Positions 1 through 64,000 of a stretch of DNA of 64,000 bases are shown here, one piece after another. The notes beneath the pieces were generated by a model. It was given only the letters and a program-made list of their open reading frames with translations, did no database searches and was not told the DNA's origin. Origin of the DNA: an uncultured Verrucomicrobiae bacterium (GTDB taxonomy: Bacteria; Verrucomicrobiota; Verrucomicrobiia; Chthoniobacterales; Terrimicrobiaceae); the NCBI GenBank assembly GCA_963851035.1, contig CAWKNY010000003.1:25293-89292 (forward strand). The letters are read 5' to 3'. The translations under genes were made by a program, and so were the position numbers. Numbering within the stretch: the first letter of the stretch is position 1; each line of letters opens with the position of its first letter.

Positions 1-2682
1 CAGGCGCATCACGTTCCCTTGAATGTCATGTCCATACTTGCAGTCATTGAGGAGGGCGACGCCGTATCCGGCCTCGGAAAGCTCCGCCCATTTCTGAGCG
101 CAGACTTCGAATTTTCCCATGTCCCAGCTCGTGTTGGCGTGGGTCGGACGCTCGAGATGTCCAAATTGAATCTCATATGTCGCCTTTTGCGCATAGATCT
201 CCACCGGAAACGCGATCTTCAGAAGCTTCTGGCTCTCCTTCCATTCGACCTCTGTTGGGAAATCGATGCGAGGGGATCCGGCATTCAGGACGATCCGTTG
301 TTCGAGTCGAGATTTTCCGAAGGTTCGCACGATCCGTGCAACGGCGCGGAGTGGACCGGGCTCGACCAGTTCAAGCTTTTCCAATCCTTCGATGACCTCA
401 CACCGCTCCTTATAATAGATATCCACATCCCAGGCATCCCAGCGATCTGGAATGTCGCGATGCAAGTGGAAGACATTGGCCTGATCGCTTAATACTTCCC
501 GTCGGGCACGCAGATCGAGGATGCTGGCGATGTGTCCCCGGGGGTTGATCTTCACTCTAATGAGGCCGTTGTCGAGCGTGATGCCCTGGCGTGACTGCAC
601 CGCCTTGACTGGCTGGTCGGTTGAGCGGAGAAAACCGTCGGTTTGTTCCACGATTACATAGCCGAATGGAGGGACATCGACGCTCGCGAGCTCGCCATTC
701 GGAAGCTCAACAATTTCCCGTCGGCGAATGCCCAACGTGTTTGCGACCAGGACCGGCCGTTTGAACGACGAGGTATCGAGCAGCTTCCCAAGGGTGGAAA
801 GCGCCGACTCGCGCACAGATTCTCCGAGCTGGCGAATTGTCTCATAGTCGCGCTGGCTGTCCTGATAGACCCAGTGGATCGAAGAGCCGGGAATAATATC
901 GTGGAACTGATTGAGTAAAAGTAGCTTCCAGGCTCGCTCCAGGGCCGTCCGGTGGTTTCGCGGATGCGACTTTTCAAGGCCCGTGACGTCATAGACGGCG
1001 CGTTCGGGATCGTCGACCGATTCCTTGCGGTCCGGCGCCAGAGCCAGCGTTACTGCGTCAAAAAACTCCGCGTCGTGCAGGAGGAGCTCGGATTTACGGT
1101 TGCCGCGCTTATTTTTTGCCTGGCTGGTGTAGGTGCCGCGATGGAGCTCAAGGTAGAGTTCGCCGACCCAGACGGCAGGATCTTTTGCGTCGACCCTGGC
1201 CTTCTCGAAGAAGCGGATAGCTTTTTCCTGTTCCAAGCGCGGCAAGCCGTCAAAATCCCGCGCCCGCCGGGCCTTCTCGAGCATCTCGATACTGGGACCG
1301 CCCCCTCCGTCGCCCCAACCGTAGACCAGCAACGATCTGGTGGCGCGGTCGAGTTCCTTAAAATTCTGGACATTGCGGACGAGTTGGTCCGGGCCTGTGT
1401 CCGCATTGTAAGTGTCCGCGGGCGGGAAGTGCGAAAAGATGCGGGTGCCGTCGATTCCTTCCCACAGGAAGGTATGGTGGGGAAATTTGTTGAACTGATT
1501 CCAGGAGATCTTCTGGGTCAGGAAGTACTCGATGCCGCTCTGTCGCATAATCTGCGGCAGGGAAGCCGCGTACCCGAAGACGTCCGGAATCCACACATCC
1601 CGGGTTTCGTAGCCGAGCTCCTTCTCGAAAAATCTCTTGCCAAGCAGAATCTGGCGAACGAGCGATTCGCCGGAAACGAGATTGCAATCCGTCTCGACCC
1701 ACATCGAGCCGACCGGTTCCCATTGGCCGCGTCGAACGGCTTTTTTAATGCCCGCCCAGATCTCGGGATAATACGTCTTCATCCACGCGTACTGCTGCGC
1801 CTGCGAACACACGAAGACATAGCCGGGGTACTTTTCCATGTAGTTAAGCGCCGTGGAAAACGTTCGGGCGCATTTACGGATTGTCTCCCGGAGCGGCCAG
1901 AGCCAGGCGGTGTCGATGTGTGCGTGGCCGACGGCGGAAACCGTGTGCACCGTATCGCCGTTTCGACGGCGTATCGGGCCACGCAGCGCGGCGGCGGCGC
2001 GCTTGATGGTGGTGGGATCGTCGTGGTCGAACTCGTTGGCCGATTCATTGAGGGCGTAGCGCAACTCTGCGCGGCGTTGGGAGTTTTCCGGCAGCGCGTC
2101 CATGGCTTCCGCGGCGAACTTGAAATCAAAGTAGAAATCGAACGCCTCGGGGTTCTTGCAGGCAAGCTCGGCCTGCTCGAGCTGGAAGAGCGGCTTGCCA
2201 TTGTAATCGGGAAGGTTAAGGCCGATGGTATCGCCTGTCGGATTCGTCCCGCCGTTGGCCGCGGCTTCGACAAAAAACTCGAAGCGCTCACCACCCTTTG
2301 CCTTCGCGGTGATCTCGACCTCACGGCGGTTGAGATTCACGGCGCGGACGAGGCGACCATGCTGGTAGATCGCCCCCTCCGCAGCGAAACCCTCCGGGCC
2401 CAAACTCGTCAACCGCACCAGAGCGACAACCTCGCGTCCCTTCCAATCCTCCGGGACTTGGCCTCGAAAGCGAAACCAAACCGTATCCCAGAGCGATCCC
2501 CACATCTCTCCCACAGAAAACGACGTGTACTTCTCCCTGAAAGCTCGCTCGGGAGGAACCGGCTCTCCATGCACAGGCCAGGCGGCAATTTCGATCGGAG
2601 CCGTCGGCCAATAAATGAGCTTTCCAATGCGTTCAAGGGTCTGCCGGATCCGGCTTTCGGTGAGAAGAGGGTGTTTGAGCAT
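1..2682 (-). CDS. GH38 family alpha-mannosidase, 3' end outside the window
   Basis: The frame runs off base 1 with no stop, so it is absent from the M-to-stop ORF track. My minus-strand translation from the ATG at 2682-2680 is open for 894 codons. It contains GH38-type motifs (SAVGHAHIDTAWLWPLRET, WVETDCNLVSGESLVRQ, YGWGDGGGGP). The 609-aa plus ORF 952-2781 is its antisense shadow. Confidence 0.85.
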   Translation of the reverse strand, partial: MLKHPLLTESRIRQTLERIGKLIYWPTAPIEIAAWPVHGEPVPPERAFREKYTSFSVGEMWGSLWDTVWFRFRGQVPEDWKGREVVALVRLTSLGPEGFAAEGAIYQHGRLVRAVNLNRREVEITAKAKGGERFEFFVEAAANGGTNPTGDTIGLNLPDYNGKPLFQLEQAELACKNPEAFDFYFDFKFAAEAMDALPENSQRRAELRYALNESANEFDHDDPTTIKRAAAALRGPIRRRNGDTVHTVSAVGHAHIDTAWLWPLRETIRKCARTFSTALNYMEKYPGYVFVCSQAQQYAWMKTYYPEIWAGIKKAVRRGQWEPVGSMWVETDCNLVSGESLVRQILLGKRFFEKELGYETRDVWIPDVFGYAASLPQIMRQSGIEYFLTQKISWNQFNKFPHHTFLWEGIDGTRIFSHFPPADTYNADTGPDQLVRNVQNFKELDRATRSLLVYGWGDGGGGPSIEMLEKARRARDFDGLPRLEQEKAIRFFEKARVDAKDPAVWVGELYLELHRGTYTSQAKNKRGNRKSELLLHDAEFFDAVTLALAPDRKESVDDPERAVYDVTGLEKSHPRNHRTALERAWKLLLLNQFHDIIPGSSIHWVYQDSQRDYETIRQLGESVRESALSTLGKLLDTSSFKRPVLVANTLGIRRREIVELPNGELASVDVPPFGYVIVEQTDGFLRSTDQPVKAVQSRQGITLDNGLIRVKINPRGHIASILDLRARREVLSDQANVFHLHRDIPDRWDAWDVDIYYKERCEVIEGLEKLELVEPGPLRAVARIVRTFGKSRLEQRIVLNAGSPRIDFPTEVEWKESQKLLKIAFPVEIYAQKATYEIQFGHLERPTHANTSWDMGKFEVCAQKWAELSEAGYGVALLNDCKYGHDIQGNVMRL

Positions 2683-2851
2683 GCGAAATGCGCAAAACTA
2701 GTTCGCCGGCCATCACTGTCCAGCAGCTTTGTGCGCAATAGCGCGCGCAGTTCGTCGGGACGTCGAGTGCGGACCAAGTGATCCACGCTCGGCCATCATC
2801 GAAAAAGCGGAATCCTTCTCGGCCGATGCAAGCGCCCTTGGACGCGCGTAG

Positions 2852-3541
2852 TCACTTAGACAGGAGCAGCGACGCGATCTGCCGGCGGAAAAGCACCGAG
2901 CCACCACTTGCGGGGTGCCGCACGACTCCCGCCGACGGAAGTTGTGAGGCGGCAACGCGGCCCACAGCCACGACACGTGCACAGGCAAAAAGATCGAGAA
3001 ATATCTTGAGCACGGGTGCGCCTGTTCCCAATTCGGCAGTCGTCGGCGTCCGATTGCTCAGCATGCCGACGCGCGAATCGAACGAATGCCACGGAAACGC
3101 ATTCCACAGCACGAACTGATCGCCAGGCACACCGAGGCGGAACAGCGTATTCCAGACGATGCTTGCTGTCGGCTCAGAAAAACCGCGCGGAGCTCTCCCC
3201 ACTCTGCTTGTCCGCCGCGGCTCTATCGCCGAAAAAACGTCGCATTGAGCAGCGCCCTTTTTTGCGGTTAAAAGAATCCGCTCGGAAGTCATTGCAATGC
3301 CCGTAAAATGGCCGCCTCGGTAGCCGAGCGCCTCTCCTATTAGCGCCAGCTGAGCCTTACCGATGCGCTCCGACAAGTACGCCCGCAGCTGCTCTCGCCG
3401 GATGCCCGGAGCTTGCGGACCAATATCGTTCGCGGCGTCAACCTGCCACCACGGGTTGAAGACAGCACCTCGCGGAGACGATTTCAACAGACTCAAAAGC
3501 CGTTCGATAGACTCGTCGCTGTCCTTTTTTGTCAGGGGCAT
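2852..3541 (-). CDS. Uracil-DNA glycosylase superfamily protein (family 4/5-like)
   Basis: 229-aa ORF with UDG-superfamily motifs: GEALGYRGGHFTGIAMTSE, WNAFPWHS and C-terminal HPASGG. Confidence 0.7.
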   Translation of the reverse strand: MPLTKKDSDESIERLLSLLKSSPRGAVFNPWWQVDAANDIGPQAPGIRREQLRAYLSERIGKAQLALIGEALGYRGGHFTGIAMTSERILLTAKKGAAQCDVFSAIEPRRTSRVGRAPRGFSEPTASIVWNTLFRLGVPGDQFVLWNAFPWHSFDSRVGMLSNRTPTTAELGTGAPVLKIFLDLFACARVVAVGRVAASQLPSAGVVRHPASGGSVLFRRQIASLLLSK

Positions 3542-3647
3542 GAAATCCTATGACCAGAACGTTATGCGAGTTTGAAATTGGACTCTATCGTTGAGTCAAA
3601 TTGACCGCCAAGCCCACGGTTTCGCACTACGCTCCGCAGTCTCGACA

Positions 3648-4154
3648 TCAGAAGATCGGATTCTGTGGTGCCAGGCCAAGCCTGACCCGCCCCGCGGCCT
3701 CCAGCCACAGCGGTGAGAAAATCACGTGCTGCATGACCGCGTGGATGTCTCGATGCGCCCGCTCGATAGGACAGTCGACATATAGCGTGGAGGTGCCCGC
3801 GGCCTCATACATGGACCTCACCACGGCCTTTGAAACGTGCGCGGCGTGGTGGCCACTCTCCCACATGCCTGCGCGATGCCTGTCCGTCACCGCCATCCCT
3901 TGAGTGCACGCGGCCCACACGTCGGCCACCGCCTCGTGAAGCAGGAGTCGCGCTGAAGCCAGGTTCGCCGATGCCGAAGCCACCATTACTTGAAGTGCTG
4001 GGCGATCCCGCATCGCGGGAAACGGATCAACCTGGACCTTTGACGCCGCCAACTCGAGCAGGGTGTCGGTCGCCGCCTGCGCGATCCCCAAGCAGAAGCG
4101 CCGCAACTTACACACACTGTGCGGCTCTTCGTCTCCGGCAAAGTAAACGAGCAT
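3648..4154 (-). pseudogene. C-terminal-domain fragment of an acyl-CoA dehydrogenase-fold flavin enzyme
   Basis: The 168-aa ORF matches only the C-terminal helical domain (LGIAQAATDTLLELAASK, ERAHRDIHAVMQHV). An in-frame stop lies a few codons upstream. Only ~280 nt remain before secA, so the N-terminal and middle domains (~200 aa) are missing. Confidence 0.55.
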
Positions 4155-4430
4155 CGAATGCGCCTGGCGGTAGGATTCGCCCGAATGACGTCAATGGCAT
4201 TTGCTGCGGGGTTCATCGGTGGTCGGGCATGAAGTGGAAAGGTGTCCGATATTGTCGACGAAACGAAACAGAACGAACAGCCTTCGTCCCAGAGTTCACC
4301 GGATGCGACTGGTAGCGGCGTAGCAGCGCGAACATAAAGATTTTGCGACGGCTTCGACCCGCAGCTCGCCTCAGAATTGCGGTGGACTTTTGGTGGCTTC
4401 GGCTATTGATTTGGGTCTCGGATCGCTTTC

Positions 4431-7406
4431 ATGTTCAATTGGATTCTCAAGACCATCGTCGGCTCGAAAAACCAGCGCGAGCTGCGCCGCATTCAGCCTA
4501 TCATCCAGCAAATCAACGCAATAGAACAGACACTGGGAGAGCTCTCGGATGATGCCTTGCGAGCCAAAACCGCTGCCTGGAAGGAGGAGATTTCCGCCAT
4601 CACCGATTCGAGCGCGCTCGCCGCGCGACTTCAGGAGATTCTGCCCGAAGCGTTTGCGGTGGTGAAGCAGGGCGCTCGCCGTCTCACCGATCGCAAGCAC
4701 ACATTTACGGTCTGCGACCAGCCGACCACTTGGGCAATGGTGCATTTCGACGTCCAGCTCATCGGCGGAGTCGTGCTTCATCGCGGCCGCATTGCCGAGA
4801 TGGCCACGGGCGAAGGCAAGACCCTTGTGGCCACGGCGCCGGTCTATCTGAATGCTTTGAGCGGGCGGGGGGTTCATGTGGTGACCGTGAACGACTATCT
4901 GGCCCGGCGCGATGCCGAGTGGATGGGCCAGCTCTATGCCTTCCTGGGACTTACCGTCGGAATCATCCAGCACGATCAACCGCCGGATCTCCGCCGCGCC
5001 CAATACGAATGCGACATCGCCTACGGCACCAACAGCGAGTTTGGATTCGACTATCTGCGCGACAATGGCATGGCCACGAGCCGCGACCAGCAGGTGCAAC
5101 GCTCGCACTACTACGCCATCGTGGACGAGGTGGACTCGATCCTCATCGACGAAGCCCGCACCCCGCTCATCATCAGCGGACCGGCCACCATCTCGACCCA
5201 CCAGTACGACCGCTTCAAACCGCTCGTCGAACAGCTCGTTCGCAAACAGACGATGCTTTGCAATCGGCTCTCCACCGAGGCGAAGGAGCTCTACGATGCC
5301 GGGAAAAAGGATGAAACCGGGCGCATGTTGTTCAAGCTCAAGCTGGGCCAGCCGCGCAACAAAGGGCTCTTGCGCATGATGGAAGATCCTGAACTGCGCA
5401 AGTTGATCGACAAGGCAGAGCTCGAATTCTACAAGGACACGGACGGCAAGGCAGCGCTGGTCGAGCTCAAGGAGGAGGTGTTCTTCACGATCGAGGAGCG
5501 TCAGCATGACGCGGATCTTACCGAAAAGGGACGCGACTTCCTCAATCCTGACGACCCCGACGCATTCGTTCTTCCCGACCTGTTAACGGAGTTCGCCGAC
5601 ATCGACAACAAACCGGGCCTCAAAGATGCCGAGAAGGCCCAGCAAAAGGCGGCCCGACAGCAATACTGCGACGCTCAGGCCGAGCGTATCCACAATATCT
5701 CACAGCTCCTCAAGGCCTACTGCCTGTACGAGAAGGACGTCGAGTACGTCGTCGAAGATAACAAGGTCATCATTGTCGATACCTTTACCGGACGCAAAAT
5801 GCCCGGGCGCCGGTGGAGCGATGGACTTCACCAAGCCGTTGAGGCCAAGGAAGGCGTGCAGATCGATCGCGAAACGCAGACGCTCGCGACCATCACGATC
5901 CAAAACTACTTCCGTCTCTACGAGAAGCTTGCCGGAATGACCGGCACCGCCGAAACCGAAGCCAACGAGTTTCACGACATCTATCGGCTCGATGTCAATG
6001 TCATCCCGACGAATCGCCCGGTCCGCCGCCTCGATGAAAATGATCGAATATACAAGACGCGGCGCGAGAAATATAACGCGGTGATCGATGCGATCAGGGG
6101 AGCCCACGGCCAGGGACAGCCGGTGCTCGTAGGCACCGCCAGTGTGGAATCCAGCGAATTGCTCAGCCGCATGCTCAAGCTGCAGAAGATTCCCCATACC
6201 GTGCTCAACGCGAAGTTCCACATGCAAGAGGCTGAAATTGTCGCCCGGGCCGGTTTGAATGGCTCGGTGACCATCTCGACGAACATGGCCGGTCGTGGCA
6301 CCGACATCAAACTCGGCGAGAGAGTCGCCGACGTGGGCGGCCTCTACGTTATCGGCACGGAGAGGCACGAATCCCGCCGCATCGACCGCCAGCTCCGCGG
6401 CCGGTGCGCGCGCCAGGGCGACCAGGGCATCTCCCGCTTTTATGTGAGTTTCGAGGACGATCTCATGCGCAACTTCGGCGCGAGCGACCGGATGACCAAG
6501 ATTATGGAAACCTTCGGTCTTAAGGAGGGCGAAGAACTCGAGCACCCCTGGCTTAACAAGAGCGTCGAGACCGCGCAGAAACGGGTCGAACAGCGCAACT
6601 ACATGATCCGGCGGCGCACCCTCGAGTTCGACGACGTGATGAACCAGCAGCGCGAAGTCATCTACGGATATCGCCAGGAGGTGATGGATTCCGAGAATCC
6701 GCGCGAGCTTGTCTTCGAGGTCATCGATGAGATGGTGCCCAAGAAAGTCGCCGAATACCTTGAACAAACCGATAGCGAAGAGCCGGACCGCCAAGGGTTA
6801 CTCAACTGGGTGAACACTACGTTCCCGCTCGGTCTCTCCGCCAAGAAGGCCGGCCTTGAATCACGTTCCGTGGAGGAAAATAGCACCTGGCTCGTCCAGG
6901 TTATCAAAGACGCTTACAATCGAAAGGCTTCGATGGAACACGCCGAAGCCCTGCGCGGCCTCGAGCGATTCGTCATCCTGAATGCGGTTGACCGTCTCTG
7001 GCAGGAGCACCTCTACGCCATGGATGGCCTGCGCGAAGCCGTCTACCTGCGGGCCTTCGCTCAAAAGGATCCGCTCGTCGAATATAAGAATGAGGCTTTC
7101 GCGATGTTTGGCGAGTTGATGGACAACATCAAACTCGAAGTTCTGAACAACTTGTTCCGCAGCACGACCAACCTCCAGGCCTTCGAAACCCTGCTCCGCA
7201 GTTTGCCTCAAAATCTCATCCAGGCCGATATCCCCGGGCTCTCCCGTCCCGAGCAGGCCGCTTCGCTCGCGGAAAAAAATGACGAGCCCCAGGCCCCGAA
7301 AATTGAGCTTCCCATCAAGCGGGAGCTCCCGAAGGTCGGCCGCAATGACCCCTGCCCGTGCGGGAGCGGCAAGAAATTCAAGAACTGTTGCGGTCGGACG
7401 GCCTGA
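4431..7406 (+). CDS. secA: Preprotein translocase ATPase SecA
   Basis: 991 aa with canonical SecA sequence throughout ([44 protein letters not shown]). C-terminal SEC-C zinc motif [14 protein letters not shown]. Confidence 0.98.
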
Positions 7407-7424
7407 GACGGCGGATTTAACCCC

Positions 7425-7610
7425 CAGAGAACACCGAGGTAAGGCAATGGGCACTCGGTGCCTTGTGCTGAAGGCAGCGGGGCTTGCGATGATGTAAAGT
7501 TAAGCCACGGATTTACCCTGCGAAAAACAGAGAGCGGCTTGCTTTGAGTCCAATCTACGTAGGCTTGCAAAGCCTGGATCGGTTTTTCTCGGTGTGCTCT
7601 GTGTTCTCTG
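7425..7610. repeat. Long-range imperfect inverted repeat plus local hairpins in the secA / S8-peptidase intergenic region
   Basis: cagagaacaccgag (7425-7438) is nearly complementary to ctcggtgtgctctgtgttctctg (7588-7610). Local hairpins: caccgag..ctcggtg (7432-7460) and aggctt-gca-aagcct (~7560-7575). Confidence 0.5.
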
Positions 7611-7637
7611 CGGTAAAGATCTAAGTTTCGATCACCG

Positions 7638-8531
7638 TCAGTTAGCGTAGACCCTTCGCAGCAGGGCCTTGAGCAGGAGCGGGTCCCGTATCGGATGGAC
7701 CGAGAGCAGCCGCGCAACGATTCCCGTCATGACTGCCGCAGCGAAACTGCTCCCCGACATGGAACGATGTGTGCCATCTTTCCACGGCACATCGGGATCG
7801 ACGGCGGCGGTAAACTCCACCATCCGGCCTGCGGAATAAGAAATGTCTGTTCCGTATGTATCAGGCTCGGCACAGTCGACCCCCAGGACGCTAGAAAAGT
7901 GCGCGGGCCATTCAGGTTCGTCGCCATGCGAGGCCGCAACCACATGAATACCCTTGAGCAAGGCCTGGTCTGTCCAGTCCTTGTAGAGGGACAAGTGACC
8001 GGAAATTCCGCACGCAAAACTGCAGTTCACAACGTCGAATCCTCTCCGAACGGCTTCGTTCGCCGCAAGCCAAACCTGGGCGGTGCGTCCGACCAGCTTT
8101 GGCCCAAGCACACGGAAGCTGGTTATTCCCGCCTCCGGGGCAATTTTCCAGATGATCCCGGCGACCGCCGTGCCATGACCATAGATGTCCTCACCGTTGC
8201 CCTCGGCGAACTGCCCGAAGTCCTCATTGTCCATAATAAGATCGTCGTCGAGCTGCCGGCCCTGGAAATCGGGATGCCCGATCTCGATGCCGGAATCGAG
8301 GACGGCAATGCGGACGCCGGAGCCGTCGCCATCTTTAATGGCTTCCGCGGCTTGTTCCGGGCTGATCCAGTCGTCGATTACGCTCTTTTCGATTCGCCCC
8401 GGCAACACGTCTTCGAATAACATGTCTCGAAGGGTTTGAGAAAAGGACGGTTGAGCGGGCGGCGCGTGGAAAGCCCTGCTGCCATGGGACCCCCTCCGAT
8501 ACGGTGAAACTGTCCTTCGAAGTCTATTCAT
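7638..8531 (-). CDS. S8 (subtilisin-like) serine peptidase, no obvious signal peptide
   Basis: Asp/His/Ser triad contexts IAVLDSGI, YGHGTAVAGII and MSGSSFAAAVMTG. The N-terminus is Arg-rich and not hydrophobic. Confidence 0.8.
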   Translation of the reverse strand: MNRLRRTVSPYRRGSHGSRAFHAPPAQPSFSQTLRDMLFEDVLPGRIEKSVIDDWISPEQAAEAIKDGDGSGVRIAVLDSGIEIGHPDFQGRQLDDDLIMDNEDFGQFAEGNGEDIYGHGTAVAGIIWKIAPEAGITSFRVLGPKLVGRTAQVWLAANEAVRRGFDVVNCSFACGISGHLSLYKDWTDQALLKGIHVVAASHGDEPEWPAHFSSVLGVDCAEPDTYGTDISYSAGRMVEFTAAVDPDVPWKDGTHRSMSGSSFAAAVMTGIVARLLSVHPIRDPLLLKALLRRVYAN

Positions 8532-8709
8532 AACTTCGTTGCGCTTTCGATTCGTAGCTAATATTGCGAAGGCCGCGCTAAGAGGGAAATGGGCTTATCT
8601 CAATCCGGCGAAGTTCTCTCTGAAATGGGCGGGCAAACCCGTTTAGGGGACGTTTTTCCATCGGATATGCCTTGCTTAAGGTGTAGTCGGGTCCGCTTCC
8701 AGCAGTTAT

Positions 8710-8857
8710 CAGGGTATTTTGCAAGATGCAGTCGTGGTTCATCTTATTAAAAAGGCAACGGGAGCGCCGAGTTTCAGAGTTTCGCGGCGACTGGGAGCAA
8801 CTTGTCTTCTATGCGGCACGAAGACGCCCGGTCCTCCTGAACCATATTCCCAAAGAG
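8710..8857 (+). repeat. Copy 1 of a ~140-nt conserved element (candidate structured RNA, leader or miniature mobile element)
   Basis: Aligns by eye with the reverse complement of 31424-31561. Shared blocks: cagggtattttgcaag, a 26-nt identical block aaaggcaacgggagcgccgagtttca, and gcccgg(g)tcctcc(t/c)gaacca. A variable, indel-containing middle segment separates them. Confidence 0.7.
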
Positions 8858-8874
8858 CTAGCCGGATACCCTGC

Positions 8875-9606
8875 TCAATTGACCTTTTCCTGCAGGGAGA
8901 CACGCACGCGATTGATGGCGGTGCGGCCAAGCAGCACGGGCTCCTTGCGCCCGGTGAGGCGCATCTGACCCTCATCCCGATCGATGATCTTGACTTCCAG
9001 AAGATGGGTGAGGTTGACGACAATTGAGCGATCGAGCCGCACAAACAAGCTATTGGGCAGACGCCTTTCCCATTGGTTGAGAGTCCGGTAGACGAGGAAT
9101 TCTTTGCCGTCGCTCAGGACCACGGTCGAATAGTTCCCCTCCGCCATGATGCAGATGATTTGGCGAAGCGGAACCATGCGCAGGGTGCGCCCATCCTGCA
9201 AGAAAATGGCGTCCCCGGCCTCGAGAGGATCATCGGCGCCTGGGTCCAGGCCCGAACCGCTGAGGACACGCTTCAAGGCCAGGGCGAGCCGGTCGGCGAA
9301 CACCGGCTTCATAAGGTAGTCGATGGCGTTCACCTCGAAAGCCCGCAAGGCGAATTCTTCATGCGCGGTCACAAAAACAATCTTCGGCACCGGACTAAGC
9401 TTTGGGAGAAGATCAAAGCCCGTCGCCCGCGGCATTTGCACGTCCAGAAACAACAGTCCAGGCTGCAACCGGTCGCAGATCTCGGCGGCTTCTGCGACGC
9501 TCGAGGCTTCGCCGATGATTTCGATCTGCGGATGCTCAGCGAGCAGTCGCCGCAGGTGTTTGCGAGCGGGCGGCTCATCATCGATGATCAAGGTGCGCCA
9601 GGTCAT
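8875..9606 (-). CDS. LytR/AlgR-family response regulator (REC + LytTR)
   Basis: Sensible start is MTWRTLIIDDEPPARKHL at 9606. The first 94 aa of the 337-aa track ORF are a spurious extension. REC motifs (LLFLDVQMP, IVFVTAH) and a LytTR C-terminus are present. ATGA overlap with the upstream kinase at 9603-9606. Confidence 0.9.
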   Translation of the reverse strand: MTWRTLIIDDEPPARKHLRRLLAEHPQIEIIGEASSVAEAAEICDRLQPGLLFLDVQMPRATGFDLLPKLSPVPKIVFVTAHEEFALRAFEVNAIDYLMKPVFADRLALALKRVLSGSGLDPGADDPLEAGDAIFLQDGRTLRMVPLRQIICIMAEGNYSTVVLSDGKEFLVYRTLNQWERRLPNSLFVRLDRSIVVNLTHLLEVKIIDRDEGQMRLTGRKEPVLLGRTAINRVRVSLQEKVN

Positions 9607-10739
9607 GCTGTGTCCTGAAGATGGGATCTTGCCGCGTTCGCCGCCGCCACGGGATTCTCGATGAGAATTTCTGCGACGACGTAACCATTTTGCGGGCCGA
9701 TGCGGAATTGCGATCGTTCGGGGTAGAGCAGTTCGAGCTGACGTTTCAAAATGGCAAGACCTGCGCCGGACGGTCGATCGGACGTCTGAGCGGCCGGGGC
9801 CACCCACGAGCCGGAATTCGATACCTTGATGTGGAGCGTGCGCTTCTCGAGCGCTGTCTGCACAAGAATCTGCAAGGCATTCTCGCACGACTCACGGCCG
9901 TGCTTGATGGCGTTCTCGACGAGCGGTTGCAGGAAAACGCCCGGCACCGGCAACTCACGAGTATTCGCATCAATGTCTATTTTGATTGAAAGAGCGCCGT
10001 CGAATCGTGCCTGCTCAACATCCGTATAACGGGCGAGGGCCTCCGCCTCCTGGCCGAGAGGAACAAACAAGTTGCGCCGGTTCGCAAGAGCGTAACGCAT
10101 GTAATCGGACAGCCCTCTGACGACAAGCGCCAGGCGTTGATTTCCGTCAGATTCGCTAAGGACCGTATTGAGGGCATTGAAGAGGAAATGCGGATTCATT
10201 TGCGAGCGCAGCATGAGGAGCTCGGCCTCGCGGCGCCGGTTCTCAGCCGCTCTCAAGGAAGCGTCCGCGCGCCGCGCCTCCTGAAACGCTCTGATGAGAA
10301 AGTAGAGAAAGCTCCAGGTGGAAAAGAACCAAAAGCGCGGCCAGAGGGAGGAAGCGATGTAGAGGTGGGGGCTGGGGTGGTGTCTTAGCCGTTCGACGAG
10401 GCTGAAGACGGGAAAAGTCAGCGCGATGTCGAGGAGGGCGAGAGCCACGGAAATGAAGATAATCTGCACGGCCAGAGTGAGCCGGCTGATGCGATGGAAA
10501 TATTCCAAGCGGTAGAGATATCTCAAACCGATGGCGAGGAGGAAGCAGGTGATGTCACAGAACAACAGGTAGTAGGCGTGCTGCCTGAGCGACCCTAGCA
10601 GCTCGGTCTCATATGGGATCAGAAAGAGACGGAGCGGAAACAGACCGAAAAAAAGCAGCAGACATCCCGCAAGGTGAAGCTTCCAAAACAGCGGAAGGCG
10701 GCTCAGGGAGAATCTTGGCTCGTTAGCGTTCCGGCTCAC
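9603..10739 (-). CDS. LytS/YehU-type sensor histidine kinase
   Basis: Multi-TM N-terminus, His_kinase signature QMNPHFLFNALNTV, and a HATPase_c-like C-terminus (LQPLVENAIKHG). Confidence 0.9.
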   Translation of the reverse strand: MSRNANEPRFSLSRLPLFWKLHLAGCLLLFFGLFPLRLFLIPYETELLGSLRQHAYYLLFCDITCFLLAIGLRYLYRLEYFHRISRLTLAVQIIFISVALALLDIALTFPVFSLVERLRHHPSPHLYIASSLWPRFWFFSTWSFLYFLIRAFQEARRADASLRAAENRRREAELLMLRSQMNPHFLFNALNTVLSESDGNQRLALVVRGLSDYMRYALANRRNLFVPLGQEAEALARYTDVEQARFDGALSIKIDIDANTRELPVPGVFLQPLVENAIKHGRESCENALQILVQTALEKRTLHIKVSNSGSWVAPAAQTSDRPSGAGLAILKRQLELLYPERSQFRIGPQNGYVVAEILIENPVAAANAARSHLQDTA

Positions 10740-11342
10740 AACGACACGGGTTTAGCAGTCGCGAGGATACGTCCACCATCGGCTCCAGATTGACAAGGTA
10801 TTTTCCAGAAAGCACGGAAAAACGCTGCTTCATCATCGCCTGCGACCGCAGACCAGCTTGGGGGATCGTTGCGGAGCTGGGGGAGGTGTCATACTCTGCA
10901 TATCGCTACACCAATCAACGACGCCGCGATCGGATCGGGAGCACACCCGTCCCGGGTGTAATTGTTCGGCGTCCACGCCGGACGAAACCTATGGCGACGA
11001 GGCTGGTGAGATTCGTCGCCGTGATCTTCGCGATGACATTGACAATTGCTCCGTTTGGCTTTGAGCCTACATTCATTTCATCTTTAGCACAGAAGACTGG
11101 CGCCACGTCCGCCGCGGACGTCCGTCCCTGAACGTATGCCTATCCGCGACCATTTGGCCGCGACGCAGTTGTGGAAGTCTGAGCGCACTGAGTCGCGCCT
11201 TCAGCGCTACTTGTATGCATGTGTCTTCTTGGGCGTTGCCCAAGGCTGGCAATGAAGCCGCGCCGTTGGCGCTAAGCGATATTCGGCGGGCTGATGGGGC
11301 CGAGTCAGAATCCCTAACGTTGAAAGCTATATGTCCCTCGGA

Positions 11343-12455
11343 TCATGACTGCTGGGTAAGAAACAGCAGCAAAATGACGATCAGCGTGGGCAAAATGACG
11401 TAGAAGAAAACCTTGACGTAACTGATGGGACGGTCGCCGGCGATGGCGCCGGTGTAGCCATTGACCACGATCTGGTAGTTTTTCGGCCCGTACGTATAAC
11501 TGACAAGCCACACTGGGACCAGAACATGCTTGAACGTGCGGCCTTGATACTGGGTTTGCACCTGTAAATCACGCTGAGTATCGCCGGGCACCTGTTTGGC
11601 GCAGAGTTCCCTCACCGCGGCTTCCATTTGCGTAAGGTTTAGTTCGGCCGCTTTCCGCAGGTCGACTTGGTAACGTTCTACAGTCCATCCTCGCAGGTAG
11701 GTAGGTTCGTACGGCTTTCAGTTCGTCGCCACGGGTGGGGAAAGGTTCCACTTTGCGCAGAAGGGCGAGTTCGACCCCCATCGTGCCGGGAACAGGATCA
11801 TCGTCGAAGAAATGCTCGACCTCACCTGCTAGCCGGTTGCCAGCGGACGCGCCGCTCGGCAACGGTGACGATCCGGCCATCCGGACCCGCGGCGCTGCAC
11901 ATTCTCGAAATAGACATAGCCGGCCATCGCCGTCCATGCCGCGTGCACATGAGCGTCAAACGTCCAGTAAGGCAAATAGAGTCCGTGCAGGGTGTCGGTC
12001 AGCGCGGCTTTTTTGAACCGGTCTGGCGCGAACATTCGCGAGGCGTACCATTGGCGGAGTCGATCACGGACCTGCGGCTCGGAAAGTCTGGCCGGGAGCA
12101 CCGCTGTCGGTGTGATCGCATCGCGCGCTGTCTCCACCGGAACAATGGATGGCGAGCCGCAGAATTCGCAGCGCTGCGCGGCGCGCGACGCTTCGAAAAC
12201 CGTGATGGCCTGGCAGCTCTGGCACTTGACTTCGCGTTTGTCGAAGTGCCAATCCCGAGTCTCGGATCCTGCCGAACGCAAAGCCGCAGCGAGCTCGGTT
12301 TCGCGGATCGTTTCTCCGAGGGTATCTTTTCCCGGCGTCCATGGCACGATCGTGCCGCAATAGGGACAGACGAGGGCCTGTTTGGAGGCGCTCCACTCGG
12401 CGTCCCCGCCGCACTCGGGGCAGGGATACTTGCGCAGTGCTGTGATCTCAGCCAT
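11343..12455 (-). pseudogene. Zinc-ribbon / C-terminal TM protein (YdjG-like partner of the SPFH gene) broken by three +1 frameshifts
   Basis: N-terminus has CPECGG..CPYCG and CQSCQ..CEFCG ribbons. A coherent protein is recovered only by passing through three frames, with junctions near 11886-11888, 11827 and 11714-11718. Removing one base at each junction restores ..QRRGPDGRIVTVAERRVRWQPASGEVEHFFDDD..ELKPYEPTYLRGWTVERYQVDL.. through to the C-terminal TM helix. Confidence 0.7.
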
Positions 12456-13572
12456 GAGCAGGCGGGTAGCCGAAACTTAAGCTGATCAATGCGCGAGAAA
12501 GTCGTCGAGCGCGGCCTTGGTAATGCGCAACTGGCTGCCGATCTTGCGGCCCTTCAGCTCTCCACTTTCTACCGCTGCAATGACGTCGGAAGCTGTCCAC
12601 ACCAAGCCGCTCCGCCACCTGCTCGGCCGTAAACACCTCGGGCACCCCTCCGGCGGGAGAGGCTGCTCCAGGAAGCGGAGGCGGCACGCCAGGCAACGGA
12701 GGCGGCGTTGACGCCGTTGGTGCGGGTTGACCGACGTCGCGCATCATTTGTTGCGCCATGGCGAATCCCATTGCCATCTCGGCGGGCGCGCTGGCGGCGC
12801 CGCCACCCTGAGCTATGCCCTGGCCCATTTGATACTTCACGTAGTCGTTCAGGTTACCGACCACGCTCATGCCGGAACGCTTGTCGATGGCTTGCTCGAC
12901 TTCTGGCGGCACGGATACGTTCTCAAGGATGAAGCTTGTCACCTCGAGGCCGTACTTTCCAATCATCGCCGGATTGATAGCCGGCACCAATGCCTCGCCC
13001 AGCTCGCCGTAGCGACTGGCCACATCCAGAGCCGGAATTTTAGCGGTGGCGAGCGCATCGCTGAAGGTGCTGACTACGCGCGAGCGCATCGTATCGGCAA
13101 ACTCGTCGATCCGGAAATTCTGGTCCGTCCCGACGACTTCTTTAAGAAAGAGCTGAGGGTTTACCACCTTAAAATCGAAAATCCCGAAGGCCCGCAGGCG
13201 GACGACGCCAAAATCCTGATCTCGCATCATCACCGGGTTTGAAGTCCCCCACTTGTTGCCTGTGAACAGCCGCGTCGAGACAAAATAAATATCCACCTTG
13301 AACGGAGAGACGAAGCCGTACTTCCAACCTTGGATTCGCGCCAGCACCGGCACATTGGGCGTGCTAAGCGTGTGTTTGCCGGGCCAAAAGGTATCCGCAA
13401 ACTGCCCGGTCATGACGAGTTGCGCGACTTGTGACTCGCGCACGATCAATTGCGCGCCATTCTTAATCGCTTTGTCGTCGTCGGGAAAGCGCCACGCCAG
13501 GGTATCGCGCGAATCGTCAATCCACTCGATGATTTCGATGAGTTCGCCGCGGAGGAGATTGATGAGGCCCAT
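12448..13572 (-). CDS. SPFH/band-7-like protein (YdjI-like, COG4260 type), C-terminal HTH out of frame
   Basis: N-terminal 260 aa are typical of this family (GLINLLRGELIEIIEWID.., FKVDIYFVSTR..). The Pro-rich linker is followed by a nonsense tail. Removing one G at ~12597-12600 gives AERLGVTASDVIAAVESGELKGRKIGSQLRITKAALDDFLAH, an excisionase-type HTH, with a stop at 12486-12488. Confidence 0.8.
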   Translation of the reverse strand: MGLINLLRGELIEIIEWIDDSRDTLAWRFPDDDKAIKNGAQLIVRESQVAQLVMTGQFADTFWPGKHTLSTPNVPVLARIQGWKYGFVSPFKVDIYFVSTRLFTGNKWGTSNPVMMRDQDFGVVRLRAFGIFDFKVVNPQLFLKEVVGTDQNFRIDEFADTMRSRVVSTFSDALATAKIPALDVASRYGELGEALVPAINPAMIGKYGLEVTSFILENVSVPPEVEQAIDKRSGMSVVGNLNDYVKYQMGQGIAQGGGAASAPAEMAMGFAMAQQMMRDVGQPAPTASTPPPLPGVPPPLPGAASPAGGVPEVFTAEQVAERLGVDSFRRHCSGRKWRAEGPQDRQPVAHYQGRARRLSRALISLSFGYPPAHG

Positions 13573-13814
13573 AGGATAAAAGAAGTTTGGTGAACGTTCG
13601 CTTACCCTATGTTCCGGCGAACGCCGGTTCTCTGCATATCACTCCAGTAGTGGAAGACGAGGAGATTCTTCATCATCCATTCGGCCCCTCTGAGGCACCG
13701 CGGGAGTTTTGGCTTATTGCGAAGGATCATTTCGCGATCTGGAGAAAACGGATCTCTCGGGATCACTTCCGGATCCATCGTTTTCATTGTGCGCCGTTGA
13801 GATAATGTCCTGCG

Positions 13815-14267
13815 ATGCTTCATGTCGTCCTGGTTGAACCGGAGATTCCTCCAAACACGGGAAATATCGCGCGACTCTGCGTGGCCGCCGGTGCGCGCCT
13901 GCACCTTGTCGAGCCGCTGGGATTTTCCTTGGACGACAAGTTTCTGCGGCGTGCCGGGATGGACTATTGGAGTCGATGCGATGTGCGGATTTGGCCGGCC
14001 TTTCAGAACTTGAGGCAGGAGTCCGGCGAGGGCCGTTTCCACTTTCTCACCAAGAAGTCCGGTCGGGCCTATTGGGATCAACGCTTTGAGGACAACGACC
14101 ACCTGGTATTTGGACGCGAGACCAAAGGCCTTCCCGAAAGCCTGCTCGCCGCGAATCCCGGGCACTGCCTGACGATTCCCATGCGGGAGGGCGCGCGCAG
14201 CCTGAATTTGGCGACCGCCGCCGGTATTGTGCTTTATGAGGCGATCAGACAGCTTCACTTGCTGTGA
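13815..14267 (+). CDS. trmL: tRNA (cytidine/uridine-2'-O-)-methyltransferase TrmL (SpoU family)
   Basis: 150 aa: LHVVLVEPEIPPNTGNIARLC, VFGRETKGLP, RSLNLATAAGIVLYEA. Confidence 0.9.
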   Translation: MLHVVLVEPEIPPNTGNIARLCVAAGARLHLVEPLGFSLDDKFLRRAGMDYWSRCDVRIWPAFQNLRQESGEGRFHFLTKKSGRAYWDQRFEDNDHLVFGRETKGLPESLLAANPGHCLTIPMREGARSLNLATAAGIVLYEAIRQLHLL

Positions 14268-14282
14268 CGGGGGAAAAAGTTC

Positions 14283-15260
14283 ATGATCGCTATTGACCTG
14301 CAGGGACTTACCAAGGCCTTTCGCACGTACCGCAAGGAACGGGGGGTTCGGGGAGCGCTCAAGGGGCTCTTCCATCGCAAGCACACCGAGACCCGCGCCG
14401 TAGACAATATTTCCTTTCAGATCGCCGAGGGCGATTTCGTCGGATTTCTCGGGCCGAACGGCGCCGGAAAGACCACGACGCTCAAAATGCTCTCGGGATT
14501 GCTGTTCCCGACTTCGGGGACGGCCAGTGTCCTGGGTTTTGTGCCGTGGGAACGCAAGGATGCCATGAAGCGCCAGATCAGCCTCCTCATGGGACAAAAG
14601 AACGCGCTCTGGTGGGACCTTCCCGCGCGCGAGTCGCTCGAGCTCAACCGTGTCATTTACGGAATCCCATTGAAGGACTTCGAAGGCATCGTCAGCGAGC
14701 TCACCGAGCTGCTCGATGTGCGCGAGCAGCTCGACGTGATGGTGCGCGAGCTCAGCCTTGGCCAGCGCATGAAAATGGAGCTGATCGCAGCCTTGCTGCA
14801 CCGGCCAAGGGTGCTCTTTCTGGACGAACCGACCATTGGCCTGGACGTCGTGAGCCAAAAAACCGTGCGCGAGTTTCTCAAGCACCACAATGCGACAAGC
14901 CACACGACGATTTTGCTGACCAGCCACTACATGCAGGACATTGAGGAGCTTTGTGAGCGTGTCATCCTCATCGACCATGGGCGCGTCATATTCGATGGAC
15001 CGCTCGAGCGCATCGTGGAGCAGTTCTCCGGCAGCAAGATCGTAGAGGCCAAGTTTTCCGCGCCCACGACCGGCGACTTTGGCTTCCTCGGTTCGATCCT
15101 GGAAAGGACGCCGGATTGCGTGAAGGTTGAAGTTCCCCGCGCGAGAATCGCCGAGGTCTGCCGCATCCTGCTCGATCGGGCTCCGGTGGCGGACCTCACG
15201 GTGGCTGAGCTCCCCATCGAGGACGTTATCCGCAATCTCTTCGGAAAAAATGCGTCCTGA
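14283..15260 (+). CDS. ABC transporter ATP-binding protein (COG4586-like)
   Basis: Walker A GPNGAGKTTT, signature LSLGQRMK, Walker B VLFLDEPTIGLD. No permease gene is adjacent. Confidence 0.9.
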   Translation: MIAIDLQGLTKAFRTYRKERGVRGALKGLFHRKHTETRAVDNISFQIAEGDFVGFLGPNGAGKTTTLKMLSGLLFPTSGTASVLGFVPWERKDAMKRQISLLMGQKNALWWDLPARESLELNRVIYGIPLKDFEGIVSELTELLDVREQLDVMVRELSLGQRMKMELIAALLHRPRVLFLDEPTIGLDVVSQKTVREFLKHHNATSHTTILLTSHYMQDIEELCERVILIDHGRVIFDGPLERIVEQFSGSKIVEAKFSAPTTGDFGFLGSILERTPDCVKVEVPRARIAEVCRILLDRAPVADLTVAELPIEDVIRNLFGKNAS

Positions 15261-15277
15261 GATCGCCGGAACGTGCG

Positions 15278-15604
15278 ATGCTCGGTTTCATGACGCTTGA
15301 TGAATTTCGCGAATGCCGGAGCGAACCCGCCGGATTGACGCCGTCGCTGCGAGCGATGTGGCACGATGCGAAGGGCGACTGGGAGGCCGCGCATCGAATC
15401 GCGCAGGATGACGATTCGTCCGATGCCGCCTGGGTCCACGCCTATTTGCATCGCCGCGAGGGTGACATCTCGAATGCACGCTATTGGTATGCGCGGGCCG
15501 GGAGGCCCGAGTATCGTGGTTCTCTGGAATCGGAGTGGGAGGAGATTGTTCATGCGCTCCTGCGAGCAGGCGGTTCCACCGAACAGAAGGCGGAGGCCAT
15601 ATAG
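15278..15604 (+). CDS. Small conserved hypothetical protein
   Basis: 108-aa ORF directly after the ABC ATPase gene. Protein-like composition (WVHAYLHRREGDISNARYWYARAG). No family assigned. Confidence 0.5.
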   Translation: MLGFMTLDEFRECRSEPAGLTPSLRAMWHDAKGDWEAAHRIAQDDDSSDAAWVHAYLHRREGDISNARYWYARAGRPEYRGSLESEWEEIVHALLRAGGSTEQKAEAI

Positions 15605-15827
15605 AAGGCGGTTCTCACAAGATTTCCGAAAAGATCACTGGAGAGGTGGAGGTCTTGCAGGGCCGCTTAAACTCATCGCTGCTGTGGCTCTCGTCTTCTC
15701 CAGTGCGTCTTCGGACAAGATTTCTAGGAAACGTTCTGGAACAAGAATTGCGTTGCGGCCTTCCCGCCGACAACCAGCGTCGCGCGCAGCGACAATCGCG
15801 TACCTATAGCTTACGCATATCTCCCCC

Positions 15828-16541
15828 ATGCCAAACCGCCTCCACAACCTTTCGCAGCGCCAAACGAATGAAACCACGGCTGAAGGCGGCTTCCATTCGC
15901 TTTTTGTCCCCGCGCTTCCGTCGCTTGAAACATGGAATTGGGATGAGGTGGACGGCGCGCTCGCTGATGCCCCGACGCTTTTTCTTGGCCAGGCATGGCT
16001 ACCCTCGCCGCAAGAGACCTTTCGTCAGGGAATTGTTCATCTAGGATGGCGAGAAACCAGGCTCATTGTGGCGGCAAGCCTCGATGACGACATTATCTTC
16101 ACGCAGGCGACGGCCGACAATCAGCGGCTTTGGGAGCTTGGCGATGTCTTCGAAATCTTTCTCCGGGACGCGGAACGTGAGGGCTATCTGGAGCTGCACA
16201 TCGCACCTGGCGACAAACGTCTGCAGCTCCAGTTTCCCTCACGCCAAACCGTCATTGATTTGCGAAGCGGCCTTGGGCGGCTGGAGGATTTTATCGTCAA
16301 AGAATCTCTTTTCGATTTTCGAACGCGAAAAGCCGCTGGGAGATGGAAGCTTATTGCGCTGATCCCCGCGTCCTCACTCGGCTTGAAAGTCGCAAGTCTG
16401 AAGGGGCGAACGGTCTTTGCCTCCTTCAGCCGCTATGACTATGGAAGCGACGGTGGACCCGCAGTCCTCTCCTCGACCTCTCCGCACGCAAAGCCCGACT
16501 TTCACCGTCAAGGGGACTGGACAAGGCTCGTCTTGTGCTAA
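15828..16541 (+). CDS. Hypothetical protein, CBM9/DOMON-like fold suspected
   Basis: 237-aa ORF (WELGDVFEIFL, LELHIAPGDKRLQLQF). The start is uncertain because the first codons overlap a half-copy of the hairpin repeat. Confidence 0.5.
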   Translation: MPNRLHNLSQRQTNETTAEGGFHSLFVPALPSLETWNWDEVDGALADAPTLFLGQAWLPSPQETFRQGIVHLGWRETRLIVAASLDDDIIFTQATADNQRLWELGDVFEIFLRDAEREGYLELHIAPGDKRLQLQFPSRQTVIDLRSGLGRLEDFIVKESLFDFRTRKAAGRWKLIALIPASSLGLKVASLKGRTVFASFSRYDYGSDGGPAVLSSTSPHAKPDFHRQGDWTRLVLC

Positions 16542-16737
16542 TGGTGAAGAGCTAGAGGCAGCAGATTGCAAAGCTAAAAAGGGAACGGAATTCCGACGCG
16601 GACGCCGGACACCAAACCGGGGACGGGTTATGCTCCCCGAACTCTCGTTTTTCAGCGCGGTCTTTCGGAAATGATCCCGAAAGACGTTCTATGCAGTGTA
16701 TCTATTTCTTGTTGCTGCCGTGCACGATTGTGTGCGC

Positions 16738-17193
16738 TCAAGCCGCGGTTCCGTTGCGCGGCTCAAGGCTGGCCGGCACCAGCTCGAAGACCGAGGAAAC
16801 CTCCTCGGGGATCAGCGTTGGGCGGCCTGTCTGCGCGTCCACGAAGACCCAGTTCGTCTCGCCCCGCGCAATAACAGCGCGGTCTTTCTCGCGAAGCAGG
16901 AGATACTTTCTCAGCGAGCTTGCTTTCCGGAAGGTCGAAACCCAGGTGAGAACGATGACGCGGTCCCCGGCGAATGTCGGCTGCAAATAGTCAACGTGAT
17001 GACTGCGAACAATCCAAGATGCACCGGCGGCTGTGGTTGCAGCCGTGCAGCCCGTCGCGTCCGCGTGCGAGATCGCGGCCGCCTGCATCCAGCGCAGGTA
17101 CTCGATGTTGTTTGTATGGCCATTGGCGTCGATGGCGGCCGCGGGGATGACGATTTCATGGCGGTGGATGGCGGGAGGAGTTTTGTCTTTCAT
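16738..17193 (-). CDS. Acyl-CoA thioesterase (4HBT / YbgC-like hotdog fold)
   Basis: DANGHTNNIEYLRWMQ motif. Start chosen at MKDKTPP; the track ORF extends further upstream into the preceding gene. Confidence 0.75.
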   Translation of the reverse strand: MKDKTPPAIHRHEIVIPAAAIDANGHTNNIEYLRWMQAAAISHADATGCTAATTAAGASWIVRSHHVDYLQPTFAGDRVIVLTWVSTFRKASSLRKYLLLREKDRAVIARGETNWVFVDAQTGRPTLIPEEVSSVFELVPASLEPRNGTAA

Positions 17194-18019
17194 CAAGCAA
17201 ACGGATCGCATCGCGATATGATGGAAAAGCGGGCCGCCAGCCTGTCCCACATAACCTGGCGTTGCTGACGCGTTTGTTCGTCCAGCCGCGCTTTCGATCA
17301 AGGTCCCGGGGTCCCGCGGATGGCAACGGCCGGTGAAAATGATCGGCCAACCAGGAATAGACCTCGAGTTGAGTGGCCGGTGTGCTGTCCGTCACGTTAT
17401 ATATTCCCGGTGTTGCGGAGTGTGTCAAGAGATGGACAACGGCTCTTGCGGCGTCGTCACGATGGATCTGATTGATCCAGCGCAGGCCGTCACCCTCGAT
17501 GACGGCTTGGCCCGAAAGGAACTTGCGCATCAGAACGGAACGACCCGGGCCGTAGAGTCCCGAAAGCCGTGCAACAAAACCACTTGCGTCCCGTGTAACG
17601 GTCTCGGCCTCGAGCAGGATCCGGCCCGTCTCGCGGTCCGGCCGTGTCTCGCTGGCTTCGTTGACCCACGAACCATCGGTCTGCGCGTAAACCGATGTAC
17701 TTGCCGTCATGAGTACCTGCCGCGGCGCAAAGCCGGTGAGGACATTTGTGAGGCCATCGACGTAAATTTGGCGATACCCTTCGGGGACGGCGCGGTCCGG
17801 TCCGGCACAATGGACGAGCGCCTCGACATGGCGCCACGCCGGATCAACCGAAAGCCGGCCGGTGATATCTACCGCGCGCACTTCGTAGGGCTTGGAGGTA
17901 AAGCGCGCGGCGGACTCCCGTGTCGCACATATTCCGAGTACTTCCCAGCCGGTTTCCAAAAACAAGTCGGCTGCGGCTTCACCAAGGAAGCCGCAGCCGA
18001 CAATGACCACCCGGGGCAA
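17156..18019 (-). CDS. NAD(P)-dependent epimerase/dehydratase-family (SDR) protein
   Basis: N-terminal Rossmann motif VVIVGCGFLGEAAA. 287 aa. Confidence 0.75.
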   Translation of the reverse strand: MPRVVIVGCGFLGEAAADLFLETGWEVLGICATRESAARFTSKPYEVRAVDITGRLSVDPAWRHVEALVHCAGPDRAVPEGYRQIYVDGLTNVLTGFAPRQVLMTASTSVYAQTDGSWVNEASETRPDRETGRILLEAETVTRDASGFVARLSGLYGPGRSVLMRKFLSGQAVIEGDGLRWINQIHRDDAARAVVHLLTHSATPGIYNVTDSTPATQLEVYSWLADHFHRPLPSAGPRDLDRKRGWTNKRVSNARLCGTGWRPAFPSYRDAIRLLDERQNSSRHPPP

Positions 18020-18024
18020 AAGGC

Positions 18025-18228
18025 TCAGGGCAAGTTCAGACTAAAGCGGATCTTCATCTTCGAGCGCTTAGCGTTATTTTTCGCCTTGCGACGCGCCTTT
18101 TGGGTGGGCGTCTCGAACGCCCGCAGCCTGCGAACCTCGTCGAGGATGCCCTCTGCATCGAGCTTCGACTTCAAGCGCTTCAACGCGCGATCAATCGGCT
18201 CTCCTTTGCGAACGATCACTTCCGGCAT
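18025..18228 (-). CDS. rpsU: 30S ribosomal protein S21
   Basis: 67 aa: MPEVIVRKGEPIDRALKRLKSKLDAEGILDEVRRLRAFETPTQKARRK. Confidence 0.95.
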   Translation of the reverse strand: MPEVIVRKGEPIDRALKRLKSKLDAEGILDEVRRLRAFETPTQKARRKAKNNAKRSKMKIRFSLNLP

Positions 18229-18359
18229 ATCTTCACCTACTTTCCAACAATTCCTTCTGCGAAAAGACCAAAAACTATAGGAAGCGCGCTTCGCGGCGTC
18301 AAACGATCACTTAATAGATTTGCAAAGTTGACCGCGGACAGCTACAAGTTCGCGGCCCC

Positions 18360-19064
18360 ATGAAAGATTTTTGCCTTTCCGGACATGTCGTGGTGGCACT
18401 TTTCGTTGGCTGCCTGCTTGGCCCCCCACGACTAGTTGCCGACTCGATTCTCTCAGAACTCAGCACTTCGCAGAAAAACCAAATAAAAGGAGGGGAGCAA
18501 GTTATTGTCATTGAGGAAATTGCAGGCAAGGCTTGGCCGCGTATCAAGATCTACCGCTTCATCAATGCCAGTCCAGAGCAGGTTGCGGCCGTGTTTTTCG
18601 ATTTCGAGAACGCCAAGTCCTTTGTTCCCAATCTCTTCAAGTCGGAGGTTTCCAACCGGGTCTCGTCCTGCACGATGGACGTCGACTACGGGCTGGATGT
18701 GCCGATCTTCCCGGATGAATTTTACACCGTTCGCAATAACTTGAGGGCGCCCGCCGAAAATTCGTATTGTTTTGACTGGCAGCTGCTTAGGGCCGTTTTG
18801 ACGAAGGATAGCGTGGGCAGTTTCCGTGTCGAGCCTTGGGATGACAAGTCTTTAGCTTGCTATCAGAATTTGGTGACGCCGGCCTCGAATATAGCCGTAT
18901 TGCTGCGGGGAAGGGCGATCGAGCAGATGAAAGAGACGACCAAGGCGCTTGCAGCTCAGATCGAGAAGGAAAAGTCCACCAATCCTTCGGGATTGAAACG
19001 ACAGATCGCTTCATTGCGGGCAGCCCTCAAGGAGCAGCCCACGCCCCAGCTTTCGAAGTACTGA
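18360..19064 (+). CDS. Secreted SRPBCC/START-like hypothetical protein
   Basis: N-terminal hydrophobic signal-like segment, then a polyketide-cyclase-like domain. Confidence 0.5.
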   Translation: MKDFCLSGHVVVALFVGCLLGPPRLVADSILSELSTSQKNQIKGGEQVIVIEEIAGKAWPRIKIYRFINASPEQVAAVFFDFENAKSFVPNLFKSEVSNRVSSCTMDVDYGLDVPIFPDEFYTVRNNLRAPAENSYCFDWQLLRAVLTKDSVGSFRVEPWDDKSLACYQNLVTPASNIAVLLRGRAIEQMKETTKALAAQIEKEKSTNPSGLKRQIASLRAALKEQPTPQLSKY

Positions 19065-19235
19065 GGGCTGCCGAGTCCGTGTCGCCAGGGGTCGACTGGG
19101 CTGTGCTCTGCGATCGAGCGACGAAAAGGCAACCCTGCCAGCCTCTGGACGTCCGGGAAATCTTTCACCTCGCATCTGCCGCGGGAAACTTCGGTTTCCG
19201 CTGAAGCTCTATCAGAGTCCCCTTTTTCGAGCGCC

Positions 19236-22010
19236 ATGCCTGATACGATTTTTCTGACGGAGCGTGTGCCGCTGGCCTTCAAGGCTGCGAAGTGGCTGGC
19301 GGCACTTACTGCGGAGCGGCCGCTCGACCTAAGCCACTGCGCGATCCTCGTGCCGACGGCCGGTGCGGGACGGCGGTTGCGTTCGGAGCTCGTCAGGCTG
19401 GCGGGCGAGTCCCGCACGGGCCTGCTTGCGCCGCTGATGACAACGCCGATGGGCCTGCTTTCGCTTGCGGCTGGCGAAAGGGTCGCTACACGCATCGACG
19501 CTCTCTTGGCCTGGACCGACGTGATGTCCGCCGCAGCGGCAGAGCATTTTCCGCTTCTTCTCTCGGGTTTTTCGGACCATCGCAGTTCGGCATTTCGAAT
19601 CGGCGAATCGGTTATGGAGCTTTGCGCCCTTCTTGCCGAGGCGGGGCTCACCCTGCTTTCCCCGGAGATGGCCGGCGCCTTTCCGAGCCAGGAAGATCGC
19701 TGGCGGGAATTGCGAACGCTCTACGAGCGGTATCTAAGGCGGCTGGCCGAGGCCGGTTTGGAAGACCCCGATGCGGCGCGGAACAAGGCGGCAAGAGCGG
19801 GACTCGCGCCGGAGGATATCCGGCTGGTGATTGTCGCCGGAGTGCCCGACCTGAATCCCATCTCCCAAGCGTACCTGCAGAATCTCGAATCGGCCGGCCT
19901 CTCTTTGTTCATCCTCGTGGATGCCCCGGATTGCGAAGGAGCGCGGTTCGATAGCTGGGGCAGGCCGGATCCGGAGAGCTGGTCGCAGAGAGAGCTGCCG
20001 CTACGTCTCGAGGATCTCGTAGTGACTGCGGACTCCTGGTCGGAGGCGGAAATCGTCGCGCAATTGGTCGGGCACGCCGCCGCGGGGCTCTGCGTGACCG
20101 ATGCCGACATGATCCCGTTTCACGATCGGGCGATACGGAAGCGCGGCCTTTCGCCGTATGATCCGGCCGGGAGACCTTTGGCACCCTTCGAGTGTGCCAC
20201 ACTTGCGAGACTTTGGCTTTCCTTCGAATCGAGCGGCAGGATTGCTGAGCTGCGAACCCTTGCGGAGCATCCGGTATTCCTGCACCTGCTTTGCCGGGAG
20301 TCGCATCTGCAATCGACTGCGGTTCTCTTCGCTCTGGATGAGTTGGAATCAAAGATTCTCGTCGAAACTGTGGACGATGCTGCCGCGTACCTGGAACAGT
20401 CCCGATCGGAGAAGCCGAAGGTCGCGGCTCTCGTCGGCGCCGCAGAGCGGTTGAGAGCGAAATTCGCGGTCTCCAGTTCGCTAGATGATCTTCTGGCATT
20501 TCTTCGAACCGTCTATTCCCCAAGACGGCTCGCACAAGGTTCCAGCGAGGCGGAAGCGCTTGCAGCGCTGTCCGGTCTGCTTCGCGCCGTGCGGGATTCT
20601 CCGCTTTCCAGACCCGGCATCGACGAGGGAATTTTCTGTGAAGAGATGAAGAATGTCGCGGTCTTTGAACATCACGGCGAAGCGGATATCGAGTTGAACG
20701 GATGGCTCGAAGCCCAATGGCTGCCCTCCGCGGCGCTCATTATTTCTGGCTGCACCGACGGAGCGCTGCCCGCGCGAATTTCGGCCCATCCGTTTCTTCC
20801 AGATTCCGCGCGTATCGCTTTGGGCTTACACAACAACCTCCAGCGGTTCGCGCGTGATGCCTATGTGCTTCACTGTCTGCTGGCGACGCGTCAGCCGGGC
20901 TCGGTAAGGCTGACGCTGAGCCGCGTGGGACCCGACGGGGAGCCCGCCAAGCCATCGCGTTTGCTCTTTCGTTGTCCGGACGCGGAACTCAGTTTCCGGG
21001 TGAGGAAGGTTTTCGGTTCCGTGGAGTCATTGCGCACCTCCCATGCACGCGAGCGAAGTTGGCAGCTCGAAATCCCGCAGCACCCGCCCCCCGGCACGCT
21101 ACGGGTGACCGCATTCGGCGACTATCTCAAGTGCCCGTTGAGGTTCTACCTCAAGCACGTGCTGGGCATGCGAAAATTCGACTCGCCGAAGTTTGAGATG
21201 GATCCCCTGGACTTCGGCAGCGTGTTTCACAAGACGTTGGAACGTTTCGCCCTGCAGGAGTCGGTGCGAGACTCCTCAAATCCCAAGGAGATCGAGGCCT
21301 TCGTGCTCGCGGAGCTGGATGCCGTGCTCGCGGAGCGGCTTGGCCGGAGGCTTTCCCTGCCGTTGCGTGTGCAACGCGAGAGCTTCCGCGCCCGGCTGCG
21401 CCGGTTTGCGGACATCCAGGCAGGGGAGCGCCGGGCTGGCTGGCGGGTTCTTCACGGAGAGCTTGCCTTCAAAGAAGAGAACACCCTCAGGCTGGCCGGC
21501 CTAGCCGTGGTTGGCGTGCTCGACCGCGTGGACGTTCACCAGGAAACCGGCCGTCGGCGAATTCTCGACTACAAGACCTTCGCCAAACGAAAATCCGCCA
21601 TCAGCACGCACCTGGACTTTGCCACCGAGAAACGCAACGAGTGGGCTGCCGTGTTTAATGGAAGGACCGCTCGGTGGACCGACCTGCAACTCCCTCTCTA
21701 CCGCGCGCTCGCCGAATTCCTCTGGCCCGGTGAGCCGCTGCCTCCTTTGGTGGGCTACTTTCTCCTCCCCGAACGGACCGAGGAAAGCGGTATCGATGAA
21801 TTCATCCTCGATGAGGACGTGTTCGCGTCGGCACGGGAAAGCGCGGAAACGGTGGCCGGCCGTGTGGCCCAAGGGATCTTCTGGCCACCGGGCGCTGTCG
21901 AATACGATGACTTTTCCGACATTTTCCTTGGCGAGGATCCCGCCACTATCGTTAGCGAAAGGTCCCGGGAATTTCTGATGGGCGCCGAAGCGTTCCAGCC
22001 GGCGCGATGA
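19236..22010 (+). CDS. AddB-like PD-(D/E)XK nuclease family protein
   Basis: 924 aa. The C-terminal RecB-type nuclease motif is GVLDRVDVHQETGRRRILDYKT. The N-terminus is a degenerate helicase-like fold without a clear Walker A. Confidence 0.75.
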   Translation: MPDTIFLTERVPLAFKAAKWLAALTAERPLDLSHCAILVPTAGAGRRLRSELVRLAGESRTGLLAPLMTTPMGLLSLAAGERVATRIDALLAWTDVMSAAAAEHFPLLLSGFSDHRSSAFRIGESVMELCALLAEAGLTLLSPEMAGAFPSQEDRWRELRTLYERYLRRLAEAGLEDPDAARNKAARAGLAPEDIRLVIVAGVPDLNPISQAYLQNLESAGLSLFILVDAPDCEGARFDSWGRPDPESWSQRELPLRLEDLVVTADSWSEAEIVAQLVGHAAAGLCVTDADMIPFHDRAIRKRGLSPYDPAGRPLAPFECATLARLWLSFESSGRIAELRTLAEHPVFLHLLCRESHLQSTAVLFALDELESKILVETVDDAAAYLEQSRSEKPKVAALVGAAERLRAKFAVSSSLDDLLAFLRTVYSPRRLAQGSSEAEALAALSGLLRAVRDSPLSRPGIDEGIFCEEMKNVAVFEHHGEADIELNGWLEAQWLPSAALIISGCTDGALPARISAHPFLPDSARIALGLHNNLQRFARDAYVLHCLLATRQPGSVRLTLSRVGPDGEPAKPSRLLFRCPDAELSFRVRKVFGSVESLRTSHARERSWQLEIPQHPPPGTLRVTAFGDYLKCPLRFYLKHVLGMRKFDSPKFEMDPLDFGSVFHKTLERFALQESVRDSSNPKEIEAFVLAELDAVLAERLGRRLSLPLRVQRESFRARLRRFADIQAGERRAGWRVLHGELAFKEENTLRLAGLAVVGVLDRVDVHQETGRRRILDYKTFAKRKSAISTHLDFATEKRNEWAAVFNGRTARWTDLQLPLYRALAEFLWPGEPLPPLVGYFLLPERTEESGIDEFILDEDVFASARESAETVAGRVAQGIFWPPGAVEYDDFSDIFLGEDPATIVSERSREFLMGAEAFQPAR

Positions 22011-22017
22011 GTTCGTT

Positions 22018-22920
22018 TCAAACGGCTACCAAGAGGATTGCGCCCGCAAGAAGCAGCGCCCCGGCCAGACGCAGAAGCAAGACGGGTTTGGGCAATGTTG
22101 CCTCGCGGCTGCCCAACCAGCGCGCCGTGGCCCAAGCCAGCACCACGCTCAGCACGCAGCGCGAACTGTAAACGATATTCACCGCGGTGGCGTCTCCCGA
22201 AAACCGTATCGCCAGCGCCATGACGAGGTTCTGCGCACCAAGGAGCAACGCCCCGAGGACCAGTGCCCTTCTTGCCGTCGTCGGCGAGAGGACAAGCCGC
22301 CGCAGACCCACCGCCGGCACGTACAAGGCACAGGTAAAGATGCCAACGAAGGAGAACATCACCGCCACAAAGCTCACCACGCCTACATCAACCGACCAGT
22401 GTTGAATAAGCGTATCCGTCAGGGCGTATGCCATAGCCGCAATCAGCGAATAGAGCGCGGTGCTGCCGGAATGCCGCGTCCAGCCTTCGGTTCTGCGTTG
22501 TGAGCCGGTGACAAGGAAGATGCCGCCGGTGCAAATGGCCGCCGCCAACCACCACTTCAGCCCAACGGACTCGCCAAAGAGAAAGCTCGTGATAAAGGCA
22601 ACAAAGATGACCTTTGCCCCGAGAAGCGGCGTCGCCACGGACACGTCTCCCTTGCGAAGCGCCGCGAAGGTGAAAAGCTGTCCGGTAAAAAACGCCCCCG
22701 CCGCCAGAATCGGCTTGTATCCCTCGGTCAGAACCTTCGTCAAATCCGCGCCCAGCCAGAAAGGCAGGAACAACGCCGACATCGCCATGTTGGCGGCAAA
22801 ATTGACCTGCCAGACCGTGGCGCCCGCGGCCAGCGCCCGCTTGGCGCAGAGCGCTCCCACTGTATAAACAATGGCACTCCCAAAGACCGCGAATAAAGGC
22901 CAGGACTCAAACATCAGCAC
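22018..22920 (-). CDS. DMT-superfamily (EamA-like) transporter
   Basis: 300 aa, about 10 hydrophobic segments, two EamA-like halves. Confidence 0.8.
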   Translation of the reverse strand: MLMFESWPLFAVFGSAIVYTVGALCAKRALAAGATVWQVNFAANMAMSALFLPFWLGADLTKVLTEGYKPILAAGAFFTGQLFTFAALRKGDVSVATPLLGAKVIFVAFITSFLFGESVGLKWWLAAAICTGGIFLVTGSQRRTEGWTRHSGSTALYSLIAAMAYALTDTLIQHWSVDVGVVSFVAVMFSFVGIFTCALYVPAVGLRRLVLSPTTARRALVLGALLLGAQNLVMALAIRFSGDATAVNIVYSSRCVLSVVLAWATARWLGSREATLPKPVLLLRLAGALLLAGAILLVAV

Positions 22921-22942
22921 TCAAGGAACCCGCGGCGCGCCA

Positions 22943-23812
22943 TCACGGGACTTCGATGGGATCCTCCTCGGTGTGCTCGATGTCGAGTTCGAGCTTGTAA
23001 GCCAGGGAGATGAACAGTGCCTGGCAAAGGCAAATCGTGTTCGTCAACGAGCGGAAGCCAAAGGCATTCCCCTCCTTGACAATCAGGAGCACGCTGGCAA
23101 ACCGAGCCAGGGCCGATAATTTGCTGTCGGTGATCACCAGCGCGCCGGCCTTGTTGTGATGCGCCATGCGAACGCAATACTGCGTTTCCTTTCCGTACGG
23201 TAAGAAGCTGATCGCCACCAGAGCGTCTCCCTTGCGGATGCTGCTGATTTGTTCCCGATACATGCCTCCGAGCCCCGGCGCAAGGATGACACGCTTGCGA
23301 GTATGTTGGAGCGCGTAGGCCAGATAGGAGGCTGGCGCAAATGAGCGGCGCACGCCGGCGATATAGATCGTCTTCGCTTTGACCAGGAGATCCAGCGCGT
23401 TGTCGAACGCGTTGCCATCCAGTCCGGCCTCCAACTCGTCCAACCCATGCCGGCTGCCTTCGATAAACTCGCGGGCAATTTCCGACCCGCGCAGCCGGCC
23501 GCGGTTGCTCTTGATCAGCTTGCGGACGCGCTGCTGGTAGTTCTGGATCGGTGCGACCTGCTCGGTGTACGCGCGGCGAAAGACCGTCTGCAGTTCACTG
23601 AAACCCGAAAAACCGAAGTGCTTTGAGAAGCGCACCACCGCGGAAGGATGGACCTTGCACGCCTGGGCGATGTCACCCACCCGGTCCATCATCACCCTGG
23701 CACGATGCTGCTCGATGTAGGTGGCGATGCTCTTCAGCTGCCGAGGCAGCGTCTCGTAAGCTGCGGCGATCTTCTCGATGAGTTCGTCAACGCTCGGCCT
23801 GGTCGGTGTCAT
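22943..23812 (-). CDS. MurR/RpiR-family transcriptional regulator (HTH_6 + SIS), probable inositol regulator
   Basis: N-terminal HTH (IAQACKVHPSAVVRFSKHFGFSGFSELQ) and a C-terminal SIS domain. Divergent from the iol operon. Confidence 0.85.
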   Translation of the reverse strand: MTPTRPSVDELIEKIAAAYETLPRQLKSIATYIEQHRARVMMDRVGDIAQACKVHPSAVVRFSKHFGFSGFSELQTVFRRAYTEQVAPIQNYQQRVRKLIKSNRGRLRGSEIAREFIEGSRHGLDELEAGLDGNAFDNALDLLVKAKTIYIAGVRRSFAPASYLAYALQHTRKRVILAPGLGGMYREQISSIRKGDALVAISFLPYGKETQYCVRMAHHNKAGALVITDSKLSALARFASVLLIVKEGNAFGFRSLTNTICLCQALFISLAYKLELDIEHTEEDPIEVP

Positions 23813-23855
23813 GGCCTCTCACACTACAACGTCCCTCACAAAACTCCATCCGAAA

Positions 23856-23871
23856 ATAGAATAAAAATTCT
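23856..23871. promoter_or_regulatory. Perfect 16-bp palindrome TAGAAT-AAAA-ATTCTA in the rpiR / iolC divergent region (candidate operator)
   Basis: Read directly from the sequence. It lies in an AT-rich stretch 44 nt upstream of the regulator start codon. Confidence 0.4.
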
Positions 23872-24234
23872 ATAGCATGCAAACTATAAAATTTCTGTTG
23901 CATTCGCGACGGCCTCCGTTATTCTGGCGGCTTATTCCATGACGGACCTTTTGTTTTTTCGTTTCAGAGACTGCCCTTCCGGCAATGATTTCTCTTCCAT
24001 TAAGAGGCTTGCGCGTTTCCTTGCGCAGGGCGAAATTGGGTACCTCGTGGAAGACAGATTTGTGCATCTCCCATCGGGAACCGTCATGCGCGATCAGGAC
24101 GATTTCGCGCCCTTCGTGGGTATAGCGGGCGTCGTCGAGCCCGCGGTGACGGGAAGACCGGAGGCGGCGTGGATTGGAAATTCGCATGCTCCGGAAGCGA
24201 GCTTGAGGTAGCAACTCTCCAAACATTTGTAGCC

Positions 24235-26229
24235 ATGAAGAATTCCACCCCTTTTGCCTCCGGGCGCAGTCTTGATGTGATTTGTCTTGGGCGGCTCGCG
24301 GTCGATTTCTACGCGCAGCAGATTGGATCCCGTCTTGAGGACGTGAGCACTTTTTCGAAGTATCTCGGGGGCTCTTCGGGGAACATTGCGTGCAACTGCG
24401 CGCGGTTGGGCTTGAAGTCAGCCATGTTAACGCGGGTCGGCGACGATCACATGGGACGCTCCCTGATCGAGACGCTGGCCAGAGAGGGTTGCGATGTCAG
24501 CCATGTCGTCAAGGACGAGGATCGCCTGACGGCAGTGGTCTTGCTTGGACTCAAGGATCGGGAGACCTTTCCGCTGGTTTTCTACCGGGAGAACTGCGCA
24601 GACATGGCCCTCGACACGAGCGACTTTGACGAGGCCTTCATTGCCTCCAGCAAAGCCCTGTTGATCACGGGGACACATTTTTCGACGGCCCAGGTGGACA
24701 AGACGAGCCGGAAGGCCCTCGAGCATGCGCGCCGCAACGACGTGCGCACCATCCTGGACATCGACTATCGGCCGGTCCTTTGGGGACTGGCCGGGAAGGC
24801 GGAGGGTGAGGTGCGCTACGTATCGAGCGAGGGGGTAACTAAACATTTGCAGGGCATCCTGCCGCTTTTCGACCTCATCGTCGGCACGGTGGAGGAGTTT
24901 GAAATTGCCGGCGGCCACCAGGACCTCATTGCCACGCTGAGAGCGGTGCGCGAAGTGACCAAGGCAACCCTCGTTGTCAAGCGTGGCGTCCTCGGTTGCT
25001 CGGTCATCGAAGGTCAAGTTCCCGATTCCATCGATGATGCGCCGACGTTTGCCGGCGTTCAGGTTGAGGTGCTCAACGTCCTCGGGGCCGGCGATGCGTT
25101 CATGTCCGGCTTCCTGAGCGGATGGCTGCGGGGCAAGGATTACGAGGAGTGCGCGGCGCGCGGCAACGGCAGCGGAGCGCTGGTCGTCGCGCGCCATGGC
25201 TGTGCTCCGGCCATGCCGACGGCCATCGAGCTTGATTATTTTCTCAGGACCGCAGCGGAAGATCCCGAGCGGGTCCGGCGCCCGGACCGCGACAGCACTC
25301 TGGCGCATCTGCATCGTGTCACCGTTCCGCGCCCGCGCTGGGACGAGCTCTATATTTTTGCTTTTGATCATCGCAGCCAGTTCGCGGAGCTGGCGCGGAA
25401 AGCCGGAGCTGCGGAGAATCGGATTCCGGCTCTTAAGGAATTGCTTGTTGAAGCGGTGGCCGCGGTCGAGCGCGAGAAGCCCGAGTATGCCGGCAAGCTG
25501 GGCATCCTTGCAGACGAGACGTATGGTCAGGACGCGCTCAATGCGGCCACCGGGCGGGGCTGGTGGATCGGGCGGCCCATTGAGCTTCCCGGCTCCAATC
25601 CGCTCAAGTTTGAGCATGGCCGTTCCGTCGGCACCAATTTGATCGCCTGGCCAAATGAGCATGTTGCCAAGTGCCTGGTCTTCTACCACCCAGACGATCC
25701 TGCGGAGCATTGCCTCGAGCAGGAAGCTCAGGTGCGAGCGCTTTACGAAGCCACGCGAGTGAGCGGCCACGAATTGCTGCTGGAGGTGATCCCCCCCAAG
25801 GATCGAGCCCAACCGGACACTGTCTACGGTGCTCTCCGGCGCTTCTACGACTTGGGGATCAAGCCGGAATGGTGGAAGCTTGAATCGATGACCGCCGCCC
25901 AGTGGCGATCTATCGATGAGGTGATCGCCGAGCGCGATCCGTATTGCCGCGGCGTCCTGCTCCTGGGCTTGAGCGCTCCGGTGGAACGATTGGCCGAGGG
26001 ATTCCGGGAGGCAACCGGGTCGAAGACCTGCCGTGGATTCGCCGTGGGGCGCACCATCTTTGAGAAGCCAAGTCTGGCGTGGCTTGCCGGCGAGATCGAT
26101 GACCAGACCCTCGTCGCGCGCACGCGCGAGACATTTGAAAACTTGATAAACCTTTGGCGGCAAGCGGGCAAACAAACCAGCGGGTCTGCCAGGACAACCA
26201 CCCCGATCCTTGAGGAATACGCAGTATGA
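24235..26229 (+). CDS. iolC: Bifunctional 5-dehydro-2-deoxygluconokinase / DUF2090 aldolase-type protein
   Basis: PfkB sugar-kinase N-half (VICLGRLAVDFYA, NVLGAGDAFMSGFL) plus a ~300-aa C-terminal DUF2090-like half. Start moved to MKNSTPF. ATGA overlap with iolD. Confidence 0.85.
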   Translation: MKNSTPFASGRSLDVICLGRLAVDFYAQQIGSRLEDVSTFSKYLGGSSGNIACNCARLGLKSAMLTRVGDDHMGRSLIETLAREGCDVSHVVKDEDRLTAVVLLGLKDRETFPLVFYRENCADMALDTSDFDEAFIASSKALLITGTHFSTAQVDKTSRKALEHARRNDVRTILDIDYRPVLWGLAGKAEGEVRYVSSEGVTKHLQGILPLFDLIVGTVEEFEIAGGHQDLIATLRAVREVTKATLVVKRGVLGCSVIEGQVPDSIDDAPTFAGVQVEVLNVLGAGDAFMSGFLSGWLRGKDYEECAARGNGSGALVVARHGCAPAMPTAIELDYFLRTAAEDPERVRRPDRDSTLAHLHRVTVPRPRWDELYIFAFDHRSQFAELARKAGAAENRIPALKELLVEAVAAVEREKPEYAGKLGILADETYGQDALNAATGRGWWIGRPIELPGSNPLKFEHGRSVGTNLIAWPNEHVAKCLVFYHPDDPAEHCLEQEAQVRALYEATRVSGHELLLEVIPPKDRAQPDTVYGALRRFYDLGIKPEWWKLESMTAAQWRSIDEVIAERDPYCRGVLLLGLSAPVERLAEGFREATGSKTCRGFAVGRTIFEKPSLAWLAGEIDDQTLVARTRETFENLINLWRQAGKQTSGSARTTTPILEEYAV

Positions 26230-28142
26230 ATGAGACGACGACCTTTGCAGAAACCCCCGCTGGCACTAAACGCGGCACCGTGCGCTTGACGGCGGCGCAG
26301 GCCGTGGTCCGCTATTTGTCTGGATTGCGCACCCGGATCGAAGGCCCCCAGGGCGACGAGGTTGTTCCGCTGTTTGGCGGGGTGTTCGCGATTTTCGGCC
26401 ATGGCAATGTAGCCGGTCTTGGGGAGGCGCTCTACCAATATCGGGACAAGCTGCCGACCTATCGTGCCCACAATGAACAGGCCATGGCCAACGCAGCGAT
26501 TGCCTACGCCAAGGCACACTTTCGACGCCGGATGATGGCCTGCTCGACCTCCATCGGTCCCGGGGCGACAAATCTTGTCACCTCCGCTGCGCTTGCGCAC
26601 GTCAATCGCCTGCCTGTGCTCTTTCTTCCCGGTGACATCTTTGTTTCCAGGGATCCGGATCCGGTGCTGCAGCAGGTGGAGTCTTCGGGAGACGGGACTG
26701 TTTCCGCCAACGATTGTTTTCGTCCGGTCTCGCGCTATTTCGATCGGATCGTCCACCCCTCGCAATTGCTGACCGCGCTGCCGCGCGCCGTGCTTACGCT
26801 GACTGATCCGGCGCTCTGCGGGCCGGTGACTCTCGCGTTGCCGCAGGACGTGCAGGCCGATGCCTTCGATTATCCGGTAGAGTTTTTCGAGACGCCGATT
26901 GTGGAGTTCCGGGCCCTACCTCCGAACGAGAGCGACCTGGCCGCAGCGGTGCGCGCGGTGATCGCGGCCAAGCGTCCGGTGATGATCGCCGGGGGCGGGG
27001 TCCTTTATGGGGGCGCCTGGGGGGCGTTGCGCGAGTTTTCCGAACGGCATGGGGTTCCGGTGGGTGAGACGCAGGCAGGCAAGAGTTCGTTGCCATGGGA
27101 TCACCCTCTGCAGCTGGGCTCGGTGGGCGTGACCGGCTCGCCGGCCGCCAATGCGTTGACCAGCGAAGCCGATTTGATTCTCGCCGTGGGCACCCGTCTT
27201 CAGGATTTCACCACCGGATCGAACTCGCTCTTCCCCAAAGCCCGCCTCGTTTCGCTGAACGTCAACCCCTTCGACGCCAGCAAGGCGCGGGGCATCCCGC
27301 TCCAGGCCGATGCCCGCCTTGGGCTCCAGGCCCTGAGCAACGCTTTGCCGCGCTGGCAGGCGGAAGCCGCATGGACTGAGCGAGCCAAGGCGGAGGCCGA
27401 CGCCTGGCGAGCCACGCTGGACAAGATCACCCAGCGCCGCGAGCTGCCGCCCGGGGAGCTTCCTTACGATGGAGAGGTCATCGGCGCCGTCCAGCGCTCG
27501 AGTCCGCAATCGACCTCAACGGACATCGCGGTCTGCGCCGCAGGGACTCTTCCCGCCGAGCTTCACAAACTCTGGCGCACTTCCACGCCTGGCGGCTATC
27601 ACATGGAATACGGCTATTCCTGCATGGGCTACGAAATCGCGGGGGGTTTGGGAGTCAAGATGGCGCGGCCCGATCGCGAGGTCATCGTGATGGTGGGTGA
27701 CGGCAGCTACCTGATGCTCAATAACGAGATTGCCACCTCGGTGATGCTCGACAAGAAGCTGATCATCGTGCTGCTCGACAATCGCGGCTACGGGTGCATC
27801 AACCGCCTCCAGCAGCACTGCGGAAGCGAGCCCTTCAACAACATGCTGGAGGACTGTCTGCAGTTTGGCGATGGCGCGCCAGCCATCGACTTCGCCGCCA
27901 ATGCGGCTTCCTTAGGGGCCCTGTCCGAAAAGGTCGCCAACATTCCGGAACTCGAGGCTGCACTCCAGCGGGCGCGCTCCGCCAAGCGTACCTATCTCAT
28001 CTGCATCGACACCGATGACACCCGCACCACCACGGAAGGTGGCTGGTGGTGGGAGGTCGCCGTCCCTGAGGAATCTCCGAGCGAGTCGGTGCGAAGCGCC
28101 CGGGCCGCCTACATCCGTGGAAAGGAAAATCAGAAACGCTAA
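26226..28142 (+). CDS. iolD: 3D-(3,5/4)-trihydroxycyclohexane-1,2-dione acylhydrolase (ThDP enzyme)
   Basis: 638 aa with ThDP-enzyme architecture and a GDGSYLMLNNE ThDP-binding motif. Confidence 0.9.
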   Translation: MNETTTFAETPAGTKRGTVRLTAAQAVVRYLSGLRTRIEGPQGDEVVPLFGGVFAIFGHGNVAGLGEALYQYRDKLPTYRAHNEQAMANAAIAYAKAHFRRRMMACSTSIGPGATNLVTSAALAHVNRLPVLFLPGDIFVSRDPDPVLQQVESSGDGTVSANDCFRPVSRYFDRIVHPSQLLTALPRAVLTLTDPALCGPVTLALPQDVQADAFDYPVEFFETPIVEFRALPPNESDLAAAVRAVIAAKRPVMIAGGGVLYGGAWGALREFSERHGVPVGETQAGKSSLPWDHPLQLGSVGVTGSPAANALTSEADLILAVGTRLQDFTTGSNSLFPKARLVSLNVNPFDASKARGIPLQADARLGLQALSNALPRWQAEAAWTERAKAEADAWRATLDKITQRRELPPGELPYDGEVIGAVQRSSPQSTSTDIAVCAAGTLPAELHKLWRTSTPGGYHMEYGYSCMGYEIAGGLGVKMARPDREVIVMVGDGSYLMLNNEIATSVMLDKKLIIVLLDNRGYGCINRLQQHCGSEPFNNMLEDCLQFGDGAPAIDFAANAASLGALSEKVANIPELEAALQRARSAKRTYLICIDTDDTRTTTEGGWWWEVAVPEESPSESVRSARAAYIRGKENQKR

Positions 28143-28155
28143 GCGGCAACAAAGT

Positions 28156-28953
28156 ATGAATCTGGTCGTCAAACCAAATAAGAATTCCCAAGAGATCGTT
28201 TCGGTGACGCCACAGTCCGCGGGATGGCGCTACATCAGCTTCTCCGCGCACCAGTTGGCGCCCGGACAAACCCTGACCTTCTCCGACAGTTCAAATGAGC
28301 TTTGCGTCGTCGTCCTCACCGGAATCGTCTCCGCTCAGGCCGATGGGTTCGACTGGAAGGAAATTGGTGGACGCGTGAGTGTCTTTGAGGACGCTGCTCC
28401 GCACGCGGTGTACCTCCCCCCGCGCGCGCGGCTCACGGTGACGGCAAAAACCGACGCCGAACTGGCCGTGGCCGGTGGCCCGGCGGAGGGCAAACTCCCC
28501 GTGCGGCTCATCGAGCCGGCTTCGATGAGGCGAAGTGTGCGCGGGAAGGGTGCGAATACGCGCTATGTCTGCGACATCCTGCCGCAGGATGAGCCCGCCG
28601 AGTCCGTCCTCGTCGTGGAAGTCCGGACTCCCAGCGGAAACTCTTCAAGCTATCCTCCGCACAAGCACGACGTCGACAATGTGCCCGCGGAGAGTCTTCT
28701 GGAGGAAACCTATTATCATCGCATCAATCCTCCGCAGGGCTTCGTCTTCCAACGCGTCTATAGCGATTCGCGCGATCTTGACGAGTCCATGGCCGTTGAG
28801 GACCGCGACGTTGTGCTTGTGCCTCGCGGCTATCACCCGGTCGTCGTGCCGCACGGTTACGAGTCGTACTATTTCAATGTGATGGCAGGCCCGAAGCGTG
28901 TGTGGCATTTCCATAACGACCCCGCGCACGAATGGATTTTCAATGCGGCCTGA
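28156..28953 (+). CDS. iolB: 5-deoxy-glucuronate isomerase
   Basis: Cupin-type IolB sequence (SSYPPHKHD, YYHRINPPQGF, VPRGYHPV). Start at MNLVVKPNK; the track ORF has a spurious 47-aa extension. Confidence 0.9.
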   Translation: MNLVVKPNKNSQEIVSVTPQSAGWRYISFSAHQLAPGQTLTFSDSSNELCVVVLTGIVSAQADGFDWKEIGGRVSVFEDAAPHAVYLPPRARLTVTAKTDAELAVAGGPAEGKLPVRLIEPASMRRSVRGKGANTRYVCDILPQDEPAESVLVVEVRTPSGNSSSYPPHKHDVDNVPAESLLEETYYHRINPPQGFVFQRVYSDSRDLDESMAVEDRDVVLVPRGYHPVVVPHGYESYYFNVMAGPKRVWHFHNDPAHEWIFNAA

Positions 28954-28989
28954 CAAGTCACCGAATATCAACAAAAACCACTATCTGTT

Positions 28990-30576
28990 ATGTCAACGAA
29001 AACCCTGGAGAAAAAAGAATCGCCACCGACGCCTGCCACGCCTGGTCGCATCGAACATTTCATCAATGGCAAGCATGTGCGTGGAGGTGGACGAACCAGT
29101 GATGTGTTCAATCCTGCCACGGGCGAAGTTTCCGCGAAGGTCGCCTTGGCATCAACTGCCGAAGTGGATGCGGCGGTTTCGGCCGCGCGGGCGGCGTATC
29201 CTGCCTGGTCACAGCTTTCTTCACTCAGGCGTTCGCGGGTCCTCTTTCGGTTCAAGGCGTTGATCGAGAAGCACCATGACGAACTCGCGGCGATGATCAC
29301 GCGCGAGCACGGCAAGGTTTTCTCTGACGCGAAGGGAGAGGTTGTCCGCGGCATGGAAGTCGTCGAGTTTGCCTGCGGCATTCCGCACCTTCTCAAGGGA
29401 CAGTACAGCGAGGAAATCGGCGGAGGCATCGACAACTGGAGCATGCGTCAGCCGCTGGGCGTGGTTGCTGGCATCACCCCCTTCAATTTCCCGGTGATGG
29501 TCCCGATGTGGATGTTTCCAGTGGCCCTGGCTTGCGGAAATACGTTCGTGCTGAAGCCTTCTGAGCGGGACCCTTCGCCGTCGATTCGGATGGCAGAACT
29601 GCTCAAGGAAGCCGGCTGCCCTGATGGCGTATTCAACGTCGTGCAGGGCGATAAGGTGGCCGTTGATGCCCTGATCGAAAACCCGCAGGTTGAGGCATTG
29701 TCTTTCGTGGGCTCGACGCCGATTGCCGAATATATCTATCGGGAATCGACGAAGCGCGGCAAGCGCGTGCAGGCTCTCGGAGGCGCAAAGAACCATCTTG
29801 TGGTCATGCCCGACGCCGATCTCGACCATGCGGCCGACGCCCTGCTTGGTGCCGCCTATGGCTCGGCCGGAGAGCGCTGCATGGCGATCTCTGTTGCTGT
29901 GGCCGTCGGAAAAACCGGCGATAAGCTGGTCGAAAAGCTCAAGCCGCGGGTGCAGGCGTTAAAGATCAACAATGGAATGGACCCGGAGGCGGAGATGGGC
30001 CCGGTCGTGACAGCGGCGCACAAAGCCAAGATCGAAGGTTACATCGAAGATGGCGTCAAGTCCGGCGCCATGCTGGTGGTCGATGGGCGCGGATTCAAGG
30101 CGCAAGGTCACGAAGACGGGTTCTTCCTGGCCGGGACATTGTTCGACCACGTGAAGCCCGACATGAAGATCTACAAGGAAGAGATCTTCGGACCAGTGCT
30201 GTGCGTGGTTCGCGTGCCCAACCTCGACAGTGCGATCGAATTGATCAATGCGCACGAGTTTGGCAATGGGGTCGCTTGTTATACGCGCAATGGAGGGACG
30301 GCGCGCGAATTTGCACGGCGCATCCAGATCGGGATGGTCGGAATCAATGTTCCGATTCCTGTGCCCATGGCCTGGCATTCCTTCGGAGGTTGGAAGCGCT
30401 CTCTCTTCGGCAGCCAGCACATCTACGGCGAGGAAGGGATTCGCTTTTACACCCGTTACAAGAGCGTGATGCAGCGCTGGCCGGCGGGCGAACCGGCAAG
30501 CATCGAGCTGACCTATACCTCCGGGACCGAAGGTGATACCTCGACCGGCGCGCAGTTCATCATGCCCACGAACTAG
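28990..30576 (+). CDS. mmsA: CoA-acylating methylmalonate-semialdehyde dehydrogenase
   Basis: Aldehyde dehydrogenase family. Catalytic Cys context GSAGERCMA, and [12 protein letters not shown]. Confidence 0.9.
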
Positions 30577-30957
30577 ACGTCACGACGACGGCGCTACCGT
30601 CGGCTGGGGGGCACAGGCGGAGTTTCCATAATCGTCGACTGTCGGACACACACTTGACGGCAGGTTCGCCTTGTGCCTTGGACTCATCGGGCGCGTCCTG
30701 GGGAAGGCGCTCGATGTATCGTTTCGCTCGTCGCCGCAGATTCCTGGTGCGGTCATGCGATGTTCTCGCCCGAACACCTCCAGCGCCTCGCCGCGACGTT
30801 CGAATTCTCGATCGTTGGCGCTCCGCATGGCGGCGTCATGAGCCGCACCTGAATCGCGGGTAGGGTGCTTCGAACTGGCGAGGTTGGGCGAGTCAGAGCG
30901 ATTCTAAAAAGAAATTTCCGGAAAGGTCGCTGAACGAGAGACGTTGCGGGCCACTGT

Positions 30958-31114
30958 CACGATCCAAGCCTGTCGTCGGGATCGCGTCTTAGTGCACTCG
31001 CCGGAATTGATTCTCGATGTCACAGACCCTCGACGGTTGGCACAACCGCCTCCACCACGCGGAACGATCCAAGCCCCCGTCGCCTTCGGGATCGCGTCTC
31101 AGTGCGCTTTCGGA
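30958..31114. repeat. Two imperfect ~47-nt direct repeats flanking an inverted copy of the hairpin repeat
   Basis: (c/a)acgatccaagcc..gggatcgcgtct(t/c)agtgc(a/g)ct..cgga occurs at 30958-31005 and 31063-31114. Each contains a cgatcc/ggatcg stem. A related core (gagcgcactgagtcgcg) is at 11181-11197 in reverse orientation. Confidence 0.6.
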
Positions 31115-31423
31115 AAGATCTTCGCGAGATGCACTAAACTAGTCACGCGCATATGGCGATGATCGATGAGTCTTAGGTATTAAGCGTCCTGGCGGGATCG
31201 CCTTCGCCGCCTCGCATCTTGTTGATTGTGGTGCTTCCGGCGCCCCCCTTTGTCAATCGCGCCTTTAATCTTGGCCTGCGTCCCGCCCGAAACCGGGCAA
31301 ACTTCGCAATACTTCCTTTCCTCAGGCGTCCGGAAAATCTCACGACAGAGAAACCCAGCCTTCGACAGTTATCTTTACGGTCCGTCGTCTCTGCAAGGGG
31401 GCTCATCACTTTCTGCATTTCAC

Positions 31424-31561
31424 CTCTTTGCGAACGTGGTTCGGGAGGACCCGGGCATCTCCAGGCCTCGTACTTCCATCTGCCGCAAAACTTTGAAACT
31501 CGGCGCTCCCGTTGCCTTTGTAAGAATATGAACGGACCACTTCACCTTGCAAAATACCCTG
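31424..31561 (-). repeat. Copy 2 of the ~140-nt conserved element (inverted relative to copy 1)
   Basis: See copy 1 at 8710-8857. The reverse complement aligns with long identical blocks. Confidence 0.7.
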
Positions 31562-31646
31562 GGTCACTCTCGAAGTGGACTCAATTTCAACCTTAGCGGA
31601 TCTCAGACTGATCCGAATATCAAACAACGACTTAAGCAAAGCAAAC

Positions 31647-32045
31647 ATGAAAATCATACAATCCATTCTAATTATCTGCGCCTGCGCATTCTTGCTTTCT
31701 GGGAAGTCCTTCGCCGACCCAGAAAGAGCCACTGTCTTAATCGACAACCAGGCGGGTAAGATGATCCACTATCAGCTCAAGTGGGGCGCCGATGGCCAGT
31801 GGAAGGATTTTACCTTAGCGGCTGGCTATGAAATGACACACCGAAAAAAGTATATTTCCACAGGCGTCCCGCCCCCATACATTAGATTTCAGGCATTCAG
31901 CACCTTTGACGGAGGGGCAGAGAGAAAATACAAGTTAGATATCGGATGGGACAACAATCCCCGACGATATCACTTTGAGGTAAGCGACAACACACTCAAC
32001 TTCTTTAAGGAGGCTCCCCGCTGTCGAGAATGGGTAAGCGGATAG
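31647..32045 (+). CDS. Small secreted hypothetical protein in a low-GC patch
   Basis: Signal-peptide-like start MKIIQSILIICACAFLLSGKSFA. The region is visibly AT-richer than its surroundings. The last codons overlap the left end of the first ISL3 element. Confidence 0.55.
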   Translation: MKIIQSILIICACAFLLSGKSFADPERATVLIDNQAGKMIHYQLKWGADGQWKDFTLAAGYEMTHRKKYISTGVPPPYIRFQAFSTFDGGAERKYKLDIGWDNNPRRYHFEVSDNTLNFFKEAPRCREWVSG

Positions 32046-33386
32046 GATTTCATTTTGAGAGAGGCGCGCAGGGCGCGCGGGGCTAACGAACAAGGGCCTC
32101 ATTGCCGGCCCTTGTAAGTCCCGGCTAGGGGGAACAGGATTGGCCCGATGACACCGGAAGCGTTGTTTACCGCGGCCCTGCAACTCGAAGCGGGATGGAA
32201 AGTAACGGAATGCCGATTTGAAGGCGAACCACGCCAGTTGCTTTTGAAACTGGATTTTGAGGGGGGCAAGCGCTTTGGCTGCCCAGAGTGCGGCAAGCTT
32301 TGTCCAACCCATGACACCAGCGTCAAGCGATGGAGGCACCTGAACTTCTTCCAGTATGAGTGCCTCTTGGAAGCGCGGGTACCGCGCAGCGATTGCCCGG
32401 AACACGGGGTCTTGAGCGTGGCGGTGCCTTGGGCGCGGGAAGGGAGCGGGTTTACCCTTCTTTTTGAGGCCCTGGCTCTGCTGTTGTGCCGGGAAATGCC
32501 GATGGCGGCGGTGGCCGATGCTCTTGGGGAGCACGACACCCGGCTCTGGCGTGTGGCGGCCCATTATGTCGAAGCGGCCCACGCCAAGAACTCGTGGGCG
32601 CAGGTGCGAGCGATCTCGGTTGACGAAACCAGTGCCCGGCGAGGCCATCGTTACGTGACCAATGTGCTCGACGCGCAAACTCATCAGCTTCTCTTGATGG
32701 TCGAAGGCCGTAGCGCCGAGGCGCTGGAAACCTTTGCCCAGGTATTGGTGGCTCACGGAGGAGGGCGCGAACAGATCGAACTAATTAGCATGGATATGAG
32801 TCCGGCTTATCAGCGCGGAGCGCAGCAGTTCTTCCCGCAGGCTCAGATCGTCTTCGATCGCTTTCATCTCATGCAAATGGCTGGCCAAGCTGTCGATAGG
32901 GTCCGCAAGGAACTGGCCTGGGCGGGAGCCGATCTGAAGGGATCGCTCTGGGTGCTGCGCGGTAATGAATGGACCCGCAGCCAGGAGCAATGCCAGCGAA
33001 GAAGTGCGCTCTGCAATCGTTACCCCAAACTCGGGCGGGCCATCGGTCTGCGCGATATGCTCCAAGACATCCTCGCCGACGAAGATCAGGAGGCCCTGCG
33101 CTGGTGGTGCAAGCGCGCCAAGCTCAGTCGGCTCGAACCCTTTCGCGACTTGGCACACAGCATTCAAGAACATTGGAGCGGCGTTGTCGCCTTCCTGAAA
33201 ACTCGACTCACCAATGGCGCCATCGAAGCAGTCAATGGCCTGCTCCAACTTGCTAAGCGTTTGGCCAGAGGTTTTCGCTCCCTTCGTTACTTCCGAATCA
33301 TGGCCTATCTCAAAGCCGCTGGTCTTCATCTCAATTTGCCTTCTCTCAAGCCATCCCTTGTTACCCACTCAAAATAGCGAATGGCC
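32040..33386 (+). mobile_element. ISL3-family insertion sequence, copy 1 (left end degenerate)
   Basis: The right inverted repeat (reverse complement of 33358-33386: ggccattcgctattttgagtgggtaac) matches the IR of copy 2. The left end ggataggatttcattttgagagagg matches only partly. No target-site duplication seen. Confidence 0.65.
32148..33377 (+). CDS. ISL3-family transposase
   Basis: 409 aa. N-terminal zinc ribbon CPECGKLCPTHD, DDE region (ISVDETS.., LISMDMSPAY..), C-terminal NGAIEAVNGLLQLAKRLARGFR. Confidence 0.9.
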   Translation: MTPEALFTAALQLEAGWKVTECRFEGEPRQLLLKLDFEGGKRFGCPECGKLCPTHDTSVKRWRHLNFFQYECLLEARVPRSDCPEHGVLSVAVPWAREGSGFTLLFEALALLLCREMPMAAVADALGEHDTRLWRVAAHYVEAAHAKNSWAQVRAISVDETSARRGHRYVTNVLDAQTHQLLLMVEGRSAEALETFAQVLVAHGGGREQIELISMDMSPAYQRGAQQFFPQAQIVFDRFHLMQMAGQAVDRVRKELAWAGADLKGSLWVLRGNEWTRSQEQCQRRSALCNRYPKLGRAIGLRDMLQDILADEDQEALRWWCKRAKLSRLEPFRDLAHSIQEHWSGVVAFLKTRLTNGAIEAVNGLLQLAKRLARGFRSLRYFRIMAYLKAAGLHLNLPSLKPSLVTHSK

Positions 33387-34231
33387 TTTAAGGATTGATC
33401 GCCTAGCTTTGCTTCGAATTCATCGAGCACGAAGCAATCGGGAAATACGCCCGAATTTCTCAATAGGACCATGGCCACCTACGCCGCCGAGTTTAACTCC
33501 CCCGCTATAGGTAAGCCCAACTGACCGATAATGCATAGGCGATTCTCGTCCTCCGCGCCCTACTCATCGCTCCTTTCGCTAACGCCGCGTATCGTGCTAT
33601 TCCTAACGCAGTGTCGGGCACTTCCATTGAGGTTTATGTGGCTATTATGGTGTCCAACAAGCAGTGGCGATTATCGCGGGCATTGGCGACGACAGCAACT
33701 GGGTTCGTCGAGTAGTGGAGGCGCTACTGAATTTTCCAGTCCAGGGCAGTTCGCTGATCTCGGTCACATGCAAACAGATCAGCGTCGAAGCCAGATTGGG
33801 CAATTGTTCCAGTAGTTAGAAAAATGAAATCTAAATTTCCTAATATTGACCTGGAGGCGCACTATGCGGAGAACGCTGAACGGCAAAGGATTAAGGGAGC
33901 CATCTGGAGACATCTTGAGTTTTGGCCCTTTGTTGTTGTTAGAATCTTGTTTGGGACAGGCTGGCTTCTGGCAGGGGTAACAAAAATCACGGAGAAAGCA
34001 TGGTTTAGCGAACCCGGGGTTTTCCTGAGAGATTACCTGATCAAAGCAATGGCGAATAACGATGTCCCAGGATTTTTATCGAGCTTTCATAGAGCATGCG
34101 GCCTTGCCCCATGTGATGGTCTTTAACTACGCCATACCCGTCGCTCAAATAGGGATCGGCCTCTTTCTAATAGCAGGGCTACTGACGTTCCCATCAATCC
34201 TGGTTTGTCTCTTTATGCATATAAATTTGAT

Positions 34232-35632
34232 GGCTCCTCGACATTTTGAGTGGGTTAAAGAACTGGTTTGATGGGGGCTTTGCGCCCCCAAGCCCCGCAC
34301 CGCTCGCCGCGGCAGGCGTTCGGGGGGAACTTGGAAGGAGTGGCCCTTCCAGTTTGGGCAAAGAGGGCTGGCACCGGCTGGTTTTGGAGGGCAGATTTTT
34401 GCGGCTATGGACGCAAATGTTCTTTTCGGGAAGGCCTTGGGATTGGGCAGTGGGTGGAAAGTGGTCAAGAGCGAGATGGACGTCGCAGGCCGGGAGCTGA
34501 AAATCTGGCTGGATTTCGAGTCCGGCTCTCAATTTGCCTGCCCGCAGTGCGGAAAGTTCTCTCCGGTTCACGATACGGTGGAGAAGCGCTGGCGGCATCT
34601 GGACTTTTGGCAGCATCGCACCGAGTTGATCGCCCGGGTGCCGCGCACCAATTGCCAGGAACACGGCATCTTGCAAGCCGCGGTGCCTTGGGCGCGGCCT
34701 GGCAGCGGATTTACGCTAATGATGGAGGCCATGATCCTGCTGCTGGGTCAGCAGATGAGCGTGTCGGCGGCGGCCCGCCACTTGGGAGAGAGCGACAAAC
34801 GGCTCTGGAGAGTGCTTGAGCATTATGTCATGGAGGCCCATATGGCCAAGGACTGGAGCCAGGTGCGCCGTCTTATGATTGACGAAACAAGCGCCCGCAA
34901 AGGGCATCGCTATGTGACCGTCGTGCTCGACGCGGAGAGCCGTGACCTTTTGCTTATGGTCGAAGGGCGCAGTGCACAGGCCGTTACGGAGTTCCTGTCA
35001 GTCATGGCTGCCCACGGAGCCAAGGCCGAAGCGATTACCGAGGTGGTCATGGACATGAGCCCTGCCTACATCGCCGGAGTGCAAACCCACTTTCCCAATG
35101 CACGCATCGTCTTCGATCTCTTTCATATCATGAAGCTGGCTGGAGAGGCCCTTGATGCCGTTCGCAAGAGCCTGCGCAAGCAGGGAGCCGATTTGACCGG
35201 TGGACTCTGGGCTCTCCGAGGCAACGAATGGACGCGCTCCCAAGAGCAACTCGACTTGCGCCGCAAGCTGGCTCGCGCCTATCCGATCCTGGGCCGCGCC
35301 ATCGCCTTGCGCGAAGCCCTCCAAGGGGTGTTGGCCGATGGTGACCTGCCTTCCATCCGCTGGTGGCTGGGCTGGGCCGACCGTTCCCGGCTCGAACCCT
35401 TCCGCAAACTCTCACGAACTCTCAAAGAACACTTCCACGGCGTCCTGGCCTATCTCGAAACCCGCCTGACTAATGCGGCCATCGAAGCCGTTAACGGTCT
35501 CCTCCAGATGGCTAAGCGCATCGCCCGTGGCTTTCGCAACTTCCATTACTTCCGTATCGCCGCTTATCTCAAGGCCAGCCGTCTCAACCTCCAAGTCCCT
35601 CATCCTTTACCCACTTGAAACGTCGAAGAGGC
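34232..35632 (+). mobile_element. ISL3-family insertion sequence, copy 2, with inverted repeats and target-site duplication
   Basis: IRL is ggctcctcgacattttgagtgggttaaag (34232-34260). IRR reverse complement is gcctcttcgacgtttcaagtgggtaaagg (35604-35632). Flanking 8-mers aatttgat (34224-34231) and aattttat (35633-35640) match at 7 of 8 positions. Confidence 0.85.
34407..35618 (+). CDS. ISL3-family transposase
   Basis: 403 aa, collinear with the copy-1 transposase (CPQCGKFSPVHD, MIDETSARKGHRYVTVV, NAAIEAVNGLLQMAKRIARGFR) but clearly diverged. Confidence 0.9.
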   Translation: MDANVLFGKALGLGSGWKVVKSEMDVAGRELKIWLDFESGSQFACPQCGKFSPVHDTVEKRWRHLDFWQHRTELIARVPRTNCQEHGILQAAVPWARPGSGFTLMMEAMILLLGQQMSVSAAARHLGESDKRLWRVLEHYVMEAHMAKDWSQVRRLMIDETSARKGHRYVTVVLDAESRDLLLMVEGRSAQAVTEFLSVMAAHGAKAEAITEVVMDMSPAYIAGVQTHFPNARIVFDLFHIMKLAGEALDAVRKSLRKQGADLTGGLWALRGNEWTRSQEQLDLRRKLARAYPILGRAIALREALQGVLADGDLPSIRWWLGWADRSRLEPFRKLSRTLKEHFHGVLAYLETRLTNAAIEAVNGLLQMAKRIARGFRNFHYFRIAAYLKASRLNLQVPHPLPT

Positions 35633-35769
35633 AATTTTATTCTGTCCGGAAATATGAATGTGATCAGTCTTATCCTCACACAAGTGCGTTTCTGTTGTTG
35701 TTGAGCGGGAACCGGGCGACCGGATTAAGCGCGGACCGATACTTCAATTTCGAGAGCATCTTAGCCTTA

Positions 35770-36204
35770 AATAGAGGCAATCATGCCCAGCATTCGTTCA
35801 ACCCTGAAGTTGCGTTCCGGCGAAGCCCGGGAATGAAATTGGGACGCTGGGCAAGGCGGAAGTATGTGGGGCTCAAAGTCCCCCGTCGCACTCTCAGACG
35901 GGCGCGTGGCGCGTCGTACCATTCCTGAAGATCTTGGGTGGTAACTGCGCCAAGCGGTTTTGTGATGCTCGTCACACAAGACCTCGTCGATGTGACGATG
36001 ACTGCGCTTGGCCGTTCTTCCCACTCGCGCCTTCGAAGCTTCTCTTCAAGAGACTCATTTGAAAACGTCCCCGGAGCGACTCGGGTCTGTCGAAGAATGG
36101 TTCACCCGTTCCTCATGAACGAACTGCCCCAGATTCGGCCAGTCCTTTGTGTTCAGGCAGGCAATGTAGTCTCGATAAATGCCGGAGAGGTCGGCTTTCG
36201 TCAT
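35770..36204 (-). pseudogene. Decayed SnoaL-like ester-cyclase gene remnant
   Basis: My translation from the ATG at 36204 gives MTKADLSGIYRDYIACLNTKDWPNLGQFVHEERVNH.. and stops after 49 codons. The expected continuation is only partly recognisable in other frames. Confidence 0.35.
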
Positions 36205-36760
36205 GGCAGTTGCACCCGTGTTCCTTCAAGGTTCCTACCGCAAAGTAGGGCGACGCAGAAATTCTGCAATCGCGACCAAAATCTCAGGTCACGTCCCGCC
36301 ATTCGTCACCGTCCCGAGCAACCAGGTTTTGCTCATGGGGTTGAGCGGCAAGGACGCTCTCAGGATCTCCGCCTCGTCCACACACAGACCTTGACTCCCA
36401 GCCGATTCCATCCGACGCAGCGTTATGATTCAATAGCGGCAGGAGGTTCGATATGTCGCTTATTCTGGCTCGACGAAGAGCACTGAAGCGCAATGTTGCG
36501 CTGCCGTTTCCAAGAGGTTCGAGGCCATCCAGTTGCCATTGAGGAACATGAAATCTTCAACCGGGAAGTCGGAGGGGCGCAGCCAAAGTGTCTTGTGGGC
36601 GCTGACATCTTGAATCTCTAAGAGTCTTTCTGGGTTTCTCATTCCAGCTTCGGCCCATCGAAGACAAAGTTTGGCGTTGTCACTTGGACGTGACCTGACA
36701 GACCCTGTAGAATGGGTACCCATGCCAGGAACTGCGGAGCTCGAGAGGATGCGTTGAGGG

Positions 36761-39700
36761 ATGGATAGCGATCTCAAATCTGGTCTCAGGCATCAGCGGA
36801 TCATCGCCAACGCGGGTTCGGGAAAGACACATCGGCTGACAACACGCTACATCGAACTGCTCGAACGCGACGTTCCCGCCGAGCAGATTGTCGCCTTGAC
36901 TTTCACCCGTAAGGCAGCGGGTGAGTTTCTGGACGCGATCTTTGATCGTCTCTTGAAGGCGTTGGCCTCAGAGTCGGAAGCGCTCAACCTTGCCCGGGAG
37001 ACGGGCATGCCGAAGCTGACGTCGGAGCGGTGCCGGAGTCACTTGCGCCAGCTGGTCGAGAAGCTTTCGCTCCTGACGCTGGGCACGCTCGACAGCTTCT
37101 TTGGCAAAATCCTCCGGGCATTTCCGTTCGAATGCGGACTGGCAAGCGAAGTGACCATCCTTGATGATCACTTGCAAGGGGTCCTTCGGCGCCAGGTGCT
37201 TGCGGACGTCTTCCGCGACCAACTGCGCGATGAAAAGGGCTTCGCGGAGTTTCTCGATCTCATCCGCCAGCAAAGTCGCAACCGCGAGAGCCGTGACGTC
37301 TCACGAACGCTTGACCGCGCGGTCGAAGAGTTGCACGAACGTTTCCTTCTTACCCCCGCCGACAAACCATGGGGGAATCCCTCGGCCATCTGGCCGTTGG
37401 GTTCTCCGCTCCTCGCGCACAGCGATATCCTGGGCCTGGCGGAGAAATTTGAGAAAGACCTCTTCCGCAGTCAAGCGAATATGGACGCCGGGCACCGCGA
37501 AAGCTGGGAGGCGCGACTGCGCGAGATTCGGGCATTAAAGAGCGGATCTCCTGCTTCGGACAAGCTGATCACCTTCGCGATTCGTGCCCTTGATCCGCCG
37601 GCGGACAGGACGCGACCGGGTCACTTCGTCCTCAGTCTCGGCAAGGTAATGTTTCATTTTCCAAATAGCATGCGCGACTCTGTCGTGCCGCTCGGCCGGG
37701 CAATTCTTGGCATCGAACTCGAAGGCCGGCTCGCCCGCTCGGGCGCGCTCTACAGGCTTCTGGCGCGCTTCGAAGCCCGCTACCAGGTGCTCGTCCGCGA
37801 TAACGGACAGCTCACTTTCCTTGATGTTGCGGGATTGCTCGCCGCGGCAGGGGGGACATCATGGGGTGCCAAGTCGGTCGGGTCGTTCAGCCGGCAGGAA
37901 ATGAATTTCCGTCTCGACTCCTCCTACGACCACTGGTTGCTCGATGAATTTCAGGATACCAGCCGATTGCAGTGGCAGGCGTTGCGCGACCTGGTGGACG
38001 AGGTCATCCAAAGCGATAGCGGACGGCGTTCGTTTTTCTATGTCGGGGATACGAAACAGGCCATCTACACCTGGCGTGGCGGCGATCCGCGGCTTTTCGA
38101 TGAGGTCTCCGACTTTTATAATGCATCCGGCACAGAGCGGATCGATACCCGGGAGGCCCTTGATGTTTCATTTCGCTCGGCGCCGGAAATTCTGGATGCC
38201 GTCAACACGATTTTCTCCCCGGAACACCTGCAACGGCTCGCTGGGATGCTCGAGTTTCCGGTGGAAGTTCTCGATCGCTGGCGATCCGCCTGGCGGCATC
38301 ATGAGGCGCAGCAAAGATTCCGCGGGACGGGATTGTTCGAGTGGCGTTCGTTGGATGTCCCCGCCGACGAAGCAAGGGCTGCTTTGGACGATGAAGCTGC
38401 GCGTCGCATTAAGGAGGTCGATCCTCTCGAAAAGGGATGGTCATGCGCAGTGCTGGTGCGCACCAATCCCCGCATCCTCACCGTGATCGACGCCCTTCGC
38501 CGAGCCGGACTGCCCGCGACCGCGGAAGGGCGGATCTTTCCTTGCCAGGACAGCGACCTCGCCGCGGCAATCCTCGCATTCTTGCGCTTTATCGCCCATC
38601 CCAGCGACACCTTCTCGTGTCAGCATCTCATGATGACTCCGCTGGCCAAGCTTGTCAGCGGCGACCTGGAAGAGGTGCGCCGCTCTGCGCTGAGAAAAAT
38701 ACGGGAAGCCGGCTTTCACGGAATCGTGGCCAGCTTGCTCGAGAAGCTGGAGCTTGAACACAAGCCTTTCGCGAGAACGAGAGCCGAAGACCTCCTGATG
38801 GCCGCATCCGAATTTGATGCTGCCTGGCGCGGTCGGGCAGGGCTGGATGAATTTGTTGCCTTCGCACGGGGCTATGAATTGTCGGAGTATCCGGCGGGAA
38901 AGACGATTCGGGTGCTTACGATGCACGCGGCGAAGGGACTCGATTTTGACATGGTCGTTCTCCCGGACATCGACGCACGATCTTTATCGTCTCAGCGCGA
39001 CGCGTCCGTGCACCTCCACCACGGGCCGGACGGACAAGTGCAGTGGGGACTCGAGCTTCCGCCCGAGAAAGTCTGCAACCTTGATCCTGTCCTCAGCCAA
39101 GCTTGGGAACAGGAGGCAGCCGAGGAATGTTATGAAAGTCTCTGCCTTTCCTACGTTGCAATGACTCGCGCAAAGCGCGCACTCTATATCCTCAGCCGGA
39201 AACTCAGCCCGAAGAGCGATCGCAAGGACTTCAATCGTCTCCTCCACGAGACATTCGGCCGCGGCGGGTCCGCCTCGGGAGACCCTAACTGGCATCGGGA
39301 AATCAAAAGGCGCCCATTCTCCGCCGTGGAAGCGAACGTTTCATTGGTTGCCGGCGATCGTCGGCCCGGTTCTGCTCCGCTGCGACCATCACAAGCCGGT
39401 CCTTCGTGGATCAATGCGGCCTCGCTTTTCAGCGAAACCAGCGCCCGGGCCCTGGGATCGGAAGTGCATCGAACGCTCGCCAGGATCTCGTGGATCGACG
39501 AAGGCTTGCCAGACCCGGCAAGCCTGCCGCCCGAGGCCGCTGCCTTGATCGCGACTTTTCTCCAGACGAATACCGCCGCTCGTCTTTTCGCCCGGCCCTC
39601 CGGACCTTGCTCTCTCTGGCGCGAGAAGGCGTTCGACGTGGCTCTGGAGGGGCAATGGATCAGCGGCGTTTTCGACAGGGTGGTCATACACAGGAACGAA

Positions 39701-39919
39701 TCCGGCCAACCGCTTCGAGCCGCTATCTACGACTTCAAAACCGATGAAGGCGATCTCGCTGAAACCTACGGCACGCAGATGGGCCTCTATCGGAAGAGCC
39801 TGGGCTTCTTGATCGGTCTCCCGGAGCACAGAATTGCGTCCACGTTGATTGCCATCCGCACAGGAGAGGAGATCCCCGTGCGGTTTTCAGGAGACCTCGT
39901 GCAAATGGATCTTCTTTGA
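36761..39919 (+). CDS. AddA-like UvrD-family helicase with C-terminal PD-(D/E)XK nuclease
   Basis: Walker A NAGSGKTH, motif II LLDEFQDTS, motif VI YVAMTRAKRALYIL, C-terminal nuclease motif GVFDRVV..IYDFKTD. Confidence 0.85.
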   Translation: MDSDLKSGLRHQRIIANAGSGKTHRLTTRYIELLERDVPAEQIVALTFTRKAAGEFLDAIFDRLLKALASESEALNLARETGMPKLTSERCRSHLRQLVEKLSLLTLGTLDSFFGKILRAFPFECGLASEVTILDDHLQGVLRRQVLADVFRDQLRDEKGFAEFLDLIRQQSRNRESRDVSRTLDRAVEELHERFLLTPADKPWGNPSAIWPLGSPLLAHSDILGLAEKFEKDLFRSQANMDAGHRESWEARLREIRALKSGSPASDKLITFAIRALDPPADRTRPGHFVLSLGKVMFHFPNSMRDSVVPLGRAILGIELEGRLARSGALYRLLARFEARYQVLVRDNGQLTFLDVAGLLAAAGGTSWGAKSVGSFSRQEMNFRLDSSYDHWLLDEFQDTSRLQWQALRDLVDEVIQSDSGRRSFFYVGDTKQAIYTWRGGDPRLFDEVSDFYNASGTERIDTREALDVSFRSAPEILDAVNTIFSPEHLQRLAGMLEFPVEVLDRWRSAWRHHEAQQRFRGTGLFEWRSLDVPADEARAALDDEAARRIKEVDPLEKGWSCAVLVRTNPRILTVIDALRRAGLPATAEGRIFPCQDSDLAAAILAFLRFIAHPSDTFSCQHLMMTPLAKLVSGDLEEVRRSALRKIREAGFHGIVASLLEKLELEHKPFARTRAEDLLMAASEFDAAWRGRAGLDEFVAFARGYELSEYPAGKTIRVLTMHAAKGLDFDMVVLPDIDARSLSSQRDASVHLHHGPDGQVQWGLELPPEKVCNLDPVLSQAWEQEAAEECYESLCLSYVAMTRAKRALYILSRKLSPKSDRKDFNRLLHETFGRGGSASGDPNWHREIKRRPFSAVEANVSLVAGDRRPGSAPLRPSQAGPSWINAASLFSETSARALGSEVHRTLARISWIDEGLPDPASLPPEAAALIATFLQTNTAARLFARPSGPCSLWREKAFDVALEGQWISGVFDRVVIHRNESGQPLRAAIYDFKTDEGDLAETYGTQMGLYRKSLGFLIGLPEHRIASTLIAIRTGEEIPVRFSGDLVQMDLL

Positions 39920-39986
39920 GAGCCAAAACGTCTCAAAACCACGAAGATTGACCCGACAATCCAGAGATGGAAAAGAGTCGGTTATC

Positions 39987-40015
39987 GTGGAGGCGGTGGT
40001 TCTCAACCGCCTGTC
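39987..40015 (+). repeat. Hairpin (REP-like) repeat copy a
   Basis: gtggaggcggtggttctcaaccgcctgtc, with stem aggcggt / accgcct. Confidence 0.6.
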
Positions 40016-40070
40016 ATCTATAGGTCGCCCCTGGCACAAGGGCTCGACAACGGTTCGAGACGCGATGCGC

Positions 40071-40589
40071 TTAGGCTTTCACGCCGAGGGAGGACTCCAG
40101 TTCCTTGAGGGCGGCAGTTTCCGCGGCGCTGACTTTTTCGCCGCCGAAGCCGAAGAATCCGCCTTCACTCGCTGCGTTGGCAACTTTGCCGGCGATTGTG
40201 ACGAGCCAGTTCTTAAACCCTTCTGCCTGATCTGGGGGAACTTTGCTCTCCAACACGGAAGAGACCTTCTTGAGGTGGGCGGCCACTTCAGCTTTCAGCT
40301 GCTCGGGATTCTTGCCGGCTACGTCGAATGGCGGTTGGAGGCGCTCGCGCTTCTTCGCCATTTCCTTGATGTTGGCGACAACCGCCGCGACAACCGAATT
40401 CTCGGCGCCCTCGCCCGCTTCAATGATAGCTTTGGATGGCGCGAAGCTCTCTTTGATAATCCCGATGGGACCGGTGCGAAGATCAGACAGGGTTATCAGT
40501 AAGCCCGAGAGCAGCGGTGCGGACCTGATAAGTGCCCAGTCTTCCGGGGAGAATTTCGCGGAGATATTTGTGTCGTTCATGCCCAACAA
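40071..40589 (-). CDS. Conserved hypothetical protein
   Basis: 172-aa ORF with normal composition. The overlapping plus ORF is an artefactual extension of the next gene. Confidence 0.5.
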   Translation of the reverse strand: MLGMNDTNISAKFSPEDWALIRSAPLLSGLLITLSDLRTGPIGIIKESFAPSKAIIEAGEGAENSVVAAVVANIKEMAKKRERLQPPFDVAGKNPEQLKAEVAAHLKKVSSVLESKVPPDQAEGFKNWLVTIAGKVANAASEGGFFGFGGEKVSAAETAALKELESSLGVKA

Positions 40590-40707
40590 TGCGCCCGAGA
40601 GGGAAGCAAATCAACTAGACGGGCGCAGGATCCTCAGAAAGGCGCGAACCACTTCCAAGCGGGCAAAGGTACTTTTCTTCGCGTCAACCCCGGCCTATTT
40701 TTCGAGA

Positions 40708-41613
40708 ATGGCATCGCCAATTACTTTGACTGATCTTGCGCAAAGGATGAGCAAATCCGTGGCTCCTGTGGTCGTGGACGTGCGCCTCGAGGACGACTAT
40801 GCTGCGTCCCATCTTCCGCAGGCAAGGAACAACTGTGTTTTCGAGGTGGCCTTTCTCGACCGTATGGCCAATCTCGCCCCCGACAAGAAGGTGGTTGTCT
40901 GTGTGTATGGTGCAGCGGCTGACAGTTACGAGGCCCGGATGGCGGCGGAAAAGCTCTCGCGCGCAGGCTACCTTGAGGTCCTCGAGCTGCGCGAGGGTTT
41001 CGAGGGCTGGAAGTCCGCCGGCTTGCCTTTGGAGAAAGAAGCGGCCGCGAGGGCTGCGGAACCGCCACCGCTTAATGGCTGGCTGGAAATCGATCCCGTC
41101 GAAAGCCGCGTGGAATGGACTGGGCGCAATCTTCTCAACAAGCACCATGGTGAAATCGCTCTAAAGGGGGGCAAGCTACATTTCGTTCAAGGCGAGCTCG
41201 CAGGAGGTGAGCTCACGCTGGATATGGCCGCGATTACCTGCCACGACCTTGCGGGCGACCCATTGCACGATGTGCTTATCGCCCACCTGAAAAGCGACGA
41301 TTTTTTCGATGTTGAGCTTTATCCGGAGGCCCGATTTGTCATCACTTCGACAGAACGCGCTGCCAACGCGTCTCCGGGAGCCCCCAATCTGACGGTCCGT
41401 GGGGAGTTGACCCTCAAGAGGAGTACCCGGATGGTGGAATTCGTGGCGACGGCGGGGGCGACCCCGCAAGGCAAGGCCGGCGCGCAGGCCACGTTCGCAG
41501 TTGATCGCACGCTCTGGAACGTGCTCTACGGATCCGGAAAGTACTTCCGAAACCTGGGCGGACACCTCGTGAATGATCTGATCGAAATACAACTTCGTGT
41601 CGTCACGAGATGA
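40708..41613 (+). CDS. Rhodanese-domain / YceI-like-domain fusion protein
   Basis: Start at MASPITLTDLAQRM. The rhodanese-like N-half contains VVVCVYGAAADSYEA. The YceI-like C-half contains SRVEWTGRNLLNKHHGEIALKGG.., FFDVELYPEARF, LTVRGELTLKRST. Confidence 0.7.
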   Translation: MASPITLTDLAQRMSKSVAPVVVDVRLEDDYAASHLPQARNNCVFEVAFLDRMANLAPDKKVVVCVYGAAADSYEARMAAEKLSRAGYLEVLELREGFEGWKSAGLPLEKEAAARAAEPPPLNGWLEIDPVESRVEWTGRNLLNKHHGEIALKGGKLHFVQGELAGGELTLDMAAITCHDLAGDPLHDVLIAHLKSDDFFDVELYPEARFVITSTERAANASPGAPNLTVRGELTLKRSTRMVEFVATAGATPQGKAGAQATFAVDRTLWNVLYGSGKYFRNLGGHLVNDLIEIQLRVVTR

Positions 41614-41806
41614 GGCAGATTGCAGAATGCTCGAAAAGCGGAATGCGAGGTTAGCGTCCATCGAATTGCCGACGTCCCTTGATGAAATGTTCTTCTTTCA
41701 CACAGGTTTCGCGAAAAGCCGCGCGCAGCATTATCGAAATCGTGCGGACATGAAGATCAGCCGCAGCGTTTCTTACGAAGATATCAGATAGGACCCACCA
41801 ACAACT

Positions 41807-42902
41807 ATGAGCGCCATCAAAGAACCATTGCCAAAGTCTATGCCCGCAGTCGTCGCGCACGGACCGTCCGACTACCGGTTTCAAGAATTGCCGGTTCCGC
41901 AGCCAGGTCCGGGCGAAGTCGTTATCAAGGTCAAGAGCGCGGGCATTTGCGCGAGTGACATCAAGTGCTACACAGGCGCCCCGATGTTCTGGGGCGACGA
42001 GCACAGGACGGGGTATTGCCAGCCCCCCGTAACGCCGGGTCACGAATTCGTGGGCGAGGTCGTCGCCTTGGGTGAGGGAGCCGGCGAGCTTTACAAGCTT
42101 GAGATCGGGGATCACGCGATCAGCGAGCAGATCGTTCCTTGCGGGGAGTGCCGGGTACTGCAAGCGCGGCCAGTATTGGATGTGCGCAGTTCACGATATC
42201 TACGGGTTTCGGCAACGTACGTTTGGATCATGGGCGGAGTACATGCTCTTTCCCGCCGGCGCCCTGAACTACAAGGTGCCCAAGACGATCCCGCTCCACC
42301 ACGCCGTCTTCATCGAGCCACTGGCCTGTTCCATTCACGCTGTTGAACGCGGGGAAATCCAATACCAGGACACGGTTGTCATCGCGGGATGCGGGCCGCT
42401 CGGGCTCGGCATGGTTGCTGCGGCGAAAATGAAGGGTGCTGCGTCCATCATTGCGCTCGACCTGAGCGATGAGCGGATCGAGGTAGCCAAACGTTGCGGC
42501 GCCAATATCGGTATCAATCCGAAGGCCGAGGACGCCGTCCAGAAGGTTCGTGATCTGACCGAGGGATATGGGTGTGATGTCTACATTGAAGCCACCGGAC
42601 ATCCCGCCGCGGTCGAACAGGGACTCAACATGATTCGCAAGCTCGGCACCTTCGTCGAGTTCAGCGTCATGCGCGAGAAGGTCACCGCGGACTGGACGAT
42701 TATCGGCGATAGCAAAGAGCTTAACGTCCACGGTTCACATCTGGGGCCGTACTGCTATCCGGTGGCCATCCGCATGATCGAGCAAGGGCTCCTGCCGATG
42801 GACGAGATCGTGACCCATCGTCTTCCGCTGGCAGACTATCAGAAGGGCATCGATATGGTGGTGAGCGGCCTGACATCGGTGAAAGTCACGCTCGAGCCTT
42901 AG
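41807..42902 (+). pseudogene. Zn-dependent MDR-family polyol/alcohol dehydrogenase with a single +1 frameshift
   Basis: ORFs 41807-42346 and 42072-42902 are two halves of one gene. Removing one G from ccggg at 42151-42155 gives ..QIVPCGECRYCKRGQYWMC.. The motifs GHEFVGEVV and GCGPLGLG are intact. Confidence 0.8.
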
Positions 42903-42996
42903 GCGCGGCCCCCAGAAGCTTGTTTCACTGCTGGTACGATCTGGGCCCAGAAAAGTCTGAAGCGATATGAAGCAACAGTGCTATTTCGGCATCGAC

Positions 42997-43022
42997 GTAG
43001 GCGGTTGTGTCAACCGCCTGCC
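42997..43022 (+). repeat. Hairpin (REP-like) repeat copy b
   Basis: gtaggcggttgtgtcaaccgcctgcc, 76 nt upstream of the xpt start. Confidence 0.6.
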
Positions 43023-43097
43023 CATGCCTATAAGCAAGGTCTGCGTCGGACCGTGTCAAGATCTTGTCTTTTCACTTCGAGTCAGTTCAATCGCCGC

Positions 43098-43673
43098 ATG
43101 AAGATGCTGCGCGAGAGGATTCTGGAGCTTGGATATGTCCTGCCCGGAGACGTTCTTAACGTGAATGCGTTCCTGAACCATCAGCTGGACACCAAGCTCT
43201 TGGTTCTCATCGGCAAGACCTTCGCCGAACGCTTCCGGGGCCTCGGTGTGACGAAGATCGTCACGATCGAAACGTCGGGCATCGCAGCCGCGGTGACTAC
43301 GGGCATCGAGCTACAGGTTCCGGTCGTCTTCGCGCGCACAACCCCTACGCCCACCATTGGGAGCGATCATTATACAGCTTTTGCCTATTCCTATACGAAG
43401 CAGGTGCGGCACGAGGTGATCGTCGCCAGGCAATTCATAAACGCGGAAGATCGACTGTTGGTTGTCGATGATTTTCTCGCTCGCGGAGAGGCCGTTTCGG
43501 CATTGGCTTCCATCATCAATCAGGCTTCTGCGACTTTGACCGGGATCGGCATCGTCATAGAAAAGGCCTTTCAGGACGGCAGAGACAAGATCAGGGCAGC
43601 CGGGCATGAGGTCTTCGCCCTGGCAAGAATCAAGAGCCTGTCTCCACCAAAACATATCGAATTCCTGGATTGA
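43098..43673 (+). CDS. xpt: Xanthine phosphoribosyltransferase
   Basis: 191 aa: LNVNAFLNHQLD, VTIETSGIAAA, PRPP motif LVVDDFLARGEA. Start at MKMLRERI. Confidence 0.9.
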   Translation: MKMLRERILELGYVLPGDVLNVNAFLNHQLDTKLLVLIGKTFAERFRGLGVTKIVTIETSGIAAAVTTGIELQVPVVFARTTPTPTIGSDHYTAFAYSYTKQVRHEVIVARQFINAEDRLLVVDDFLARGEAVSALASIINQASATLTGIGIVIEKAFQDGRDKIRAAGHEVFALARIKSLSPPKHIEFLD

Positions 43674-43935
43674 TCGATTGATCTGAAAGCGAATCCCCTT
43701 TAGCGGATGAATAAGGAACCGTCCGATCCGGCATGGACGAGGTGATCGCTTGTGCCGAGCTCTAGAACCGCCGGAACTATCATCCACATGGGTGAGTCGC
43801 CCGGACGTGGCACGCCTGGCGACGGCGGCTTTGACATCAAGCAAACGGATAGCCGTAAGGATTCTGATCAAAAATCCGTGTATGCTGATATTGAACCTAG
43901 ATGGCAAATAGCGAATCGAGGTGCGCATAGCGGCA

Positions 43936-44112
43936 CTAAGCGCTGGGTCGAAACAGATGGAGATCCTCCCAATTGGGAATGCGAGGCATGAGTTGAATAC
44001 CCAGCAGGTGTGCTAGGCCGAAGATGGCGCTTTGTCCCTTGGGTGTCGGCGTGGAGCGGAGGTTTTTGGATGCAAGCAGAGCCGAAACATCGTCTCCGCC
44101 CGATTTAGGCAT
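43936..44112 (-). pseudogene. Tn3-family transposase relic (about 35 recognisable codons)
   Basis: ..GQSAIFGLAHLLGIQLMPRIPNWEDLHLFRP matches the conserved DDE_Tnp_Tn3 segment (compare Tn3 TnpA ..[28 protein letters not shown]). No flanking transposase sequence remains. Confidence 0.55.
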
Positions 44113-44140
44113 GTTAGACGTTCGACGGCAGACGGCCCGG

Positions 44141-46765
44141 CTACTGTAAACTCCCGCCGGAGGAGACGTCAGCATAGGTTGCGCTGATTGTGACATCAAT
44201 CGAAGGCATTGTCGCCGTCGTGGTGGAGAGTGATGGATTCGCAAGGATCTGAATGTCCCCACTCCAACCCGAAAACTCCTGTCCCGAAGGCGGCGGATTA
44301 GCGGTCACTGTAACCGTTGTGCCTACATCATGTGGCCCGCTCCCGGTGCCGTCGTTGACCGTCAGAGTAGGCGCCGTGGCTGCGGCTACCCTCGTCTGGC
44401 CGTTCGCCTCGGTCGCTTCGAGGCTTTCTGGCAAAGGGATTGGCGAAGTTGCGGCGTCAATCGATTGAAGAAACTTCACCACCTTCGCCCGATCCTGGAA
44501 ATTGGTGAGTGTGTCCACACCGCCGGTGCCGGCGCTGCGATGCGTTACGTTTTCCATAACCTGATCAAGGGAGACCGCCGCGCCGTTATGGAAGAAGGTC
44601 TGGGGAAATGCAAACAAGGACAGTAACGACGGTGGTACGAAGCCATTTGCGCCCAGCGAAGGAGCGCCATTCGTGTTGACCTCGTTGAGGAAATTCGGGT
44701 CAAAAGTGCCGACCTGTCTCAACTGGTCCAACACTTGGCCATTCAAAATCGTTACATCGGGCTGCGGGGGCGGTGGCGTGAAATTAACCCTGCTATTGGT
44801 CCACTGAGGTCCGCCGTGACATTGCTGGCAATTCGCCCTGATAAACAACGCCCTGCCAGCGATGACTTGGGGATTGTTCTTGAAGACCGGAGAGATAGGT
44901 GGCCGGATCCCAAACTGTATGAACGCTTTAATGGAGTCCCAGGCGTTCTGGCCTTGCACCTTTAACTGGTTGCGATTGGCACTAGCCAGCGGGAGAAGGT
45001 TAAAAACAATCGGGTCCTGTGTAATTCCGTCCGCCAGAACAATCAGTCCCTGTCCACCCGAAACCGCGCGGATATTCAGCTCAAAGTCTTCCTCTTCGTC
45101 ACGTTCAGCAACCCAGTTCAGCATGCGCTGCGTGGTCCGGGTTGGATCCGTTAGGTCAAAATCAGTGTGCTGCGGGATGGCCCGCTTAGGACCGCTCGGA
45201 AAAATCCAGACCACATTATCAGACAGCCCGAAAGGCGTGTGGCACGCCGCACAGGCGCCCCAACCGTTGTTGGACATCCGCCCGACGATGGGGGTAGTAC
45301 TGCCCGGCGGTGGATCGAACTCACCTATCGACGTGTTGTAAAGCTCTTTACCTATCTGAACCTTCTCGTCCAAGGAGCCCGGCGTTGGCAAACTTGCAGA
45401 TGGGAGCGTATCAAGCAGACCTTCGGGTGTAGTGGTTAGATCCAGCACCGAGACGTCACGTGAAACATAGTTCATCACGTAGGCGCGGGTATCCGTCGAG
45501 TTCACCACGATCCCGCGCGGATTTTTCCCGACCTTTATTTGTAAGACCCGCGTGGGATCAGCCGGATCACTGGGATCAGTTTGGACGGTGGCCGCCCCCG
45601 TCGCAGGATCGACAGCCAGCTTGACGACGATGTTGCTCGCTGCGCTAATCACGTAGCCCTCATCGGCGAGGTGTTTGAACGCAATGGCCCACGGCAGCGT
45701 GATAAACAGTTTGGGCGGGTTGACCTGATCCCTCACCGCCGTATGCATGTTAATGGTCTGGTCCGCATCGACATTTAGACTCCGGTCAATAACACTGAGC
45801 AGACTATGCGTATTGACGTCGAAACGGAACGGACCGTTGGGCGAGGCGCCGGTGTTCGGCAGGTAGGCGAAGTTGCCGCGAATACCAATGTTGTTCAACT
45901 GGTTGGGGTACGCGCCCGTAGGGAATGTGAAACCCGGCTGCGGTGGGATTCGGCCGATGGCGTCACCAGCCGCCAGAAAACCCGTGTCCGCGATCGGCTC
46001 GATGGCCACATTGCTAAGCACCGTATCTGTGTTCGTTGAGATGACGGTGACAAACCCCTTCTTCGCGTCGTCCTGTCCATCAACCTTGCCAACTACCGGC
46101 AGCGAGAGAAATTGGGTAACGTAGAGAGTTTCATCATTGTCATCGTCGTCACCGTCGTTAGTGATAGCCAGGCCACGTGGCTCAAAGCCGACCTTGCGGA
46201 TGGTCTTGATAACCTCGTCCGTCTTAGTATCAATCACCGAGATTGAGTCCGAGCGAGAATTTGAGACGTAGAGTTTTTTCCCATTTGGCGTCAGCGCCAG
46301 ACCGTAAGGTTCGGTTCCGACTTCAATGTGCTTAATGGCTTCGATAGTCCTATCCCTGAAGTTCGGCTTGATCACGGAGACAGTGCCGCTGACAGTATTT
46401 GCCGCGTAAGCCTTTGTGCCGTTAGGCAGGAACGCCACACCGTTTGGCTCCGTCTGCACGGGCACTTCCGCGATCTGCCGGTTGCGGTCGTTACGCACAA
46501 AAAAGAACGTGACGGTGTTGTTGTCGGGGTTGGCCACTACTAAGAACGCATCATTGGCGGTCAGCGCCAATGGTTGAGAAGAGGTTGGGCCTGTGAACCT
46601 TTTGTTCTGACCGAGACCGCTCTCTTCAGGTGCGCTCACAAGCTGCGCGGCTGATTGCGCAATAAAAAAGTGAAGCGACGCTGCTACTAAGCCGAGCGCC
46701 AGCACAGCTGCAAACAAAATGCCGCGCCCGCGGACGGGGCTGGGATGAAGAATTCTTGGCTTCAT
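44141..46765 (-). CDS. Large secreted protein: YVTN-type beta-propeller repeats + two CxxCH haem motifs + C-terminal bacterial repeat domain
   Basis: Signal/anchor segment ILFAAVLALGLVAASL. Repeats such as GTKAYAANTVSGTVSVI and GKKLYVSNSRSDSISVID. Haem motifs CAACH and CQQCH. The C-terminus FSGWSGD is an InlB-B-repeat-like segment. Confidence 0.75.
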   Translation of the reverse strand: MKPRILHPSPVRGRGILFAAVLALGLVAASLHFFIAQSAAQLVSAPEESGLGQNKRFTGPTSSQPLALTANDAFLVVANPDNNTVTFFFVRNDRNRQIAEVPVQTEPNGVAFLPNGTKAYAANTVSGTVSVIKPNFRDRTIEAIKHIEVGTEPYGLALTPNGKKLYVSNSRSDSISVIDTKTDEVIKTIRKVGFEPRGLAITNDGDDDDNDETLYVTQFLSLPVVGKVDGQDDAKKGFVTVISTNTDTVLSNVAIEPIADTGFLAAGDAIGRIPPQPGFTFPTGAYPNQLNNIGIRGNFAYLPNTGASPNGPFRFDVNTHSLLSVIDRSLNVDADQTINMHTAVRDQVNPPKLFITLPWAIAFKHLADEGYVISAASNIVVKLAVDPATGAATVQTDPSDPADPTRVLQIKVGKNPRGIVVNSTDTRAYVMNYVSRDVSVLDLTTTPEGLLDTLPSASLPTPGSLDEKVQIGKELYNTSIGEFDPPPGSTTPIVGRMSNNGWGACAACHTPFGLSDNVVWIFPSGPKRAIPQHTDFDLTDPTRTTQRMLNWVAERDEEEDFELNIRAVSGGQGLIVLADGITQDPIVFNLLPLASANRNQLKVQGQNAWDSIKAFIQFGIRPPISPVFKNNPQVIAGRALFIRANCQQCHGGPQWTNSRVNFTPPPPQPDVTILNGQVLDQLRQVGTFDPNFLNEVNTNGAPSLGANGFVPPSLLSLFAFPQTFFHNGAAVSLDQVMENVTHRSAGTGGVDTLTNFQDRAKVVKFLQSIDAATSPIPLPESLEATEANGQTRVAAATAPTLTVNDGTGSGPHDVGTTVTVTANPPPSGQEFSGWSGDIQILANPSLSTTTATMPSIDVTISATYADVSSGGSLQ

Positions 46766-47166
46766 GATTTATCCTTTCATCAATAAAATCTTAATCTTGA
46801 CACTCAGACTAACAAGGTCCTTGGAGTACGGCCCTCGTTGACGCGGAACGCTTTAAGACTCTGTGGCAACTTAGACGGGTCTACATTAGACTGATAGGAG
46901 ATCGCTTTTGGCCCTTCGGGGCACTGGCGGGGGAGTTTGAAGCGGAAAGCGCGCGTTTCCACGGGCGCCGGGTGACAAAAGGGCGCCCAGAAGTCAACAA
47001 GATTATCAAGATGAAAATTCGCGGCGCCGTTTGCTGCTCGTCGCTATGACTCATCGGGCCGTTCGCCGTTCCAAAGCGAACCGCATTTGCAATCCTCTGC
47101 CCCTGAGGTGACTGGCTCTCAAGCCCGTCTAAAGCTTCGAACCAGAAGCATCGCCTAGCATCCGCG

Positions 47167-47535
47167 CTAGCCGACCTGTAGGGGATGGATCAAGTCCGCC
47201 GCCAAACAACAAACTAGATATGCCAATGCTTCGGCACTATCGACACGGCGGATCGCGTTCTGGTTGGCGACGTAGCCCGTCTGCCGCTTGGGCTTTTTCT
47301 TAAAGAAGTTCTCCTCATGCCCCGCCCCGGTGGATGAAACCATTTGCGCCAAAATCGTTTTGGCACGGCCCAACGGACCGCTATGGGTAGAGGAGAGTTT
47401 TTCCAACTCAATCCCATAAGGGGCCATCCCGAGTTGTGGATCATTGACGATTTTCTTGCGCGCGGCGAAGCTTTTGGATTTCATAGCGATCATTAGACAA
47501 GCTTCTGCGACCTTAACGGGGATCGGCATCGTCAT
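47167..47535 (-). CDS. Hypothetical ORF, probably a gene fragment
   Basis: 122-aa ORF whose first ~30 codons are antisense to the duplicated xpt fragment. No family recognised. Confidence 0.25.
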   Translation of the reverse strand: MTMPIPVKVAEACLMIAMKSKSFAARKKIVNDPQLGMAPYGIELEKLSSTHSGPLGRAKTILAQMVSSTGAGHEENFFKKKPKRQTGYVANQNAIRRVDSAEALAYLVCCLAADLIHPLQVG

Positions 47536-47650
47536 AGAAAAGGCCTTTCAGGACGGCGGAGACGGGATCAGGGCAGCCGGGCACAAGCTTTTCGCCCTGG
47601 CAAGAATCAAAAGCCTGTCTCCGCCAAGACATATCGAATTCCTGGACTGA
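47489..47650 (+). pseudogene. Displaced second copy of the xpt 3' end (last ~53 codons)
   Basis: ..IIRQASATLTGIGIVIEKAFQDGGDGIRAAGHKLFALARIKSLSPPRHIEFLD compared with the xpt C-terminus. By hand I count about 18 mismatches and no indels over ~161 nt against 43513-43673. Similarity stops at the stop codon. Confidence 0.85.
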
Positions 47651-47730
47651 CCAGAGCAGCTCTCTCGGAATTTTGCGAAAAGGCACCACCCAATACGCTT
47701 TGCTAATCTAGATCTAATATCCGGCCACGC

Positions 47731-50388
47731 TTACGCATTCTGTGGTGAGGTTTCGATGAGGTCCCACGGCGAAGCGATGCGACCAGCGTCCCAGGCCGCC
47801 TGCAATTCTGCTTCCGGCAGCAGTTGTTTCAGCGCGGCCACGGACGCTTCGAGTTGGGTCTTCTCCTTAGCGAGCAATTGCGTGCCAAGGTTTTCGCGCA
47901 TGGCTTCGGTGGCGCCGAACAGGCGCGCGGCTTGTTTGGGTTGATTGATTCCGAGAGCGAGGTTGGCGTGGCCCTCAAGGATGTAGGGCAGAATCCAACG
48001 GTTCCCGAGTTCGCGGGTAATTCGAGTCCACTCAGCGAGCGCGCTTCGAGCGCGCGAATAGTCTTTCTGAGCGATAGCGACTTCTGTGATGCCCCAGAGG
48101 ATGAGGCCGATAATCCATTGGTCGCCAAGGCGTTCGTAGATGGTCAGGCTTTGCTCCTTGAGATCGCGCGCGCGGACTAGGTCGCCGCGGTCCATGGCGA
48201 TGCTGCCCAGACCACTTAGTCCCCCGGCCTCGACATAGGTTTCGCCGATCTTCCGTCCAACCTCCAATGCGCGCTGGAAGCGGCGCTCGGCCTCGTCAAG
48301 ATGGCTGTCGCCCCGGTCAAGAAAACCGATCAGCATGTCGGCGAGGGCGGAGCCGGCTTCGTCGCCAAGCGCGTCATATACTTGCTGTGCTTCCGCACAG
48401 TATTTCCGGGCATCGTCGTAGCGATCGTCGGCCCACGCGATCCGGCTGACCGCGATACGACCCGCGGCCTTGTAACGGGGTGTGACCTCTGCATCCGGCA
48501 ATGCCAGGAGACGCATTGCGATATCCCACGCCTCAGCCAGATTACCCCGGACTTCGATGACGCGGTACAAGGCGGCGATCAGGCGCAGACCGGCTTCGGT
48601 TTTTTGAGATTTGATGGTCCATTCCGCAGCAAAGCGAAAATTGAAGAGATCGCTCTCCCAGCGGTCGAGCCATGACCTCTGGTCGGGGCCTTGGAGGTGA
48701 GGCGCGGCTTCCTCCGCGAAGGCGAGGAAGTAGTCCAAATGTCGGTTGCGCACGGCGGGAGCTTCACCGGAGGCGTCGAGTTTTTCCCGCGAGTAGTGCC
48801 AGACCGTTTCGATCATCGTATAGCGGGGATTTCCCGAGTCATCGAGCTCCACGGTGATGAGGGACTTATCGACGAGCTGTTCGAGCAAATCGAGCATCTC
48901 GAAGTCCTCGAGGCCGTCTCCAGAACAAACCTTCTCGAGAGCTTCGAGAGTGCGCCCGCCGGCGAAGACTCCCATCCGGCGAAAGGCGATGCGTTCCTTT
49001 TCCGAGAGAAGGTCGTGGCTCCAGTCGATGAGGGTTTGGAGCGTTTGCTGATGCGGAAGGCCGTCCCGGGCTCCACCACGCAGGAGACGGAAACGATCGT
49101 CCAGTCGTGAAGCGATCTGCTCGACGCTGAGCAGCTTGACGCGCGCAGCGGCGAGTTCGATGGCGAGCGGAATGCCATCGAGACGGCTACAGATTTCTGC
49201 GATCGCGGGAGCACTCGCTTTGGTGATGGTGAAATCCGAGCGCACCGCAACAGCGCGCGCGACGAAGAGCTTTACCGCCTCGTATTGTGAGAGTCGTTTG
49301 GCGAAGTCCTCGCCGCGAAAATCGTCGGGGCCAAAATCGAGGACTTGAAGCGGAGGGACGCGGAAAATGGCTTCGCCTCCGATACCCATCACATGCCGGC
49401 TGGTGGCGAGGATCTTGAGTCGCGGACAAGAGCGCAGAAGTTCTCCAGCAAGAGCTGAAGCGGCCGACAGCAAATGCTCACAATTATCCAGCAACACCAG
49501 AATGCTCTTGGCGCGGAGAAAGTTTACGAGGGTCGAGTGCAATGGGCGATCCGGCTCCTGGCGGACGCCCACGGCGGCGGCAACGGCTTCCACCACGCGG
49601 TCGGCCTCGGCAATGAGCGCCAGCTCGACCAGCCAGACACCGTCGCGAAAATCATGGATGACCTGAGCGCCGGCTTCCAGCGCAAGTCGGGTCTTGCCCG
49701 TGCCGCCTGTCCCCATCAATGTCAAGAGCCGGGCGTCCGCGAGAAGAGTTTTCACTTCCTCCAACTGCTTTTCGCGTCCGACGAAGCTGGTGCTTTGCAC
49801 AGGGAGATTGTTGGGCAGGGCCTCCATGCTTCTCGGCGGGGGGAAAGATTCAGCGAGACCCTGAACCACCACCTGATACAAGTGCTCCGGTCTGTCCAGA
49901 TTGCGCAGGCGATGATTCCCCAAAGACTTGAACGAGATGGCACCAAGCGGCTCATCCTCGAGAAGTTCGACGGCGATTCGCGATAACAAAATCTGGCCGC
50001 CATGGCCAGCTCCCTCGACCCGCGAGACGCGATTCAGGGTGCCTCCAAAATAGTCGCCGTCCCGAAACTCCGCCGGACCCGCGTGGATGCCCATGCGCAC
50101 GGTAAGAGCTCCGATTTCCTTCCAATCCTCGGCGGCGAGCGCGCGCTGCGCGTCGATCGCCGCTTCGAGCGAGTCGCGCGGTGATTGGAACGCCGCGCAG
50201 ACCGAGTCGCCCACCGTCTTGAAAACAAAGCCGGCGTGAGCCTCCACGGCCGATCGGATGAGGTCATCGTGGCGGGCCAGCGCCGCGCCCATGTCGGCGG
50301 GGAATTTTTCCCACAGCCGTGTGCTCCCCACGATATCGGTGAAGAGAAAGCTGACAGTTCCCATGGGCGGCTCGCGCATATGCGGCAA
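47731..50388 (-). CDS. Class III adenylate/guanylate cyclase - STAND-type P-loop ATPase - TPR protein
   Basis: Cyclase motifs FLFTDIVGSTRLW and FKTVGDSVCAAF. P-loop LMGTGGTGKTRLA. A long TPR-like C-terminus. Confidence 0.85.
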   Translation of the reverse strand: MPHMREPPMGTVSFLFTDIVGSTRLWEKFPADMGAALARHDDLIRSAVEAHAGFVFKTVGDSVCAAFQSPRDSLEAAIDAQRALAAEDWKEIGALTVRMGIHAGPAEFRDGDYFGGTLNRVSRVEGAGHGGQILLSRIAVELLEDEPLGAISFKSLGNHRLRNLDRPEHLYQVVVQGLAESFPPPRSMEALPNNLPVQSTSFVGREKQLEEVKTLLADARLLTLMGTGGTGKTRLALEAGAQVIHDFRDGVWLVELALIAEADRVVEAVAAAVGVRQEPDRPLHSTLVNFLRAKSILVLLDNCEHLLSAASALAGELLRSCPRLKILATSRHVMGIGGEAIFRVPPLQVLDFGPDDFRGEDFAKRLSQYEAVKLFVARAVAVRSDFTITKASAPAIAEICSRLDGIPLAIELAAARVKLLSVEQIASRLDDRFRLLRGGARDGLPHQQTLQTLIDWSHDLLSEKERIAFRRMGVFAGGRTLEALEKVCSGDGLEDFEMLDLLEQLVDKSLITVELDDSGNPRYTMIETVWHYSREKLDASGEAPAVRNRHLDYFLAFAEEAAPHLQGPDQRSWLDRWESDLFNFRFAAEWTIKSQKTEAGLRLIAALYRVIEVRGNLAEAWDIAMRLLALPDAEVTPRYKAAGRIAVSRIAWADDRYDDARKYCAEAQQVYDALGDEAGSALADMLIGFLDRGDSHLDEAERRFQRALEVGRKIGETYVEAGGLSGLGSIAMDRGDLVRARDLKEQSLTIYERLGDQWIIGLILWGITEVAIAQKDYSRARSALAEWTRITRELGNRWILPYILEGHANLALGINQPKQAARLFGATEAMRENLGTQLLAKEKTQLEASVAALKQLLPEAELQAAWDAGRIASPWDLIETSPQNA

Positions 50389-50468
50389 TATCGAGAGGGG
50401 ACTTCTCGCGTAAAGGCAATAGGCGCGCTTTACGCGGATGGCCTGGCTCCGGAAGGTAGACGGAAACT

Positions 50469-51218
50469 CTACTGCCGGCCGGAAATGTGAGCGAGATAGG
50501 CAGCTCCGATGATGCCAGCCTCGTTGCGCATTTGCGCAGGAACGACGATCACCTCCGTCTTCGTGGACAGGTACGGGAAGAATTTTTCCGCCTTCTTGCT
50601 GATCCCGCCGCCCATGATGAAGAGATCGGGCGAGAAGAGCCTTTCCATCTCGTTGAGAAATTCACTGAGCCTCTTCGCCCACTGCTTCCAGGAAAGCTTC
50701 TTTTCCTCGCGCATCTTTTCCGACGCGCGCTTCTCGGCTTCCTTGCCGCGGATCATGAGATGACCGAACTCGGTATTCGGGACGAGCTTGCCATCCAGGA
50801 ATATCGCCGATCCGATGCCCGTGCCCAAGGTCAGCAAAATGACGACACCATGGCGATTCTTGCCGGCGCCAAACTGGATTTCGGCCACCCCCGCCGCGTC
50901 CGCGTCGTTGACCACTGTGACCGGTCCGCCCACGTGCTGGGAAAAGAGCTCACCAGCATTCGTGCCGATCCAGGAACGGTCCACATTGGCGGCCGTATAA
51001 GTGACGCCGTGCTTGACGACCGCGGGAAAGGTCACTCCGGCCGGACCTCGATAATTGAAGTGCAAGGCGATCTGCTCGACGACGTCGGCCACTGCGTTTG
51101 GCACCGCAGGCTGCGGGGTGTCGATCCGAAAGCGCTCCGCAACGAGCTGGCCTGTTTCCACGTCAACCGGAGCGCCTTTGATTCCGGTCCCACCGATGTC
51201 GATTCCAAGAAGCGTCAC
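50469..51218 (-). CDS. ppgK: Polyphosphate/ATP glucokinase (ROK family)
   Basis: [28 protein letters not shown]. 249 aa. Confidence 0.85.
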
Positions 51219-51347
51219 AGCATTTATCCTCCTGTCTGTCTGCTAGAAAACAGAACTTGCAGTATTCTGCGAGAAAATATCAAACGCTCTTGAACCAACC
51301 GAGGCGCGCCGGCCCTGTCCTGGTTATGCAGCTGTTTGAAGGCAGCG

Positions 51348-51563
51348 CTAAGGCCTCCACAATGCGGCGTCGATGATCGACCACAGGTGCATGATCCAGC
51401 CCATCCAGATGAGCCACAGAAGCGCGGCAGCCACAAAGAACACCAACGCGCGCAGAGGTCGCCCTTGGATCAGCTGACCGAGGCCTGGAATGAAGAAGCT
51501 CGCCAGCGCGGCGATAACGTTTCCGGAAGATCCTTGTCCTACACTCATGGAAGAAGTTTCCAT
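51348..51563 (-). CDS. Small two-TM membrane protein
   Basis: 71 aa: FIPGLGQLIQGR followed by a second hydrophobic helix. Confidence 0.5.
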   Translation of the reverse strand: METSSMSVGQGSSGNVIAALASFFIPGLGQLIQGRPLRALVFFVAAALLWLIWMGWIMHLWSIIDAALWRP

Positions 51564-51595
51564 GACATAAGCCGCCCTGTCCAGTGCTTGCTATC

Positions 51596-52372
51596 TCACG
51601 CCGAGGGCACGCGCGCCGTAAAGGAGCTTAAGAGTGACCGAACAATGCCTCCCGTAAGGTATTCGGCGACGTCATCAACAAATCGAAGGAAGTCCACGGC
51701 TGCGGAATGGTCTGCCTGATCGGAGATCACGCGAATGATAGCGTTGGGGATGCCTCCCATTTCGTGGCACACCTGCGCGACGGCGGCGCCTTCCATCTCC
51801 GCGCAAAGCAAACCCGGCAGGGCCTCGCGAAGCTCCGCGGCCTTTTTGGGATCGGCCAGGAATTGGTCCCCGCTTGCGACGAGACCACGGAACACCCGCG
51901 GCCTGTCGATGCCGAAAGCAGCCCGCTTTTCGGGCGTCACCTCATGCAGGAATTCGCCTTGGGTGTATTGAATGGCCGCATCGGAAGCTTCATTGGAGAG
52001 GCCGGTCTCGAAGAAGATCTTTCCGAGCAGCGGGATCTCAAATCTTTGGAAAGCCGGCAGCGGGCTCGCGTCCATATCGTGCTGCACGAGACGATCGGCA
52101 ATGACAATATCTCCGATGCGCAGTCCGGGATCGATCGCACCGGCCAGTCCGGTGAAGAGGATGCGAGTGACGCCGAACCGCTCGAGCAGCAACAGCGTCG
52201 TGATCGCCGCGGAAACCTTCCCGACTCGTGAAAGGACAACGACGACCTCCTGTCCAGCCCAGGTGCCATCGAAAAACGTGCGCATGCCTGCCTCGACAGT
52301 GCGACGCACCGTCATCGAGCGCGCCATCAGCGCGACCTCCTGTGGCATCGCCCCAAGAATTCCGAATTTCAT
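51596..52372 (-). CDS. mtnN: 5'-methylthioadenosine/S-adenosylhomocysteine nucleosidase
   Basis: MKFGILGAMPQEV, AEMEGAAVAQVC, RVISDQAD. Confidence 0.9.
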   Translation of the reverse strand: MKFGILGAMPQEVALMARSMTVRRTVEAGMRTFFDGTWAGQEVVVVLSRVGKVSAAITTLLLLERFGVTRILFTGLAGAIDPGLRIGDIVIADRLVQHDMDASPLPAFQRFEIPLLGKIFFETGLSNEASDAAIQYTQGEFLHEVTPEKRAAFGIDRPRVFRGLVASGDQFLADPKKAAELREALPGLLCAEMEGAAVAQVCHEMGGIPNAIIRVISDQADHSAAVDFLRFVDDVAEYLTGGIVRSLLSSFTARVPSA

Positions 52373-52390
52373 TCCGGATGAGATGCCTTC

Positions 52391-52426
52391 GTGGAGGTGG
52401 TTGTGTCAACCTCGTGTCTAAGAAAT
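52391..52426 (+). repeat. Hairpin (REP-like) repeat copy c, upstream of the SIR2-TIR gene
   Basis: gtggaggtggttgtgtcaacctcgtgtctaagaaat. The stem changes relative to copy d are partly compensatory (gaggtggttg / caacctc). It shares the tail tgtctaagaaat with copy d. Confidence 0.65.
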
Positions 52427-52775
52427 CAACCGGGATGCGCTTCTATGTTTTAGCGAGAGGCGCGGCCACGTCCCGCTGGTCGAATGGCCGACTTATGCCC
52501 GAGTCCGCAAGATCGACAATATGATGGAGGTCCACGCCTCCGTCCGCAGCCTTTAGCTAATAGGTTTAGAGACGCCTGCTTACGGCGCTTCTGCTCCGGG
52601 CGGGCGGGTCGAAGCCGAAGATCTTGCGATGCGCACGCTGAGAGAGGAAAACTGACTGAACAACTGGAAGGCTTGTCTGATAGACAAAGCGATGATTCAT
52701 TTAAGCAAGCGGCCGAGTGTCGGCAGGACCCTTAAGGCTCGGCAGCGTTAAGGAACTCCCGAAAGGAAAGCATGT

Positions 52776-54197
52776 ATGACTCAAGAGACCTCGCAGCCGG
52801 CGGCAGCGGTCGAAGGATTGGATGATTACTTCTGGGACGATCTGCTCGCCTACATCGAAGAGAAGCGGGTCATTCCGATCATCGGCCCCGACTTGATTTC
52901 GGTGGAAGTTGAAGGACGAGAGACGCTGCTTTACCGCTGGCTTGCCCAGCGGCTTGCGCCGCGGCTGAGCGTTCCAGTTCAAGCCCTGCCCGCGGAGTTC
53001 TCACTCAACGAGGTCCTCTGCGAATTCCTAAGCCGTCGCGGGCGGCGCGAGGATGTTTACCCGCGCCTGCGAATGATCATGCGCGAAGCGAGCTTTTCGC
53101 CGCCGGAGGCGCTGCGGCAACTGGCAGCGATCACCGATTTCAATCTTTACGTCGCCACGACTTTCGACTCGTTGTTGGAACAGGCGATCAACGAGGTGCG
53201 GTTCAATGGCAAAATGCGCACTGAAGTGCTCTCCTACGCGCCGAACAAACTGGTGGATCTGCGCTGCGAGAAGGACCGTCTGGAGTATCCAACCGTCTAT
53301 CACCTGCTCGGCAAATTGGCCGCCGCGCCCTCTTACGCAATCTGTGACGAAGATATTCTCGAGTTTATTTGCACGCTACAGTCGGAAAACTTCTGCCCGG
53401 AAACTCTCTTTAGTGAGCTAGAGAACAACAATCTGCTCATCCTCGGTTGCGGGTTCTCGGACTGGCTGGAGCGGTTTTTCCTTCGGATGGCAAAACGGCA
53501 CCGGCTCTCCGATCCCCGCGATGTTCTCGAAGTCGTTGCCGATAGCCACACACCGCGGGACCCGAACCTCGTCGTGTTTCTCCAGCAGGTTAGTAGCCGC
53601 ACCAAAGTCTTTCGCGGCGGCGACGCAAGCGCCTTCATCGGGGAGCTTTGGCGCCGCTGGCAGGCGCGGCAGCCTGCTATAACAGCCGGTGAAATCTCGA
53701 GGCCTCAAGCGTTGCGGTTCTTGCCGCCAGAGCGAGAGATGCCTGAGGGCGCCGTCTTTATCAGCTACGCACGCGAGGACCTCGGGGCTGTGCGGGAACT
53801 TAAAACCGGCCTGGAGCGCGGTCTGACCGGCCTGGACGCCGCCGGTCTGACCGTATGGTTCGACATGGAACGGCTCGGGAGCGGTGACGATTTCGACCGC
53901 AAAATACAGCGTAACATCGCGCGCTGCAGTTTCTTCCTGCCCGTGATCTCGGCAAACACCCAGCGCCGGGAGGAAGGCTACTTCCGCCGCGAATGGCATT
54001 ACGCTGCCGATCGAGACAAGAACATCGCCGAGGGCGCATACTTCATCATTCCCGTGGCCATCGATGAGACTCCCAGTGAAGATGCCAGAGTGCCGGAGTG
54101 CTTCCGTCCGAAGCTTTGGACGCGGCTGCCGGACGGACGCGTCAACCCGGATTTCGCGCAGCGCATGCGTCAGTTAACCGGAAAAGAAGGGTCGTAA
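52776..54197 (+). CDS. SIR2-like (SIR2_2-type) domain fused to a TIR domain
   Basis: SIR2_2-like landmarks: VIPIIGPDLIS, VATTFDSLLEQA, TVYHLLGKL, LLILGCGFSDW (about aa 17-295). TIR landmarks: AVFISYAREDLGAVRELKTGLE, LTVWFDMERLGSGDDFDRKI, SFFLPVISANTQRREEGYFRREW (about aa 325-465). The stop overlaps the next start (TAATG at 54195-54199). Confidence 0.75.
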   Translation: MTQETSQPAAAVEGLDDYFWDDLLAYIEEKRVIPIIGPDLISVEVEGRETLLYRWLAQRLAPRLSVPVQALPAEFSLNEVLCEFLSRRGRREDVYPRLRMIMREASFSPPEALRQLAAITDFNLYVATTFDSLLEQAINEVRFNGKMRTEVLSYAPNKLVDLRCEKDRLEYPTVYHLLGKLAAAPSYAICDEDILEFICTLQSENFCPETLFSELENNNLLILGCGFSDWLERFFLRMAKRHRLSDPRDVLEVVADSHTPRDPNLVVFLQQVSSRTKVFRGGDASAFIGELWRRWQARQPAITAGEISRPQALRFLPPEREMPEGAVFISYAREDLGAVRELKTGLERGLTGLDAAGLTVWFDMERLGSGDDFDRKIQRNIARCSFFLPVISANTQRREEGYFRREWHYAADRDKNIAEGAYFIIPVAIDETPSEDARVPECFRPKLWTRLPDGRVNPDFAQRMRQLTGKEGS

Positions 54198-57100
54198 TGA
54201 AAGGAATCGAACCAAAGCAAGGTATCAGCTCCGAAAATCCGTGGCTTGGCCTGGACGCTTTCACCGAAGATGCTTGCGATTATTTTTTCGGTCGCGACGA
54301 CGAAGTCAGCGAACTGCTGCGCCGAGTGAAGCGAAAGACGCTGACGGTGCTCTTCGGCCAGTCGGGTCTGGGGAAGACCTCGCTCCTGCAGGCTGGGCTT
54401 TTCCCGCGACTGCGGCGCGACAATTTCCTGCCAATTTATGTTCGCTTGGACTTCGCCTCGGAAGCGCCCGGGCTCGTAACGCAGCTCAAGGAACACATCA
54501 CTGACGCGCTCGGGCGCGGCGACTTCGCGGAGGCGCCGGTGCCGGCTGACGGCGAGACGCTCTGGGAATATTTCCACCGGCGCGGCGCCTTGCTGCACAC
54601 CCGAGAGGGCCAGGTTGTGACGCCGGTGCTCGCCTTTGACCAGTTCGAGGAAATTTTCACTATCGGACAGGGAGCTGGTCCTGTCAGCCGGCAATTCTTG
54701 ACCGAGCTGAGCGACCTTATCGAGAACCGCGCACCGGCGGAGTTGGAGAGACGCATGGAGGAAGAACCGGAGCTGGCCGAGCAGTTCGATTTCAGCCACG
54801 TCGCCTATCGGATCCTGCTCAGCCTGCGTGAAGATTACCTGCCTCACCTTGAAACCAAGAACCTGCGGGAGAGGATGCCCTCGCTCATGCAGAATCGGAT
54901 GCGGCTCACGCGCATGAACGGTCGCCAGGCCCTGGAGGCCGTCCTCAAGCCGAGCGGCGAACTCATCTCCCCGGAAATCGCGAAGGAGATCGTCTGCTTT
55001 GTCGCAGGCGCGCAGCCCGACGGGGCCGACGCAGGCATTGAGCAGCTCGAAGTCGAGCCGTCGCTGCTGAGTCTCGTCTGCCGCGAGCTGAATAACAAAC
55101 GGCTCGCGCTTGGCCAAAGCCGGATCACAGCCGATCTGCTGGCGGGCAGCAGCAACGCGATTTTGCAGGATTTCTATGATCGTTGCGTGGCGGATCAGTC
55201 CCGGCCGGTGCGCTGCTTTGTCGAGGACGAATTGCTCACCGACTCGGGCTTTCGGGAAAACGTGGCGCTCGAACGCGCTCGCAAGCTCCTCGAGCAAAGA
55301 GGGGCGCGCGCGAGTGCGATCGATGAACTCGTTGACCGGCGCCTGCTGCGCGTTGAGGAGCGGCTCAACGTCCCCCGCGTCGAGTTGACCCACGACATCC
55401 TCACCGGAGTGGTCCGTACCAGTCGCGATTCGCGCCGCGCCCGCGAAGAAAAAGCCGAGGCCGAACAGCGGCAACACGACGCCGAGGAACAGCGGCGACT
55501 TGCCGAAGAGCGTGAACAGCAAGCGAAAAAGCAGTTGCGCCGAGCGCGGCAGCAGATCACCGCAATCGCGATGCTGATGGTCCTGGCAGTGATCACCGCG
55601 GTGTGGGCCCTGAGCGAACGTTCGCGCGCGGATAACGAACGAAGCCGTGCGGAAAAGCTTCTTGGTGACGTGAAGCTCGCCAAAGGGGCTATTTACCGTG
55701 GGCAAGTCCGCGAGTGTCACACTGCCTGGAAGAGTCGTGACATCGGCCGAGCGCAATCGCTGCTGGACACCCCCGATGTGCGCCCGTGGTCTCCGGCGGA
55801 GGCAGATCTGCGGGGCTGGGAATGGTATTTCCTCAAAGGACTCTGCGACACCGGCAGCCGCAGATTCATCGGCCACAGCGACTACGTGAACGCCGCCGCC
55901 TTCAGTCCAGATGGGCGCTGGATTGCTTCAGCAAGCGGCGATTCTACAGCAAAATTATGGGATGCCGAGACCGGGGAAGTGGTCCGGACCTTTGGCCTCA
56001 AAGGAGAATTCGTTGGCATTGGCACCTGGCTTGATCAGGACTGGCAGTTCAACGTGGTGGTCACGGAAGTGTATCCCGACAGCCCTGCGGATCGCCAGGG
56101 CGGATTGAAGCGCGGAGACCGAATTCTCAGGATTTCGGACGCGTCAGGAAGATTGATCGATGTGTCCCAAAAAGGGCTCAAAGAGGCTTCAGATCTTCTG
56201 CGGGGGAAGGCTGGTAGCGAGGTTGAAATCGAAATCCTGTCGCAGGGCCAGTCAGACAAGAGGACCGTTCGACTGACACGCGCCGAAATGAAATACAAGA
56301 GCGGCCACAGCGGTCCGGCGAGTTGCCTCGCTTTCAGCATCGATGGCAAGCAGCTCGCTACGGGAGGCGATGACGGGACGATCAGGCTCTGGGATGTCGA
56401 GACGGGAAACGAGCTGCAAGCAATCCAGGCGCACCAAAACGGGGTCAGGAGCCTCGCCATCAGCCCCGACGGACGTCTGCTGTGCTCGGCGGGCTACTCC
56501 GACCCGGTGATCAGAGTTTGGGATGCCAATAGCGGCCGAAAAATAGTCGAGTTGCCCGGCCAAGCAAAGCCGGTGAACCATGTAAGCTTTGGCAGGGGTG
56601 GCCGGCTCGTGTCGGGCGGAAATGACGGTGCTGTCGTTATATGGGACGTCGCCAGCGGCCGCGAAATTTCCAGACTGGATGCTGGCGGGCCTGTCTATTC
56701 GGCAGCTCTGAGCTCCGAAGGCCGCTGGTTGGCGGCTGGATTGTATGGCGCAATAGCACTGTGGGATCTGACAGCAACCGTCACGCAGCCGCGCAAACTG
56801 TGGGGGCATCCCAGCTGGATCGATGCGCTGGCTTTCAGTCTCAGCGGAAAGCGCCTGGCCTCTGCGGGCTCCGAGGGGACTGTGAAAATCTGGGATGTCG
56901 GCGAGGGCAAAGAAGTGGGCACCCTAAAGGGTCACACCGCGAGCGTAAAGGGCATTGCATTCAGCCCCCATGGTTGGTCTTTGGTCTCATCGTCAATGGA
57001 TGGGAGCGTACGGCTGTGGGATCTACGCGCGACGACCGTAAACGATCGCAGAACTCTGCAAGACGTCCCGGCGCGGGTGGTTCGGTTCAGCCGGGACGGA

Positions 57101-58714
57101 CGGCTCCTCGCGGCCGCAAATTCCATTACCGGGGCGATTACTATCGTGGATAGCGCGACCGCCACATCGCTTCGAAGAATCGAAGGCTCCAGTCAATGGC
57201 TGGATTTTGCTCCTTCGGGTTATCAGTTTGCATCGGCTGAAAGCGACGGCAGCGTCAAGCTGATCGATGCCCACACCGGGCAAGTGCTCCGCTCGCAGAA
57301 GGTCCACGAAGGAGCCGTTAACGTCGTCATCTTCAGCCCTGATGGAAGGCTGCTGGCGTCAGCGGGTAACGACCATACAGTGCAAATCTGGGATTTTGGG
57401 GCCGGACAACCGCGCACACTCGCTGGCCATACCGCGCCAGTGTGGAGGCTGGCGTTTTCGCCGGACGGCCAACTCCTGGCATCGTACGCTCACGACGGGA
57501 GTGTCCGGATTTGGAACACCGGGAGCGGAAAGCAGATTCAATCGGTGCCGTCCAACGGATCTTTTTGCCTGAAATTCAGCCCCAACGGAGTCCTCCTCGC
57601 CATAGCGCAGGTCGACGGGCGCGTGCAGCTTTGGGATGTAAACAAAAAGACCATCGTTCAGACGCTCTTCGGGCATCGCAGCTATGTCTGGGATGCCGCA
57701 TTTTCGTCGGATGGCCGGCGGCTGGTGACCGTAGGAGACGAAGGATCGGTGCGAGTGTGGGAACTCGACACCGCCCGCGAACTCTTTGCCCTCGACGAGG
57801 ATACTGACATGTCCGGGTCGGTGGCTTTCAGCCCGGATGGCTGGCGACTGGTCACAGCGGGAGATGGTGGACTCAGGCTCTGGGATGCGGCGATTCTGGC
57901 CGTAACGTCCGAGCCGAACGATTGGGTTTTCTTCTACAGTCGCGCCCTCGTGAGGTTGAACCAGCGTCAGTGGGCGCAGTCGGCCTCCGACCTTTCCAAA
58001 GCGATCGCGCTTGGCGGCAGCGAACCTCAGCTTTGGCTGTGGCGTGCTGAAGCGGAAGCCCAGCTCGAGCAGTGGGAGCGCGCGGCGGATGATGTAGCGG
58101 AGGCTCTGAAGCGAGGCTATGACGGTCTCGCGGGTAACTACTACCGTGCGCTGCTCGCTCTTAAGCTTGCGCGTCCTGGCGAATACGAAAACGCGTGCGC
58201 GTCGGTTCTGGAAGTAGCGGCAGGTCACCAGGACCGACCCGAGCCTCTCAACTCGGGCGCGTGGACATGCGCCATCGGTCCCCTCTCCCGGAAGCACCTA
58301 GGACAGGCTCTCTCACTGATAAGGCGCGCCGTCGAGCTAAGTCCTGCAACGTACGAATATCGCAACACGCTCGGGGCGACGCTCTATCGTGCCGGCGAGT
58401 ATGAGGATGCGATAAAAGAGCTTGAGGAATCGATGCGTATCCTGACGGCAACCGCAAGTGGCACAGCCGCCAAACCTGACACGAAGGAGGAATCCGCCAC
58501 GATCATGGCGTATGACTGGCTGTTCCTGGCCATGGCCCATCAGCGGCTTGGCCGCATCGAGGAGGCGCGCACATGGCTGCGAAAAGCGACCCGCTCGATG
58601 GAGCAAACGGAGTACGAGCGTTCGCTGGAAGCCGCCTTTTGGTGGAGCAATCGGCTCGAACTGCAGCTCCTTCGTCAGGAGGCCGAATCGCTCATCACAG
58701 CTGGCGCAAGGTGA
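54197..58714 (+). CDS. nSTAND-like P-loop NTPase - coiled coil - TM helix - WD40 (with inserted PDZ) - TPR protein, 1505 aa
   Basis: Start at MKGIEPKQ; the 33 upstream codons of the track ORF overlap the previous gene. NPWLGLDAFTEDACDYFFGRDDE leads to Walker A GQSGLGKTS (54356-54382) and Walker B-like VLAFDQFEEIF. A charged coiled coil occupies aa ~412-453. The hydrophobic helix ITAIAMLMVLAVITAVWAL is at 55556-55612. More than 14 WD40-like units are present (..SPDGR..ASAS.D.T.KLWD..). The PDZ-like insert is at 56003-56287 (VVVTEVYPDSPADRQGGLKRGDRILRI). TPR-like repeats run to the end. Confidence 0.8.
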   Translation: MKGIEPKQGISSENPWLGLDAFTEDACDYFFGRDDEVSELLRRVKRKTLTVLFGQSGLGKTSLLQAGLFPRLRRDNFLPIYVRLDFASEAPGLVTQLKEHITDALGRGDFAEAPVPADGETLWEYFHRRGALLHTREGQVVTPVLAFDQFEEIFTIGQGAGPVSRQFLTELSDLIENRAPAELERRMEEEPELAEQFDFSHVAYRILLSLREDYLPHLETKNLRERMPSLMQNRMRLTRMNGRQALEAVLKPSGELISPEIAKEIVCFVAGAQPDGADAGIEQLEVEPSLLSLVCRELNNKRLALGQSRITADLLAGSSNAILQDFYDRCVADQSRPVRCFVEDELLTDSGFRENVALERARKLLEQRGARASAIDELVDRRLLRVEERLNVPRVELTHDILTGVVRTSRDSRRAREEKAEAEQRQHDAEEQRRLAEEREQQAKKQLRRARQQITAIAMLMVLAVITAVWALSERSRADNERSRAEKLLGDVKLAKGAIYRGQVRECHTAWKSRDIGRAQSLLDTPDVRPWSPAEADLRGWEWYFLKGLCDTGSRRFIGHSDYVNAAAFSPDGRWIASASGDSTAKLWDAETGEVVRTFGLKGEFVGIGTWLDQDWQFNVVVTEVYPDSPADRQGGLKRGDRILRISDASGRLIDVSQKGLKEASDLLRGKAGSEVEIEILSQGQSDKRTVRLTRAEMKYKSGHSGPASCLAFSIDGKQLATGGDDGTIRLWDVETGNELQAIQAHQNGVRSLAISPDGRLLCSAGYSDPVIRVWDANSGRKIVELPGQAKPVNHVSFGRGGRLVSGGNDGAVVIWDVASGREISRLDAGGPVYSAALSSEGRWLAAGLYGAIALWDLTATVTQPRKLWGHPSWIDALAFSLSGKRLASAGSEGTVKIWDVGEGKEVGTLKGHTASVKGIAFSPHGWSLVSSSMDGSVRLWDLRATTVNDRRTLQDVPARVVRFSRDGRLLAAANSITGAITIVDSATATSLRRIEGSSQWLDFAPSGYQFASAESDGSVKLIDAHTGQVLRSQKVHEGAVNVVIFSPDGRLLASAGNDHTVQIWDFGAGQPRTLAGHTAPVWRLAFSPDGQLLASYAHDGSVRIWNTGSGKQIQSVPSNGSFCLKFSPNGVLLAIAQVDGRVQLWDVNKKTIVQTLFGHRSYVWDAAFSSDGRRLVTVGDEGSVRVWELDTARELFALDEDTDMSGSVAFSPDGWRLVTAGDGGLRLWDAAILAVTSEPNDWVFFYSRALVRLNQRQWAQSASDLSKAIALGGSEPQLWLWRAEAEAQLEQWERAADDVAEALKRGYDGLAGNYYRALLALKLARPGEYENACASVLEVAAGHQDRPEPLNSGAWTCAIGPLSRKHLGQALSLIRRAVELSPATYEYRNTLGATLYRAGEYEDAIKELEESMRILTATASGTAAKPDTKEESATIMAYDWLFLAMAHQRLGRIEEARTWLRKATRSMEQTEYERSLEAAFWWSNRLELQLLRQEAESLITAGAR

Positions 58715-58857
58715 TTTCGTTCCTGGCTTCCATCGACCTCACTGGATTGTACGGTCCGAACAAGACGCCGCGAGGCACGAAGGTTGCTCCGGCGAGGTGG
58801 CAGCAAGCGTCCTCACTTGCTGGAGTGAACGTTCCCACCGAACGGGCCGTTTATTTT

Positions 58858-58893
58858 GTAGAGGCGGCTGTGCCAACCGCCTGTCTAAGAAAT
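58858..58893 (+). repeat. Hairpin (REP-like) repeat copy d, downstream of the STAND gene
   Basis: gtagaggcggctgtgccaaccgcctgtctaagaaat, in the convergent gap between the STAND gene and uvrD. Confidence 0.65.
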
Positions 58894-58911
58894 GAAGAGC
58901 GGTGGCACCTC

Positions 58912-60915
58912 TTACGGCTTCGCCAACTGCGCGCGCAGCCGCGCGAATTGGGCCGTCACATCCTCGCCCTTCATGGGCCGATTCATGAGTTCCTCGTAGG
59001 TCTCTTCATCGACTTGTTCTCCACGGATTTCCCGCAAGAACGGACTGGGGCGGCAATGCGCGGGAGTGCCGAACTTCCTGCGCGATCGACACCATGTGAC
59101 TACCAGCGAACGCATCGCGCGCGTGATGCCCACGTAGAAGAGCCTGCGTTCTTCATCGATGGCGCCTTCGGCCTTCGAGCGTTCGTGCGGCAGCAGCCCG
59201 TCCTCCGCGCCGATCAGGAATACATTGGGGAACTCAAGACCCTTGGCGGCATGCAGTGTAATCAACGTGACGCCGCCCGCCGTTTCCTGGGTGTCCTCCT
59301 CGCGCTCGCGATCCAGGCTCACCTCGTCAAGGAAGCCTTGAAGACCGTGGTCCGTCCGCTTCTGGTAGTCGCCCAAGGCGCGAAGCATTTCCCTGATGTT
59401 CTCCTCACGATTCAGCGATTCCTCCGGAGTCTTGCAGGAGCGCTTGAGGTCGTCCAGGTAGCGGCATTCCGCTAGAAGAGTGGAGAGGACCTGCGCGCAA
59501 TCCGCCCCCGGTGTTTGGACGCGGATGCGCGCGGCTTCGATTTCGTCCACAAACGCTCGAATGGCTTCGGCTGACTTACGTGTGCAGGTATCCAGGTAAT
59601 CACGATGGCCCAGCGCGTGGAAGAGGCTGAGCTGGTTTTCTACGCTGAAGGCCAGAGCCAACTCAACATTGGTGGCGCCAATCCCGCGGGGCGGAGTATT
59701 GATGATACGAAGGAGGGAGGCATCATCGGACGGGTTCAAGAGGAGAGCCATGTACGCGGTGAGATCCTTGATCTCACGTCGTTCAAAGAAGCTCTTTCCG
59801 CCGACAAGACGGTACGGAATCCGGCTCCTGCGAAAGTTTTCCTCGAGCAGCCTGGACTGTGCGTTCATTCGGTAGATGACGGCGACTTGCTCGTATGGTG
59901 TGCTTCGCTCCGCACAAAGCGCGGCGACTTCCTGGGTGACAAACTCGGCTTCCGTCCGGTCGTCCGGCATTGAGATGATCCGAACCGGATCTCCATCCTT
60001 GCCTGGACTCCATAGCCTCTTCGGGCGACGGCGCGGATTGTGCGAGATGAGACGGTTGGCCGCGCCGAGAATGGCATTGGTGCTCCGGTAGTTTTGTTCC
60101 AGCCGAATGATTCGCGGATTCGGGAAATGGTTCTCAAACTCGAGGATGTTCGCGACCTCGGCACCGCGCCATCCGTAGATGCTTTGATCGTCATCGCCGA
60201 CGACGCAGACGTTCGGCGGCTTTCCGTTGGCCAGTAGGGTGACGAGTTCGAGCTGCAGGCGGTTTGTATCCTGGAACTCATCCACTAGGAGGTGGCGTGC
60301 CTTGCCGCGCCATTTTTCCCGGACTTCAGGCGACTCGGAAAGGAGCCGCACTGCCTGGACGAGCAAGTCGTCGAAATCCATCGCGTTCAGGGCGCGAAGT
60401 TCCTGTTCGTAACGGCGAAACACGGAACCGATGAGGGTCTCATCGTCACGTGCCGTCCAGGCGTTATTCTTCGCCTTGCTGATAACGTTCTTGGCAAGGT
60501 GCGGATCGAGTTTCTCGTCGCGGGAGCAAATACGAGTGGTGATTTTCTTGATGAGACCCAGCTGGTCGCTCTCGTCGAAGATGCTGAAATTGGCCTTATA
60601 GCCCAGGCGCTGCGCATCGCCGCGAAGGACCCGCAGGCAAAGCGCATGGAACGTCGAGGCGGTGACGAGTCTGGCCTTGCCGGGATCGACCATGCCGGCA
60701 ATGCGCTCCTTCATTTCGCGAGCCGCCTTATTGGTGAACGTCACGGCGAGGATCTTCGCAGGGTCTTGCCCCTGGGCGATCAGCCAGGCAATGCGGGCTG
60801 TGAGGGTGCGCGTCTTCCCGGTGCCTGCGCCCGCAAGAATCAGCAAAGGACCTTGGTCGTGCTCAACGGCTCGGAGCTGCTCTGTATTCAGGTCAAGAAT
60901 TCTAGATCGGCTCAT
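58912..60915 (-). CDS. uvrD: UvrD/PcrA/Rep-type ATP-dependent DNA helicase
   Basis: LILAGAGTGKTRTL, LLVDEFQDTNRLQ, TLHAAKGLEFPNVFL, LFYVGITRAMRSL. 4-nt overlap with purN. Confidence 0.9.
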   Translation of the reverse strand: MSRSRILDLNTEQLRAVEHDQGPLLILAGAGTGKTRTLTARIAWLIAQGQDPAKILAVTFTNKAAREMKERIAGMVDPGKARLVTASTFHALCLRVLRGDAQRLGYKANFSIFDESDQLGLIKKITTRICSRDEKLDPHLAKNVISKAKNNAWTARDDETLIGSVFRRYEQELRALNAMDFDDLLVQAVRLLSESPEVREKWRGKARHLLVDEFQDTNRLQLELVTLLANGKPPNVCVVGDDDQSIYGWRGAEVANILEFENHFPNPRIIRLEQNYRSTNAILGAANRLISHNPRRRPKRLWSPGKDGDPVRIISMPDDRTEAEFVTQEVAALCAERSTPYEQVAVIYRMNAQSRLLEENFRRSRIPYRLVGGKSFFERREIKDLTAYMALLLNPSDDASLLRIINTPPRGIGATNVELALAFSVENQLSLFHALGHRDYLDTCTRKSAEAIRAFVDEIEAARIRVQTPGADCAQVLSTLLAECRYLDDLKRSCKTPEESLNREENIREMLRALGDYQKRTDHGLQGFLDEVSLDREREEDTQETAGGVTLITLHAAKGLEFPNVFLIGAEDGLLPHERSKAEGAIDEERRLFYVGITRAMRSLVVTWCRSRRKFGTPAHCRPSPFLREIRGEQVDEETYEELMNRPMKGEDVTAQFARLRAQLAKP

Positions 60916-61499
60916 GGCAGCTCTCGGCGCGCGAACCTCTGAATCACTTCCGGATAGAGTTTATGCTCGGCTTCCTGAATGCGCGCGTGAAGGCGGGTCG
61001 GGTTGTCTCCGGCAAGGATCGGAACGTTGGCCCGCGCGATGATCTCCCCGCTGTCCATCCCTTCATCCACGAAGTGCACCGTGCAGCCGGTCATTGACTC
61101 GCCTGCTTCGAGGGCCTGGCGCCATGCCTCCAAGCCGGGAAATTTCGGCAGGAGCGATGGGTGGATGTTGATGATGCGCCTTGGAAAGGCCTCGAGCATG
61201 GGGCCCTTGAGCATACGCATGTAGCCGGCGAGCACGACCAAATCGACCTCCGCGCCGCGCAATTGCTTCACCAAGTCTTGCTCAGACTCCGTGGAAAGCC
61301 GCGTCTTGAAGCGCTTCTCCTCGATCCATGTGGTGGCGATGCCGGCATCGCGGGCCAGCTTAAGAATCCCGGCATCGGGAACATCGGAACAGACGATGGC
61401 GATGCGAGCCTGGAGTTTGCCCGACTCGACGGCTTCAAGAATGGCGCGAAAATTCGATCCCTTTCCCGAACCGAGGACACCGAGGTTAAGTTGACTCAT
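60912..61499 (-). CDS. purN: Phosphoribosylglycinamide formyltransferase
   Basis: LGVLGSGKGSNFRAI, IINIHPSLLPKFPG, HFVDEGMDSGEII. Confidence 0.9.
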   Translation of the reverse strand: MSQLNLGVLGSGKGSNFRAILEAVESGKLQARIAIVCSDVPDAGILKLARDAGIATTWIEEKRFKTRLSTESEQDLVKQLRGAEVDLVVLAGYMRMLKGPMLEAFPRRIINIHPSLLPKFPGLEAWRQALEAGESMTGCTVHFVDEGMDSGEIIARANVPILAGDNPTRLHARIQEAEHKLYPEVIQRFARRELP

Positions 61500-61565
61500 C
61501 GCGGGCCCGGATGATGCCCTTCAGAGGGCAGCATCGCAAGCGATGCTTCCAAACGATACATTTCC

Positions 61566-62507
61566 GTGCAAGATGCGCCGGTAGCGGTGAAGAAAACGCA
61601 ACCGACGCCCCGACGCGAGTCGGGCAAACCATTGGAAATCTATCTGCGCGAGGCGGCGAAAGACGTGGACGCGGCCTTGAACAGCCTGCTGCCAAAGGCT
61701 TCGGTCAAACCATCCACGATTCATCGCGCCATGCGCTATAGCTTGTTCGCCGGCGGGAAGCGCATGCGACCGGTGCTTTGTATCGCCTCGGCCGAGACTT
61801 GCGGAGGGAGCAGAGAACGCGCGTTGCCCGCTGCCTGCGCCGTCGAATGCGTGCACACCTACTCGCTCATTCACGACGATCTGCCCTGCATGGACGACGA
61901 CGACTTGCGCCGCGGACGGCCAACCTCGCACAAGGTTTTTGGGGAAGCCGTCGCCGTTCTGGCGGGCGACGCCTTGCTGACCGTCGCCTTTGAAATTCTC
62001 GCGTCGATTCACGAGCCGCGGCGCTATACGCTCAGGGATTTCCTGGCCGAACTGGCCTTCGCCGCAGGCAGCAGGCGGTTGATCGCCGGACAGGTCGCCG
62101 ACCTCGAGGGAGAGGGGAAAGAATCCTCCCGCAGCGAGCTGCGCTATATTCATGAGTGCAAGACGGCGGCCATGATTGTCGCCAGCCTCAAGCTTGGCGC
62201 AATGGCCGCCAACGCGACGCCCGCACAGCTCGGTGCGCTTGCTAGTTTTGGATACTACCTGGGCCTGGCCTTCCAAGTCATCGACGACATCCTCGACATC
62301 ACTCAGACAAGCGAAAGGCTCGGCAAGAGCGCAGGCAAGGACGTTGCCGCGCAAAAGACCACCTATCCCGCCCTCATCGGGCTCGAGGCCTCTCGCAGGG
62401 AGGCCCGCCGGCTCACGGCACGCGCCCATGCGGCCCTCGAGCCATTCGGCACCCGCGCCGCGCGACTTCGCGAAATCGCCGATCACCTCCTCGCAAGAGA
62501 ATACTGA
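61566..62507 (+). CDS. Polyprenyl (farnesyl/geranylgeranyl) diphosphate synthase
   Basis: First and second Asp-rich motifs LIHDDLPCMDDDDLRRGRPT and FQVIDDILD. The exact start is uncertain. Confidence 0.85.
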   Translation: MQDAPVAVKKTQPTPRRESGKPLEIYLREAAKDVDAALNSLLPKASVKPSTIHRAMRYSLFAGGKRMRPVLCIASAETCGGSRERALPAACAVECVHTYSLIHDDLPCMDDDDLRRGRPTSHKVFGEAVAVLAGDALLTVAFEILASIHEPRRYTLRDFLAELAFAAGSRRLIAGQVADLEGEGKESSRSELRYIHECKTAAMIVASLKLGAMAANATPAQLGALASFGYYLGLAFQVIDDILDITQTSERLGKSAGKDVAAQKTTYPALIGLEASRREARRLTARAHAALEPFGTRAARLREIADHLLAREY

Positions 62508-62513
62508 AACTAG

Positions 62514-63995
62514 CTAGTTCGGTGCAGGTCCGGGCGGCTGGGAAGGCTCGGGGACGGGAGCCTCCGGGAGGTCAGGATTGGGCATGCGCACCAGGAGCCA
62601 CTCTTGCGTCTGATTGGCGCCGAAGTGAACGAAGCAGGCCGTTTGGTCCTTGGTCAATCCGTAAAGATTGCACTCGACGACGGAGTTTCGTTTTTCACCG
62701 GTGTGCCATGCGACGCGCTGGGAATTCTTTTCGACCGAACCCGTGACCGGAGCCGATTCGCCTGTCAGCACGTTACAGTATCCGCCGGTGATCAGACCCT
62801 CCCGCGTCATGGAGAGCTGGTAGAACATGATGGCATCGCCTTTCTCCTGCTGGACGAGGGCCCACACCCCGAGGGGAATAATGCTGGCATCGTTCGCATC
62901 GATCGGCGCGGGGGGTGGAGGGACATCTGCGGGATTGGCCAGCGCCAGCGCTTGCTGGCGGTAATCTGCCGCCGATTCCGTTCTCTCACCTTCAACATAG
63001 ACGTCGCTACCCTCCATGACGATATCCGTGCCGTAATCGTAGGCAATCGGTTCCGGCGGGACGGACCCATAGATGACCGAGTAGCCCGGCCAGACGACCG
63101 GCTGCCACCACCACCATGGGTTCAGATAGATGTTGATGTTGCCTCCATACCACCAGCCGCAGCCATGCCACCAATCCGGCGTGAACCAATGATCATGAGC
63201 GTCGCGAATGCTGTTGCGGATCTCATTGGCACGGTCCGCCCGATAGTCCCAAACGTCTTGGCGCCAATCGCGCCAGGCATCGCCGCGCTGCTGCCAAGCC
63301 TCGCGGCCTTTCTCGCGGAAGTCATGAATTTCATGCCATCGTTGCTCCCGATGCTGTGAAAAGCTATGGAGCTCGGGGCCGTAGTGTTGGGACCATTTAT
63401 TCCAGTAGTTCTCGCGTTGCTGGCTCCAAGCGTTGGGGCCGCCCGGACGAGCGCTGAAGTGATGGCTGAAGTAGTTGCCGGCCTTGATGGCGCCGTTGTT
63501 GATGAAGGTATCGCCGATGTCAGGTCGTCCGGGCCGTCCGTCCGGTCGATTGGGGTGCCAGGTCCCCGGAGGCTTGGCAGGACGAACGGCTGCGCCCTGC
63601 GGGCGTGTTCCCGGTCCGGAACTCCGCCGGTCTGCGGGCAACGTGACAAAAGCTTGATCTCGGGAACGGTTGACGTTGCCGGCGTTAGCGCCAGGGCGGG
63701 TGCCGCCTGACTTGTCGAGCGCGGGCCGACTCACCGGCACGTGGTCGATTCGCGAAAGACCGTCGTTGCCGGAAGGCCGTGAAAAGCTTCCGGCGCCAGA
63801 CGGCCGCGGCAGGCCGGTCGATTTGCCGGAAATCGACGAACCGCCGCTGTTCGAAGGCCTCGAAACCCTGGATGTGCTGGTTGAAGTTCTTGAGGCAGAA
63901 TGCCCGGCAGCGCCGTGATAACCGCCAGCGGCCCGATGCCCCCCACCCATACCGGCCTGCGACCGCGGAGGCGCAAGCGTCGAGAGCACGATCAT
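62514..63995 (-). CDS. Hypothetical Gly/Pro/Ser-rich and Trp-rich protein (start may lie outside the window)
   Basis: 493-aa ORF. It has a low-complexity N-half and a Trp-dense core (TPDWWHGCGWWYGGNINIYLNPWWWWQPVVWPGY). The frame is still open at the window edge. Confidence 0.5.
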   Translation of the reverse strand: MIVLSTLAPPRSQAGMGGGHRAAGGYHGAAGHSASRTSTSTSRVSRPSNSGGSSISGKSTGLPRPSGAGSFSRPSGNDGLSRIDHVPVSRPALDKSGGTRPGANAGNVNRSRDQAFVTLPADRRSSGPGTRPQGAAVRPAKPPGTWHPNRPDGRPGRPDIGDTFINNGAIKAGNYFSHHFSARPGGPNAWSQQRENYWNKWSQHYGPELHSFSQHREQRWHEIHDFREKGREAWQQRGDAWRDWRQDVWDYRADRANEIRNSIRDAHDHWFTPDWWHGCGWWYGGNINIYLNPWWWWQPVVWPGYSVIYGSVPPEPIAYDYGTDIVMEGSDVYVEGERTESAADYRQQALALANPADVPPPPAPIDANDASIIPLGVWALVQQEKGDAIMFYQLSMTREGLITGGYCNVLTGESAPVTGSVEKNSQRVAWHTGEKRNSVVECNLYGLTKDQTACFVHFGANQTQEWLLVRMPNPDLPEAPVPEPSQPPGPAPN

Positions 63996-64000
63996 CGTGA

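Follow-up and report, generated by a model that had tools for sequence, protein, structure and literature searches.

Characterised STAND NTPases of the Avs and bNACHT types all sense cytoplasmic phage proteins (PMC12803255). In Avs5 (AVAST type 5), as in other Avs and TIR-STAND single chains, the STAND switch has a variable sensor at its C-terminus and controls a SIR2- or TIR-type effector that targets NAD. Type I Thoeris combines a TIR protein (ThsB) with a SIR2_2-family domain (in the SIR2-SLOG protein ThsA), and many TIRs in bacteria generate signals (bioRxiv 10.64898/2025.12.03.692087). In the nSTAND1-centred conflict systems of Kaur, Burroughs, Iyer and Aravind (eLife 2020, PMC7159879; eLife 2021, PMC8195603), a constant NTPase of the PF20703 clade is joined by an N-terminal or associated effector, such as a TIR, and by a variable C-terminal sensor, and a counter-invader or apoptosis-like role has been predicted.

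Our analysis of a 64,000-nt stretch of DNA from an uncultured Verrucomicrobiae bacterium (the window) reveals a gene pair built on the same logic and containing an NTPase of the same clade. In particular, gene 1 encodes a SIR2-like domain and a TIR domain in one protein, and gene 2 encodes an nSTAND1 NTPase followed by a transmembrane (TM) helix and a repeat sensor (Table 1). PADLOC v2 and NCBIfam (June 2026) assigned no known system to the pair, and a literature search found no description of a SIR2-like-TIR plus nSTAND1 pair, in agreement with the first-pass annotation, which had recognised it as no named defence system. We classify the pair as an apparently undescribed variant of the effector-plus-STAND kind, with a predicted function.

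The differences from each described system are specific. The Avs5 SIR2 domain matches the SIR2-like fold of gene 1 (Foldseek), but the effector of Avs5 is fused to the STAND, whereas that of the pair is a separate, translationally coupled protein whose SIR2 part lacks the catalytic Asn and His. The pair further differs from Avs in having a TM helix between NTPase and sensor, and an effector-plus-NTPase core whose conservation far exceeds what Avs systems usually show. Avs/AVAST membership was rejected on the separate effector gene and on the lack of a match between any PADLOC Avs model and the nSTAND1-clade gene 2; the only PADLOC match to gene 2 was HEAT-ARM_XIII, driven by WD40. In overall fold, gene 1 is closest to ThsA (Foldseek): both carry a Rossmann-like domain C-terminal to a SIR2 domain. 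That C-terminal domain is a SLOG sensor in ThsA but a TIR with a catalytic Glu in gene 1, and the pair, unlike Thoeris, has an obligatory STAND NTPase and no separate ThsB. With a degenerate SIR2 part and a TIR that retains its catalytic Glu, the roles look inverted relative to Thoeris. Thoeris membership was rejected: SLOG and Macro domains are absent, no PADLOC ThsA model matches, and ThsB matches at E 1.3e-3 only, over the TIR.

The published descriptions of the nSTAND1-centred systems are mainly concerned with FGS/C-type-lectin sensors, EAD adaptor pairs, and DGR diversification; a SIR2-TIR partner and a TM helix between nSTAND1 and sensor are unmentioned in both texts, where the word SIR2 occurs 0 times (PMC7159879, 2020) and once, in another context (PMC8195603, 2021). 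Membership of the EAD-coupled STAND systems was rejected, the two proteins of the pair being without matching EAD or Death-like adaptors. Specifically, Pfam matched no EAD or Death-like domain in gene 1 or gene 2, as the first-pass annotation had noted of adaptor domains, the nSTAND1 module starts at gene 2 residue 15, and no interaction surface between the two proteins was identified. Single-chain TIR-nSTAND1-TM-WD40 proteins occur in Actinobacteria (P0458, Egibacteraceae MAG; P0467, Geodermatophilus sp. URMC 61). These have the NTPase clade, the NTPase-TM-WD40 sensor order, and the TIR effector of the pair, but they lack a SIR2-like domain and have the TIR fused directly to the N-terminus of the NTPase; being uncharacterised, they back the TIR-nSTAND1 link and not a function. 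TIR is a recurrent nSTAND1 effector. Toll-like receptors offer an analogy, not whole homology: they have an extracytoplasmic repeat sensor (predicted for the pair), a single TM helix, and a cytoplasmic TIR output, but their TIR is a scaffold within the receptor chain, whereas in the pair a STAND ATPase is interposed and an enzymatic-looking TIR resides on the partner protein.

Gene pair and the SIR2-like-TIR protein

Gene 1 and gene 2 are a real two-gene operon. The TAA stop codon of gene 1 (54195-54197) and the ATG of gene 2 (54197-54199) have one base in common, a Shine-Dalgarno-like GAAGGG lies 6 nt upstream, and the domain-match E-values and ORF lengths of both genes lie well outside what chance would give. 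The ORF list, the sequence, and Pfam bore out the ORFs, the one-base overlap, and all domain calls made at first pass, and the tight coupling claimed there holds.

Table 1. Features of the gene pair, in coordinates of the window
Feature	Position	Strand	Details and basis
Gene 1, SIR2-like + TIR protein	52776..54197	+	473 aa; ORF, translation, Pfam SIR2_2 and TIR_2
SIR2-like domain, predicted catalytically inactive	52818..53675	+	aa ~15-300; Foldseek, profile alignment to ThsA
TIR domain, catalytic Glu E406 (codon 53991-53993)	53742..54155	+	aa ~323-460; Pfam TIR_2
TAATG stop/start overlap, translational coupling	54195..54199	+	read directly from sequence
Gene 2, nSTAND1-TM-WD40/PDZ/TPR protein	54197..58714	+	1505 aa counted from ATG
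nSTAND1 NTPase module	54239..55480	+	aa 15-428; Pfam PF20703
Walker A GQSGLGKTS	54356-54382	+	gene 2 aa 54-62
Walker B DQFEE	54638-54652	+	gene 2 aa 148-152
Single TM helix	55556..55612	+	aa 454-472; hydropathy 2.53
WD40 blade 1	55862..55984	+	Pfam WD40 best stretch aa 556-589; translation
PDZ between WD40 blades 1 and 2	55997..56299	+	aa ~601-701; PDZ_6, PDZ, PDZ_2; NCBIfam prc-type PDZ
WD40 blades 2-14	56300..57901	+	WD40/beta-propeller Pfam matches; blades counted by eye in translation
C-terminal TPR array	57905..58606	+	aa ~1237-1470; TPR_2, TPR_16, TPR_12, related

The SIR2-like domain is related in fold to the defence-associated SIR2 NADases. Pfam SIR2_2 matches gene 1 residues 124-251 (E 3.6e-10, 40.5 bits, above gathering score), the top Foldseek matches are the SIR2 domains of ThsA, KomC, Avs5, and DSR2 (probability 1.0), and the family profile matches ThsA at E 3e-4. 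The NADase activity of DSR2 requires Asn N133 and His H171, and defence by EfAvs5 requires the catalytic Asn N141 (PMC10981675, PMC11897194). In the profile alignment, in which the ThsA motifs TTNYD and YK(L/M)HG correspond to TTTFD and YHLLG of the family, the catalytic Asn and His are both absent: ThsA N112 aligns with T129 of gene 1 (codon 53160-53162) and ThsA H152 with L178 (codon 53307-53309). Among 119 representatives, position 129 is T in 96, S in 9, N in 4, A in 4, G in 2, and C in 2 (T/S/A/G in 111), and position 178 is L, F or M in all 119, never His. At nearby H176, where ThsA has a Lys, the residue is His in 89 of the 119 and Q, R or Y in 26. On this alignment, the SIR2-like domain of gene 1 is catalytically degenerate throughout the family, contrary to the first-pass annotation, which had counted it as a second NAD-consuming fold. 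G37, the Gly after beta-1, is invariant. Many charged residues of the domain are invariant too, so a non-canonical activity is possible. The domain is most likely a scaffold or adaptor or a ligand-binding regulatory module, and it would be the obvious candidate for the adaptor role.

The TIR domain presents both a TIR fold and a conserved catalytic Glu. Pfam TIR_2 matches gene 1 residues 327-458 (E 1.3e-16, 61.7 bits, above gathering score), and the family profile matches the SPARTA TIR at E 2.5e-11; the nearest TIRs are the NADase effectors SPARTA, TIR-SAVED, SARM1, and AbTIR. In SPARTA TIR-APAZ and PdTIR, the residue aligned with E406 is the catalytic Glu, and 116 of the 117 representatives aligned have Glu at this position. 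Since E406 is essentially invariant, the TIR is likely the enzyme part of gene 1, with NAD+ cleavage as its predicted activity.

Membrane topology and the variable sensor of gene 2

The nSTAND1 assignment rests on a PF20703 match at E 8e-30 (105 bits against a cut-off of 27.1; 366 of 379 profile positions), on the Walker motifs, and on an AAA+-like NBD followed by helical and winged-helix modules. An AF2 model of the NTPase module (pLDDT 90) has a STAND/Cdc6-like fold, with Cdc6/Orc1, the archaeal AAA+ ATPases 2qen and 2fna, and the NLRs NRC4 and NLRP2 as top Foldseek matches. Walker A and Walker B are invariant in 52 of 52 partners, and the gene 2 NTPase looks competent.

In the AF2 model, residues 402-474 form one continuous long helix with the TM segment at its end. 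A TM helix is found in all 52 partners, and its net flank charge is +3.8 on the N side versus +1.4 on the C side, with N exceeding C in 50 of the 52. With one TM helix and an ATPase that needs the cytoplasm, the C-terminal sensor would be placed outside it; hydropathy and charge bias point the same way, and the topology is probably N-in/C-out, with an extracytoplasmic sensor. The first-pass annotation recorded the TM helix and did not draw this topological consequence.

The sensor of gene 2 contains 14 WD40 blades, corresponding to two predicted 7-bladed propellers, and a PDZ inserted between blades 1 and 2 (PDZ_6, E 2.6e-10, about aa 621-680); a 61%-identical homologue (P0410/L088) has the same PDZ insertion. 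Mean pairwise identity across the family is 30% for the post-TM sensor versus 74-78% for the NTPase, TIR, and SIR2-like domains (78% for the SIR2-like domain). Whole sensors are swapped among a ~610-aa type, a TPR type, and WD40 types; the usual family sensor is the ~610-aa region, and the different WD40-PDZ-TPR sensor of the window is a rare swap. The sensor thus diverges fast and is exchanged, which is receptor-like evolution, and gene 2 is fairly described as a STAND switch that carries a variable repeat sensor.

Family, synteny and genomic context

More than 4058 gene 1 homologues at about 60% identity occur across phyla, and a search with the SIR2-like domain alone reaches no fewer than 616 clusters (50% identity) at E<=1e-30. 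Immediately 3' of gene 1, an nSTAND1 gene follows in 79 of 79 scored loci, these being all the fetched loci with >478 nt downstream, in each of which a script located the nSTAND1 match. The stop and start codons overlap in 60 of the 79, by 1, 4 or 8 nt. Gene order is kept in a 31%-identical branch (Paraburkholderia caribensis), and the pairwise-identity matrices of gene 1 and of the NTPase correlate at r=0.77. Gene 1 and gene 2 are obligately paired and co-evolve, in a family that is very widespread in bacteria but apparently undescribed.

The flanks of the pair in the window are PNP, ROK, PurN, and PcrA, and almost every locus has different flanking genes. Of the 121 neighbouring ORFs in 21 loci, most are metabolic, with isolated DpdE/ZorD-like, RT, and Cas1 matches, as raw counts without a background rate. 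In one homologous locus, the pair is bounded by integrases and by terminase-like and ParB genes; no copy of the module was found in the viral contigs searched, and the sole match in a plasmid collection is a 2.5-Mb replicon. The variable flanks and this one island would suit a mobile module. The adjacency of gene 1 and gene 2 homologues in other genomes envisaged at first pass is therefore universal in the scored loci, but the association with defence islands envisaged with it is weak. The interpretation given there stands on domains, coupling, the lack of a named system, and synteny, and needs correction on SIR2 activity and on the TM helix; the pair is also a member of a very large conserved family and no oddity.

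A gene with TPR-S/MAP3K_TRAF_bd, often with Guanylate_cyc, adjoins the pair in about 7-9 of the 33 loci whose sequence extends far enough to show it and lies directly upstream in the distant Paraburkholderia branch; it is absent from most loci and from the window. A cyclase-NB-ARC-TPR gene of the window (47731-50388) has only the generic cyclase domain in common with these neighbours, at 25-31% identity.

Models for the function of the pair

We lean, with modest conviction, towards the pair being a coupled effector-plus-STAND conflict or immunity module split by the membrane, with an outside sensor and a cytoplasmic TIR output; as such it may act as an immune-type receptor, passing signals inward across the membrane. 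Gene 2 would be a type-II membrane protein with a cytoplasmic nSTAND1, a TM helix, and a hypervariable extracytoplasmic sensor, and gene 1 would be the cytoplasmic output, which we infer to bind gene 2. Ligand binding by the ectodomain would be relayed via the long helix and TM segment, nucleotide-dependent oligomerisation of the STAND modules would cluster the bound SIR2-like/TIR partners, and composite TIR active sites would form. The resulting NAD+ cleavage, by depletion or signal production, would lead to growth arrest or cell death.

It is very unlikely that the SIR2 and TIR domains both consume NAD or generate signals in one effector, licensed by a STAND that uses WD40/PDZ/TPR to sense a trigger in the cytoplasm (a phage protein, for example), with the TM helix a mere anchor. 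The Pfam assignments of SIR2_2 and TIR_2 to gene 1, the strong conservation of the SIR2-like domain with its G37 and predominant H176, and the cytoplasmic sensing of all characterised Avs/bNACHT STANDs would suit it, but T129 and L178 stand where ThsA has its catalytic Asn and His, and H176 is replaced in 26 of the 119 and aligns with a ThsA Lys. A single TM helix, moreover, cannot leave ATPase and C-terminal sensor both in the cytoplasm, and the flank charges predict N-in/C-out. A Thoeris-like scheme, in which the STAND-activated TIR makes a nucleotide messenger (a cADPR isomer or ADPR conjugate) instead of depleting NAD+, is doubtful but credible. The degenerate SIR2-like domain itself, or a further protein, would read the messenger, and a candidate for a third component is the TPR-S/MAP3K_TRAF_bd neighbour, which often carries a nucleotide cyclase domain. 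The recurrence of that neighbour, the resemblance of the whole gene 1 fold to ThsA, a signal-activated effector, and the frequency of signal generation among bacterial TIRs favour such a scheme; the absence of the third gene from most loci, the generic cyclase match in the window, and the NAD-depleting character of the closest TIR relatives, with ThsB so weakly matched, argue against it.

An unlikely alternative is that the pair serves conserved transmembrane signalling outside immunity (sensing of the envelope or environment, cell death in development or among kin, or NAD-linked physiology) with parts merely common to immune systems. The mostly metabolic and weakly defence-associated neighbourhoods would fit this, as could the unusual conservation of the cytoplasmic effector and NTPase across phyla, which suits housekeeping signalling; similar WD40 ectodomain arrays also occur on Ser/Thr kinases and BlaR1/MecR1-type signal transducers, and the PDZ belongs to the Prc/DegP type found in the periplasm. 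Yet a hypervariable, swapped sensor on an unchanging signalling core is what one would expect of a conflict receptor, the flanking genes are unconserved between loci, one homologous locus has an integrase/terminase island context, and a catalytic-Glu TIR with a STAND has an immune or cell-death output in all characterised cases.

The gene pair and its family

The window carries both open reading frames at the positions proposed in the first-pass annotation, gene 1, encoding a SIR2-like plus TIR protein, and gene 2, encoding its STAND partner, and Pfam backs each domain named there. In particular, TAATG at 54195-54199 joins the gene 1 stop codon TAA and the gene 2 start codon ATG through the one common base that had been claimed, with a Shine-Dalgarno-like GAAGGG just 5' of the overlap, and gene 2 contains both reported motifs, Walker A GQSGLGKTS and Walker B DQFEE. 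The longest gene 2 reading frame opens with a GTG at 54098; the conserved start is the ATG in the overlap. Gene 2 also matches numerous WD40 and propeller models in Pfam, and reading of its translation reveals 14 WD40 blades, enough for two propellers. A promoter and terminator scan of the window gave counts no higher than in shuffled sequence, and no tRNA or Rfam features were found in it.

Coordinates of the gene pair, its domains, and other genes in the window and in related loci (L-numbers)
Feature	Location	Strand	Length or support
Gene 1	window 52776-54197	+	473 aa
Gene 2	window 54197-58714 (conserved ATG start)	+	1505 aa
SIR2_2	gene 1, aa 124-251		Pfam, E 3.6e-10
TIR_2	gene 1, aa 327-458		Pfam, E 1.3e-16
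nSTAND1	gene 2, aa 15-428		Pfam, E 8e-30
Single strong hydrophobic helix	gene 2, aa 454-472
PDZ_6	gene 2, between WD40 blades 1 and 2		Pfam, E 2.6e-10
TPR families	gene 2, last ~270 aa		Pfam
Second STAND-type gene	window 47731-50388	-
PD-(D/E)XK nuclease protein, AddB-like	window 19236-22010	+
UvrD-type helicase, AddA-like	window 36761-39919	+	1052 aa
PcrA/UvrD helicase	window 58912-60915	-
ISL3-family transposase	window 32148-33377	+
ISL3-family transposase	window 34407-35618	+
Long ORF	window 952-2781	+
Long ORF	window 13602-14978	-
Long ORF	window 61521-62486	-
Long ORF	window 62514-63995	-
Terminase-like, ParB_N and integrase genes around the L088 pair	L088 2617-3090; 11121-12122; 13519-14778; 15007-16245
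TPR-S/MAP3K_TRAF_bd genes	L005 14665-16569; L008 11676-13559; L017 10131-12029; L020 4954-6819
TPR-S/MAP3K_TRAF_bd genes	L039 11498-13549; L051 11612-13507; L066 7768-9783
TPR-S/MAP3K_TRAF_bd genes	L002 6080-8113; L052 1658-3643; L087 4831-6270
PGDYG-domain and ~350-370-aa protein genes	L004 14656-16188; L061 5716-7288; L064 5203-6775

The two genes belong to a large family in which the pairing is obligate. Among clusters at 90% identity, more than 4058 homologues of gene 1 were found at E<1e-5; each of the best 120 is ~460 aa long, about 60% identical and contains both SIR2_2 and TIR_2, and they come from Betaproteobacteria, Gammaproteobacteria and Verrucomicrobiota. When 1.84 billion cluster representatives (50% identity) were scanned in full with the SIR2-like domain alone, 616 clusters matched at E<=1e-30, a number that rose to 2390 at E<=1e-3. 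We fetched 85 related loci: 80 from a metagenome scan (at least 503 confirmed relatives), four long contigs, and one from a genome scan. A single-protein query against genome contigs yielded one locus, and an alignment query of metagenomes was needed for more. Homologues of the two genes are neighbours in 79 of the 85 loci, bearing out the pairing that the first-pass annotation had proposed: downstream on the same strand comes an nSTAND1 homologue with 50-64% identity across the first 450 aa. The six others are at contig ends, where gene 1 either reaches the end (two loci) or is followed by only 24-478 nt (four loci). Of these 79 loci, 60 have overlapping stop and start codons, 49 of them through a 4-nt ATGA. 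A branch from Paraburkholderia caribensis MBA4, only 31% identical and carried on a 2.5-Mb replicon of this cultured strain, retains both genes in this order with the ATGA overlap, and its partner has the Walker motifs and the TM helix; the pair there lies at about 376-380 kb of NZ_CP012748.1. Across 39 loci, pairwise identities in gene 1 track those in the NTPase module (matrix correlation r=0.77), as expected if both genes are inherited jointly. The closest gene 2 homologue is annotated Chthoniobacterales.

Many database models of the partner gene are truncated, split or falsely joined to TIR by frameshifts. Those affected (P0313, P0367, P0381 and P0410) come from ENA long-read assemblies, ERZ25039xxx and others, and their false tails are Arg/Ala/Gly-rich out-of-frame translation. 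Specifically, P0367 and P0381, candidate natural TIR-nSTAND1 fusions, have out-of-frame junctions; the 'short' ~620-aa partners of the P0313 type end in out-of-frame tails; and P0410, a candidate free-standing WD40-PDZ-TPR protein, comes from the C-terminal part of a partner gene split by a frameshift. Domain-architecture statistics for the family drawn from such databases would mislead.

SIR2-like and TIR domains of gene 1

AlphaFold2 models gene 1 at pLDDT 75.5, with higher values in the SIR2 part; the model matches ThsA along its whole length, and also matches the SIR2 domains of KomC, Avs5, DSR2, SPARSA and SIR2-HerA (Foldseek, probability 1.0). A PDB sequence search with gene 1 or the close-family profile A1 returned TIR matches only; ThsA was reached solely with a profile built from the SIR2 domain of 25 diverse family members (SeThsA, 7uxt, E 2.9e-4; BcThsA, 6lhx/8bto, E about 5e-4). 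In this alignment, the family motif TTTFD lies opposite ThsA TTNYD and the family motif YHLLG opposite ThsA YK(L/M)HG, placing T129 at the catalytic Asn and L178 at the catalytic His, with H176 opposite a ThsA Lys. A weak local hhalign to E. coli CobB gives the same Asn assignment (VTQNID opposite VATTFD); a global hhalign to CobB was meaningless and was discarded. A tally of 119 representatives gives T96/S9/N4/A4/G2/C2 for position 129 and L, F or M, with no His at all, for position 178; 30 of them have another residue in place of H176. Mutation of N133 or H171 in DSR2 lowers NADase activity, and N141A in EfAvs5 abolishes defence (PMC10981675, PMC11897194). Gene 1 differs from active defence SIR2 proteins in having neither the catalytic Asn nor the catalytic His, and the first-pass reading of its SIR2 part as an active NAD-consuming fold does not hold at these positions. 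Judged from its residues, the SIR2 domain is CATALYTICALLY degenerate, unlike the TIR domain. It has a mean identity of 78% and many invariant charged residues, and is most likely a non-catalytic scaffold, adaptor or ligand binder.

The TIR domain has a conserved F-R-R-E-W motif. E406 is Glu in 116 of 117 aligned representatives and lies opposite the catalytic Glu of SPARTA TIR-APAZ and PdTIR; just four columns are invariant across a 110-sequence alignment, and the E406 column is one of them. The nearest TIR domains by profile are those of SPARTA, PdTIR, AbTIR, BtpA/TcpB, SARM1/tir-1, Cat1 and TIR-SAVED, for the most part NAD-cleaving effectors; ThsB matches weakly. With the SIR2 catalytic residues lost and the TIR Glu retained, the TIR domain is the probable enzyme of gene 1.

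The STAND partner, its membrane helix and its sensor

The AlphaFold2 model of gene 2 aa 1-475 (pLDDT 90.1) has a STAND/Cdc6-like nucleotide-binding domain, a helical and winged-helix core, and one unbroken helix running from aa 402 through the TM segment. Foldseek matches are Cdc6/Orc1, the archaeal ATPases 2qen and 2fna, NRC4 and NLRP2; no solved structure related at the sequence level was found. A single hydrophobic helix, on average 22.5 residues long, lies at aa ~435-475 in each of the 52 partners whose length allowed the test. Net charge is +3.8 in the 15 residues before this helix and +1.4 in the 15 after, and the N flank is the more positive in 50 of the 52 and the less positive in none. 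The Walker motifs of the N-terminal ATPase module are invariant and its partner is predicted to use NAD+, so this module would have to be cytoplasmic, in agreement with the positive-inside rule, and the region after the TM helix, the sensor, is thus predicted to be extracytoplasmic.

Single-chain Actinobacterial proteins also have a TM helix between nSTAND1 and a WD40 sensor, with an N-terminal TIR (P0458, P0467) or HTH (P0423) domain. The TIR-nSTAND1 fusions among them are genuine, unlike P0367 and P0381. These proteins show TIR recurring as an effector of nSTAND1 and the membrane-spanning layout extending generally across this NTPase clade.

The sensor of the STAND partner evolves fast. Averaged over pairs of the 40 loci that have the common sensor type, identity is 78% in the SIR2-like domain, 76% in TIR, 74% in the NTPase and 30% in the region after the TM helix; pairs with NTPases more than 85% identical have sensors at a median of 52%, the lowest at 28%. 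Three sensor types are found among 44 complete partners: a common ~610-aa sensor with sub-threshold TPR signals (40 partners), a TPR-type sensor (two, being one locus seen twice, L002/L003), and WD40 arrays (the window and one Methylococcaceae MAG, L001). The exact WD40-PDZ-TPR layout of the window recurs once, in P0410 of locus L088, with 61% identity and the PDZ at the same place. Generic WD40-array relatives are fused to Ser/Thr kinases, BlaR1/MecR1-type membrane transducers, NACHT and nSTAND1.

Genomic setting, known systems and candidate mechanisms

The operon stands alone in the window, between a divergent PNP_UDP_1 phosphorylase gene and a convergent PcrA/UvrD helicase gene, with ROK and PurN genes nearby; the remainder is ordinary chromosome, including SecA, inositol catabolism and aldehyde dehydrogenase genes. 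Almost no flanking genes are conserved between related loci, as expected of a cassette moving between genomes. Neighbours (121 ORFs from 21 loci) are mostly transporters or metabolic enzymes, and PADLOC matches among them are few, namely a DpdE/ZorD-like helicase, a reverse transcriptase and a Cas1, one each, plus some generic ATPase matches; defence-island support for the pair is weak. No copy was found in the viral contigs searched, and the only match in the plasmid collection is the 2.5-Mb replicon. The L088 pair lies among Sf6-type terminase-like genes, a ParB_N gene and two phage-type integrases, a setting that looks like an integrative element or prophage remnant.

Only one neighbour recurs, a TPR-S/MAP3K_TRAF_bd protein of ~630 aa that in most cases carries a nucleotide cyclase domain at its C-terminus; it occurs in 7-9 of the 33 loci with room to see one. 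It is mostly encoded directly downstream of the pair, lies directly upstream and has no cyclase in the Paraburkholderia branch, is absent from the window, and may be an accessory third component. The second STAND-type gene of the window, 2.4 kb upstream of the pair on the opposite strand, encodes an N-terminal adenylate/guanylate cyclase, an NB-ARC/AAA_22 NTPase (weak nSTAND1) and TPR_12/MalT-like TPRs; as a counterpart of this neighbour it was rejected, having only the generic cyclase domain in common (25-31% identity). In three loci (L004, L061 and L064), a PGDYG-domain gene and a gene for a ~350-370-aa protein lie directly downstream of the pair, accompanied in L004 by a TIR+DUF8082 gene and a HAMP-containing gene.

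The first-pass view that the pair is not a named system stands: in PADLOC-DB v2, gene 1 matches through TIR only (SPARTA-type, SAVED-TIR, PDC-S66, weak ThsB) and gene 2 through WD40 only, and NCBIfam (June 2026) has nothing above cut-off for either. Like Avs and TIR-STAND proteins, the pair has an NTPase switch, a variable sensor and a predicted NAD-directed effector, but Avs is a single chain; it differs from Thoeris in not having the SLOG/ThsB make-up. The pair belongs to the nSTAND1 clade and the broad 'effector plus STAND' class, under which it is best filed. To our knowledge, characterised bacterial STAND/NLR-like immune receptors (Avs, bNACHT) are all soluble and recognise phage proteins inside the cell. 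Kaur et al. 2021 named nSTAND1 amid EAD- or effector-STAND-FGS conflict systems (PMC8195603); neither that paper nor Kaur et al. 2020 (PMC7159879) mentions a SIR2-TIR partner or a TM-split nSTAND1. A full-text literature search for 'SIR2-TIR' or 'TIR-SIR2' returned no papers, and the pair is not described in a 2025 systematic TIR survey or a 2026 STAND survey. The latter, the most comprehensive recent one, never mentions membranes; it gives clades their scores for fused effector domains or for a defence neighbourhood, and would thus be apt to overlook this one.

We lean, by a little, towards a mechanism in which the ectodomain would bind a ligand, the signal would travel along the long helix and across the TM segment, the STAND modules in the cytoplasm would oligomerise in a nucleotide-dependent manner, and the SIR2-like/TIR partners would cluster to form composite TIR active sites, with NAD+ cleavage leading to arrest or death. 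The cytoplasmic, two-enzyme model of the first-pass annotation starts from the same two NAD-related folds, but T129 and L178 at the SIR2 catalytic positions and the predicted membrane topology make it improbable. A Thoeris-like messenger, made by the pair and sensed by another protein, for example the TPR-S/cyclase neighbour, fits the recurrence of that neighbour and the structural match to ThsA; with the neighbour confined to a minority of loci, we regard it as unlikely. A non-immune role in transmembrane signalling would suit the mostly metabolic neighbourhoods and seems distinctly unlikely; were it to apply, the family would still be an uncharacterised, widespread device for transmembrane signalling by TIR chemistry.

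Along the favoured ectodomain-to-TIR route, the family might tentatively be viewed as a transmembrane NLR-like receptor acting outside-in, from a hypervariable ectodomain through a STAND ATPase to a TIR NADase on a pseudo-SIR2 adaptor. Possible cues in the periplasm or at the cell surface would be the machinery of phage adsorption or injection, a damaged envelope, or a toxin from a competitor. If true, prokaryotes would have an outside-in immune pathway analogous to signalling by Toll-like receptors, and the family would offer the first case of a STAND immune sensor shown to face outside the cytoplasm. The interest lies less in the window's rare WD40-PDZ-TPR sensor than in what the family, very abundant and strongly conserved in soil and freshwater Proteobacteria and Verrucomicrobiota, combines: a pseudo-SIR2, an active-looking TIR, and a membrane-spanning STAND with a fast-evolving, probably extracytoplasmic sensor. 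It raises the questions of whether bacteria have outside-in, receptor-type innate sensing, whether a catalytically dead SIR2 beside an active-looking TIR serves as a pseudo-enzyme adaptor in NAD-based immunity, and how a STAND ATPase couples to its effector without an adaptor domain. With Paraburkholderia caribensis MBA4 as a cultured carrier, the system is testable.

Elsewhere in the window, four predicted long ORFs (321-609 aa) had no Pfam match at the thresholds used. The AddB-like nuclease gene and the AddA-like helicase gene, the latter with a large insertion, are separate from the canonical PcrA/UvrD helicase gene convergent with gene 2. The two ISL3-family transposase genes, encoding Zn-ribbon, HTH and DDE domains, are separated by about 1 kb in a region otherwise made up of housekeeping genes.
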